This document shows, in pieces, positions 1 to 64,000 of a stretch of 64,000 nt of DNA. Source of the stretch: Eledone cirrhosa (lineage: Eukaryota). The notes beneath the pieces are model-generated. The model saw only the letters and a list, made by a program, of their open reading frames with translations, was not told where the DNA came from and made no database searches. The position numbers and the translations under genes were made by a program. The stretch's first letter is position 1; each line of letters begins with the position of its first letter. The stretch spans positions 310,186,001-310,250,000 of the forward strand of contig OZ024741.1 in assembly GCA_964016885.1 (NCBI GenBank), in the 5' to 3' direction.

Positions 1-23
1 ATATATATATATATATATACAAA

Positions 24-102
24 CAGTGTCCCAAAAAATGTATACACACTTCAACAGCAAAGTAATTAAAGTGTGTATATATTTTGGAGGGGACACCGTG
101 TG
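24..102. mobile_element. Small palindromic MITE-like element within a (TA)n tract (Tc1/mariner-type ends)
   Basis: ACAGTGTCCCAAAAAATGTATACACACT is imperfectly inverted with AGTGTGTATATATTTTGGAGGGGACACCGTGT; flanked by TA repeats. Confidence 0.45.
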
Positions 103-402
103 TATATATATATATGTGTGTGTATGTATGTGTAACTAGTAAAACTAAAAACGCAGCGGTATATTCTAATTTGGCCCTTTTAAGGGCCACCTATATTTTC
201 ATTTAAGTAACTCCACTTACGCGTGGTAGTAATACGAAATAAACGATGTTTTGCTTTCATCGGCTGCTTCGACTGACAGCTAATAGCGTTGTAGTGCCCA
301 TTTCATTTACCATAGCTTCGCGTCGACCAATTTTTGAGTGGAATTGGGTTGACTGTAATTCACGATGTCTATGGAAAGCTCATCTACTTGCACGTTATTT
401 TC

Positions 403-847
403 ACGAGCAGTGTCTTGACCGAACAACTGCGATACTCATCGTCGAAAGCGGATGTCCTCTCCAGTCTCTTATTTATTACACCGATAACAAAGATAGGATA
501 ATCATGGCATGAACGCCTTTCCAGTAATACACTAGCCTTGTGCCAAAAGTAGAAACAATTATATCTGCTGAATCAGAGATAGACTAAGGATAAAATGCAC
601 CTTAAAGAAATCTGATATTTGAAACGAGCAGTGTCTTGTTGACCGAACAACTGCGATACTCATCGTCGAAAGCGGATGTCCTCTCCAGTCTCTTATTTAT
701 TACACCGATAACAAAGATAGGATAATCATGGCATGAACGCCTTTCCAGTAATACACTAGCCTTGTGCCAAAAGTAGAAACAATTATATCTGCTGAATCAG
801 AGATAGACTAAGGATAAAATGCACCTTAAAGAAATCTGATATTTGAA
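403..847. repeat. Tandem duplication of a ~221-bp unit (403-623, 624-847)
   Basis: ACGAGCAGTGTCTTG...GAAATCTGATATTTGAA occurs twice back to back; the second copy has a 3-bp insertion. Confidence 0.92.
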
Positions 848-1385
848 CTCTCCCTCTCACACCGTTAATTATCTATACCGGTGTTATAGTCCCGTCTGTT
901 TGGACGACACTAAAATATAAATGAATTTTAGTAGGCTTCATACCTCAAGTTTGTAGTAATGTGAAAGAAAGCAATGTGGATTTTATATTTTAATCAAAAG
1001 TATTCCTCCTCCCCCTCCCCCCCAAAAAAGAAATAAGAAACTCTTATGTATAAGCTAAAAAACCATAGGTAATTTGGAAGACATGGACTTAACAAATTCT
1101 ATTTATATCATCACATACACACACATACAAGTACATCATTATAGCTTAATGTATTTGCATCCGTTAACACTTTTACGTTATAGTTAAGTATTTGGTTGGG
1201 TTTTCAGTCCGTATTTGAAATCAGTGATAGAGCTACGAGTTATTACCCTTGTATACATCAAGTGTATTTATAGTCACAATGATATATTGATCAAATAGGT
1301 ACAGAGTAGATTGTATCATATAATTTTTACTAAACAATGGTGCCTTTGTAGGTATTGCTGTTAGTAATACTGTGTATTCAGTAAT

Positions 1386-1940
1386 ATGTTTTTCCTACGA
1401 GGGCACTGTCGACTCACATGCGGCCAAATATTTTCCGGCTGCTCTATTCGCACTCAGACATTGCTGCCCATTTCTGTCGGGGAATTTGATCGTTTCAGGT
1501 CAATGTCGTATCCACTCACTTTGTTATCAAAAATTTTAGTAAGACATAGATCGAATTTCTACTCTGTCTGCTTCTACCCCCACTTTAAAACAGCTGACGC
1601 AGCGATATCTTTATCAAGGACGTTCAGAACGACCCCTGCCATGCAGGGTTTAAAACAGTTGCTTGTAGATGTCCCTATCCCAACCAGGTTACCATGCCGT
1701 ACATACAACACAAGCTTTTGTCAACCACGGTCAATCTCAATGTCACATTGGAAACTCGGTGGCTCTTTCGGGCCCTCCTCTTCTAACACAAAACATTCTA
1801 TGTATTCTTGTTGTTTACCCAACTTAACTCACCGGATACTATACAAACCTCAGACCACCAACACACAGAGCAAAATTTTCGTATCGTCAGACACAAATCG
1901 TACAGACAAAGATCAAAGATATCGTCTCACGAAAGACTTG
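1386..1940 (+). CDS. CRLS1: Cardiolipin synthase exon 1 (185 codons; probable mitochondrial targeting/N-terminal extension)
   Basis: ATG at 1386 opens an R/S/L-rich ORF ending ...TKDL|GTAATA (donor at 1941, phase 0), which joins in frame to the exon at 5955. Supported by frame and composition, not by recognisable homology. Confidence 0.7.
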
Positions 1941-2389
1941 GTAATATAACTGTTTTTTAATGAAACTGCTTGCTATAAACATATCGTTATTTTTATTTTT
2001 ATTATGATAGACTGAACTAGTTGGGGGCCAGAACCCAACGAAACTTAAGTACCTGTTTATGTCACCGTTGTTATATATATACATATTTTTTTTTTCTAAA
2101 CGCATGTTTATATACTTTGATGCATGTAAACTTATCGTAACGATAGGTGAGCTTAAGGGAGAATTTAGGATTCCTTGACTCGTAAAAAAAAAAAAAAAAT
2201 CTGGGCAATTATTGACATAGATATTTCATTTATTGAGATGTTTCCCTATTACTGTTTAAATGAAAAGAAAAAAAAAGAGAGGGAAGAAAGAAGACTCTTA
2301 TCAATCGCTTTTAATAATTTTTTGGGCAAGCCAATATACTCGCAGCATACACACACACGCACGCACACACATGCCGCTGCTACTCCGAA

Positions 2390-2645
2390 TTGAGAGAGCA
2401 CAGCTCCGGGCATGTGGTTAGAGTGTCCCGGGAAAGAATAGCTGGACAGATTTTAAGGGGAAAAAACCAACCGACAAGAGACCCAGGAGTAGACTCTGAG
2501 CAAGATGGTTGAATAACATCCATGAGCTCGGCTGGTCACGCTTGGGAATCCAGCCGGAATAGTTGGAGATGGTTGCTTTTGAAAGGAGTGTTTGAGGACT
2601 TCGTCCCCACGACTCTCAGGAATAAGTGGGCGAATAATAATAATA
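2390..2645 (+). mobile_element. Decayed 3' end of an RTE-clade LINE
   Basis: Remnant resembling QLR-GHVVR...KRPR of RTE C-termini, ending in an (AAT)n tail. Confidence 0.5.
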
Positions 2646-2744
2646 TAAAATCAAAAAGAAAGAAAATATTAACTCAGCACTGTCAATCGGTCACACACCA
2701 CAAGGGGTGCCGGAGTCTTCCTCTAATATTTTTTTGGCAGCATT

Positions 2745-5060
2745 ATTGTGTATGTTAGTGAACAACTAAGCACCCTCACGAGCCGCCAATAATGATAAGA
2801 ACTTCATTGTCAGCACCTCAACTCCCCCGAACGTCTTAAACGCCACAAGCAGGAAAAACAGTCAATAATTTCAGGTATTTTAGAATTCTATTCTGTTCAG
2901 TATCCAGGATGTGGGAAGGAGCAAAAGAATCATTGACTGTGGTATCCCAAATAAGACATCTACCTCTTACCCAGGGACAAAGGGTAAGACCATCTGCTCA
3001 TTTGCCATCAATTCTAGACAATCCAACCAGCTCTTAAATTGAGGGGATGTTTAGCTGAGCCAGAGCCTGCTTAATAATTAAGTTTAGCTCTGTATAGCAA
3101 GTGAAACAACCAACATTCAGGCAGTAAAACACACCATGGAGACCTGTAGAGTTGAGGGGCCTACCACAGTGACATTTCAGTACCCTGCAGATATCAGCTC
3201 CCACTTTGTGTGCAATGGAGATGTGGAGTTCACTCAGAGTGAGTGGGCCACTGATGTCAGCCATAGGCAGGGCATCAACCCAGTCTTGCGAGAATTTTGC
3301 ACTCGCGTAAAGTAGGTGGCACCTGGAAAAATCAGATTGGTCAAAGAAAGTTGAAGGTGAGTCTCGAATGAAGATTATCCCAAACTCTGTCTCAGTCTAT
3401 CTTCTGTATCTGAAACTGACAAACCAAGCTCCCTCCATTGTAGTAGAGCTTCATCCATCTTGGAACTAATCCATATTGGAGAGGAGAGGATGTTACTTAC
3501 CAAAGCGGGGCAAGCATGGATGGAGGAAATAAAGTAAGGAAGAGATAGAGACAAGCATTTATGCAAACCTCAGCCCCCAAATCATTTTGGCAACAAAACC
3601 TGGTCACGAGACATTGGAGAGAGTGATGTTGACCAAGCTTTCAAGTTAACCAAAGATTTGGTCGTCAAAGTGTTGGAGAGATGACAAGAATCTATAAGGA
3701 CTGACTGTGCATATACAATAACTTAGAAATTGACAGATAATTTCTAAGTATAAAATAGCCTTGACGTGGCTCAATTGCCTCAAGGCTATTTAGTAGTTCC
3801 TTGAGGTTAGCCATCTTGATAGAAAGATGGGCTCGAAAGCTAAGGCAATAATTAGGGCTCCTAGAGAGCAACATGTTGATGGGGGAGGCACTGTGATAGA
3901 GGGGAAGGATTCTGTAAACAGGTCTATAGTCTGCTAATGTGAAGCTGTGTGGTTAAGGAGCCAGAGCTCGCATTAGGAGCTGTTGGCATGGAGGCCCCTA
4001 TGACCAAGTTCCTCAATCATCATCCTCACAGTTGCACAAACCTTATCTGGAGGGCCTCTCAAACAAGCATCATCAAAATACCAGACATTCAAATCCAACC
4101 TAGTCCCTATCTTAGTAACATCATCGATGCCCAGTGCTAATAGAGCAGGTTTGAGCAAGTCATCTTGTTGGACTCTGGAGGCAGATAAGATGAAATGATC
4201 ACCAAAGGATAGGTAGGAGGGCTCATGATAAACCTGCCAAGCAAAATGGGTGAAAATTCTGCAGGCAGTCAGAAACCGATGACAGATACACTTTTGCTGT
4301 TAGCTGTTACAGAGTGCACCCAACTGCAATGGAGAAGAAGTTGCCATTGGGATTTGCGAGGCCAAACAATTTAGCTCCAAAGAATAAGGGGTGAATATAG
4401 GGGCAGACATTCTCGAATGAGAACATGATGACAGAGCTCAAGGCCGGTATCACCAGCTGACAGAGTTACCATCCTTAAGATGCTGGGGTCATAGACCATC
4501 AATCCCTACACCAGAACCGACAGGAAAGGATGCAATCGCCTTCCTGGTGTTATCTGAGGTGAAAACTGGTTGTAAATAACCAGGTGGGTCAGGCTAATGT
4601 AAGCAGTCATCTGGAGGGGCCAGAGGATGTTTCTCTCTCAATCATTTGAAAGGATTTGTATTACACTGGGCGAGGGAGGACAAAGAAGAGAAGAGATGAA
4701 CAGCCCCTTTAATGGCAAAATTAGCTGAATTTGGCATTGACAGCTTTCTTTAAGATTGTCCTATGTTAGGAGCTGTGCTGATTTCAGACTCAAGATGAAC
4801 AGTGGTTAGGATGGACTCAAACAGCTGAAGCTATTGTTTTAGGGAAGATGGGAGGGAACCGGTTTTCACATTAGGTACATGGAGTGAAACCATGAGGGAA
4901 TAATAGTTTTTGCTAATCCGAAGTGCTGTTGGATAGGCAAATGTTCTCCAAAAGTTTGAAAAGAGCGCAGTCAAAATAATTCTGTCTCCCTTTTGGAGGT
5001 AGAAGGGGGAACTGGGGGAACAATATTAACTCTAGCAGTGGGGCTCAGATGAGGGGCAGG
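2745..5060 (-). mobile_element. Decayed CRE-clade non-LTR retrotransposon (RT plus restriction-like endonuclease) in CRLS1 intron 1
   Basis: Minus-strand remnants SFPVGSGVGIDGL*PQHLKD, IAVGC, LDLNVWYFDD, CHCG...GLH...C and [21 protein letters not shown]; many stops and frameshifts; boundaries approximate. Confidence 0.75.
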
Positions 5061-5954
5061 TAGCATTGGAGACAGGCTAGTTTTTGCAGAAGTAGTGGTG
5101 GGATGAATAAGGGGGTCTTGTTAGAGGATAATTGTTATATAAATGACACATAAATCTGAATGTCATTATCATCACCATTGTTTAACATCCATTTTCCCTG
5201 CTAGCAAGGGAAGAATATGTTTAGCACAAGAAAAATATTGGTGGGAAAAAGCTTGCAAAATACAATTCTGAATGACCTGGAACTGGGAGAATAATTTCAA
5301 CTCTCTTCATGGTTTGAACTTTTAGACTCCTTTTATAACTTACCTCAGTATGTGGGCATAATGTTATTACAGAAAGAGAGGGGATTGGATGAAACCGCTT
5401 AATGTATCCATAGGTTAGGTGAGTTTACTGTACCGACTGATTATAAAACAAGATCTATTGAAACAGGTTAAGAAACCTAATAAGTACGTATACAGTGTGA
5501 CTGATCTAATCAACTGTTTAATGGAAAGTAGGGCTGTCCTCAGCATTGCTCATGCTTTTTTCTTGTGAACGAGTGCTCACCCAGAATGTTTAATAGTCCT
5601 TGTTTTGACGAAGGGATTTTATCCTGAATATTAAGGACACTTAAACATCTCCAAAGTAACATTCTGATAACTTTATAATTATTTTTAACATTTAATGTCA
5701 TTTAATGTCACATTGCTGAACCCTTTAAAAAACTTTAATTTCTACACTTTACATAATGCTTCAAGCAAACTACGACACCCTCTCAATTTCTGGAATATTT
5801 CTTCTTCTTCTTCTTTGCCCATTTATTCCTGAGAGGGTCGTTAGGACAGAGTCTTTAAATATTCCTTCTGGAATATCTAAAATACAAAATATGATGTTAA
5901 TTAGTAAGAAATTTTGGAATATTTAAAAATACAAAATATGTTTATATATTTCAG

Positions 5955-6092
5955 AAAGAAGATATCCAGACCATCCCAAATCTGCTGACATGCTGCCGAA
6001 TGGGTTCAGCTCCTATTTTGAGTTATTTAGTTCTTCACAGTCACTATTCTTGGGCACTTGGCCTCTTTGTATGTGCTGGCATTACAGATATG
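5955..6092 (+). CDS. CRLS1: Cardiolipin synthase exon 2
   Basis: TTTCAG|KEDIQTIPNLLTCCRMGSAPILSYLVLHSHYSWALGLFVCAGITDM|GTAAGG; TIPN motif of CDP-alcohol phosphatidyltransferases; 138 nt. Confidence 0.95.
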
Positions 6093-6156
6093 GTAAGGAG
6101 GCAGCACATTGACACTTTAACATTTGTGCCCTTTTCATCATTATTATTATCATGAG

Positions 6157-6347
6157 GGCGTTGGATTGGCAGTATCAGTGGAGCGTCAGACACCATGCTT
6201 TGCAGCATAGAGTTATGGCCCTTTGTGTTCTGTGTTCATTTCTTGCTGAGGTTAGCTTTGCCTTTCATCCTATGGGGTCGATAAAATAAAACACCAGTGA
6301 TGCACTGGGGTAGTTGCTGGCCCTGTGCCAAAAGTAAAAACAATTAT
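6157..6347 (+). mobile_element. SINE (tRNA-like head, GCCTTTCATCC..GGGGTCGATAAAAT core)
   Basis: Homologous to copies at 19020-19235 (-), 31856-32040 (-) and a partial copy at ~38530-38612 (-). Confidence 0.75.
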
Positions 6348-6669
6348 GAGGGAAGGTCAGAGGGCGGTAGATTTAAATTTCTGTATATAAGGGGCCCACC
6401 AAACCAGAAGTGTACCAGTTTCCCCAAGGTCTAAATCTAAATCAGACAAGAGCAAACTTATTGCTCCTTTGATTGGTGATCCATTAAAGGTATCTCTTCT
6501 GTTTTGCTGTCAATTCATCTTAGTTCCTTTTTTTTATGTCCCATTGGTGGCTTCTAGTGCAGCATGGTTGGTGGAGCTTGATAGAGGATGTCTTATTGTC
6601 TGCTGACCATATATATTATATATGTTTCTAGAAGTCTTCTGGATTTCTCCTTAACTTGTTCTTTTCATA

Positions 6670-7343
6670 GTGTTGGTGCCATGATAAAATGCACGCAGTA
6701 CACCCTGCTCAGTGTTAGTACTGATGCCATGATAAAATGCACCCAGAACACTCTGTAAAGTGGTAATGATGGTGCCATGATAAAATGCCCCTAGCTTATC
6801 CTGTGAGGTGGTAATGCTGGTGCCACAATTAAATGCACTGAGTATATGCTGTAACATGGTTGGCATTAGGAAGGACATCCAGCCATAAAAACCGAGCAAT
6901 GTGTCTAACACACATGGGCATGCCTACAAAGTCAGAAAACAGCATAGCTCCCATGACTTTCGGAAACATTTTTTTCACGTTCAGAGTTGCTGAAGCATGG
7001 AACAAACTACCTGCATCAGTTGTTAGCTGCCAAGACACTGCATCCTTTAAAACCTCCATGCTTCCTAAAATTTGCCAACACTACATCTGATATCCCCCCA
7101 TACACACGCACACATATATATCATGATTCATACACTATTCACTTTCCTGTAAATTTGTAAATTATTCTATGTACTATACATGAACCTTTGATGAGTTGTA
7201 GTGCACCTGAGCACTGTACACAATTTAATTATTATTATTATTATGAGCAAAATGTGGCTGTCTGACCTGCCTAGCCTCAGAATGTGATAACCTGTCTAAC
7301 CCATGCAAGCATGGAAAAGTGATGTAAATGGTGTTGATGATAT
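6670..7343 (+). mobile_element. RTE-tailed short element interrupted by a CR1 3' fragment (6900-7244) with GAGCAA target-site duplication
   Basis: Tandem GGTGCCATGATAAAATGCAC motifs and GGTTGGCATTAGGAAGG body; CR1 piece GHAYKVRKQHSSHDFRKHFFTFRVAEAWNKLP with (TTA)n tail; GAGCAA at 6894-6899 and 7245-7250; host element resumes and ends ACCCATGCAAGCATGGAAAAG...GATGA. Confidence 0.8.
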
Positions 7344-7999
7344 ATAAGCAGCTGACTGACAAACCATTCATTGTTCTAACTATTTGGAAGGCTTAATGAC
7401 CCAACAAGTTTGAAATCTGTATCATTCAAAGTCAGGGATATATGTACTGTCTCACTGTTTGTTTGTCTATTGTGTAACTCCTAAATTACTTTAGATCAGG
7501 AAAGTTAGAAATATATCGATTTCACTCATTCATATGTTTTGTGCTGTGTTATAGAATTTTTCTCGCACATTTATTAGTCTACAGCATCAGATTATATATT
7601 CCCAGTAAAATATCTTCTGATATGTAAACACAGTTGACTGAGAGAGACCATTAATGGTTCTAACATTTACATAGTTGTTGAAAGAAGAAAAAACTGCAAC
7701 CTTTCAGTTAACATATTTCCAGGAGTTAGAATGCTCCAAATAATTAAAGAACAAGGCTAGATGTATATTCTGATTATTTTGTGTGTGTGTGTAGGATTAA
7801 ACAAAAGTGAGTGTGTATCATCATCATCATCATCACTGTTTAATGTCTTATTTTCCATGTTTACATGGGTCATTTATGTTATGAGGCAAGTCTGGCCAGT
7901 TGGTTGTGCTGTACTTTGCTCAAACAGAACTGTATTTTAGCTGTTTTTTTTACAGCTGGATGCTCTCCCTAACACTAACCACGCATATATATATAAACT

Positions 8000-8360
8000 A
8001 ACTGCAGTGGTCTGGATATATTGTCCGCATGGCTGATGAACGTAACCTTAAGCAACTGTTTTTTGGGGAACTTGTTCAGGAAAAAAGAAAACAGAGGAAG
8101 CCAAAGAAAAGGTTCAAGGATGTATTGAAGGAGGAATTGACCCCAGAAACCTGGAAAGTCTTGTAGTGGATCGCTCTACCTAACATTTGAAAATTTGAGC
8201 AAAACAGGCTAATGCAAGTAAATATTAAGAGGAATATGAAAAAAAAAACAGCCACTAAGGGAACATGAAATTAATGGAACTTTCTCTACTTGTATAGCTT
8301 GTGGCAGAATCTGACTGTTGGAGATGGGACTTCATGTCACATGAGAGCACACAATAGGGT
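8000..8360 (+). mobile_element. Decayed 3' end of a BovB-like RTE LINE
   Basis: LQWSGYIVRMADERNLKQLFFGELVQEKRKQRKPKKRFKDVLK followed by a C2H2-like remnant. Confidence 0.6.
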
Positions 8361-8439
8361 ACTCCTTACAGACTGTAGAATATACAATCCAGTTCATGCC
8401 ACATATGCCACAAGATCTGCAAATTTCAAGGGGGGTTTA

Positions 8440-9730
8440 AAGAGACAAAGAACCTTAGTCTTTATCAGGTTGATTTTGAGACCCTTTCTTTCTAGTCTCT
8501 GCTTCCATGTTTGGAATTTCTTCTCTAGTTCCACCATAGATTCAGCTATAAGTGCGAGATCATCTGCATACAGGAGTTCCCATGGGCATCCAGTCTTAAA
8601 CTCCCCCGTTATTGCCTGCAAAACTATAATGAACAGGAGAGGGCTAAGAACAGAGCCCTGGTGGACACCGACCTGTATGCTAAATTCCTCGCTATATTCA
8701 TTGCTAACTCTAACTTTGCTGACTGCTCCTCTATACATAGCTTCTACAGCTTTCACAAGCCATTCATCTACTAGTTTTCTAAGAGCCCACCAGATTATAG
8801 CACGGGGGACTCTGTCGAAGGCTTTTTCCAGATCAACGAATGCCAGGTAGAGCGGCTTACTTTTAGCTAGGTACTTTTCCTGTAACTGCCTCACAAGGAA
8901 GAGGGCATCAGTGGTGCCTTTTCCTGGTACAAACCCAAATTGCATCTCATCTAGTTTCACCCGGTCCCTAATCAACTGTGCTATAACCCTTTCCGTTACT
9001 TTCATGACCTGGTCCATCAGGTTTATACCTCTATAGTTTCCTCTATCTAGTGCATCACCTTTACCTTTGTAGCAGTTGACAATGATGCTACTGCACCAAT
9101 CTTTTGGTATGATACCCTCTAGTATTACCTGGTTAACAATTTGTGTGGTTATGGTGACCTACAGACCCAGATGCCTTCAGCATCTCGGCAGCTATACCCA
9201 ATGGACTGGTTGCCTTCCCTGTCTTCATATCTTTGATTGCCATACTTACTATGCTGCTGCTGACTTGTACTGCTGGCCCCTCTATAGGGTCCACTTGGGG
9301 TAGGGTGGTCTCTTTTTCCCATGCATTCTCCTCGTTTAGTAATCTTTCATAATGGCTCTTCCATGCAGCTTTCTTCTCGGCACTTGTGAGGGCAAGCTCA
9401 GCATTATCATTCCAGATACACTTCTCTCCAATGACATCACAATTCTCTCTGACACACTGCCTCGCAATCTTGAACACCTCCTGTTTCAGGTCCTCACGTT
9501 GCAAAACATGCTTGAATTTTCTATCCTCTGCTTCCCTTCTAGCTAAGTATGCTTGTCACCTAGCTTCCCTCCTGGTCTTTAAATAATGTACCCTGCTACC
9601 CCCGTTCTTCCATTCTTTCCATGCCTGTCTCTTAGTCTTAACTGCCTCATCTACCTTATTGTTCCACCACCAAGTCACTCTCCTCGTCCCTGTGGACTTG
9701 CTCCAACCACAGATCTCGTCCGTCGCCTTT
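8440..9730 (-). mobile_element. RTE-clade LINE internal fragment (RT), CRLS1 intron 2
   Basis: TWWWN, NYRGI, QFGF, FVDLEKAFDRVP, GVHQGSVLSPLLF, LLYADDL; disrupted. Confidence 0.92.
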
Positions 9731-9820
9731 ATATATATATAAGTATTGAAGTTTCCGTTGAAAATTGAAAAAGTCATAGGAGTGAAGAGTGCTCTATGTA
9801 AATACCAGAGCTAAATTTAA

Positions 9821-9949
9821 TGTATAATAAACAATACAATATAATTACCTCATTACCAGAGGTTTCCCGAATAAGACGAATACAAATTCGTATTCGTCTT
9901 ATTCGGGAAACCTCTGGTAATGAGGTAATTATATTGTATTGTTTATTAT

Positions 9950-9952
<3 letters not shown>
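9821..9952. repeat. Perfect fold-back palindrome, 63-bp arms, 6-nt spacer
   Basis: 9821-9883 is the reverse complement of 9890-9952; followed by (TA)n(GA)n. Confidence 0.95.
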
Positions 9953-10041
<89 letters not shown>

Positions 10042-10657
10042 GTGTCAGTGGTGCTCTATCTATATATAACACTTATTTTCAATTTTCTAACAGTTGTATT
10101 TCCATATACTTCTTGCTAGTGTGAATATATGGAATCTTTGGATATTTAAATTTTGTAGTCTCTTTCTTCATTTCATATTTGCATATTGTCTATTTATTAC
10201 ATGATGCCCCTCTTTGGTTGACTGACCATGGGTTTGCATCTGAAATGTACCTCTCCAAGTTGCAAACCTGGACAAAGTGTTTTATTGAAGACAAGCTGTC
10301 ATTCATGCATCCAGTCTCCCCTATCCACACAACTGATGTTGTTTGAAGTAAAAGCATAGGGTGATATAGCTTAGCATCAGTGACATCAAAACTCCTTTTT
10401 TCCAGCTGAGTGGACTTGAACAATGTGAAATAAAGTGTCTTGCTCAAGGCTACAACACATCGTCCAGTCCAGGAATTAAACTCATGACCTTACATTTAGG
10501 AGCCCATCAACCTAACTACTAACCCACTAAATTTACATATTGCCTCAATTTACATATTGCCTTAATTTACATATTGTCTCAATTTACATATTTCCTCAAT
10601 TTACATATTTTCTATTTTTTGGACATTTACATTCTGTTGTCTCCAACTTTATTTCAG

Positions 10658-10787
10658 TTAGATGGATATATTGCTCGCAATTTTGCCAATCAAAAGTCCA
10701 TGTTAGGAACTGCTTTGGATCCTCTAGCTGATAAAATATTGGTCAGTTTTTTGACAATCTCCCTTGCTGCTGTAGATCTCATACCAA
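10658..10787 (+). CDS. CRLS1: Cardiolipin synthase exon 3 (catalytic motif)
   Basis: TTTCAG|[43 protein letters not shown]|GTGAGT; completes the DxxDGxxAR...GxxxDxxxD signature; 130 nt, phase 1. Confidence 0.97.
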
Positions 10788-11079
10788 GTGAGTAGAAAAC
10801 CTCTTTTTGGGTTTTGTTTTTAACTCTCCCATTATATGTAGTCAATGGCAGAATAACTTTGTGTTAATGACTCTGTGTATGTGTGTACATTATTACATAC
10901 ATACACACATACATATGGGTGGATTAAGAAGTTTGGTATCAAGAAAGGCTATGAAACATTGTTTCTAGCTATGAAACATTATTTCAAAACATTTCATTCA
11001 ACCTATGCCAGCATAAAAAAGTGGATGTAAAAATTAGGATGATTATATATATATATATATATATATATTATCATTATTA

Positions 11080-11725
11080 TCATCATCATCATTACTGTTT
11101 AACGTCCATTCTCCATGCTTGCATGGGTTAGACAGGTCACCCACATCATGAGACAAGTCTGGCCAGTTGGCCGCACTGTACCTTGCTCAGACGGAATTGT
11201 CATTTGGCTGCGATATTTACAGCGGGATGCTCTTCCTAACATCAACCATGTTTACAGTGTGGAACTGGAGGGCACTGTTATGAGGAGGGACAGGCCAGTT
11301 GGCTGTGCCGTACCATAGTTAGGGAGTCATGTGATCCCACTATGAGGGAGGTCTGGCCAGTCGCCGCACCTAGCCATACTCATAGTAGAGCCGATTTACT
11401 GAGTAGTCCTGTTATGTGTCAAGTCTGGCCAGATAGCCGCACCATACCTCTCACAATATTGGGACTGTTACTGTATTTTGGGATCTGGGTGGTCGCATTA
11501 TGCGGAAGGTCTTGCCAGATGGCTGCACCAAACCTTCTCATAGTGGAATCGTTATGTGGATCTGGTTAGTTGACTGCGCTGTACCCTGCCCACATTGGAA
11601 TTATAATTTGAGAGCTGGGTGGTCCCGCTATGAGGGAGGTTGGGCCAGTTGGCCACGCCAAGCCTTACTCATAAACGAGCCGTTACTGGGTGGTCTTACC
11701 ATCAACCACATTTACACTGTGGATC
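11080..11725 (-). repeat. RTE-tailed short element carrying ~7 degenerate tandem units
   Basis: (CAT)n tail plus AACGTCCATTCTCCATGCTTGCATGGGT; motif ATGAG..GTCTGGCCAGTTGGCCGCAC..ACC recurs at 11148, 11280, 11342, 11414, 11500, 11554, 11630. Confidence 0.7.
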
Positions 11726-12504
11726 TATTATTTATTTATGTTCATACATGGAATAAAGGCGTTACCTAATGTTTCAAGACCCAAATTTGACCATTGCTCC
11801 AGAAAACAAGAGGCATCAAAATTGTGACTTTTCTTCAGGTACTAATATGGGTTTATAAGATACCGTTAAAAGTAAATTTGGTAAAGAACTCATGTTTATG
11901 AAAGATACCATAATAAAGCAAAGGGAAATAACTCCAAGATGTAAATATGAATTATGAGATCAATCAGGTGTTGTGTTCGTATGCTATAGCAGAAGTATTA
12001 TATTATGTAGTGGAATGTAATATATAGATGGTAATATTTATTAATGTATCGAGTATAGTAGTATAGGAAGTGTATTGTATTTTTTATATATGAGATGCAG
12101 ATACCTGGCTTGTTTGGGAGTTCAATAACCCTGCTTCAGTACTGATTTTGCCTATATAGACCCATCCGACCCTTTCTAGCAGGGAAGGCAGACATTAAAA
12201 TGATGAAGATGATATATATAAAATGTCCACATTCTATGCTGGCATAGGTTGGATGGGTTGTTATGGTCTAAGTCGCTTCTTAGTTCCATTTTGATATGGT
12301 TTCTATATCTGTAGGCCCTTCTTAGTGCCAATCTGGCACCAGCACTAGAAAAGTTGTCATGTTGTGTATGACTGCCAACCACTTTACAGAGTGTACCAGG
12401 TGTATTTTATCGGGGTACTAATACTAGAGTGGCTGCTTTGTCTCCTACAAAGCTAATAGTGAGTATATATACTTGAGTATATATAGTGAGTATATATACT
12501 TGAC

Positions 12505-14664
12505 AACTTACTGCAGGCTACTGATGAAACTTGTGGCTGGAGCAGAGCTCCAACCAGACAGAGAGTGACCTGGTGGTGGAACAGCACAGTAGATAAGGCC
12601 ATTAGAGACAAAAGACTAGCATGGAAGGCTTTGAAAAAGGGTGGGAGTAGAGAAGGATATACAGTCGCTAAGAGAGAAGCTAGACGTCAGGTGTACTTAG
12701 CAGGCAGGGAGGCTGAAAGTAGGAGGTTTGCCAATGTTCTGCGACGGGAAGATCAGAGGTGTGCGGTGTTCCACATTGCAAGGCAGTGTGTCAATGCAAA
12801 TCAGGATGTTGTTGAAGATAAATGTGTTCGGAATGATGCCGGTGTACTTAGTGTCACGAATGATCAGAAAAAGGAGGCCTGGAAATGTCATTATGAGAGA
12901 CTGATGAATGTGGAGAATGAATGGGAGAGAGAGAAATTACTCTCAGTAGATCCGACAGAGGGACCAGCTATTGAGATTGATGAATATAGGGTCCAAGAGG
13001 CGATTAAGGAAATGAAAAATGGTAAGGCTGCTGGACCGTCGGGGATAGTTGCTGAGATGCTGAAGGCATCAGGGGACATAGGCACTAAACTAGTTGTACG
13101 CATCATCAATCAGGCTATATATGGTGGTGTCCTACCCAAAGACTGGTGCAGCAGTATTCTCATAAATTGCTACAAAGGTAAAGGGGATGCTCTGGAGAGG
13201 GGCAATTATAGGGGTATAAAACTGATGGATCAGGTTATGAAAGTGGCAGAAAAGATATTAGCACAACTAATTAGAGAAGGGGTCAAACTAGATGAGATGC
13301 AGTTTGGTTTTGTGCCTGGGAAAAGTACAACAGATGGCCTCTTCTTGGTGAGACAATTACAAGAGAGGTTCTTAGAGAAGAATAAGCCACTATACTTACC
13401 CTTTGTTGACCTAGAGAAGGCCTTTGATAGGGTACCCCGATCTGTCATCTGGTGGTCCCTAAGGAAACTAGGTGTTGAGGAATGGCTTGTGAGGACAGTG
13501 CAAACTTTGTACAGAGGTGCTGTCAGTAAAGTCAGGGTAGGAATGGAGTTTAGTGAGGAATTCCAGATACAAGTAGGAGGCCATCAAGGTTCGGTCCTCA
13601 GCCCGCTCTTGTTCATTATAGTCCTCCAAGCCATAACAGAGGAGTTTATGACTGGCTGTCCATGAGAACTTCTCTATGCTGACGATCTGGTTCTTATAGC
13701 AGAATCAGTAGAGGAGCTAGAGAATAAATTCTGGCTATGGAAACAGCAGTTGGAAGCAAGAGGACTGAGAGTGAACCTAGCTAAGACAAAAGTGTTGATG
13801 AGTAGAAAAGAGGACAAAACTCTGATTCCATCAGAGAAATGGCCATGTTCAATATGCAGAAAAGGAACTGGCATAAATTCTATAAAATGCACACAATGCA
13901 GATCCTGGGTACACAAGAGATGTAGTGGGATAGCAGGCAAACTAACAGGTAGGGAGAAATACATATGCAGTAGATGTACAGGGAAATTAGACAGTAGAAG
14001 TCGCATTGATAGACACATTTTTCAAATGCAGGCGGGTGCTATAGAAGTGGTGGATAGCTTCCGGTACCTAGGAGATCAGATTAGCATGTTCCGAGTGTTC
14101 CGAGGCCATAGTATCTAGGATAAGGATGGGTTGGAAGAAGTTTAGGGAGCTGCTTCCTCTGCTGACGAAGAAGGGTTTCTCCCTGCGTACGAAAGGCCGG
14201 TTATATGATGCCTGTGTGAGGAGCGCGATGCTGCATAGTAGTGAGACATGGGCAGCAACTGCAGAGGATATGCAACGGCTGGAGAGAAATGAGGCAAGCA
14301 TGCTCCGTTGGATGTGCAATGTCAATTTGCGTGAACGACCCAGCATGAATGTGTTGAGAGAGAAACTGTGTCTGAGAGGGATAGAATGTAGTGTGCGAGA
14401 GAGGAGACTGAGGTGGTACGGACATGTGATGCGCATGGAGGATGACCGATGGGTGAAGAAGTGCCAGGAAATGCCAGCTGAAGGAAGACGTGGTAGAGGT
14501 AGACCACGAAAAACATGGGTGGAGGTGGTGAGAACAGACGTCAGATTGCTGAAGCTCATGGTGGAGATGACGAAGGACCGTGACAAGTGGAGAGATGCTG
14601 TGCTGAATAAGACTCGTCCCACCCTTGCAAGCAGGGAAAAGCGGACGTAAAATGATGATGATGA
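12505..14664 (+). mobile_element. 5'-truncated RTE-clade LINE, CRLS1 intron 3
   Basis: ORFs 12565-13665, 13750-14118 and 14126-14650 form one RT broken by a stop and a frameshift; ends ACCCTTGCAAGCAGGGAAAAGCGGACGTAAAA(TGA)n. Confidence 0.95.
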
Positions 14665-14964
14665 CCAATATTTTATCAGCTAGAGTCTTCTCTCCTCTAT
14701 GTGTGATTGAGAGCATAAAGAGAAGAGGTTGAATATATGTGGGAAACAGAGTGATAAGGGAGAGTTAAGGGCTGTGGTAGCTACATGGATGTTTGTAGGA
14801 TGTTGCATAGAAAACACTATGAGCAACGTGATAGCATAGCTATAATCTTTACACTTATGATTGTTTAATTTTCAAAGTTATTTTTGTTACATATATAATT
14901 GTTATTTATATCTTTTTAAAAGTTAAATTGTTGTTAGTATCAATCTGATTGCTCAATATATATA

Positions 14965-15195
14965 TCATCATCATCATCATTTTACGTCCGCTTTTCCCTG
15001 CTTGCAAGGGTGGGACGGGAACTGATTCTGGCTTGATTTCTACAGCTGGATGCCTTTCCTAACACCAACCTCATTTACAGTGAGTGCTGGGTGCTTTTTT
15101 TCCGTGGCGCCTACACGTCCACTTTACAGTGTGGGCTGGGTGCTTTTTTTTTTTTTTTTTTGCTGTGGCACCTCCACGACCACTTTGCAGTGGAA
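14965..15195 (-). mobile_element. Short element with a 3' tail identical to the adjacent RTE
   Basis: (TCA)nTTTTACGTCCGCTTTTCCCTGCTTGCAAGGGTGGGACG is the reverse complement of 14615-14664; body TTCTACAGCTGGATGCCTTTCCTAACACCAACC. Confidence 0.8.
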
Positions 15196-15305
15196 TGATA
15201 GGGACCCCAGTCCTATCATCTCATTTCTACAGTTGAGTAAACTGGAGCAATGTGCAATAAAGTGTCTTGTTCAAGGAAACAACACATCACCCGGTCTGAG
15301 ATATA

Positions 15306-16580
15306 CAGGGTGCGGACGATATTTGTTCGCAAGATTACTGTCTAGGAAAAAATAATACAGTAGTTTTATTTTTTAAGATATATTTATCAAACTTGGGTCA
15401 GTTTGTCTTCATGACTTGTTCTTTCGATCTCACTCGATAAACCCGTCATTGGCTTTGATGACGGCCTCGGTACTGGCTACAGGCCTTCATCACTGTTCCC
15501 CGACTTAGGCCCCTAAAGGCACTTATGATCTTGGCCTTCAGATCGTCTTTCATATTACAGCTAGATCTGTTGGTGTCTCGTTCCACTGCGCCCCACACAA
15601 AGAAGTCGAGGGGGTTGCAGTCGGGTGAGCTGGGAGGCCAGATGTCAGGTGAAGTGTGGTCGACGAAGTTCTCTGACAGCCAGGTTTGGGTCTTTCGGCT
15701 GGTATGGCAGGGCGCTGAGTCTTGCTGCCACACGTACGGCCTACCTGCAGCTACCTGGTCGATCCAGGGCTTTACTACCTCGCTCAGAACGCGGATGTAG
15801 GCATCGGTGTTCAGCTTGAGGCCCTCAGGGAAGAAGTGAGGTGGCATGGCGTCACCTTGACTGCTGACAACACCCAAGACCAATGTTGTCGCTGGAAACT
15901 TTGTCTGCATGACTCTGGGCACGTCTTTGGATGAGACAGTGAGCCACCTGTTGTTCTGGGAGTTGATCTTCTGGTCTTGGCAGAAGTTTTTCTCGTTGGA
16001 GAAAAACCACAGCATGTCTGGCTCCAGTGGGTGTTTCAACTTGTTGATCAGCTTTTCTTGCATCGCCTTTGACAGAAATTGTCCTTTCCTCATCTTGTAT
16101 GAAACATAGCGAATGTCTTCATGTACCACCAGCCTAATGAGCTTTTCATCCAAGCCTTTCTCCCTTGCAATGGCACGCATCAACTTGCTAGGTTCATTGT
16201 TGATGATATCCTGAACTTCAGTGACGAACTCGAGCGTTCTGAAGGCGTCAGATCGTTGATCATGTGTTTTCCTCTTTGATGTTGCTTCGTAGTCGAATCC
16301 TGAATCTTCCAATTCCTTTCTGACCTTTTCCACCATTCTCCTGCAGACGCTGAGAAAGTCTGAAACTTCTTTATTTGTCCTCCCGGTGCGGATTCCAAGA
16401 AGAACTCTGTGCCTCTTCCACAAATTTGGAGGTTCAAAATTATTCATAATCAATTATTCTGAAAATAGATAATGGAAATATAGTCACTGTTTTTATGAAG
16501 ACAAGAGTGACAACGGAAGTAAAAAAAATTTGCATAAAATTAGCAGTTGAAAATTGCGAACAGATATCGTCCACACCCTG
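15306..16580 (-). mobile_element. Full-length Tc1/mariner DNA transposon, DD37D (maT-type), probably inactive
   Basis: 27-bp TIRs CAGGGTGCGGACGATATTTGTTCGCAA / TTGCGAACAGATATCGTCCACACCCTG with TA on both sides; transposase ORF 15446-16453. Confidence 0.95.
15446..16453 (-). pseudogene. DD37D transposase, first catalytic Asp replaced by Asn, apparent C-terminal frameshift
   Basis: WFFSNEKNF (normally FSDEK); QQDSAPCH and SPDCNPLD are separated by 37 residues; AVIKAN..FIE continues in another frame. Confidence 0.85.
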
Positions 16581-16611
<31 letters not shown>

Positions 16612-16691
16612 AGTAATGTATATAATATCTATAAATCATCATCACCATCATCATAATCATGATGTTTATGTAATAATTGTTAATGTTTCAG

Positions 16692-16777
16692 TTCCTCTTT
16701 TAATCGTGATTGTTGGTCGAGATATTGGTTTGATTGGTGTCAGCTTCTATATACGGTACATCTCTCTTCCACCACCG
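16692..16777 (+). CDS. CRLS1: Cardiolipin synthase exon 4
   Basis: TTTCAG|(I)PLLIVIVGRDIGLIGVSFYIRYISLPPP|GTCAGT; 86 nt, restores phase 0. Confidence 0.93.
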
Positions 16778-18074
16778 GTCAGTATCAGTTTTTAATCTTT
16801 CTTTCTTTCTCTCTCACTCTCTTTCTCATTTTGAATAACATTTTGTACATTTTGAAAAAAAAAACTATCTGAAAATTACGGAACCTCAGTGTGATTTGAA
16901 CCCAGAACATAAAAGGTTGTAACTAATTATTGTAAAACATTTTATCTGATGTTCTAATGGTTCTGCCTATCAACCACTGCTACTACTACTGCTGCCACTG
17001 CCATTGGGGAAAGGAAAAGTCAATTAAATCAACCCCAGTATTTGACTGGTATTTTATTTTATCCATTCTGGAATGATTAAAGGTCGTATTTTAACTCGGA
17101 ATGTAAAGCGGCAGAACAAATACCACAATGGCATTTTATCTGACGCTCAGCCAATCTATATTTAATATTGTTTTCACATCATATCACCATATCACCATGC
17201 CAATGTAGACTATAATAGTGGTCACTTTGGCCATGATTGACTGTTGGTTTGTACCTGGAAAGTTACCCCCCCACCCCAAGGCATGTGCAAGGTGTTTTGT
17301 GGAAGACAAGCAATCGTCCATGCATGCTAGTCTCATCTCTCTATATCATTGATATTGTTTATAAATTTGGTACCAGTGATGTCAACTCATTTTTTCCAGC
17401 CAAGTTGACTGGAGCAATGTGAAATAAAGTATCTTGCTCAAAGACACAACATGTCTGGTCCGGCAACCAAATGCATGTCCTCACAATTGTGATCCCAACA
17501 CCTTAAACATTAAGACACATGCCTTCATGGACTGTAAAAAAAGCCATCTGTAATTAATATTACTCTCATGTATATCACTACACCACCATACTAATGTGTA
17601 TGGTATAAATCTGTTTGTTTAATTTTACTCTCATATATCACAACATCACACCACTATATCAATGTGAACTGTATAAAACCATCTATATTTAATAATTATA
17701 ATGTCAGGGTTTTGATTCCTGGACTGAGTAGCGTATTGTGTTCTTGTTGCTGCAGTATACTCAGCTGAAAACCAGTACCAGCAGTAGTTGGAGTGTAACC
17801 ATGCAATGGACTGATGTCCTGTCTAGGAGGATTCATGTAATCTTAGTTGCTTTAATGCCGATAAAATTGGGATAAGCACCGACCTGATGAGCCTCTAAGC
17901 GTTGGACAGATTTTAGCTTTTTTTAAAACTAAAATATCACCACATCGCTCTATCAATGTGGACGCTATAAAACGTTCTATATTTGATATTGCTCTTATAT
18001 AATATCATATCCTTACACTACCGTATCAATGTGAATTGTTTGTGAGTGAATATTATGTGATTCTCTTTCCCCAG

Positions 18075-18143
18075 AAAACACTCAAACGATATTTTGATGT
18101 AACACATGCTACAGCACAGTTAAGCCCAACTCTATTAAGTAAG
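18075..18143 (+). CDS. CRLS1: Cardiolipin synthase exon 5
   Basis: CCCCAG|KTLKRYFDVTHATAQLSPTLLSK|GTAAGA; 69 nt. Confidence 0.94.
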
Positions 18144-18791
18144 GTAAGAAAGTTATTTTGCTTTATTTTTTCTTTGTCTTTGACTATTATTTTATTGGTT
18201 TCAGTCATTGGACTTGCAGCCACGTTGGGGGCACCGCTTTGAGTTGAATTATATTGACGCCAGTACATTGTCTTATATTGATATCTATTTTTCAAATGGC
18301 TGAGTTATCACAAGTTATGTCCCTTGACACGAGTTATATCCCTTTAGTAGAAGAGATATAACTTTGTCGAGGGTCATCAATATCAGCACTTACACGAATT
18401 TATTCAGGTACACACACTCTCACGCACACACGCACTCTCTCTCTGCCTATATGTACTTGTATAATAAGGATTATGTCATGTCATCATTATTCAATAATGT
18501 CGAGTACAGTGGATTGTTAATTGCAGTATTTCATTACGACCCTTTACATTCTGGTTTCAAATCTGTCATTCATTTTTCTGGGGTCAATAATATAAAGTGT
18601 CCATCAAGTACAGGTTTCGATTTAATCAATATTGTGTGAATGTACCAATTATATAATCAGTGAAATACAAAAATAAAACAAAATAACTGAACATAGTTCT
18701 CTGAACTGACTTTCTCCTCCCACCAAATTGCTGGACTTCTGTCTAAATCAGAAACCATTATCTAATGTTTTGTTTTCATTTTCTTTTTCAG

Positions 18792-18883
18792 GTTAACACA
18801 GGCATCCAATTAACCCTTCTCGCTGTCAGTCTAGCAGCACCAGTCATGGGTTTTGTTGACCATGTTTACCTCCAGGCTCTCTG
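18792..18883 (+). CDS. CRLS1: Cardiolipin synthase exon 6
   Basis: TTTCAG|VNTGIQLTLLAVSLAAPVMGFVDHVYLQAL(W)|GTAACT; 92 nt, phase 2. Confidence 0.94.
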
Positions 18884-19019
18884 GTAACTGTTTCTTCTCT
18901 TTGGATAATTCCTTTAAATCTTTTATTATTACCATATTTCTCATGAAAGACACTGTCTATAATTTTGAAAATAATTAAGAATTTGAAGGGGCTTAGTAAT
19001 ATAACTAACTTTCTCATTA

Positions 19020-19235
19020 TTGATTTCTATTGTAGGCATAAGGCCAGCAAATATTTGAGGAAGGTCAAACTTTATTAAATCACACCCAGTACTTAATTGG
19101 TACTTTATTTTATCCATCCTGGAAGGATGAAAGGCAAAGTTGACCGTGGCAGAATTTGAACTCAAAAAGAGCCAGAACAAATAAGGCAATGGCATTTTGT
19201 CCCACGCTCTACCAATTATGCCAATCCACCACCCT
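19020..19235 (-). mobile_element. SINE with TAACTTTCTC target-site duplication
   Basis: Same family as 6157-6347; GGATGAAAGGCAAAGTTGAC core; flanking direct repeat. Confidence 0.75.
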
Positions 19236-20283
19236 TAACTTTCTCGTTGTTAAGTTGGTGTTTGTTGCATTAAATTATGAGGAAATATTTTCAGATAAAT
19301 ATAACCACTTTAAAATAAGCAGTTTTGTATTGTAGAATCATGGACGCTTTCAGGCAGTTTGGCATTAGAAGGGTTAAATTTGTAATTTATTGTTTATCTA
19401 TGAATTTCAGTTATTGATCTACAATCACTGTTTTATCAGAGTGGAGGATGATCATAAGATTAAACCCTTTACCTTTTCCTTTTGCTGCTGCTACATTTTG
19501 GCTATGGTTTCTTAAATTACACATACATCTAGTGGAGTCAGTTTGCTTCATTTTTTTTTCCAGTTTTCAGACAACTTCCACATTCAGTGCCCATGTCTTG
19601 TTATCATGCTACACCACACTTCATACACAAGCATCGTGCAATATGCCCTTCACTCAGAGGGAGAATCTAAGAATTAGCCATTTTGCTTTAAGGCCATTTC
19701 TTTACTAAAATGGAGGTTAGAGTTGTGGACTTTGTAATAAACATCTCCATTTTGCCCTATCGCTTCCATCCTCCTTCACCAATTCTCTGGTTTTCGTTTT
19801 CTCCTCCATCATTTTTAGCCATGTCTTTCTTGGACTTCCTCAATACATGACTCCTCCATTTCATTCCTTTTCTTTTCACAACATTCATCACTGGTTCTAT
19901 TCACATCATCCTTGGAAGTTCATTATTTGTCTTCTCTTGGAGTGATACTCTGCTCATCCACTGAACCATTCTCATTTCTGTTAATTCTGGTATCTCAAGG
20001 GGTTGTAAAATAAAAAATATAAAATTGTTTTACACCATTACCATCCTGTACCACAGGAAACCGTTTTAGCAAGAAATTCTTGAAAAGCACAAAACATTAT
20101 GACTGCATCACATTTAAATTTTCAGTTCATTAGTTAAGACACTATAAACATTTGAATTAAACCTGTTTTTAGATATTTCCTGCTTAAATCATTCCAGTAT
20201 TTTAAGAGCTATTGACATGGAGTTATTTTTCTTTCTTTATAAATTTCTTTGGTGATAGTTAACTATCTCTCTATTTTCTTCAG

Positions 20284-20365
20284 GTACCTCACTGCTACGA
20301 CAACAATTCTTTCTGGATGTGGATATATTCTCAATCGCAAAGATGTTGTGAAAATTCTAGACTAG
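20284..20365 (+). CDS. CRLS1: Cardiolipin synthase exon 7 (terminal coding exon, TAG stop)
   Basis: CTTCAG|(W)YLTATTTILSGCGYILNRKDVVKILD*; total spliced CDS 1152 nt = 383 aa plus stop. Confidence 0.92.
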
Positions 20366-20792
20366 AACTTAGTATCAATTCAACTAAAGAAATAATTTTA
20401 ACTATTTCGAAATGGTTTGACCATAGGGTATTGAATAATATATATATGTGTGTGTGAGTGTGTGTGTATGTATGCATAGCCAAGGTCAACATTGCTTTTC
20501 ATTCTCTTGTGGCTTATAAATAAAGTACCAATTCGATGCTGGCATTGATTCGCAGTCTCTTCTTTTCTGGAAGATATTGGCTGTGATCTAACCTGGAGAA
20601 GGATGGGCTCTGCCAGGTTTAAAATGCTTAAGCCATGTTTCAGAACAGTGTCCTTATGACTCCATCAGGAGTGAAGGGCCCTTTTCGCGTGTGTGTGTGT
20701 GTGTGTGTGTCCGTCTGTCCGTCCAGTTTAGAATGGGTACACCATACCCCTGTGTGTTGTAAAATGTGACTAAAATGGTTAGTGTTGGGAAG

Positions 20793-20848
<56 letters not shown>

Positions 20849-21074
20849 AATTATAGTGGAGTAATCCACTATTTTAGGTAAGGTGTGTAAAGCTCAATGT
20901 GTAATGAAGGTCGACAGTAAGCAGGAATCGAAGCCTAATCAAAAGTGTACTCTGATGGGTTAAGATACTTGCAGAGCGTAAATATATATACTTAGTACAG
21001 AATAAAAACCAGGGTTGCTAATCCAAATTCATCTTGAATGGATTAACAATTTTCGTTTTCATTGTATATATATA

Positions 21075-22795
21075 TCATCATCATCATCATCATCAACGTT
21101 TAACGTCCGTGTTCCACGCTTGCATGGGTTTGGACGGGGGTAGTCCCACTTGAGGCAAGAGTGATTGTCTTGCTCGCATAGGACTGTCTGGCAGGTTTTC
21201 TACAGTTGGATGCCCTTCCTAACACCAACCACATTTACAGTGTGGGTCTGGGAGGTTTTTACCGTGTTGCCTACACGGCCACATTACAGCGTGGACTGTG
21301 TGTTTTTTTGTCGTGACACCTACACGATCTCATTTGTTTCGGCCCGGATGGCGCGGCACCAACATAACTTTACATAGGACGGGGTGGTGTGGATGGGGTG
21401 GGGGTGGTGGTGGTGGGACGGGGTGTATTTTGTTAGAGATGCCTACTGGCAAGGCGGGTCTTCTCTGTTACTGAGTACCGCCAAAGGTCTCGGTCCAGTG
21501 ACATTGTCTTGGAGAGGTGTAAGTGTGTGAGGTCGGAGTTTATCAGCTCGTCCCAGGTTTTTCTAGGTCTGCCTATTCCGTGGCTACCGTCTATCTTTAT
21601 TGCCCTGCACTTTGTTATACAGCTATCGACTTTCATGCGCATCACGTGTCCATACCAACGTAGCCTTCTCTCGAGTAAACAACATCTGATCCCTCTTATC
21701 TCTAATTTTTTCCTTAGTTCGTTTATGCTTTGCCGTTCACGTATATTACTGTTACACATCCAGCGGAGCATGCAAGCTTCGTTCCTCTCTAGTCTGCGTA
21801 TATCCTCTGCACACAATGCCCAGGTCTCACTGCCATGCAACATTGCTGTTCGTATGCAGGCATCGTACAACCTGCCTTTCATTTTTAGGGAGAACCCTTT
21901 AGCAGCTAATAGTGGTATAAGCTCTCTGAACTTTTTCCAACCAGTTCTGACTCTAGCTACAGTACTTTCAGAGCACCCTCCCCCACTGCTGATTTTATCG
22001 CCCAGGTAACGGAAGCTGTCCACTATTTCTATAGAACCCTCTGCGCAATTGAAAGAGCTAGTATTGTGTGGGCACTTGCTGCTACTTATTGCACCAGAAC
22101 ACCGGCCACATGTAAAATCTATGTTCTTAGTTAGCTTACCTGTGATCCCACTACATCTTTTATGCACCCATACTTTGCATTTAGGACACAAAATGGAGTT
22201 TCTACCTACGCCTTTCCTACACACCGAGCACGACCATTTCCCAGAAGGGACCGCCGCCTTGTTTTCTTTCCTACAAACTAGAACTTTGGTCTTAGCCAGG
22301 TTAATTTTAAGTCCTTTTGACTCTAGGCCGTGCTTCCATGTTTGGAATTTCTTCTCTAGCTCGGCCATTGATTCCGCTATGAGTGTCAGGTCGTCTGCGT
22401 ATAGGAGTTCCCATGGGCAGCCTGTCTTGAACTCCTCTGTTATAGCCTGAAGGGCAATAATAAATAGTAGGGGGCTGAGAACAGAGCCCTGATGGACGCC
22501 AACTTTTACGCTAAACTCTTCACTATATTCGTTGTTAATTCTAACCTTGCTGACTGTTTCTTTATACATGGCTTGTATAGCCCTCACAAGCCATTCGTCA
22601 ACGCCTAGTTTTCTAAGAGCCCACCAGATAATGGAGCGGGGGACTCTGTCGAAGGCTTTCTCCAAGTCGACAAAAGCTAAGTAGAGGGGTTTACCTTTAG
22701 CTAGGTACTTCTCCTGTAGTTGTCGTACTATGAAAAGAGCGTCTGTGGTACTTTTGCCTGACACAAACCCGAACTGCATTTCATCTAGGTCAATT
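21075..22795 (-). mobile_element. 5'-truncated RTE-clade LINE with open 448-aa RT C-terminal half and a ~350-bp 3'UTR
   Basis: ORF 21433-22779 (QFGF, DLEKAFD, YADD, Cys/His finger, RWYGHVMR, GRPRKTW); the 3' region ends ACCCATGCAAGCGTGGAACACGGACGTTAAACG(TGA)n. Confidence 0.93.
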
Positions 22796-22812
22796 CTCTA
22801 TACACATATATC

Positions 22813-23330
22813 TGTATGTGGTTGATGGCTGAGAGAAAGGATTACTCAATACCAAAGTAGAGTTTTTATATTCATTTTATAAAGGCTAAATAGTGAGTCT
22901 TGTTACTCTGGAGTTTTGCCTGTTTATCACAGGGTCATCAGATAATACACATATACATACATCCTCATTATCATCATCATTTAAATGTATGTGGTTGATG
23001 GCTGAGAGAAAGGATTACTCAATACCAAAGTAGAGTTTTTATATTCATTTTATAAAGGCTAAATAGTGAGTCTTGTTACTCTGGAGTTTTGCCTGTTTAT
23101 CACAGGGTCATCAGATAATACACATATACATACATCCTCATTATCATCATCATTTAAATGTATGTGGTTGATGGCTGAGAGAAAGGATTACTCAATACCA
23201 AAGTAGAGTTTTTATATTCATTTTATAAAGGCTAAATAGTGAGTCTTGTTACTCTGGAGTTTTGCCTGTTTATCACAGGGTCATCAGATAATACACATAT
23301 ACATACATCCTCATTATCATCATCATTTAA
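22813..23330. repeat. Tandem triplication of a 173-bp unit
   Basis: Units start at 22813, 22986 and 23159 (TGTATGTGGTTGATGGCTGAGAG...CATCATTTAA) and appear identical. Confidence 0.95.
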
Positions 23331-23397
23331 CGCCCATCTTCCACGCTAGCATACACATATGTATATATATATGTCTGTATGTGTGAGTATATATGTA

Positions 23398-23428
<31 letters not shown>

Positions 23429-23992
23429 GATATACACATATATGTGTGTGTGTATAGGTAGTATGTACCATGCTTTCATTAATGGTTTTAGGTGCCTATG
23501 CAGTCATGAGCAGACACAGGTACCCTCTCTCCAGCAGAACATCCAGAATGTTACAACTGGAAGTGAATGAGGGCCACACCAGCAGAGCTCGTACTTTCTT
23601 TATTGAACATGAAACAATGAAAGGCAATGTGGACCTTAGCCGGATTTGAACTTAGAAACCCGAAGCAACTATTCAAGTCTCTTATGGCTCTGTTAAATTG
23701 ACCGCCTTAACACACACACTCATGTACACGTACACACGTGTGTCTGCATGTATATATATGTGTATATATAATATATATATATGTACATATATATCTATAT
23801 TATATATATATATATATCTATATTATATATATATCTATTATATATCTGTTATATATATATATATCTATTATATATCTATCTATTATATATCTATTATATA
23901 TATATCTATCTATATATATCTATCTATTATACATATATTTGTGTGTATATAATTGGGTGGGCAGTATTATTTCTGGCAATATTATAACAATA

Positions 23993-24357
23993 CTAGCAGT
24001 GGTACCCGGCGTTGCACGGGATAAGGTATTGTGAAATATATAACCGCCTTAGCTAAGCTTAGTATTGCCACAACCACGGCTGGTAAAGAAGTAAGGGTCT
24101 GGTGGTACGTAAGTAAGCAACACCGTGGCTTAAAACGTGAGGAGAAAGACTAAGAATTATAGAGAGAGATCGCTAAATCGCCTAATGCGGTCTCTAGGCC
24201 AGTGAAAATTTGAATTTTTTTTTGCTCAGAACACTCCCTGAAACATAAGTATTACATGTGTAAAGTTTGAAAACAGTCGGTTGGGTGCTTTTCTAGTTTT
24301 AGGGATTCAAACTCACACAAACACAGACAGACATCCTCAGTTTTATACATATATAGA
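23993..24357 (-). mobile_element. Non-autonomous Helitron
   Basis: Minus strand begins TC(TATATATGTATAAAACTG), ends with hairpin CCCGTGCAACGCCGGG then CTAG; inserted between A and T; termini shared with 57800-58633. Confidence 0.85.
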
Positions 24358-24844
24358 TGACCCTCCCCAAATATATATATATTACAAGAATAAAGAAAAT
24401 AACAAACTTAAATTCAAATTCTACTTTTTTTTATATATCGTCATTAACGTTTTAACATTTATTTTTCCATCTTGGAATTTATAGTTCTATCATACAGTGG
24501 GATTTGAATTTAGAATGTTAATGCTTGTAATTCATCATCATCATCAACATTTTATGTACATTTTCCATGCTAGCATGGGTTAGATGAGTTGTCCTGTCGT
24601 GAGACAAGCCAGGTTGGATGAACATATTTTGCTCATAACAGAACTGATTTTAGTTTGGTTTCTATGGCTGGGTGCCCTTCCTAATGGCAACCACATTTAC
24701 AGTGTGTACTGGATGTTTTTTGTCATGTCACCAATATGACCACTTTACAGTGTGGGCTAGGCACTTTTTGTTGTAACACCTACATGACCACTGTATAAGT
24801 GTGCGTGTCTTTATATATTACATATATACATGCTTGGATAAGTG

Positions 24845-25100
24845 GAGGCACATGGCCTAGCGATAAGTGTGTTGAATTTATGATCATAATGTCATTGGTT
24901 TGATTCCTGGGCTGGTTTGTGTGATGTGTTCTTGTGCAAAACATTTGCACATTTCATTTTATGTTGCTCCAGTATACTCAGCTGAAAATGAGTTCCAGTA
25001 ATAGCTGGTGGTTTAACCCTGCGATGGACGGGCATCATGTTCATGGAGGAGTCTTCTACTCTGTCGCTCAATGCCAAGAAACTAGGATAAGTACCAGTCA
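24845..25100 (+). mobile_element. tRNA-derived SINE (second family; related piece at ~17700-17900)
   Basis: A-box-like TGGCCTAGCG, B-box-like GGTTTGATTCC, central CCTGCGATGGAC..GCATC..GGAGGAGT motif. Confidence 0.6.
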
Positions 25101-25509
25101 TAACGTCATAAATACACAATCATAACGTCATATGTTTGGCTCCCAGTGGCATATTTTCTTTTTGAGCAATACACTTTATTTCATGTTGCTTCAGTCCACT
25201 CAGCTGGCAAAAATGTAATTCCAAAGGCTAACCTTGTCACATTCTGTCATTCTGAATGTCTCTGAGAACTATGTTATCTGTGTCTGTAGAATGCTCAGCT
25301 ACTAACACATTAAATAGGCTGTTCTGTTGGTTGAAGCAACTGGAACACTTGTCCTTGAAATGAATGGAGATTCAAAACACATTTGTATGTGTATATGTAT
25401 TTACATTTGTGTGTAAATGTGTGTTGTCCATGTAGAGGTGATGGTGTATGTATATGGGTAGGAAATGATAATGAGGTAGGTGGAGTAAGCATTTTATTAG
25501 TTGTGAAGT

Positions 25510-27290
25510 GGATAGACTTATTAACTGAGGTAGTTAGAATAAAAGAGAATTGTCATAAAATGGAATGAAGAGGGATCAAGACTCCTAGAATTCTGTGATG
25601 TGAATAACCAAACCATTTGCAATACTAACTTCAGGAAATCGGCTAGCTAACCACTTCATCACCTACCAATCAGGTGAGTATGCAAGCCAGATTGACTTCA
25701 TGCTCGTTAGAGAATGGGATATATGGTTATGAATACTAAGTCTTTTCCCAGAGAAAAATGCATCACCCAATACAGTTTAGTTGTTAATGACATCAGCATA
25801 AGAATCAAATAGAATCAGAAATCTGGACAAGTATAGAATGGAAGCTAAAGGATTTCTCTGTTAAATGTTGGTTTGGAAAAACTCCACATGATATTTACAA
25901 CATGAGAAAAAGAGATACATATAGTATAGAGGAGAACTGGAAGTTTTTATGGAACAACCTTTTTCATGCTACTGATGAGATCTGTGGCTTGAGCAAGGTA
26001 CTTGTCAGATGAAAGGTTACTTGGTGGTGGAATAGTACTATAGATAGAGCCATTAAAGCTAAGAGACAGGCATGAAAGACTGGAAACATGGAGGCAGCCA
26101 AGAGCAATGGGAAGTAGCTAAGAGAGAAGCTAGGCAACAGGTTTAGAGAAGCAGAAAGCAAGAGGTTTGCTAATGTCTTGCAATGTGAGGATCAACAGCA
26201 TGAGGGTGTTCTGCCTAGTGAAGTAATGTGTTAGAGTGAATCGGGATGTTGTTGGGGAGAAATGCATTCAGAATAGCAAAGGCACACTTTGCCTTACTGA
26301 CACTTAGAAGAAAGAGGCTCCTATGAGAGGTTGATAAATGGAGAAGAAAAGGGAATACCAATAGTAGACTCAACAGAGGGGCCAGCTATCAAAATAGACA
26401 GTTGTAGGGTAAAAAAAAAGCTATCAGGGAGATTTAAAATGGTAATGCCACTGGACCATCAGATAGTTGCTGAGATGCTGAGAGCACCTGGGAAGTTGAA
26501 CTAGTCACCCACATATTCAATTAAGTAATACACAATGGTGTCATATCCAATGACTTGTGTAGCAGTATAATGATCAATGTAAAGGGAAAAGAGGTGTTGG
26601 ATCAAGTTATGAAAATGACAGAAAATGTTAGCACAACTAATTGGGGAAAGACTCAAATGAGATGAGATGCTCAATATGTAGAAAAGGAAACTTTATACAA
26701 TGTACACGATATAAGTGGTGTAGAGGGATTGCAGGCAGACTAAGAGAAAACCTTGCATGCTGCATATACACAGGAACAGTATGTAGCAGGAGCAGCAGTG
26801 AAATGAACCTTTTCCAATTTCAAAGAAGGTGCCTTAGAAGTAGTTGGTAGTTTCTGCTACTTAGGTGACCTTATTAGTAGTAGAGGAGGTTGCTCTGAAA
26901 GCATAGTAGCTAGAATAAGAGCAGACTGAAAGACGTTTAGGGAACTGCTACGTATGTAGACAGCAAAAATATTTTCTCTACAAGCAAAGGGTAGATTATA
27001 TGATGCTTGTGTGAAAATTGAGATGTTGCATGGCAGTAAAACATGAACAGTAAATGCAGTGGAAATACAGAGACTGAAGAAAAATCTATTGTATATACTG
27101 TCGGATGTGAAATGTTAGTGTGCATGAACAATGGGGCATGGGTGACCTTGAGTAAAGCTGCATATAAGAAGAATCAGGTATAGTGTGCAAGAGAGAAGAT
27201 TATGCTGCTGGTATGGATATGTGATGTGTATGGAGGATGAACACTGGGTGAAGAAGTGTGAGGTTATAGAGGAGATGACTGGCATGGAAA
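25510..27290 (+). mobile_element. Older decayed RTE-clade LINE with internal deletion
   Basis: Endonuclease remnant (QIDFML), TDEICG, TWWWN and GPAIKID, then a jump to the Cys finger and WYGYVM; many stops. Confidence 0.8.
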
Positions 27291-28316
27291 AGTGACAGTA
27301 GAAATGGTATTTATGAGGTGACTGTGTCGTGTATGCATGTTGAATGTGTATGTATACACACACACTCATATACATACATGTGTGTGTGTGTTTCTGAAAG
27401 GTTTGGGAATGTGTGTCAATGCATGCCATTGTGTGTGTATAACTGCATTTAAGGGATGGACTGTACCTATGTGTGTTAGGGTGATTTGTATTATGGAATG
27501 TCATACACGCACACACACAGCCTCCCCACCCCAAAACATACATACATACAGATTCATGCTACACAAGAACAGGAGTTGGTTAGGGACAAATCACCTGTCG
27601 AAGCAGCCAATCGGAATCAGTCAATGTTGTTATTGGCTTCGACCCCATTTTTTTAAACACACCCCCTTCCCAGATGTCATGACCTCCATCACATTAATAC
27701 CACTCACCCTATTATTGTCTCATTTACGCATACATTGGCTTATTGTTATAGAGTTATCTGATATAGCTGCGGAAATTAAAATTGAACAGAATAACATATA
27801 CGGGTCTCATGTCCAGCCTAGTCTCAGACAGCATGACAATCCATCGGACTTGGTGGGCATGGGAACTAAATGTTTAACGATGAGGAGGATCTTTAACGCA
27901 TTCCACACACTTGATACATCTCCCCTGTCCAACCCATTCATACATGAAAAGCAGGATATGCTCCACACCTGCGTTTCCCCAGTGCTGTTGCCACGCTAAA
28001 AACACCCAGTCCACCATACACGATGATAGTGCTGGTGCCATTACAACAAAAAATACCCATCCACCCTGTAAGGTAGTTGTACAGGTGCCACGACGAAAAG
28101 CATCCAGTCCACACTGAAAAGTGGTAGCAGTGGTGCCATCAAAAAGCTCCTAGTACATAATCAATTTACACTACAAACAATACACAGAATTCATAATTAA
28201 TAGGACATGTTTCAATGACTAGATTTAGTCATCTCATCGGTTTTGAAATAAGAACATGACTGCATCCAGCTGAGAACAAAAGAGTTCTAGTAAGTAAGGG
28301 AAAGAGAACTTTAGAG

Positions 28317-29175
28317 ACAGACTGGCAACTGAAGCTGGCTGTGGACAAGTGTACCACCATGCATTTTTGGAGGAAAAATCCAGCGTCCACATACTCCCTC
28401 CACAACACTGATATCAAGAAGTCCTCTTGTGAACGTGACCTGGGCATTACTGTCAGCAGCGATTTGCGTTGGACAAAGCATGTCTCTAAGATTGTCAAGA
28501 AGGCCGAGGGTGTCTTGGCATCACTCAGCAAGACCTTTGTTAGCCGCTCTCCAGCCATCTATTTAAAGCTGTATACAGCTATGGTACGACCACACTTGAA
28601 ATTCGCATCATCAGTCTGGAACCCTTACCTTGCTCAGAACATTGACCTCCTGGAAACTGTTCAGAGACGTGCAACCAAGTGCATACCCTCCATCAGACAC
28701 CTACCATACTCTGAACGCCTTGCTTCCCTGGGCATGGATTCATTGAAGCTCTGACATCTGGCAATGGACTTGGTAAACACCCACAAAGTTATTAACCATC
28801 TTGCCAACAACAACCCTGAGCACCTTTTTGATCTCCATGTGTCTAACACGTGGACATGCCTACAAAATCAGAAAACAGCACAGCTCCCATGACTTTTGTA
28901 AACAATTTTTCACGCTCAGAGTTGCTGAAGCATGGAACAAACTGCCTGCGTCAGTTGTTAGCTGCTGAGACACTACATCCTTTAAAACTCTCATGCTTCT
29001 CGAAATACGCCAAAACTACACCTGATGTACCCCTTCCATACACATGCACACGTGTATATCATGACTCATGCACTGTTCATTTTCCTGACGTTTGTACATT
29101 ACCCTATGTACGATACATACACTTTTTGATGAGTTGTAGTGCACCTGAGCACTACACAATATTTCATTATTATAA
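28317..29175 (+). mobile_element. 5'-truncated CR1-clade LINE
   Basis: DKCTTMH, ERDLGI, LYTAMVRPHL, VWNPY, LETVQRRATK, AWNKLP; (TTA)n tail; same family as 6900-7244 and 32184-32945. Confidence 0.9.
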
Positions 29176-29357
29176 TAGGTAAAATTAATTATGTAAGGAC
29201 AATAACTTGATATTAAGCAGGGGCAGTAACTTAATAAAATTATAATTAAGAAGGGGAGGTAACTTAATAATATAATTAAAATTTAAAAATAGTAGCCAGA
29301 AGCAGGCTTAATAGCTTAATATAAAAAGGTTGTTTTTGTCTGGTATATAATGGGTAA

Positions 29358-30701
29358 CTTCATCATCATCACCCGGCCGTGCTTATTGCACGGATCGCCA
29401 TGACTCGTTCTCTCTAGCTTGCTTGGTCTGCCATTGCTTGTGGTAGGTTTTCTCCGGTGCACTCAGAATCTTCGTACAGTAGCTTTATGTAGGTTTGATG
29501 TGGTCTACCAATATTTGCGTACCCGTGCTTTGGTTCCATCGGATGAACTCATCCTTTGCCCTCCAGCAATGTCCAGCGAATCTTGTTCTTCTTTCTCTGA
29601 TGACGTGTGATATTGGTGATAAATTACCATGAAGAAGTTCTTTCGTAGGGGTTTGTCACCAGAAATTGTCCAGATCAGCTCGAAGTATTTTTGTATAAGT
29701 TCCGTGAATTTTCTTTTCAAGACGCTTTGTGAGAGTCCATGTTGTACATCCATATAACAGAACTAACTGCACAGCCGCTTGAAAGAAATCACATTTCAAA
29801 TTTGATGGAAGCTCAGATTTCCAGACCGTTGATGATTTATTTAAAGCAACCCAGGCTTTGCCGATTCGGACATGAACATCACTTTGGGACAGATCTTCTT
29901 TTGCGATTTTACTTCCAAGGTATGTGAATTCGTCAACATTTTTCAAGGATTTTCCAGATGTTATCGCTCTGGTTTTACATCATATATTCTGTCATGTCCG
30001 AGTAGACAGCACTTTCAAGGTTGTGTAAGAGAGACTCCGCATCACAAACCTCATCTGCTAGTCGCACCAGCCCATCAGCATAGTCAGCATCTGTGATGGT
30101 CACAGTTTGAAAACATCTGCTTCTGGCTGGTTGAAGAGTGAATCCTTTGTCTTTCATTTCACCTACAGAAGTGCGTAGAACATAATCTTAACATACAATG
30201 AACAGGTAAGGTGCCAAGGTGTTTCCCTGGAGGACGTCAGCCACTATGTCAACGAACTCCGTGTCGCCACCAGGAAAACGAATTATATATTGAGTATTTC
30301 TATACAACATCATGATGGCATTGACAATTTCCTTTGAGACATCGTATACAAGAGGCATTTCTTACATGTATCGAGTCAAAGACCTTAGAAAAGTCACTAA
30401 ATAGGAAGTCTGCTTTCGGGTTCCTCGCACAAATCTTTGAGCTAAGAATCTGGGCAGATATTGATCTATTTCTTCGAAAGCCATTTTGGTTTCTCCTTAA
30501 GATTTTTTTCGATCTCCGGTCATTGTAGACTTTGGCAGATATGATTGTAAGAGTAATCCCTCTATAGTTTTTGGTGACACCAAGATCTCCCTTCTTTGGA
30601 AACAGGAGGATGCATCCTTTACTCCAGTTCTCTATGCAGTTTTGATGGTAAATAGCATTGAAGAAGTTTTCCAAACTTCAGGCGGGATTTCGTCCAAACC
30701 C
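29358..30701 (-). mobile_element. Decayed RTE-clade LINE (different family)
   Basis: GLDEIPPEVWK, FPKKGDLGVTKNYRGITL, QNGFR, DFSKVFDSI, DYADG, FTYLGS, LLYGCTTW; (GAT)n tail. Confidence 0.85.
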
Positions 30702-31855
30702 GGTTTAAAACACCCAAGTTACGCCGTGTGTCATGAGGGTATCCCTTTCGTCCCCATATGGAGAGGGATGGGCTCCACTAGGTTTAAAATACCCAAGTTA
30801 CGCCGTGTGTCATGACGGCACCCCTTCGTCTCAACCTGGAGTTAAGGGCTTTTTACCTATAATTGTTACTTGGCATAATTGATGAAGCGTCGGTTAAAAT
30901 ATCATTGTGATATTTGTTCTGGCTCTTTACACCTTAAACTCATAAACTGTATAATTTACTGTAGTTGGTGTCTATTAATATTCTCCCATTTCTGTTGTTG
31001 TTTAAGCTCATGTCAGTCATAACTGAGGAAAGCCGTGATCGAATGTATTCCAGTCAACATCATACTGCCATGTAGGTGTCTTGCGGAAAACATTATCCAA
31101 AGTGTTTTTGACTGCTTTCTTTAGCAGGTCGAACGTCCATAAAGAAAGTTTCTCATCCTGTTTTTTTTAAAGAAATATGTTACCCATTCAAATTATTTTC
31201 CAACAAAGAAATCCGCAGTAATCAATTAGATGTAGCCAGATCTCAGAAAGTTGCATCTGTAAAGTTTGGAGTGATACAAGATATTTAAATAACTTTACTT
31301 TGTGCATTATCCTTATTCAATAGACATGTTATAAATATTATCTCAATAACTATATATTTCCCAAACCCAGTTAAAATAAAATTAAAATACAGGATAACAC
31401 TCAATCTGATGAAGTCTAAGACAAGTATCATAAAATATATTATCCAGAAATCTAATTATATAAGAAGATAAACACTTTTTTAAACAGTTACCAACTTGCA
31501 TCAATCACTGATGTATGTACCTAAGGCATATTACCTATAAGAAATATGACTTACATGGCCACGATAATATAAACTGTCATGACATATGTATTGAGAAACC
31601 GAACCGATTCGCAAATCAAGACTGTTACTGATTCTATCGACTAATCAGTAGAGGTGAAAATCACATTCGTATCAGAACATAAATGAGTGAAAATAAATGA
31701 CACAAGGACATATTTTATATTGGTTAAAATAATTATCTTACCTAGGTTAATTGTTTCAATTATATAAGAATGGAGGAATTAGATTGTTCGATGAGAATAT
31801 CTCTCTGGAAATTTTTAGTGATACGAGAAGTTGTCTTCGATGAGAAATAAATAAT

Positions 31856-32040
31856 TGTTTCTACTTTTGGCACAAGGCCAGCAATTACCCAGTGCATTAC
31901 TGGTACTTTATTTTATCGACCCCGTAAGGATGAAAGGCAAAGTTAACCTCGGCGGGATTTGAACTCAGAATGGCAAGGGCCGTAACTATGCGTCAAAGCA
32001 TGGCGTCCGACCCTCTACCGATACTGCCAATCCACCGCCT
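31856..32040 (-). mobile_element. SINE with 16-bp target-site duplication
   Basis: ATGAGAAATAAATAAT at 31840-31855 and 32041-32056; body homologous to 6157-6347. Confidence 0.88.
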
Positions 32041-32183
32041 ATGAGAAATAAATAATGTGTTATAGATATGACTGAATATGAGATTGTGACCAAGTCGTCA
32101 TTCCCTCGTCAATTATTTTTATTTTGTTAAGTACAATGTTATTTAATCATTTCATTTTTAAATTTCCATTTGGAATATTAAAA

Positions 32184-32945
32184 CCCAGCGTCCACATACT
32201 CCCTCCACAACACTATTATCAAGAAGTCTTCTTGTGAACGTGACCTGGGCATTACGGTCAGCAGCGATTTGCGTTGGACGAAGCACGTCTCTAAAATTGT
32301 CAAGAAGGCCGAGTGTGTCTTAGCATTACTCAGCAAGACCTTTGTCAGCCGCTCTCCAGCTATCTATTTAAGGCTGTATATAGCTATGGTGCGGCCACAC
32401 TTTGCATCATCAGTCTGGAAACCCTATCTTGCTCAGAACATTGACCGCCTGGAAACTGTTCAGAGACGTGCAACCAAGCGAATACCCGCCATCAGGCATC
32501 TACCATACTCTGAACGCCTTGCTTCCCTGGAAATGGATACATTGAAGCTCCGACAAAATTATTAACCATCTTGCCAACAACAACCCTGAGTACCTTTTTG
32601 ATTTCCATGTGTCTAACACAGGTGGGCATGCCTACAAAGTCAGAAAACAGCACAGCTACCATGACTTTCGGAAACACTTTTTCACGCTCAGAGTTGCTGA
32701 AGCATGGAACAAACTGCCTGCATCAGTTATTAGCTGTCGAGACACTGCATCCTTTAAAACCTCCATGCTTCCTGAAATTCGCCAACACTACACCTAATAT
32801 TCCCTCTCCATACACACGGACACATGTATGACTCACACTATTCACTTCCCTGACATTTGTATATTATTCTATGTACTATACATGCACCTTTGACGAGTTG
32901 TAGTGCACCTGAGCACGGTACACAATAATTTCATTTTTATTATTA
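32184..32945 (+). mobile_element. 5'-truncated CR1-clade LINE
   Basis: Closely matches 28380-29175 (RWTKHVSKIVKKAE...VAEAWNKLP) and shares its 3'UTR. Confidence 0.9.
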
Positions 32946-35900
32946 AAATTGATAATTATATTTGATTTAACTATAACTTTATAAAAACCATGTTTCGTTT
33001 GGTATTAACCTGACAACTATATAATACTCTATACTACATACTAGTTCTCACTTTTAACACAATCTTGTTGAAAATATAGCTACTCTCACAGAAACCAGGT
33101 ACCATGATTGTACAGAAGAAAAGACAGCGGAAAAAACAGTGAAAAAGTTAGAGGAAAAGACAGAGGAAAAGACAGGAAAAAATCTGGAAAGAAGGGAAAG
33201 TAGACTAACTGAAGATATTTCTTAAGATACGGGTGAGTTGATTGTTTTACTAACTCTTCAATGTCTATACTTAGTTTGGTAAAACTATAATATTCTCAAA
33301 AACCAAAGAAATATTTTATAACAGTCTCTGTTATGTGACTTTTACTCATATATGATTTCCCATGAATTTACGTGGAGAAAACCTGTAGATGATTAGAATA
33401 TCCACCGAGCGAATTCTAGAGGAATCTATATTCTGGGGAGACGGACTGTATGTAGTGATTTATATGGACATTTAGAAGAAGTTATTTAGTTGTGAGTTAA
33501 TTGAGAGAGATATATAGATATATCGATAGATATGGATGTGTTGAGAATGTATGTATTTGTTTGTGTATTGTATCACAGAGAAATCACCATTGAAGCAGTT
33601 CAAAGGAATGTTGTGGTAAATATGATCATAAGGCATTACGACGTTTTTTGAGATATAATTTATTTACAAAACATGAGAAGTTAAGTTAGCAGTGAGGACA
33701 TGTCATAAGAAATGAAACAAAACAAATTAAGATGCTGTAAAAGAATACGCAGACCTATGGCTGAAGTTAGAAGCCACGGCTGCGGTAATTGTTCGATAGC
33801 TACATTTTTGAATGTTTGTTGAGGAACAAAAATCAAGAGATATTTACCTTCTGGTGACGAGGTGCAAAGAGAGAGATCTTCGAAGAGAAGCGGGAAATTT
33901 TCCCTTTCGGCGGAAGTTGAAATACATCTCCCTACGCTGGTAGCGATTGGCTGAACTGAGCCAAACAACGTACGGAGAATGTATTCAAGAGCCATCAGAA
34001 TGTAGGTCACTACAATACCCCCTATTTAGCCTAGAAGGCGATATATAAGATTGAATTAGCAGGAAAAACGCTGAAAGAGAGCACATCAATGACAAAATTG
34101 AACAAAAGAATGCACACAAGAAGAAAAATGAAGCGCTAAGTCCCTTGTTGAGCCGCTGTGTCAAATGACTAGCTGTTTTGCTATTTAAACGTGACCACCC
34201 GGGGTCTAACAGAAAATTGATAAAATCTGACATGGGAAAAGTTGCTGTTCTTGCATTAAATGTTAACTGTTCTGGTAAGTGTTGTACCAGAGCTGTGTGG
34301 ATGAAGCTGTTATGGTAGTTTACCAATAGCTGTTGTTAATGATAGTGCTGTTCATGTTTTACCAGAGCTGTATAGTTGTTATGGTAGTTTACCAGTAGCT
34401 GTGTAGCTGTTATGGTAATTGTTGTACCAGAGCTGACAAGAAGATGATGGGTAGGCGAGAAATTGTCGGCCTCCCAGATGAATTGCCGAAAGTGCTAGGC
34501 AGCCAGGAAAAAATGGCTAAAGTTGCTTTGAAATGAAAGCAAGTTGAATCTGTAGGTGGGTAGTAGTTGAAGCTGTAATTCTGGCGATTCGTCGGAGAAA
34601 TGATGAAAATACTGACAGGTCCAGTTCCATTGTTGCTTTCCCAGTGAGTCAGGTAAAGTAACAAGATTGAGGTTGTTATGCTACAGGACGACGATCGAAG
34701 TCGAAGATTGAAGACAAATTTAGAGTCACCAATATTATGAACGCCACGCCTGACGCCATAGTGGTGAGAAGACTGTGTTGAAGCAGTGAATCTTCAGTAA
34801 ATAATTGATGGTCAGAAGGTGTGGTGGTTGCGTCGGTAAGGCTATAAAGCTGCCACATCGTTATTCTGTTGTTGGTTAGTGGTTAACCATGTGTTGTTGC
34901 TGCTGATTTTGTTGATAGTTGATGGTAGCTATGTTGAAAAAAAACTTTACCTCGTGCTGTGACTTTTTAAAAGACAGCTAATTTTTTTCTCAAATAATAA
35001 GTGAAATACCTTAATCGAAGAGTTGGTAGCTTCTCATTGGTAGTAAATGCTTCTGACTTCCAGGATATAAAAATGGTTGCGCGCGCAGTGAGAGCCAACG
35101 ATTACTTTCATACGCCAGTGACAATGGTGTGTTCACTTCACAAGTTGTGAAATGTATGTGTTGGTGATCCTGTATATGGTGTAGCCATATTCAGAAACTA
35201 ATTAGTTGGGAGTGAAAATTTAGTAAGTAAGTTAATTTTATAATTTTCTTATTTTACGTCTCTCATATTATTGTTCTGCAACCCCATGCATTGAACCACA
35301 AAGTTACTAAGACAAAACCTATATATTTGCTAGCATTGATATGCATCTGTATGTATATATATGTTACTAGATATATTAATTCTTTAAAATTATCTCCAAA
35401 TTATTTGTCGAGCAATATTGGCCAAGACTGCTGCTATGGTAGCAGGCAGGCCGCTGTCTTCTTAACAAACCACTTTCCACTGATTGACCTCGATGTCACG
35501 TGATTGATTCTTTTTGAATTTGCCACCGACGCAGTAGGCAGTGATTTTCTCAATGGCTAGGAATTCAGTCCACGCTTTGCTATTTTCTATCCACTGAATT
35601 ATTTTTGTATAAGTTCCCAGAGTCCACGCTTTGCCTGGAAACTTAGCTGAGAATAGACTTCCCTGACGACGAAAAGATTCTCTATATTTTCTTCGTAAAG
35701 TATATTTATTCCATTTCAGAAACTAATTAGTTGGGAGTGAAAATTTAGTAAGTAAGTTAATTTTATAATTTTCTTATTTTTAATTAAAACAACAAGAAGT
35801 ATTATCGGCCAATACAAGCCGGAAACTCCGAAGAATATGGAGTGTACATACACTAAAGTATTGCAAGATTATGGGTAAAAATATATAATAAAAATAATAA

Positions 35901-36927
35901 AAATATATAATAAAAATTACTAAGGAGGTGTATAACATTAAGAACCATATTACAAATATAGTCCAAAGCAAAAAATCCCTAGAGCTAAACAAAGGTGGTT
36001 ATATAGAGCAGGAATTATATATAATACAATGTAATATAATATAATATACCTTTACCAATATTAAAATTACAATAAAAATTAAAAGGTACAATATACATAT
36101 GTATATATGTACGCACACGTACGCACACATACACATACATCAATACACATATCCATCTTCAACTGCACAAATTAAACCTTATTAAGAGTTTAAATATAAA
36201 AATAAGCATAATAGGAATGAAAATAATAATAATAATAATAATAATACATATACCCAATATACATGAGGTAATAATATGATATTATTATAAGTAGCACATA
36301 TAATAAATAATAAACTATACAATTATATACTATATAATATAATATAATAGAATAGATAATCTCCGGTTAATTTACACAAACAATATAGATGTCGCAATAA
36401 TACTATAATAATAATATACTAACATTTATAATATACAATATATAATGGCATTCAAGTTAACAAATCAATTCATATAGAGTTACAGAGTAGGTGAGGAAAA
36501 ATAAATTGTACAATACCCAAAAATTATGATGGTACAAAAAAAATATAAACATCCTACATGATATATAAAGTTTAACATATCATAATGTTACATATAATTA
36601 ACGGTAAGTATTAAGGATCGATATTACAATAACAAATACAATATAATGTAATATATTATATAAAATAATTAACATAATATAATATATAATTACTTATAAT
36701 TACAAAGTTGGTAAACAGACATGTATGTGGATGAGTGAGTAAGTGCCAGACAGTAAATATAATGCACAGTAGTATTACAAATAAAATATAAAATATAAAA
36801 TATAGAATAAAATAAATAAATAGAATCAACCGGAAATTAAAAAACAAAAACAAAAGTATACATTTAGGTCTCACATGCAGTTATGTAAAAACTAAGGAAA
36901 TAACCCCGGTAAATGACTCGAAAACCC

Positions 36928-37584
<657 letters not shown>

Positions 37585-38681
37585 TAAAATAACCGTTTTT
37601 TTAAGGATTAATATCTAAATTCCATGCTAAGATGGATGATTTGTACTCTTGTTGGTATATGACTTTGTCTCCTCTATTCAACTATGTGGTGCTTTAGATG
37701 ATGTGTCTTGAGTATCTAATTGATAATACTTGCATCTATATTTGATTTTTTTACTTTGATGATTATATTTATTTGCTCAACATTACATTAGCTCATTTGG
37801 ATTGAAGTATGCAGTAAAACTTATAGTTTTGCACTTGTCTGTAACCCCTGGCTTTGCTACACGTGCATCTAAGCTTTTTAAAATATGTTTTTAAAAATAT
37901 TTTTTTAAATTCATATTTGAGTTGCATGCCTTCTCTTATTAACTTTATCAACTTTCTTAACTATTTATGATATATAATTTTCACTGTACTTAATCTATCT
38001 GTAACAGCATGTTTTTTTTAGTTTTTTAGTTTTTTATTGCATTTATCTGCTCCTATTTTTCATGTTTTTTCCGCCTCAGTTACCTTATATAAATTTTGAT
38101 GTTTATGCTTATCTAACCTCCCATATTATGTATCCTCTTAATGTTCTTTTGACAAAGTTTTGATCTTATATTTGTGTTTGACTTTTGTTATCAACTCCGA
38201 TGTTTGCAGCGTTGTGTTCGGATGAAACGATCGTTAGTAATTAAATGTTTGAAAGTTTAAACACTCTTTGAGATTGTCATATATATATATATGTATATAT
38301 ATATCTGTGTGTGTGTGTGTGTGTGCGCGTATGTTTATATATATTTACAAACTCACAAATTTAAAACATGATCACGTGCGTTTGTTTCGTGTGAGAATTC
38401 AATGATGGGGCATTTCGATAGTTTGCGTCCTACATCTGTCTCTCTCCTCTCACACAGTGTTAATATGAAATATCCATCTGCTCAGTGGTATAGCACAGCT
38501 ATATTTATATGTATCTATATCTCTTTAAATAATTGTTTCTACTTTAGGCACAAGGCCAGCAATTACCCAGTGCATTACTGGTACTTTATTTTATCGACCC
38601 CGTAAGGATGAAATGTATCTATATCTCTTTAAATAATAAACGCAACATATATGTCTCAGTTTATCTATTTAGTTGCAGTAT

Positions 38682-38829
<148 letters not shown>

Positions 38830-41800
38830 CGGAGAAGATAGACGTGTTTTTGTTTCGCTCCTGCATTTTGTCGCAATTTATTACGACAAGCGGTAGGTTT
38901 GTTTAAGTAACTTGTTATTTGTTGTGTTTAAACCCTCGCCTGGGCCCGCAGACGTTGGGTAAAATAAATTTCGCCCCTTTTTGGGGCGAAATTTAATAGT
39001 TATAAGTTGTCGATAAAAAGTCGTTTAGTGACAATGGACGCCATTAATACGACGCATGCCACGCCCCCCAAGGAAAGTGATAGAGAGAAGGTAGCAGAAC
39101 AACGCTGTAAGCCGTCCCTCCTCACTCCCGCAAAAGACACCACGGAATCAAAAGAAAAAATTGTGAAAATGGGTGAAAACCCCAAAAGTAACAATTACAC
39201 AAACAAGAACAACAATGACAATAACAACACAACCAACAACAGCAACAATGACAATAACAACACAACCAACAACAGCAATAATGACAACACCAACAAAGGA
39301 AAAAAGCAAGCCAACACGAATAACAACAACAACAATGATAACAACACGAAAGAAAACGGACCCACAGCTGCAGTCTCCTTCGCACAGGCGCTCCGAGAAG
39401 CGCAGACATACAAGGCACTGGACATCTCGAATGCCAAGAAATTGCTGAAAGAAGCAAGGAATTGTGTAAATTTCGGGGAAGATGGGGAATTCACAATTAC
39501 CTCCCCCGAAGAAATTAGAAGGGACACAGTCCTCAGGACCGTAATCTTTAGGACAGTTTCGAACACGACTAGGAAACCGGCTCAATTGTCCCAAAGCGAA
39601 ATTGAGTTGGTCCTAAGTAGTGCCTGGAAGGATATCGCTTTCACACATATTTGGGGAAAAGAACTCAAAAGATAAGAATCTCGGGCATCAGGACAAATGC
39701 GAGCATTTGGTGGGTGCTAACGGGATTCTTAGAAGATGAGGACACAATCCTTTCGATAGGCGAATCCACCGGGGACGTATTCGGCGGCAATAGCCTTGAA
39801 GTTCTGGTCCAAATGAGACCAGAACGGATAGCAAGAATACCGCAGCGTGTGTCTCCCTGGATGGAGTCGCCTTCATAAACATTTCTGTAAAGGGCAGGCG
39901 GCCTTCATGCTACCACTGTTCAAGAAGTGGTCACCTGATGGCTTCCTGTCCCCTTTTAAATGCCCCCCCCCCCCCAAAAAGACGCTTCTGCCCACCCCAC
40001 ACACAACAACACAACCACCACCACCACCACCACCACCACCACCACCACCACAGTAACCACAACAACACAAGACACTGTCCCACCCAACCTCTCCCCACCT
40101 AAAACAAATACAAAAGCAACCACAACAAAACCCCAAAATATATCCCTCCCCAACAACATGGACGAGGACCCCTTATCAACGTCACCCAGTGACGACGAAG
40201 GAGAACCCTTTCAACCTGTAAAAAGAAAGAAAAGAAGGCACCACATCAACAAAAATGCAACAAACACACAACCACCAACACAAACAGAACAAACATCACA
40301 AACAAAAAAACCTACCCCTCCCGAAAACATAACACATTATACAAAACGCAAACACACAAGAACAACACACAAAAACAAACACAACACAACAAAAACAGTA
40401 TACATACATCAACACAAACAACAAAACACTTGTGCAAACAATAGACAAAGACCCTTCCGTGGAAACCGAAGGGAAAATGTTCACCAACGCGGCGACTAAA
40501 CCGCATTTAAAAATGATTAGGGTCCCAAAGGACACCTACGCAATGCTCAAACAGAACTTTCCCGAGGACGTGAGGAACCCCTGTACTAGACCTAGCAACC
40601 GCGTCCTCTTGAAATGTTTCCCCACCACCACCCCAGACACCCCTCCTCCACCAAATACCCCCACCCCACCACACACTGATGTCCGCACCACATCCCAAAC
40701 CACCACCCCACCAAACAACCCCGCCGACACCCCCATGGAAATTGTGCAGCCTGGTCCCCAGGAGAAGGACAGGTAGGTGTCTTTTCCTTTTTCTCCACTC
40801 TAAACTCTTCACCATCAACATGGCTGTTATAAGAGTTGGATGTTTAAATGTGCGCGGCCTGGGGATGTCCTGGTAGCAGGGAAAACTCTTAAATGACCTC
40901 AGGTCGCACAGAATGGATGTGATAGCTATTTGCGAGTCCAGGATCAGCAGCGAGCACCAACTGGCCCCCATCTTCGACGACTTTGAAATCTATGCATCTC
41001 TCTGTCAGCCGGGGGGTGGGGACGGGGTGGTCGTTCGGCTGCGAAAACACCTGGGCCTCGCAACACGGAAGGTACACCTGGACCGGAGGGTCGACTGGTG
41101 GTTCTAGACGTCGGCAGTAGTGAAGGTGGAGCCTTCAGGCTAGTGGAAGCGTATGCCCCATCTGGGACACCGCGACTGGACTTCTTCCAGCGCCTAGAGA
41201 CTTTTCTAGGAACGTCTCGCTCCTTGCTTTTAGTGGGGGACTGGAATCGTATCCTGGATGCACGTTGGGACTATGTAGGGGCATGTCCCGATAGAGGGGG
41301 TTGGGGGTGTAACAGCCTCAAACGGTTATCGGCCGATTTGATCTGGCCGATAGATATCGACTAGATTTTCTGACTGTGCCACTGTGGACGTGGACTAATC
41401 GCAGCAGAACATCTAGGTCGTACCTAGATAGGTTCTTAGTTAGAAATAAGGATAGGGACATATTAAGCTGTCCACGAATGTTCATGGTTGACTATTCGGA
41501 TCACAAGTTGGTGACGGGGCAATTGTCAACAGCAGGTGGTGGGGCTCTCTCAAAAGAGAAATTAGAATAGAATCGATAGGTTTTAGTCAGGAATTAGCAT
41601 CAGATAGGAATAGAACTGAAAGGGAATTGATAGATAGAGTAGAAGAGGCGATTAGGAGTGGCAACGTGGCCGGCGTGCTGGCGTCAAGAACGGCCCTAGA
41701 CCAGTTCTTTGATGCGAAGCACGAGGGCTGTGTTGTTAGGAGTAAAATACGTGCACTGGGTAACGAGGGAGCCAAAGCTGTTAGGTGGGCCCGAGTGACA

Positions 41801-44348
41801 GAGGCAAAAAGTGGAAACAAGTCCACGATTCGATCTTTGAAGGACCAGGATGGACGCGTGATCCTTGAACCTGAGCGGATGAGCGGGCCTTTCAACGGCG
41901 TTTTGCACGACTGTTCGGGAGGGGCGGCGGGCCGGGTGAGGCCATGGATTTCGGTCCATACCTCGACGGTCTGCCGCAGCTCTCGGACGGGGAGGCGAAG
42001 TCCTGCGAAAAGCCGATTTCAGCCGCTGAAATAGGGGAAGCGCTGAGCCAATGCGGCAAACGCAAATCTCCCGGTCTCGATGGTCTACCATACGAACTTT
42101 ATGTAGCGATGCCGGACTTGTTCTCCGATCTCCTCGAGGCGGTCTACTGCAACTGGCAACAGAACGAGAGAATTCCCAGTTCTATGACCAAGGGCGTAGT
42201 CACGCTGGTGAGGAAGGACGAGAACAAGGGGGATGGCATAGATAATTTCAGGCCTATAACTCTGGTAAACACAGAGTTAAAGATTTTGGCCAAGGTGTTA
42301 GCGAAGAGGTTAGCGCTTGTCGTCGGGAACCTGATGGGAGAAGCGCAGACTTGCGCAATCCCGTCCAGGTCCATACACGACAACCTCCACCTCATGCGAT
42401 TCATCGTAGAGAGGGTAGAGAACGAACCCGGCTTTGGTGGGGCCCTGATCAACTTGGATTAATCTAAGGCGTTCGATAGAGTCGACCATCGGTACCTAGA
42501 TGCGGTGCTCGCGGCGGCAGGCTTCGGACCCGTATTCAGGGGCTGGATTGCTGCAATGCACAGCAGCAACACCTGCTCGAGGGTCAAGGTGAACGGCTAC
42601 CTCTCGGAGCCGTTCCAAATCGCGCGATCCATCCGACAAGAATGCCCTCTCTCCTCCCTTCTGTATGTGCTGGCTCTCGAACCACTACTGCGGAAGTTGG
42701 AGCTGTTGCAGGGAATCCCCTTGGAACCGGGATTGCGGAAAGCGGTGTCGGCCTACGCCGATGACGTGACAGTAATGGTGTCGTGCGCCTCGGAAATCGG
42801 GCAGATCGGCACCTTACTGGAGGAATACGAAAGGTTTACAGGAGCCAAGCTGAACCGGGACAAATCCGTCGGTTTGCAACTCGGAACGTGGAGAGGCAAA
42901 CTGATACCTTCCGACGGCGTCGTCGGACGCTGGACGGAGGGAACGGTGAAGCTGCTCGGGGTCTGGTTCGGACCGGACCTCCAGGTGGAGAAAAACTGGG
43001 ACGAGGTAACGGGCAGGGTGTTTGCACTCGCCCAGAAGTGGGCCGAGTGCAAACTATCCCTAAAAGGCCGAGCGGAGGTGGCGAACACTTATATAGCGTC
43101 CGTCATCTACTACCGCTTGACCGTCGTGCCTTGCCCAGCGAAAACGCTCGCCAAAATGGAGCGCGCGCTCTTCCGATTCCTTTGGAAGAAGCGGGCCCCT
43201 TTGGTGAGAAGATCCATCTGCTGTCAACACCCTTCGAACGGAGGGATGCCGTGGCATTAAGGTTACGGCACCTCCATGTATTCCTCACCGGTCAGCCGGT
43301 GTGGGCCCCTTTTTTGAGGCGAGCCTTTCCGAGACTTGTCTCACTCACCGAGCTGCAATCCTGGGTCAAGCAAAGACCGAGAAAAGTGGGCGACTGGTAC
43401 ATTGAATGTGCCCAGGCGCTCACGGCCCTCTGTCAAGCAGATCCGGCAATCAGTGGAGACTCAACCTCAACATTCTATAGAGGGTTGGTGCGCAGCAAGT
43501 GCGACGACGCTCTCGAAGAGGCTCTGGGCATGGGGGAAGACAAGCTAGCCAGTCTGTTCGGTAGGACGTTTGGCCCGGGACCGATGGACAACTTCCAAAA
43601 GTCCCTGGCTTGGCAGTGCTACCGAGGAGCTCTACCCGTTCGGGACAAGCTCTACAGACATGGGCGCCCGGGTAGGGACCCTTCGAAGAAGATCTGTCCG
43701 AGATGCGTGCGTGACGAGGAAACTGTCGCGCACGCATTCGTACACTTCCCTGGCGTTGCTGACCTGTGGGGCTATGTGGAACGACTACTGTCGCGGGTGG
43801 GACCAATCCGGTTGACCACTGAGTACATTGTCACCATCAAACCACCTCCCCCCTTCAAAAACGAAGGAGAGGCGGTTTTCCTCTGTGTGATAGCTATGGC
43901 GAAAGAGGTTGTATGGTGGACGAAGTTGAAAGAGCTGAGGTCAACACTTTTCTCTCCGGCCAACAACTGGTCCTGTTTTTCAAGTACCATTTTAGAAGAA
44001 GGATCAGAATGGAGAGAGAGGTGCTCTACCCCAGCAAGTTTTATGAAAGGTGGGTGAAAGTGGCGAGAATGGCCCGAGTGAATGGGCCTTCTCTCTATAT
44101 CAGCCTGTAGGTGAGAGAGGAGAAGGAGGAGAGGAAGGGAGCACCCGCTCTTTGTGCTCCTGAGGAGGAGGGTTGCACATTTTTTTCGGGGGTCTGTGCG
44201 ACCCACGTCAACGCCCCCTCCCTATTGAGGACTTCGATTGTTGAATTTGATTTGTTATATGTTTTTACACGTCCTTTGAAATGTATGTAAACTCCCCCCT
44301 TGTATTTGTCCCAATCTTTGATGCCCTGGTGGCAAATAAATAGAAAGT
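38830..44348 (+). mobile_element. Tx1-clade (L1 group) non-LTR retrotransposon, copy A, full length, decayed
   Basis: ORF1 remnant 39034-40776 with CYHCSRSGHLMASC knuckle; ORF2 remnant 40820-44110 (LNVRGL, GDWN, SDH, SPGLDG, FRPITL, YADD, CPRC...H); AATAAA at 44335, then (TATC)n. Confidence 0.93.
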
Positions 44349-44369
44349 TATCTATCTATCTATCTATCT

Positions 44370-44477
44370 GGGATTATTTGTTGTTTTATTAATAATTTTA
44401 TTTTCATATACCTGTATGTAAACTCCCCATTTGTATTTGTCCCCTTCTTTTGTGCCCTTGTGGCTAATAAAGAAATT
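44370..44477 (+). mobile_element. 3'-terminal fragment of the same Tx1 family (severely 5'-truncated insertion)
   Basis: TGTAAACTCCCC..TTGTATTTGTCCC..TGCCCTTGTGGCTAATAAAGAAA matches the 3' ends of copies A-C; lies between TATC repeats. Confidence 0.85.
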
Positions 44478-44486
44478 TATCCATCT

Positions 44487-47400
44487 GGGATGAACACACG
44501 TGTGAAACTTGCTGGGTAAGTTCTACTTAAATTTCTATAGAAATTCTTGACTGTGAGCCTTCATTTTTATACCAATTTGTAGAGGGACTGCTAGCTCAAA
44601 TTTTGATTTGGTCAGTCTCTCAAAATATTCTACGCCTTTAGGCGAAATAGTTCATGAAAAAAAAAGTAACGTTTTAAAAAAATGGCTGTAGCAACAGCTT
44701 CTTCACCAACATTCGAAGGAGGAAAAGGGAAGATATGCTTACAGCTTCCCCCTTCCACTGTCATAGTAGCAGATGTCTTAGACAAAGGTCAGACAGAAGA
44801 AGGATTTTCTTCACCTGCTGCCCAACAACTTGACGTTGCCATGGCAACAAACCAAAACCAAAAGTGTGAAACAATGAACAACAACAACAATGCTATGAAC
44901 GAAAACAACACCAACAACAACGAAGTCAACAACAATAACAAGAACAACAACAACAAAAAAAACAACTCCAGCACAAGCGAAAACAACCAAACACACACAC
45001 ACACACACAAAAAAAAGGAAACGTTTGCAGAAGCCCTTGCCAAAGAGACAGATTTTATAGAAAAAGATCTGTCAAACCGAGCGCACCACCTATAGGACGC
45101 TGCGCAACATATAACTTTCGAAGGTAACGGCTATCGAATAAGTACCCCACCGGAAATTAGGGCCGCGATCTTAAGAAAAACAATTTTCTTCCGGACGATC
45201 TGCTCACAAACCAAGAAATCTATGGCTTTAAGCAATAGCACGATGGAAACCGCTCTAAAGGAGGCAATGCCAGACATTGCTTACTTCCAGAGGGCCAAGC
45301 AGTACGGGATCATCTCGGTGCTCTTTAAAAGCGAGGCCCTCGCCCAGAAATATTCGGTGGCTCCAATTAGAACGAGCCAACACATCTTCTTCCCAACATA
45401 CATGGGAAGAAGAACCCATAAAATAAGAGATTCCACCGAACACCAACATTTGGTGGATCCTGGGTGGTTTTTTGGAGGAGGGTGAAGACAACTTCCTCTT
45501 TGTAAAAAAATCAATCCGACAGAACTGGAACGGGACCTCAATGGAACTGTTGGTTCAAATGAAACCGAAGAGGATTAAAAAAATACCGGAAAGGGTGCTG
45601 GTGGATGATAACCATGTTATCCACATCGCAGTGGCGGGCAAAAGACCACGATGTTTCAAATGTGGAAAAAAACAAACATTTAAAAACATTTTGCCCAATG
45701 ATGGATGTGGAAAAACTAAAGAAGGCGTTGTTGCCAACCCCAAAACTACAACAGACACACTCGAAGACAAAAAACACAACCCCGAAACCATCAACATTCA
45801 CCCAACCATCACAAACCACAAAAGACACCACTCCAAAAATTCCCCTCTGTCCAACACTCCCCCCCAAACAAACACGCAAACACTCCACCACAACACAACA
45901 TACCCCTCCCACCTACCCACAATGATAACACCTCAGACACGGGAACCTCTACATCTCCAAGTGAGGAAGAAGAGGAACCCCAAAAATCCAAGAAGCAAAA
46001 AAGACAGAAAAAATACAAAAACATCAACTGAAAACACGCACATACCCAACACTGACATAAACGACAACCATACCAACAACACAACCAGACACTTCACCAA
46101 CAAAACTAACACCTACACCACCACAATCACAAACCCCAACCACAAAAAGAAAACTACAAACAGAAACAGTACACATAAAAAACAAAACACACTACACATA
46201 CATAAAAACAAGAAACAAAGAACTGGTGGAAACTGTCCGAAAGGACTCCACAATACAAACGGAAAGGAAAACCTTCCCCACCAACGACCCACCCCAAACC
46301 GCAAACTTATCAGGATAACAACCCTACAGTACGATTCTTTAAAAAGGAACTTCCCACATGATGTGGGCCCACCTTGTCAAAAACCCCTTAACCGTGTCCC
46401 TGCTAAAAGGATTCCCTCCCTCCCCAAACACCACCAATATGGACATGGAGATCGAACAACCCGACCTCCAGGAAACGAAAAGGTAAGTGTTCCTGCCTTT
46501 TCTCTCCTTAACTCTTCTTCACCAACATGGCGACTATACAAGCTGGATGTTTGAATGTACGTGGTCTGGACATGCCCTGGAAACAGGGCCAGCTTTTAAA
46601 TGATCTCAGGTCACATTGTATAGATGTGATAGCCATCACCGAGTCCAGGATTCACGACAAGCAGCAGCTAACCCTCATGTTCGATGACTTTGAGATCTAC
46701 GCATCTCTCTGTCAGCCAGGGGGTGGAGGGGGAGTTGCTGTTCTGTTTCGAAAAAACTTGGATCTCAAAGCACAGACGATTCACTTGGACCCGGAGGGCA
46801 GTTGGGTGGTCCTGGACGTGAATGGTAGTGAAGGTGGAGCTTTCAGACTGGTGGCCGTATATGCCCCGACTGGGACATCGCGACCAGAGTTCTTCAAGCG
46901 ACTGGAGCCATTCCTGAGAACGTCTCGCTCCTTAGTATTAGCGGGGGACTGGAATGGCATCTTAGATGCACGTTGGGACTATGTAGGAGCTTGTGATAAT
47001 AGAGTGGGGTGTAATAGCCTAAAAAATCTCATCAGCCAATTCCAACTGGCTGATAGATATCGACTAGACTTCCCAAGTGTATCACTGTGGACTTGGAGCA
47101 ATCGCACTGGTTCTTCTAGATTCTATTTAGATAGATTTTTAATTAGACAGAATGATAAGGAAACATTAAGCTGTCCACAAATGCACATGGTTGCCTATTC
47201 AGACCACAAATTAGTCACCTGCGTAGTCAACCTTGATAGGGACCCGGATACAGGAAGCTAAACATGTCGCTTCCGGCGCGTAAAGCCTACAGTAAACGGT
47301 TTAGCACCTTAGTTAAGTGCCAGTTGACGGGGGCGATCGTCAACAACAGGTAGTGGAGCTCTCTCAAGAGAACAATTAGAATAGAAACGATAGCCTTTAG

Positions 47401-50175
47401 CAAGGAAGTAGCTTAAGGAAAAAACAAAACCGAAAAGGACAGTTCTTTTTCGGTAGCTAAAGTAGAAGAGGCACTTAGGAATGTCAGTACAGCTGACGTG
47501 CTAGCGGCGAGAACGGCACTATACCAGTTCTTCAACGTGAAACACGAAGGTTGTATTGTCAGAAGTAGAACACGTGCTCTAAGAAACGAGGGAGCAGAGG
47601 CGAAAAGTGGCAACAAATCCACAATTCGGTCTTTGCAAGACAAAGATGGACGCATTCTACTTGAAACCAAGTAGATGTGCACGGCCTTCCAGCAGCATTT
47701 TGCACAACTGTTCGGGCAAAGCGGTGCGTCGAGGGAGGTGACGGACTTCAGCTCCTACCTCGACGGCGTACCACGACTCTCGAGCACGGATGCAGAGAGC
47801 TGCGAAAGGCCGATCACAGCGGGCTAAATAGAAGATGCCCTAGGCCGCTGCGGGAAACGCAAATCACCCGGTTTAGATGGTCTACCCTATGAGTTTTACA
47901 TAGGCTAGCCAGATTTGTTCTCTGGCGTCCTCGAAGCGGTCTACTGTAACTGCCAGCAGAATGGGAGGATTCCCAGTTCTGTAAGCAGAGGCGTAGTAAC
48001 GCTGATCAGGAAAGATGAGAACAAGGGGGATGAGATAAGCAATTTCAGGCCCATAACTCTGCTCAACACAGAGTTAAAGATTTTGGCCAAGGTGTTAGCA
48101 GCGAGGCTGGCGCTTGTCGTCGAGAACCTGGTAGGGGAAGCGCAAACGTGTGCAATCCCGACCAGGTCCATTCACGACACCCTCCACTTCATGAGATACA
48201 TCATAGAGAGGGTGGGGTGTAAACCTGGCTTCGGCGGGGCTCTGATCAATTTAGATCAGTCTAAGGCATTTGATAAAGTCGACCATCAATACTTGGAAGT
48301 GGTTCTCAAGGCGGCCGGCTTCGGTCCCGTCTTCAGAGGTTGGATCGCTGCCATGCACACCAGCATCTGCACGGCAATCAAGGTGAATGGCTACCTATCG
48401 GAGCCATTCCAAATCATGCGTTCCATCCGCCAGGGATGGCCTCTCTCCTCCATTCTGTATTACTGACTCTCGAGCCATTACTGCGGAAGTTGGAGCTGTT
48501 GCAGGGCATCCCGATCGAACCAGGACTGCGGAGAGCAGCGTCGGCCTATTCCCGACGACATAACCGTAATGGTGTCGAAGACCTCGGAAATCGGGGTAAT
48601 CGGCAACCTATTACAGAAATACAAAACGTTGACAGGAGGAAGACTAAACCCAAACAAGTCTGTCGGTTTGCAACTCGGCACATGGAGAGGCAAACCCATG
48701 CCTTCCGACAGTGTCGCTGGACGCTGGACAGAAGGACCGGTGAAATTGCTCGGGGTCTGGTTTAGTCCAGACCTCCAGGTGGACAAGAACTGGAACGAGG
48801 TCATGGCGAAGGTGTTTCCACTCACCCAGAAGTGGGCTGAGTGCAAACTCTCCTTGAAAGGTCAAGCGGAGGTGGCGAACACTTACATAGCGTCCGTCAT
48901 CTACTACCGCTTGACAATCATGCCTTGTCCCCGCGAATACCTCACCAAAATGGAACGCCTACTCTTCAAGTTCCTCTGGAAGAAACAGGCTCCATTGGTG
49001 AGGAGATTCATCTGCTGTCAACACCCTTCTAACGGAGGGCTGGGCATGCCATGGCTGATGATGCGCAAACACGCGCTGAGGCTACGCCATCTCCAGGTAT
49101 TCCTGATCGGTGAACCGGTGTGGCTGTCGTTTGTGAGACAAACTCTTCCACAACTCGTCTCACTAACAGAGCTGCAGTCCTGGGTCAAGCAAAGACCGAA
49201 AATGGGTGCCTGGCACCTCGAGTGCCTTCAGGCGCTCACAGCCATCTACCAAGCGGAGCCGGCAATCAGCGGAGACACCACCTCGATATTCTATAGGGGA
49301 TTTGTGGAGGATAAGTGCGACGACGTTCTTGGGGAAACTCTAGGCATCGAGGAGGACGAACTGACCAGTATGTTCGGGAGGACTTTCCGTCCAGGGCCTA
49401 TGGATAACTTCCAGAAGTCTCTGGTCTGGCAGTGCTACCGAGGAGCTCTACCATTTCGAGATAAAATCTACAGGCACGGACGCCCTGGCAGAGATCATGC
49501 CAAAAGGACCTGTCCAAGATGCGAGCAGGACATCGAAACCGTTCTGCACGCAATTGTTCAGTGCCCAGAGGTGACCGACCTGTGGAATTAGGTCGAACAG
49601 CTACTGTCACGTGTGGGACCTATCCAGTTGTCAGCCGAGTCTATCGTGAGGATCAACCCGCCGCCTTCTTTATTTAATAATGAAGGAGAGGCGGTTTTCC
49701 TCTGTCTGGTGGCTATGGCGAAAGAGGTAATATGGTGGACGAGGTTAAAAGGACTGAGGGCAAATATCTTTCTCTCCAGACAACAACTTATCCCCTTCTT
49801 TAAGTACCACTTCAGAAGGCAGGTGAGAGGGGATAAAGAGGAGCTACACCCCAGTAAATTCGCTGAAAGGTGGGTGAATGTGGCGAAAATGGCCCGAGTA
49901 AATGTATATAAACCTGTAGATTGAGGAAGATAAACAGAGCGAAGACAGGAACACCCACAGAACGTGTTCCTGGAGTTGAGGGTTGTTCTATCCACGGGGT
50001 GTAAAACAACCATGCAGCAACGTTCCCCCCTATTGGGGATTTCAATTGTTATTTTATTATATATAGTTTATTGTTATTTATTAATGTTAAAGTTATATGA
50101 CTTTTATGTAAAACCCCCGCCGTCACGTCATGTAATGTCCCATTTTTGTACGCCCCTGTAGCAAATAAAGAAAGA
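44487..50175 (+). mobile_element. Tx1-clade non-LTR retrotransposon, copy B, full length, decayed
   Basis: ORF1 remnant 44682-46486; ORF2 remnant 46527-49919 with APE endonuclease, RT and C-terminal Cys/His motif; AATAAA at 50164; followed by (TATC)n 50176-50272. Confidence 0.93.
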
Positions 50176-50274
<99 letters not shown>

Positions 50275-51183
50275 ACGATGGACACATGTGCTGATCTCGC
50301 TCGGTAAGTTTCATTTAAATTTATCTGGAAATTGTGAACTGTAAACTTTCATTTTCGTACCATTTTGTAGAGGCACTGCCAGGTCAAATTTTGATCTGGT
50401 CAGTCTCTCAAAATATTCTACGCCTTTAGGCGAAATAGTGTTGTAAACATTTTATCTTTCGAAAAATTTCGAAAAATCCTATTTTGAGAAAAATTGCTGA
50501 AGCATCTTCACCAACAATCAAAGAAAGAAAAGGGAAGTCATACTCACAGCTTCCCCCTGCCACTGTCACAGCAGCAGATGCCAAAGGCAGAGGTCAGCCA
50601 GAGGAAGAATTTTCTTCACCTGTTGACCGACAACTTGATGTAGCCACAACTATACAAGAAACTGAAAACAACAACAACAACGACAACAACAGCAACAATA
50701 AAGACAACAAAAACAACAACAACACAAACGTCACATATGTAGTAAACACTTCCTTTCGTAAAGAAAGGGAATTTCACACAACAAAAAATGAAAATAACAG
50801 CCCACAACAGACACCAAAAAATACAGAAAATGAAAAAATTGAAAACACATCCAACAATACCAATCAAAAGGAAAAAAATGTCAACACAAACACCAAAGAA
50901 AATACAAACAACAGTGACAACAACAGCAACATTTCTTTTGCTGATACCGTAAAAAAACCCGGAAATATTTCAACTTTTGGATTTAACCAACGCGAAACAA
51001 AAGTTGGAAGATGCTAAACAATATGTGACTTTTGGACCCAATGGGTCATTTAGCATAAATTCACCACAAGAACTAAGGAGAGAAAATGCCCTGAACACGG
51101 TGGTTTTCAGGACAATCACAAATGCATAAAAAAAACCAGCTCAACTATCTCAGAGTGAGATTGAGCTAGTATTAAGGAACCAC

Positions 51184-52434
51184 ATGGATAACATTTTATT
51201 TATTCAGAAAGCCAAACTTTTCGGCAGCATCTCGGTGCTAATGAAAAACAACATAACAGCACAAAAATATTCCATCGCGCCCATTGTGTCCACCCATTTT
51301 ACATTTTTCCCTACATACATGGGAAAAAGAACGCAAAAAATAAAAATTACATGTATAAGACCCAAAGTAAATATTTGGTGGATACTTTATGGCCTAATTG
51401 ACCTTGAACAAGACACTTTGATCTCAGTAGGAAAATCCTCCAGAGATATATTTAGTGGGACTAGCATCGAAATTCTGGTGCAGATGAGCCCAGAACGTAT
51501 AATGAAAATCCCACAGAGAGTACCTCTGGATGGACAGACCTACATAAACATTTCGGTTGAGGGTAGGCGGTCCGCATGTTACCACTGCGCAAGCAGAGGT
51601 CACCTAAGGGCTGCCTGTCCTCAATTGACAAAAAACCCCACACTTTTACCAACACCACAAATAACAACACAACCACCACCACCACCAGCACCACGACAAC
51701 AAGAAAAAACAACAGAGAACAATATTCCACCCAACTCCTCCCCACCCAAAACAAATACAAAAACACACACAGACACTACAGAACCCCAAAACATACCCCT
51801 ACCCATCAACACGGATGAGGAACCCCTATCGACGGCACCCAGCGGCGATGAGGAGGAAACCTTCCAACCCGTGAAAAGAATAAAAAGAAAGAACCGCATG
51901 AACAAAAACGAAACAAACACACAAACAGCACAAAAATCACAAACAAAAGTTCCCCCTCTCGAAAACAAAATACCCACAACAAAGAGAAAACACGTGCAGG
52001 AACCACAGACAAAAACAAACACAACACAGGAAAAGTACACATACACTTACATAAACGAAGAAAATAGAACACTGATGGAGACCATCAGAAACAACCCTTT
52101 GGTCAAAACCGAAGGGAAAACTTTGGATAGGTCCAACAAAAACAAAAAAATGAACCTAAAACTGATCAGGGTCCCTATAGGAACTTATAGATCCCTAAAA
52201 GAAACATTTGTAGAGGACGTAGGGAATTCCTGCGTGAAACCAATCAACCGCGTCCTCTACAAAGACCTCCCCACCACAGGCACCCCCACCCAAGTCATCC
52301 CCACCCCACCAGACACCCCTTCCTCACCAAACACCACCGTCTCCACCCCACCAGAAACCACCACCCCACCCAACAACCCATCCCCCACCCTCATGGAAAT
52401 TGTGCAGCCCGATACCCGGGACGCAGAGAGGTAA
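51184..52434 (+). CDS. Tx1 copy C ORF1, open C-terminal part (CCHC zinc knuckle, Thr/Pro-rich tail)
   Basis: CYHCASRGHLRAAC = CX2CX4HX4C; ends MEIVQPDTRDAER*. Confidence 0.8.
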   Translation: MDNILFIQKAKLFGSISVLMKNNITAQKYSIAPIVSTHFTFFPTYMGKRTQKIKITCIRPKVNIWWILYGLIDLEQDTLISVGKSSRDIFSGTSIEILVQMSPERIMKIPQRVPLDGQTYINISVEGRRSACYHCASRGHLRAACPQLTKNPTLLPTPQITTQPPPPPAPRQQEKTTENNIPPNSSPPKTNTKTHTDTTEPQNIPLPINTDEEPLSTAPSGDEEETFQPVKRIKRKNRMNKNETNTQTAQKSQTKVPPLENKIPTTKRKHVQEPQTKTNTTQEKYTYTYINEENRTLMETIRNNPLVKTEGKTLDRSNKNKKMNLKLIRVPIGTYRSLKETFVEDVGNSCVKPINRVLYKDLPTTGTPTQVIPTPPDTPSSPNTTVSTPPETTTPPNNPSPTLMEIVQPDTRDAER

Positions 52435-52682
52435 GTGCCTTTTCTCTTCGCCACCAGCATGGCTATGCTAAGAGTAGGCTGTTTAAATGCGCGTGGCCTG
52501 GGCTCAACTTGGAAGCAAGCAATGCTTCTAAATGACCTCAGATCACAACGTATAGATGTGATGGTTATTTGCGAGGCCCGGATCAGCAACGTGCGACAGC
52601 TGGTCCCCACCTTTGATGTCAGCCCGGAGGTGGGGGTGGGGTTGTCGTTCTGCTGCAAAAACATCTGGGTCTCGCAACACAG

Positions 52683-55600
52683 ATGGTACATTTGGACCCG
52701 GAGGGTCGACTAGTGGTTCTGGACCTTGGCAGTGGTGAAGGCGGAGCGTTTAGGTTGGTAGCCGCCTACGGCCCTTTCGGGTCAATGCGGCCGGACTTCT
52801 TCTATCGTCTGGAGACTTTTCTAGGGACGTCCTGCTCCTTGTTATTAGTGGGGGACTGGAATGGTATCCTAGATGCACGCTGGGACTACGTAGGGGCCTG
52901 CCCCGATAGAGAGGGGTGCAATAGCCTCAAAGGGTTAATCGGTCGATTTGACCTGGCCGATAGATATCGACTAGATTTTCCGACTGCGCCAACCTGGACT
53001 TGGGCAAATCGTAGCGGATCATCTAGGTCGTACCTAGATAGGTTCTTAGTTAGAATTAAGGATAAGGACTTTTTAAGTTGTCCAAAAATGCGCACGGTTG
53101 GCTATTCAGACCACAAGTTAGTGACCTGCATGGTCAACCTTGACAGAACTCATAGACAGGGACCCGGTTACTGGAAGCTCAACTTGTCCTTACCGGCAAG
53201 TAAGGCTTACAGGGACCGGATTAGCACTTTAGTTAAGGAGCGGTTGACGGGCGCCATCGTCAACAGCAGGTGGTGGGGATCTCTCAAAAGAGAGATTAGA
53301 GTAGTCTCTATAGAATTTAGTAAGGAGTTAGGCTCTAATAGAAACAGGAAGGAAAGGGAATTGGTAGATAGTGTTGAAGAGGCAATTAGAAGCGGCGACG
53401 TGGCCAGAGTGCTAGCGTCGAGAACGGCCCTGGGCCAGTTTTTCGACGCGAAACACGAAGGCTGCATCGTCCGAAGCAAAATACGTGCTCTGGGAAACGA
53501 GGGGACCAAAGCTGTTAGCTGGGCCCGCGTGACAGAAGCCAAAAGAGGGAGCAGATCCACTATCCGGTCTTTGCGAGACCAGGATGGACGGGTGATCCAT
53601 GAACCTAAGCAGATGTGCGAGGCTTTTCAAAAGCACTTTGCCGGATTGTTCGGAAGGGGTGGGGGGCCGGTTGGGGATGTGGACTTCGGTCCATACCTCG
53701 ACGGCCTGCCGCGTCTCTCGGACAGGGAGGGGAAGTCCTGCGAGGAGCCGATTGCAGCCGCTGAGATAGAGGACGTGCTGAGCCAATGCGGCAAACGCAA
53801 ATCCCCGGGTCTCGATGGTCTTCCATACGAACTATATCTAGCTATGCCGGACTTGTTCCCCGATCTCCTCGAGGTGGTCTACTGCAACTGGCAACAGAAC
53901 GGGAGAATTCCCTGTGCTGTGACCAAGGGCGTAGTCACGCTAGTGAGGAAGGACGAGAACAAGGGGGACGATATAAATAATTTCAGGCCCATAACTCTGC
54001 TAAATACAGAGTTACAGATTTTGGCCAAGGTGCTAGCAAAGAGGTTGGCGCTTGTCGTGGGCAACCTGGTGGGAGATGCGCAGACATGTGCTATCCCGTC
54101 CAGGTCCATCCACGACAATCTCCACCTCATGCGATACATCATAGAGAGGGTTGGGAACGAACCCGGCTTTGGTGGGGCCCTGATCAACTTGGATCAATCT
54201 AAGGCATTCGATAGGGTCGACCATGGTTACCTGGATGCGGTGCTAGCGGCGGCAGGCTTCGGACCCGTTTTCAGAGGCTGGATCAATGCCATGCACAGCA
54301 GCCGCATCTGCTCTAGGGTCAAGGTGAACGGCTACCTCTCGGAGCCGTTCGAAATTGCGCGGTCCATCCGACAGGGGTGCCCTCTCTCCTCCCTTCTGTA
54401 TGTAATGACTCTAGAGCCACTGCTGCGGAAGTTGGAGTTGTTGCAGGGCATCCCGTTGGAACCGGGATTGCGGAAAGCGGTGTCAGCCTACGCCGATGAC
54501 GTAACAGTAATGGTGTCGACGGCCTCGGAAATCGGGGCGATCGGCACCTTACTGGAGGAGTACGAAAGGTTTACAGGGGCTAAGCTGAACCGGGACAAGT
54601 CGATCGGTCTGCAACTCGGCACGTGGAGGGGCAGATCGATGCCCTCCGATGGCGTCGTCGGCCCGGTGAAGTTGCTCGGGGTCTGGTTCGGACCAGACCT
54701 CCAGGTGGAGAAGAACTGGGGTGAGGTAACGAACAGGGTGTTTGCACTGACCCAGAAGTGGGCCGAGTGCAAACTGTCCCTGAAAGGTCGGGCGGAGGTG
54801 GCGAACACTTATATAGCGTCCGTCATCTACTACCGCCTGACCGTTGTGCCTTGCCCAAGGGAAACGCTCGCCAAAATGGAGTGCGCACTCTTCCAATTCC
54901 TTTGGAAGAAGCGGGCTCCTATGGTGAGGAGATCCATCTGCTGTCAACACCCTTCGAAAGGAGGGCTGGGGATGCCGTGGCTAATGATACGTAAACACGC
55001 ATTAAGGCTACGGCACCTTCAGGTATTCCTCTCCGGTCAACCGGTGTGGGCCCCGTTTGTGAGGCGAGCCTTTCCCAGACTCGTCTCACTCACCGAGCTG
55101 CAATCCTGGGTCAAGCAAAGACCGAGAAAACTGGGCGCCTGGCACACCGAGTGTGCCCAGGCGCTCACGGCTCTCTGGCAGGCGGACCCGGCTGTCAGTG
55201 GAGAATCCACCTCGTCATTCTATAGAGGGCTGGTGGTTAGCAGGTGCGACGACGCCCTCGGAGAAGCCCTAAGCATGGAGGAAGACGAACTGGCAAACCT
55301 GTTCGGTAGGACATTCAGCCCGGGACCCATGGATAACTTCCAGAGGTCCCTGGCCTGGCAATGCTACAGAAGGGCTCTGCCCGTTCGAGAAAGGCTCTAC
55401 AGACACGGGAGCCCGGGTAGGGACCCCTCGAAAAAGATCTGTCCCAGATGCGTGTGCGACGAGGAAACCGTTGCACACGCATTGGTACACTGCTCGGGCA
55501 TTGCCGATCTGTGGGGCTATGTCGAACAACTGCTGTCAAGGGTGGGACCGATCCGGTTGACCACCGAGTCTATTGTAACGATCAAGCCGCCTCCCCTCTT

Positions 55601-55856
55601 CAAAAACGAAGGAGAGGCGGTGTTTCTGTGCGTAATAGCCATGGCGAAAGAGGTTGTATGGTGGACGCGTCTGAAAGGACTGAGGTCAGGCACCTTTCTC
55701 TCTGGCCAACAACTGGTCCGTTTCTTCCGATATCATTTCGGAAGAAGGATCAGGATGGAGAGAGAGATGCTGCACCCCAGCCGTTTTTATGAAAGATGGG
55801 TGAAAGTGGCGAGAATGGCCCGTGTGAATGGGCCTTCACTCTACATCAGACTATAG
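52683..55856 (+). CDS. Tx1 copy C ORF2 (APE endonuclease, reverse transcriptase, zinc-binding tail); true start 52459 is frameshifted
   Basis: 1057-aa open frame with GDWN, YLDRFL, SDH, GYWKLN, SPGLDG, DQSKAFDRVDH, IRQGCPLS, AYADDV, CPRC..ETVAHALVHC. Confidence 0.92.
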   Translation: MVHLDPEGRLVVLDLGSGEGGAFRLVAAYGPFGSMRPDFFYRLETFLGTSCSLLLVGDWNGILDARWDYVGACPDREGCNSLKGLIGRFDLADRYRLDFPTAPTWTWANRSGSSRSYLDRFLVRIKDKDFLSCPKMRTVGYSDHKLVTCMVNLDRTHRQGPGYWKLNLSLPASKAYRDRISTLVKERLTGAIVNSRWWGSLKREIRVVSIEFSKELGSNRNRKERELVDSVEEAIRSGDVARVLASRTALGQFFDAKHEGCIVRSKIRALGNEGTKAVSWARVTEAKRGSRSTIRSLRDQDGRVIHEPKQMCEAFQKHFAGLFGRGGGPVGDVDFGPYLDGLPRLSDREGKSCEEPIAAAEIEDVLSQCGKRKSPGLDGLPYELYLAMPDLFPDLLEVVYCNWQQNGRIPCAVTKGVVTLVRKDENKGDDINNFRPITLLNTELQILAKVLAKRLALVVGNLVGDAQTCAIPSRSIHDNLHLMRYIIERVGNEPGFGGALINLDQSKAFDRVDHGYLDAVLAAAGFGPVFRGWINAMHSSRICSRVKVNGYLSEPFEIARSIRQGCPLSSLLYVMTLEPLLRKLELLQGIPLEPGLRKAVSAYADDVTVMVSTASEIGAIGTLLEEYERFTGAKLNRDKSIGLQLGTWRGRSMPSDGVVGPVKLLGVWFGPDLQVEKNWGEVTNRVFALTQKWAECKLSLKGRAEVANTYIASVIYYRLTVVPCPRETLAKMECALFQFLWKKRAPMVRRSICCQHPSKGGLGMPWLMIRKHALRLRHLQVFLSGQPVWAPFVRRAFPRLVSLTELQSWVKQRPRKLGAWHTECAQALTALWQADPAVSGESTSSFYRGLVVSRCDDALGEALSMEEDELANLFGRTFSPGPMDNFQRSLAWQCYRRALPVRERLYRHGSPGRDPSKKICPRCVCDEETVAHALVHCSGIADLWGYVEQLLSRVGPIRLTTESIVTIKPPPLFKNEGEAVFLCVIAMAKEVVWWTRLKGLRSGTFLSGQQLVRFFRYHFGRRIRMEREMLHPSRFYERWVKVARMARVNGPSLYIRL

Positions 55857-56115
55857 GTGAGGAAGATGAAAGACCAAGGGAGCACCCCTTCTCTGTGCTC
55901 CTGAGGAAAAGGGTTGCACACTTTTTTCGGGGGTGTGTGCGACCCCCAAGGCGCCTCCTCTCTATTGAGGATTTTGTTATAAATTTTATTCTGTTATATT
56001 TTATTTTATTTTTATATTTTGTTATTGCCCCCTCCTTATTGAGGACGCCTTGTTTTGTAAACTCCCCCATTGTACTTCTCCCACTTTTGATGCCCTGGTG
56101 GCAAATAAAAGAAAC

Positions 56116-56116
56116 A

Positions 56117-56173
<57 letters not shown>

Positions 56174-56250
56174 GTCTGTCTGTCTTTCCACGCGCCCTTC
56201 CGTCCATCCACCCGTCCATCCACCCGTCCATCCATTTGTCCGTCCATTCA
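56116..56250 (+). repeat. (TATC)n grading into (TGTC)n and (TCCA)n-like repeats, right flank of the Tx1 array
   Basis: Seen directly. Confidence 0.9.
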
Positions 56251-57105
56251 CTGCAACTTTTTAGTGGATTTTTTGTAGTCAAATACGTGCGTTGATGCTA
56301 TTAAATTAAATCTACATAAATTCAGTAAATTTGTAAGGCAAACGACCTGTCGAAAAATAGGTTGTTTGTTTTAATACTGAACGATTGATAAGGCTTAAAA
56401 GAGCGTACAATTTCAGCAGCCTCACTTTGCTCTAACCATTAAGCTAAACGGCCTCTGACAACAATCGAAGTCAAAATAAGAATCTAAATTAAATGCTTTG
56501 AAAATCGTATGCAAAGTTTGAAACTTTGAAAGTATGAGTTCCGTAGAAAATGTAGGAAAACTCAGACGCAGGAAAATGACTGTAATTCCAGTTGGTTCCT
56601 GTAACTAGCTTAGACTATCGGGGAAATACTCATTACAAATGGTAAAAATGGGGCCAGCGATCACTATGAGGTCTCACACTCCTTATGTTTCAGGTATAGG
56701 TGAGACACAATATGTATTGGTAGTAGTACTAAGATAACATTGTGCATAAAAGGATTGTGAAAGAATCTGAGCACTTATAAAGGGGAAAATTCCTGCACAT
56801 CTGTAATGTGGCTACCCAAAACGACGAAACAAGAGGAAAACACAAAGAAAATCACATGAGTAGCCACAGTGTAGATTGTGCAGGAATGATCCTACCCAAC
56901 TTTAAATTTTTTCCCCTTCATTAGTGCTCATATTCTTTTATAAAACAACAAAGAATAATTAAAGTAAAAAAATCATTAAAAATTTAAACCAGAACTAAAT
57001 ATGTAATCGCCCCCTTTAGATTATAGATAAGTATCTATTGATTAAGCGCACGCATATAAGCAAACAAACCGATACATATACACACACGCACATATGTGTG
57101 TTTAT

Positions 57106-57144
<39 letters not shown>

Positions 57145-57686
57145 ACGAAATAAAAGAAGAATTATTTATACAGACATATTTTCCAAAAATAACCGATCTT
57201 CAAAAACAGGACTGAAAACCACCCATAATACTATAACCCTTCTTTTTAAAAATTACCCGCTAAAAAGTCTTGCGATAAACAAACAAACTAAAAAGAACAC
57301 ACAACAATAATTAAGTATTGCATATGATTGAACATTATATATCGTAGTCAGCATATGTAGACACGGAAACATATGTTAAAGCCAATAAATTCTTACTCTC
57401 CTTTCTCGCCGAAGATAATATATTTCTTGGTGAAATACTTGCTTATATTATATACTCCGTGATCTCTTCTGGACATATATACCACATTCCCTCGCATGGT
57501 TATTTATTTTATACGAGTCAAAGGATACCGTCGAGTCAAATTCTCTAGTAAGCAGTTTTCCTGTTTAAGCATTCCTTCTTGATGTACATAAAGAAAACCT
57601 TATCTACCCTCACACACACATACATACACACACACATACATACACACACACACGCACGCACGCACACAGACACACACACGTACGCT

Positions 57687-58633
<947 letters not shown>

Positions 58634-58641
58634 TATATATA

Positions 58642-58955
58642 TAAATGTAAGTATGTATGTATACGTACATACATATATGTATACAGACGTACAGTAGTAT
58701 GTATATATATACATACATGCACACATATATATATGTACGTATGGGTTTACCGAACATTTATTATAATGTTCGGTTTGTTTGTAAACAAACAGCCCGAATT
58801 ACGCCGTACAGTGTACAAACAAACCGAACATTATAATAAATGTTCGGCAAACCCATACGTACATATATATATGTGTGCATGTATGTATATATATACATAC
58901 TACTGTACGTCTGTATACATATATGTATGTACGTATACATACATACTTACATTTA
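58642..58955. repeat. Fold-back inverted repeat, 142-bp arms, 30-nt spacer
   Basis: 58642-58783 vs 58814-58955, one visible mismatch. Confidence 0.93.
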
Positions 58956-59102
58956 AGTATCAGCCGTACTAAGAGTGAGAAATGAAATTTCGTTTCACTC
59001 TTTTCCATATATATTTGTGAAATTATAAAATAGAACATACATGCATATATATATATATATGTATGGTTCTTCTGGTTTTATAATTTCACAAATTTTGCCA
59101 AT

Positions 59103-59137
<35 letters not shown>

Positions 59138-59444
59138 GGGAGAGAGAGAGTGAGAGAGGGAGAGAGAGAGAGAGAAAGAGAGTAGTCGTTTTCTAACATA
59201 GACATAAGACTCTCTCATTGGAATTTTCACAACATCAACTAGGTAGATATGTATGCATTTATGTATGCATGCATGTGTGTGCAAGTATGAATGTTATTTT
59301 ATGTGTGGATGTGTATGTTTTGAGTTGTATGTGTGCATGTGTATATTCTTTGTATCTATACATGTGTACATGGAGATATTAGATGCAAAATTTTTGGAAT
59401 GCTTTAAATATTTTTATTGTTCCATTAATGAATTGTACTTATAA

Positions 59445-60205
59445 TTTCCGTCATGCTCTTTTTGTTTCTGTGAAGCCCAGCTTCTGCAAAAGTTACTAAC
59501 ATATCCCAGTGTCGCAATAATCACAGGCATAAATCTGAAGGTATAGTCAGGGTGGAGTGTCTGCAGATTTCTCATTAGTTCTGCATAAATATTCTCCTTT
59601 TCGCTAATCTTTGATATTATATTGGCATCTGCTGGGCAGCTAACTTCCACTACTGTGCATGCCTTCTTTTCCATGTCCAATATCATTATATCTGGTCTGT
59701 TATGCCTGCATTTTATTGGGGTTTTTACTGGAACATTCCACCAGTACTCATTCATATTATGTATATGTCTTCCACATTGTTGTAGCTTTTAACGTGTTTA
59801 TTGTCGGGGCTATCTTTTTTACGAACTGCATTGTAGTGTTTTGGCTACTACATCATGCCTCATGGGTAGATAGTACCGTGATGACATCTTTGGGCAGCTG
59901 CTTATGACATGGGTGATATCTTCGATGTTAATTCTGCAGAGTCTGTACTTGTCACATCTAAGTGTTTTGCCTGCATCCCTATCTCATTTGTGAATCAGGT
60001 ATTTTGTGTTGATTTCCTGTTCATGGATTGCAAAAACATATCCTTCAAAGTGGGAGCCAATATAGTGGTTGCTTGTCCAAGATAGACTACTTTAGCTTTT
60101 AATGTGTTTATTATCGGGGCTATCTTTTCTACGGATTGCATTGTACATCATGCCTCATAGGTAGATAGTACCGCGATGACATCTTTGGACAACTGCTGAT
60201 GACAT
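59445..60205 (-). mobile_element. 3' fragment of an R4/Dong-like non-LTR element (restriction-like endonuclease)
   Basis: EGYVFAIHEQEINTK, RLCRINIEDITHVISSC, MRHDVVAK, HNRPDIMILD...VEVSCP...EKENIYAEL; ~60090-60205 duplicates part of 59783-59910. Confidence 0.8.
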
Positions 60206-60862
60206 ATACTTTTGATTATTATCATTATCGATAGTATTTTCCACAATAGGTAGACTCGGATGGTACACGTGGTGTCAAATTTCTTCGATTATTATTATTA
60301 TTTCTTCCATTATTATTATAAAGGTGGTTTTCTGCTAGCATGTGTAGTGTGTATATTGATATTATACGCAAGTATATATACATGTAGATATGATACATCA
60401 AATAAAATCGTAATTGACAATATACACAGAAATTGTACGAAGACTGTGATACATTGTCTTATGTAATCAGTAACGTAATCCATGATACATTAAAAAAAAC
60501 GATATTATATATAAAATGCATTAAGACAAAATTAGTGACAGAAAATTAATATGTTTAATTAAGCGATCGCCACCGGAAGTGTTGACATTTGAAAATTTTA
60601 AAGATGTGAATCTTTAAATAAATAATAAAATATATTTAATGATCAGCCACGAAATTTAGTAGATAAATTATGTAATATTCATTCATTATTTATTCAAAGT
60701 AATCGAACTTATTTTACTAATGGGATAAACAAATTATAAACCGTACGCAGTCCCGTGCTTCTCCCTTTATTATAGTTTAGATTATAGATAGTGTTTTCCG
60801 CAGCATTCGAGGTAGACTTAGATGGTACACGTGGTGTCAAGTTTGTTACAGGTATGTTCACC

Positions 60863-61259
60863 AATTGATGCAGAAGTCCTAATGAAAAGTGAAGTCGCCT
60901 TGGATGAATAGGCAAATCATTTTCCATAACGATTTTTCAAAAGCATGTAATTGCGTTCCCTCTCTCTTTTGTTGTTGTTTTTGCTGCTGTTTACATTTGG
61001 TTTTTGTGTATGCAAAAATATGTGTACACGAATATATAGTGAAGGCGTGTGGCTGAGTGGTTAGAGAATTGGATTCGCAATCGTAAGGTTGTGAGTTCGA
61101 TTCCTGGACCAGGTGATGCGTTATGTCCTTGAGCAAGACACTTTATTTCACGTTGCTCCTTCTACCTGGAGTTGCGACCGATAGATAGTATTAGCAATTG
61201 GAAAGACCAACGGAAACATTGTTCCCTCGGTCCGATTTGACGAAAGTCGATCGTTCCTT

Positions 61260-61334
<75 letters not shown>

Positions 61335-61501
61335 GTGTACACATATTTTTGCATACACAAAAACCAAATGTAAACAGCAGCAAAAACAACAACAAAAAAG
61401 AGAGGGAACGCAATTACATGCTTTTGAAAAATCGTTATGGAAAATTATTTGCCTATTCATCCAAGGCGACTTCACTTTTCATTAGGACTTCTGCATCAGT
61501 T
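60863..61501. repeat. Inverted repeat, 176-bp arms, enclosing a SINE head and a (TA)n tract
   Basis: 60863-61038 vs 61326-61501, about two mismatches. Confidence 0.92.
61041..61160 (+). mobile_element. tRNA-derived SINE 5' head
   Basis: A box TGGCTGAGTGG and B box GAGTTCGATTCC, followed by GTCCTTGAGCAAGACACTTTATTTCAC also seen in other SINE remnants in this window. Confidence 0.75.
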
Positions 61502-61783
61502 CTGGGTAGAACGAAAAGCCTGTTGAAAAACTGAATCCTCCGTTCGATCATGAATACCACGAGCTTGCCAGTCACGTAAGTCTGATATTTGATTTCGGAT
61601 TCAAAGAAACACTTTAAACGATTGATCGTTTGATTTGTCCAGGTGTATTTTTCTCAACCTGTTAGTTCTATCGTTACTTTGGTATAGTATTGTGTGTTAG
61701 ATTTGCCTACCACAATGTTCGATTTGTCAAGCTATTTAAACGTATGTTATTACTCTAAGGCCCTAACTTATCGAGTGCTTTGC

Positions 61784-61855
61784 TAACTCATCATTTCATA
61801 TAAGTAGGCCGAATTTACTTGCAAACCGCCAGAGAATCGATTTTACTAAATTTCC

Positions 61856-61893
<38 letters not shown>

Positions 61894-61894
61894 G

Positions 61895-61954
<60 letters not shown>

Positions 61955-62026
61955 GGAAATTTAGTAAAATCGAATCTCTGGCGGTTTGCAAGTAAATTCG
62001 GCCTACTTATATGAAATGATGAGTTA
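61784..62026. repeat. Inverted repeat, 76-bp arms around a (TA)n core
   Basis: 61784-61859 vs 61951-62026, one visible mismatch. Confidence 0.92.
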
Positions 62027-62281
62027 TATATAGTTTTGCGAGGTTTTTTATATGAAATCGTGTGTCGAAACAAATATTGTTATACTTGGGGAGGGTCATA
62101 TTTGTGTAATATTGCCAGAATTAATAACAGAACACACTCACTGTTTGGTTGGTTTTCGCTTTTCGCTTCTGTGTCTTTTATATCGGTAATCTAATTTATT
62201 CGGTCCTCAATGTTGCCATTGACTGACCGGCGGTCAAAAATAATACAGATACAATATAGACACAAACACATATATATGGTT

Positions 62282-62325
62282 TATCAGAGTTCTTTCGTTG
62301 CACATCTGCAACATCGTCAGTGGTG
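62282..62325 (-). ncRNA. Degenerate minimal type-I hammerhead ribozyme downstream of the Penelope ORF
   Basis: Minus strand reads CACCA-CTGACGA-T-GTTGCA(GATG)TGCAAC-GAAA-GAAC-TC-TGATA; core and stem II intact, stems I and III imperfect. Confidence 0.6.
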
Positions 62326-62566
62326 CTATTGTTTCCTCCCGTTGCATTGTATGTCTACGCCATTTTTATTTAGTCCGTCTATATATTTATTTATTTATTT
62401 GTTTGTTCATTTTATTTTGTCTTCTTTGCGCATGCGTTTGCGTGTGTGTATAGTGTTTTGTTTGATGTGTGTTCGTGATTGGGTGACTAGTGTGTGTTTA
62501 TATGTGTTTGTTGTTATTGTGCTTGTGTATGTATTTATTTATTTATTTATCTATTTATTTACTTAT

Positions 62567-64000
62567 TTATACTTCTCTTAGGTCAGTGTTGTTTGTTTGG
62601 GTGTTGTTGTTATTCCATTCATTCTTTCTGTTTAGTCTTGGCCTTCTAAGTTCTATTTCACTGGCCTCTCTGATTTGCCTATCTGCTGGGTCATTTCTAT
62701 GTTTAGATATTATTCTAATTTCTATGTTGTCTATGTTACCGTCGTGTTGTTGTCTGGCATGTTCGTATAGTACTGACCCGTTTTTTCGTCCTTTTAGTTC
62801 CGCCCAGTGTTGGTCTATCCTTTCACCTATGCTACGAGCTGTCTCGCCTATGTATGTTGTTGTCATGTTTCTGCAAGTACCCTCTGTACATCTTATGCTA
62901 TAGACTACGTTTCTAGTTTTACAGTTTATCCGGGGGTTTACCTTACATATGATACATTTCCTATTAGTACAGTGGGTTTTCTTAACAGGGTAGGTTTTGC
63001 TGATCAGGGATTTTATGGTGGTTCCTGGCTTTTCTACCACCTTAATCTTTAAGTGGGTCTTTCTCAGGGCCTTTCTACACTGGTTAGCTAATTTCCCTCC
63101 AGGGGTAGCGTCCACAAACATGACACTCTGGTATCTCTGGTTGTCGTACCATGAGGTGGCTTTCCCTATCTTATGTGTAGCTCTATCTAAGCTATTCCAT
63201 GATTTGCTCCTGTATAACGGGCAAATTCCTTTCATGTCCAGTTCTATGAGGGTCTTATACTTCTCCATGGCTCCTTCGTATACTCTGACTCTCTCGGTTT
63301 GGTTGTAGCCAGAGAACTGCATACGGTTGATGAAGTGTTGGATGTGTCTTTCCATTTCTGTTGGGTCGCACATGCGGGACACATTCTTCATCACTCGTAC
63401 CAAATCTGCGATCAGAATATTAAACTTAGCACTACTGGACATTGCTGAGTTTTTGAGTATCAGGTATTTGGAGGCCATGGGTTTAGCATAGTGTGAGTGG
63501 AGAATTTGGTCTCTCTCGTCTATAGTGTTAATCCAGAGTTCCGTGTCTAATACAGGTAGTCTATTGTTAGGGTGTTTGGAAGGGAAGTCGATAGTTACAG
63601 TTATAGTCTGGTGTATGGAATTAGCTATCTGCTGGATGCTTTCCATTGTGCTACGTTCTAAATCAAACTTGTTAGTGCTCTCTAGTGGGGATGTTCTTAT
63701 AACTATATTGATATCGTCTACGTAACGAGAGTACATGATGAGGTCTATGGAGCTCTCATTAAGGAGATCTTTAAGTCTCCTTTCCCACCATACCAAGAAA
63801 AGGTTGGCAACATCACCAGCTATGCTGACGCCAATGGCTGCTCCCTCATTTTGGGTGTAGATCTTCTCGTTGAATTTGAATATGTGGCCCTTTAGGGTAG
63901 TTTTGATACTAGCCCCTATTGCATGTGCGACCATTTTTCTTACCTGATCATTGTTTTGGGGGGTCCGTATAGCTTTGGTCCACCCAAAGGGAATTCATTA
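62567..64000 (-). CDS. Penelope-like retroelement RT plus C-terminal GIY-YIG endonuclease (5' part runs off the window)
   Basis: QNEGAAIG, YSRYVDD, LPVLD, Cys-rich linker CTNRKCIIC, NVVYSIRC...YIGET, REASEI...LNRKNE*; at least 455 aa open. Confidence 0.92.

Follow-up and report, generated by a model that had tools for sequence, protein, structure and literature searches.

At the stop codon of ORF1, a group of LINEs in Eledone cirrhosa carries a 5′ splice site that is real and looks to be under selection. In the C family this donor is probably functional: in one sequencing run, the kind of which we infer, it is spliced at the exact base to a host exon of RRP36. The explanation we favor, at a probability of roughly 40%, is that the whole of ORF2 is a mostly retained intron, the removal of which yields a minor ORF1-only mRNA. 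Splicing would then control the ORF1:ORF2 ratio.

The elements and their place among LINEs

The window, which is the whole stretch of 64,000 nucleotides analyzed here, holds three of these elements in tandem (copies A, B, and C), all three broken. Their parts are as follows, with a slash marking exon-intron boundaries in motifs.

38829..44348, + strand: copy A, Tx1-like LINE, full-length, broken ORFs, flanked by TATC repeats
38890..38898, + strand: copy A, candidate donor-like site in the 5′UTR, GCG/GTAGGT
39034..40776, + strand: copy A, ORF1, frameshifted, Arg-TAG end
40770..40779, + strand: copy A, ORF1-end splice donor, first intron base 40773
40780..40819, + strand: copy A, pyrimidine-rich spacer up to the ORF2 ATG (40820)
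40820..44110, + strand: copy A, ORF2, endonuclease-RT, broken; its TAG is a candidate acceptor, TAG/GT, 44110
44484..50175, + strand: copy B, full-length, broken
44513..44641, + strand: copy B, candidate 5′UTR intron, donor-like GTAAGT 44516, acceptor-like TTTAG/G 44641
46480..46489, + strand: copy B, ORF1-end splice donor, first intron base 46483
46527..49919, + strand: copy B, ORF2, broken, TAG end 49919, acceptor tract decayed here
50272..56116, + strand: copy C, full-length, young family, ORF2 ~97% identical to intact copies
50301..50429, + strand: copy C, candidate 5′UTR intron, donor-like GTAAGT 50304, acceptor-like TTTAG/G 50429
51130..52434, + strand: copy C, 3′ part of ORF1, CCHC zinc knuckle, Arg-TAA end
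52428..52437, + strand: copy C, ORF1-end splice donor, first intron base 52431
52459..55856, + strand: copy C, ORF2 with endonuclease, RT, and zinc finger, frameshift near 52615; candidate acceptor TAG/GT 55856
55857..56116, + strand: copy C, 3′UTR with purine-rich spacer, hairpins at 55878-55901 and 55911-55945, AATAAA near 56104, then (TATC)n

By sequence, the elements classify as L1/Tx1-group LINEs, with an N-terminal AP-type endonuclease and a reverse transcriptase in ORF2 (Pfam Exo_endo_phos, E-value 9.8e-14 in B; RVT_1, 4.6e-25 in C). The best solved relative of ORF2 is human L1 ORF2p (4e-45, vs. 7e-20 for R2). A CCHC zinc knuckle in ORF1 is typical of Tx1, and the C ORF1 has the pattern CxxCxxxxHxxxxC, with a Pfam zf-CCHC match (E-value 0.0059) that falls short of the curated cut-off. 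TATC repeats follow 100 of 132 3′ ends of families A-D and F and also lie 5′ of element starts, and ATT repeats follow 13 of 15 E-type ends. There was no named Tx1 reference among the homology matches, and the elements are called Tx1-like on their ORF features and target preference. The Tx1-clade LINEs with microsatellite targets Kibi and Koshi, as described in the available part of their report (PMC4494074), likewise have two ORFs, an endonuclease-RT ORF2, a CCHC knuckle in ORF1, and a preference for microsatellites. They differ in the repeat unit, which here is TATC (A-D and F) or ATT (E), and splice signals are not described in that part of the report.

The donor at the end of ORF1

A first-pass annotation of the window had proposed donors overlapping the ORF1 stop, and their positions are borne out: CAG/GTAGGT at 40773 in A, AAG/GTAAGT at 46483 in B, and GAG/GTAAGT at 52431 in C. 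ORF1 does end in arginine plus stop in A (...EKDR, 40776) and in C (...DAER, 52434); that of window copy B is frameshifted, and the homologous D ORF1 ends in ...ETKR before its stop. The proposed pyrimidine-rich spacer (80-84% C/T) is there too and separates the GT from the ORF2 ATG by 28-47 nt.

We find the motif AG/GTRRGT in all six families of these elements, A to F, whose ORF2s are ~70-86% identical, and variation in the donor is restricted to positions +3/+4. All three stop codons are used across the six (as examples, TAG in A, TAA in E, and TGA in F), and they vary only in ways that preserve GTRRGT, which is more than an Arg-stop end requires. Free variation of the last codon, the stop, and positions +5/+6, which the annotation had named among the observations that would count against it, is absent across copies. 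Within family A, AG/GTAGGT is present in 19 of the 24 ORF1 ends examined, and family E retains the donor though its ORF1 tail is unrelated (...LPLREVR before the stop). Over families A-E, eight donor positions (-2 to +7 except +4) are invariant, in comparison with 81 of 255 four-fold-degenerate ORF2 sites (0.32), and the ORF1 tails and spacers flanking the donor have turned over. The chance of eight invariant positions is ~1e-4, or ~1e-3 without the two stop-codon letters, both rough values given that the positions to compare were chosen once the motif had been seen.

Beyond the six families, 17 loci of distant relatives were examined; six relatives have a readable ORF1 stop, and all six lack the donor. 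None of five ORF1 homologs reaching the C-terminal region ends in arginine. The ORF1 homologs came from a HMMER search; a word-index search with ORF1 gave none. A scan of viral contigs came back empty.

Evidence for use of the donor comes from run X4, one of six runs listed, all of unrecorded kind. X4 is a single sample, probably RNA, its tissue is likewise unrecorded, and its contigs lose rare variants. Six X4 records lie at the C-type donor. The first base of one of them is precisely the last base of the exon, another reads through, and a third, a contig of 535 nt, departs at the donor. The 30 loose letters of the departing contig have a single match in the genome, behind a strong, canonical host acceptor. 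A C-family donor on the same strand lies upstream of it, and the two delimit a GT-AG intron of 2,187 nt. The acceptor exon belongs to RRP36 (Pfam E-value 4.5e-4 over 22 aa), the next exon carries RDPRF, and the joint keeps the ORF1 reading frame. Runs X5 and X6 show nothing at the donor, and element coverage is thin in both. The C14 locus is no fair contest between the acceptor of the element and that of the host, since the fragment in between has a mutated ORF2-end AG.

ORF2 as a possible intron, and the alternatives

Removing ORF2 from donor to TAG would take out 3,338 nt in A, 3,437 nt in B, and 3,426 nt in C. The acceptor-like context proposed for the end of ORF2 stands as sequence, the G of the TAG being base 44110 in A, 49919 in B, and 55856 in C; its use was not seen in X4. 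The tract missing from B, and a G-to-A change after its TAG, are decay of the window copy, as other B copies (L042, L044, L048) retain the tract and TAG/GTTGAG. Among 3′-end variants, 9 of 10 have YAG/GT at the ORF2 end, and the sequence varies from +3 onward. Variant H keeps YAG/GT despite a shifted stop; all its copies go back to a single fragment that was multiplied within an inverted-repeat element, and we therefore count it once. Family E has TAA and no AG at the ORF2 stop, and in 9 of 10 E loci scanned a strong polypyrimidine-CAG lies ~150 nt further into the 3′UTR. Support for the ORF2-end acceptor is weaker than that for the donor, where conservation is far stronger, just as the annotation had judged.

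That joining the two sites would leave the ORF1 protein unchanged holds for A and C, where a stop would follow immediately, and fails for B, D, and F, where the 3′UTR frame would add 27, 27, and 42 residues. The suggestion of a recursive site is unlikely at the donor because the bases upstream are purine-rich. With its GTTGAG, the ORF2-end site of B, D, and F would also be a poor donor. We considered and rejected hairpins at the donor and at the ORF2-end tract as well (single folds, z from +1.2 to -2.45, with no consensus stem there).

In X4, the ORF1-to-3′UTR joint is found in none of the six records at the C donor, nor among 15 joints listed of the 140 for the whole element, and the read-through contig is unbroken at the point where that joint would branch. 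By contig depth, which cannot rank gene parts and which we do not count as evidence, X4 has relatively more ORF1 and 3′UTR than X1. Genomic ORF1-only retrocopies with a precise junction, which the annotation had proposed looking for, are not found among C-type ends (1,488 + 14) or among 20 B/D/F ends with GT not followed by A. None of 23 deviant C ORF1 ends is spliced: 14 are non-G, 6 G-not-T, and 3 GT-not-A, and each is explained by a point mutation or a small indel. The 20 B/D/F ends are likewise such mutants or belong to family F. The genome-wide search covered C and the B/D/F GT-not-A class; the pattern for C GT-not-A had 23 letters, longer than in the other C searches. Such a joint would sit only ~260 nt before the 3′ end of the element, and the genome has 2,819 exact C 3′ ends. 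HAL1 ("half-L1") elements consist of ORF1 and a 3′ tail without ORF2 and are derivatives of deletions at the DNA level. In contrast to them, no ORF1-only copy carrying a splice joint appears among the ends searched here.

If ORF2 is a retained intron, the natural partner of the donor would be the weak YAG/GT acceptor at the ORF2 stop or, in family E, the polypyrimidine-CAG of the 3′UTR. With a strong donor and a weak acceptor, most RNA would stay unspliced. This unspliced form alone would yield ORF2 and be copied in cis, while the spliced minority would provide extra ORF1 protein from a short message. Messages with an exon junction at or before the stop are expected to escape nonsense-mediated decay, and the ORF1-only message, with its junction so placed, should evade it. 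U1 at the donor may also protect the unspliced RNA, as in the plant element EVD.

A more elaborate version, which we put forward tentatively, takes in a second candidate donor/acceptor pair that we observe, ~125 nt apart, in the 5′UTRs of B, C, and D. The whole RT ORF would be a regulated intron accompanied by a 5′UTR intron, full splicing would produce a three-exon ORF1 mRNA, and only unspliced RNA would jump, a retroviral logic reinvented in a non-LTR element. The ~1,500 donor copies of one family would also trap host exons.

The rival that survives best, unlikely as we find it, is that the donor is a docking site for U1 snRNP which sustains transcription through ORF2 or blocks early cleavage and polyadenylation, with no splicing internal to the element and with host-exon splicing as a side effect. 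It would fit a donor conserved far better than the acceptor, the read-through contigs of C and A type in X4, and the lack of spliced retrocopies in the classes searched; and in EVD, mutation of the U1 site leads to termination at a cryptic poly(A) site, according to the available part of PMC5580714. On the other hand, ORF2 has no AATAAA/ATTAAA in any examined copy of A, B, C, or D and a single one in E, so there is little canonical signal for U1 to suppress, and the YAG/GT at the ORF2 stop would go unexplained.

Rather improbable is a role of the motif and its spacer in translation (a stop, then reinitiation at ORF2) to which the match to a donor is coincidental. The motif does lie 28-47 nt 5′ of an ORF2 ATG whose CAAC-ATG context is common to the families. 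But its variation is confined to two positions that a donor tolerates, over three stop codons; X4 shows splicing at precisely this base; and no conserved hairpin is found (z from +0.3 to -2.45, consensus -1.3 kcal/mol).

We give little credence to a selected partner elsewhere, either an acceptor inside ORF2, including a mini-intron of 42-61 nt whose removal would yield an in-frame ORF1-ORF2 fusion, or the 5′UTR acceptor of the next tandem element. Elements are indeed in tandem, families A, C, E, and F and some D copies have an in-frame AG at codon 3-5 of ORF2, and eight internal AG sites are common to five families. But B and intact D copies (MAGLRV...) have no in-frame AG, a 42 nt mini-intron in C would be very short, protein constraint could account for AGs shared in coding sequence, and X4 shows no such branch. 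As improbable is the persistence without selection of an ancestral chance donor, since descent of all six families from a common ancestor and a choice of positions made after the motif was seen would favor it, but only 32% of four-fold sites stayed invariant over five families while tails and spacers turned over.

Comparison with known systems

LINEs are treated as intronless, and their splicing is regarded as an accident. L1 is termed intronless, with no need for splicing, in the available part of PMC10901741. Human L1 does resemble our elements in having functional donors in its RNA, where splicing competes with full-length RNA; its splice sites lie in the 5′UTR and ORF1, and the spliced copies, SpIREs, are dead ends making up 116 of 6,609 full-length copies (~1.8%; PMC5860796, available part). 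In our elements, by contrast, all families have the donor at the ORF1 stop, and the classes searched contain no spliced copy.

The closer likeness is to Ty1/Copia elements, which have a conserved donor and a spliced subgenomic GAG RNA. For Arabidopsis EVD, the available part of PMC5580714 reports that a donor close to where the structural ORF ends is conserved, as we see in six families, together with a donor quality that outweighs that of the acceptor, a dominant full-length RNA, and a second role for U1, all of which have their parallel in the reading of ORF2 as an intron. EVD differs in that it is an LTR element: it has a single polyprotein frame, its intron is short, and it shows early termination, whereas ours is a LINE with a proposed intron that is the entire ORF2 of 3.3-3.4 kb; and the internal splice, proven in EVD, is not seen in X4 for the Tx1-like LINE. 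Within the titles and abstract openings searched, a coverage outside which most subscription journals fall, we found no description of this design in Tx1/L1 elements.

A donor kept on the ORF1 stop over six families and three stop codons suggests that the lineage needs U1 or the spliceosome there. If the ORF1-only message exists, it would explain how the ORF1:ORF2 ratio is set in a LINE, through a mechanism described until now for LTR elements. Even without that message, host genes are exposed to thousands of working donors that can splice into them, as the RRP36 joint illustrates.

LINE copies, families and insertion targets

The window, which starts at C2:310,186,001 in the 3.0-Gb animal assembly, carries the following elements.

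12490-14118 (+): retroelement, RT followed by a PHD finger
15446-16453 (-): 335-aa frame, Tc1/mariner-like transposase by weak DDE_3 and HTH matches
21433-22797 (-): retroelement, RT followed by a PHD finger
38829-56116: three full-length LINEs (A, B, C), head to tail, with TATC repeats between copies
44513-44641 and 50301-50429: candidate 5′-UTR intron
55878-55945: two predicted 3′-UTR hairpins

The LINEs have endonuclease and RT domains in ORF2 and a CCHC knuckle in ORF1, and their closest solved relative is human L1 ORF2p. All three window copies are broken; intact ORF1s and ORF2s are present elsewhere in the genome, and three additional families (D, E and F) were identified. ORF2 identity is 71-86% among A-E, and ~68-91% between F and A-E. 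TATC repeats stand 3′ of 100 of the 132 A-D/F ends examined, and ATT 3′ of 13 of the 15 E-type ends examined, flanks that fit the expectation from Tx1-type microsatellite targeting (PMC4494074). Family E (L165-L174), which has numerous intact ORF2s, runs into (ATT)n and A-D/F into (TATC)n: the target has switched inside one lineage. Window copy C (50272-52434, compared with locus L094) shares ~97% identity with young copies over ORF2 but far less over ORF1 and at the 5′ end; on this sequence comparison, ORF1 and 5′-UTR have likely been swapped among sub-lineages.

Conservation and use of the ORF1-end donor

The 5′ splice-site motif on the ORF1 stop (the donor), in all three window copies, and the YAG|GT at the ORF2 end (the acceptor), in A and C, are found where the first-pass annotation had placed them. 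The donor conservation that it proposed to test among aligned family members also held: six families retain AG|GTRRGT, with three different stop codons in use and variation confined to +3 and +4. ORF1 closes on AG|GTAGGT in 19 of the 24 A-type ends examined, on AG|GTAAGT in B, C, D and E (10/10 in E, whose ORF1 tail is unrelated to that of the other families) and on AG|GTGAGT in F. Across A-E, eight positions of the donor never vary, as against 81 of 255 four-fold sites; the chance of this, by our own arithmetic and for a stretch picked afterwards, is ~1e-4, or 1e-3 once the two stop letters are left out. Among 17 metagenome loci, six have the ORF1 stop just upstream of ORF2 and none of these six has the donor motif; of the five ORF1 homologs long enough to include the C-terminal region, none has Arg as its last residue. 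From its sequence conservation, the donor looks selected.

No sequencing run is recorded as RNA. We aligned one run of unrecorded kind and tissue (X4, examined as contigs) to the donor of a young C copy. Six records cover it: one has the final base of the exon as its own first base, one continues unbroken into ORF2, three come from other families, and one of 535 nt departs at the last exon base. The 30 loose letters of the latter have a single genome match. A pyrimidine-rich CAG acceptor immediately precedes it, and a C-type donor lies on the same strand 2,187 nt upstream. The exon joined is an RRP36 exon, and the C-type LINE sits within a 6.1-kb RRP36 intron, the LINE side of the joint being placed at this copy by proximity, with only 30 letters, common to many copies. 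That LINE (L105, G000:C14:40238881-40244300) lies in sense orientation with its ORF1 duplicated and broken, and its donor is joined to the next RRP36 exon in frame with this broken ORF1. We infer that X4 is RNA because the GT-AG joint is absent from the assembly; with the run so read, the donor works.

ORF2 as a candidate retained intron

For an RNA bound for the cytoplasm, carrying a strong donor that goes unused usually has a cost; that the element has kept one suggests that it gains from splicing. The neatest fit, to which we give a probability of about 0.4, treats ORF2 as an intron that is retained most of the time; it would begin inside the last ORF1 codon and finish on the ORF2 stop. With a weak acceptor, most of the RNA would stay unspliced. 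EVD is a parallel: there full-length RNA predominates and the conserved site is the donor (PMC5580714).

The ORF2-end acceptor is a plausible splice partner. YAG|GT is present in 9 of 10 3′-end variants, which vary from +3 onward, and variant H keeps CAG|GT despite a shifted stop. ORF2 of family E ends in TGTAA, without AG, but 9 of the 10 loci scanned have a polypyrimidine-CAG ~150 nt into the 3′-UTR. An unchanged ORF1 protein from the joint, as claimed, is expected for A and C but not for B, D and F, which would gain 27, 27 and 42 residues; the tract loss reported in window copy B is decay of that copy.

Two further observations concern the 3′ ends. The LINE 3′ fragment ‘H’ (L093:2780-3130, L125-L129) occurs at many loci as inverted pairs ~860 bp apart, its copies 95-99% identical in protein and its ORF2 with Arg-stop on AG|GTAAGA; it is probably carried within a fold-back or composite element. 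The 3′-UTR hairpins, common to most families (alignment A2), show double changes in 6 of 21 predicted pairs, and are possibly a 3′ signal recognised by the RT.

The donor-to-3′-UTR junction sought in X4 did not appear: there is no branch to the 3′-UTR at the C donor (in contigs, which lose rare variants, from one sample), and no such joint among the best 15 of 140 whole-element joints. Absent joints are consistent with the donor being a U1 docking site that involves no internal splicing, but ORF2 is nearly without poly(A) hexamers to suppress, and we consider this reading unlikely. Below both it and the retained intron come a translational signal, which is improbable, and then another splice partner or drift, each more improbable still. 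Hairpin explanations failed on folding and consensus tests.

Nor did the proposed ORF1-only retrocopies with a precise junction turn up. The genome has 1,488 + 14 C-type ORF1 ends, and 3′ ends that match C exactly number 2,819. The ends examined, 23 deviant ones of type C and 20 GT-not-A ones of B/D/F, all run into normal spacer and ORF2, and spliced copies among them number zero. ORF1-only RNA would depend on ORF2 in trans for copying, and the missing copies therefore cap its germline abundance without excluding such RNA.

A second donor-acceptor pair points the same way as the retained intron, towards element-internal splicing, if the sequence motifs are taken at face value. The 5′-UTRs of B, C and D (also the L031, L038 and L094 5′ ends) have, 25-45 nt in from the 5′ terminus, a GTAAGT that resembles a donor and, ~125 nt further on, YAG|G within a palindrome loop (CGCC...GGCG); the D sequence differs from those of B and C, yet has the pair. 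A and F have similar donors at other spacings. One X4 contig over the candidate intron is unspliced, and no spliced copy was seen among the 5′ ends examined.

Relation to known systems

As in the Copia subgenomic GAG scheme, the structural ORF ends on a conserved, functional donor; the likeness is in the donor, whereas the internal splice was not seen in X4. In human L1, ~1.8% of copies are spliced and these retain ORF2, according to PMC5860796, while the LINEs here gave no spliced copy among the deviant ends examined. Our literature search found no description of such an ORF1-end donor design in a LINE. The element is a Tx1-like LINE whose ORF1 ends on a donor that looks selected and works, and the ORF1-only mRNA is its putative product.
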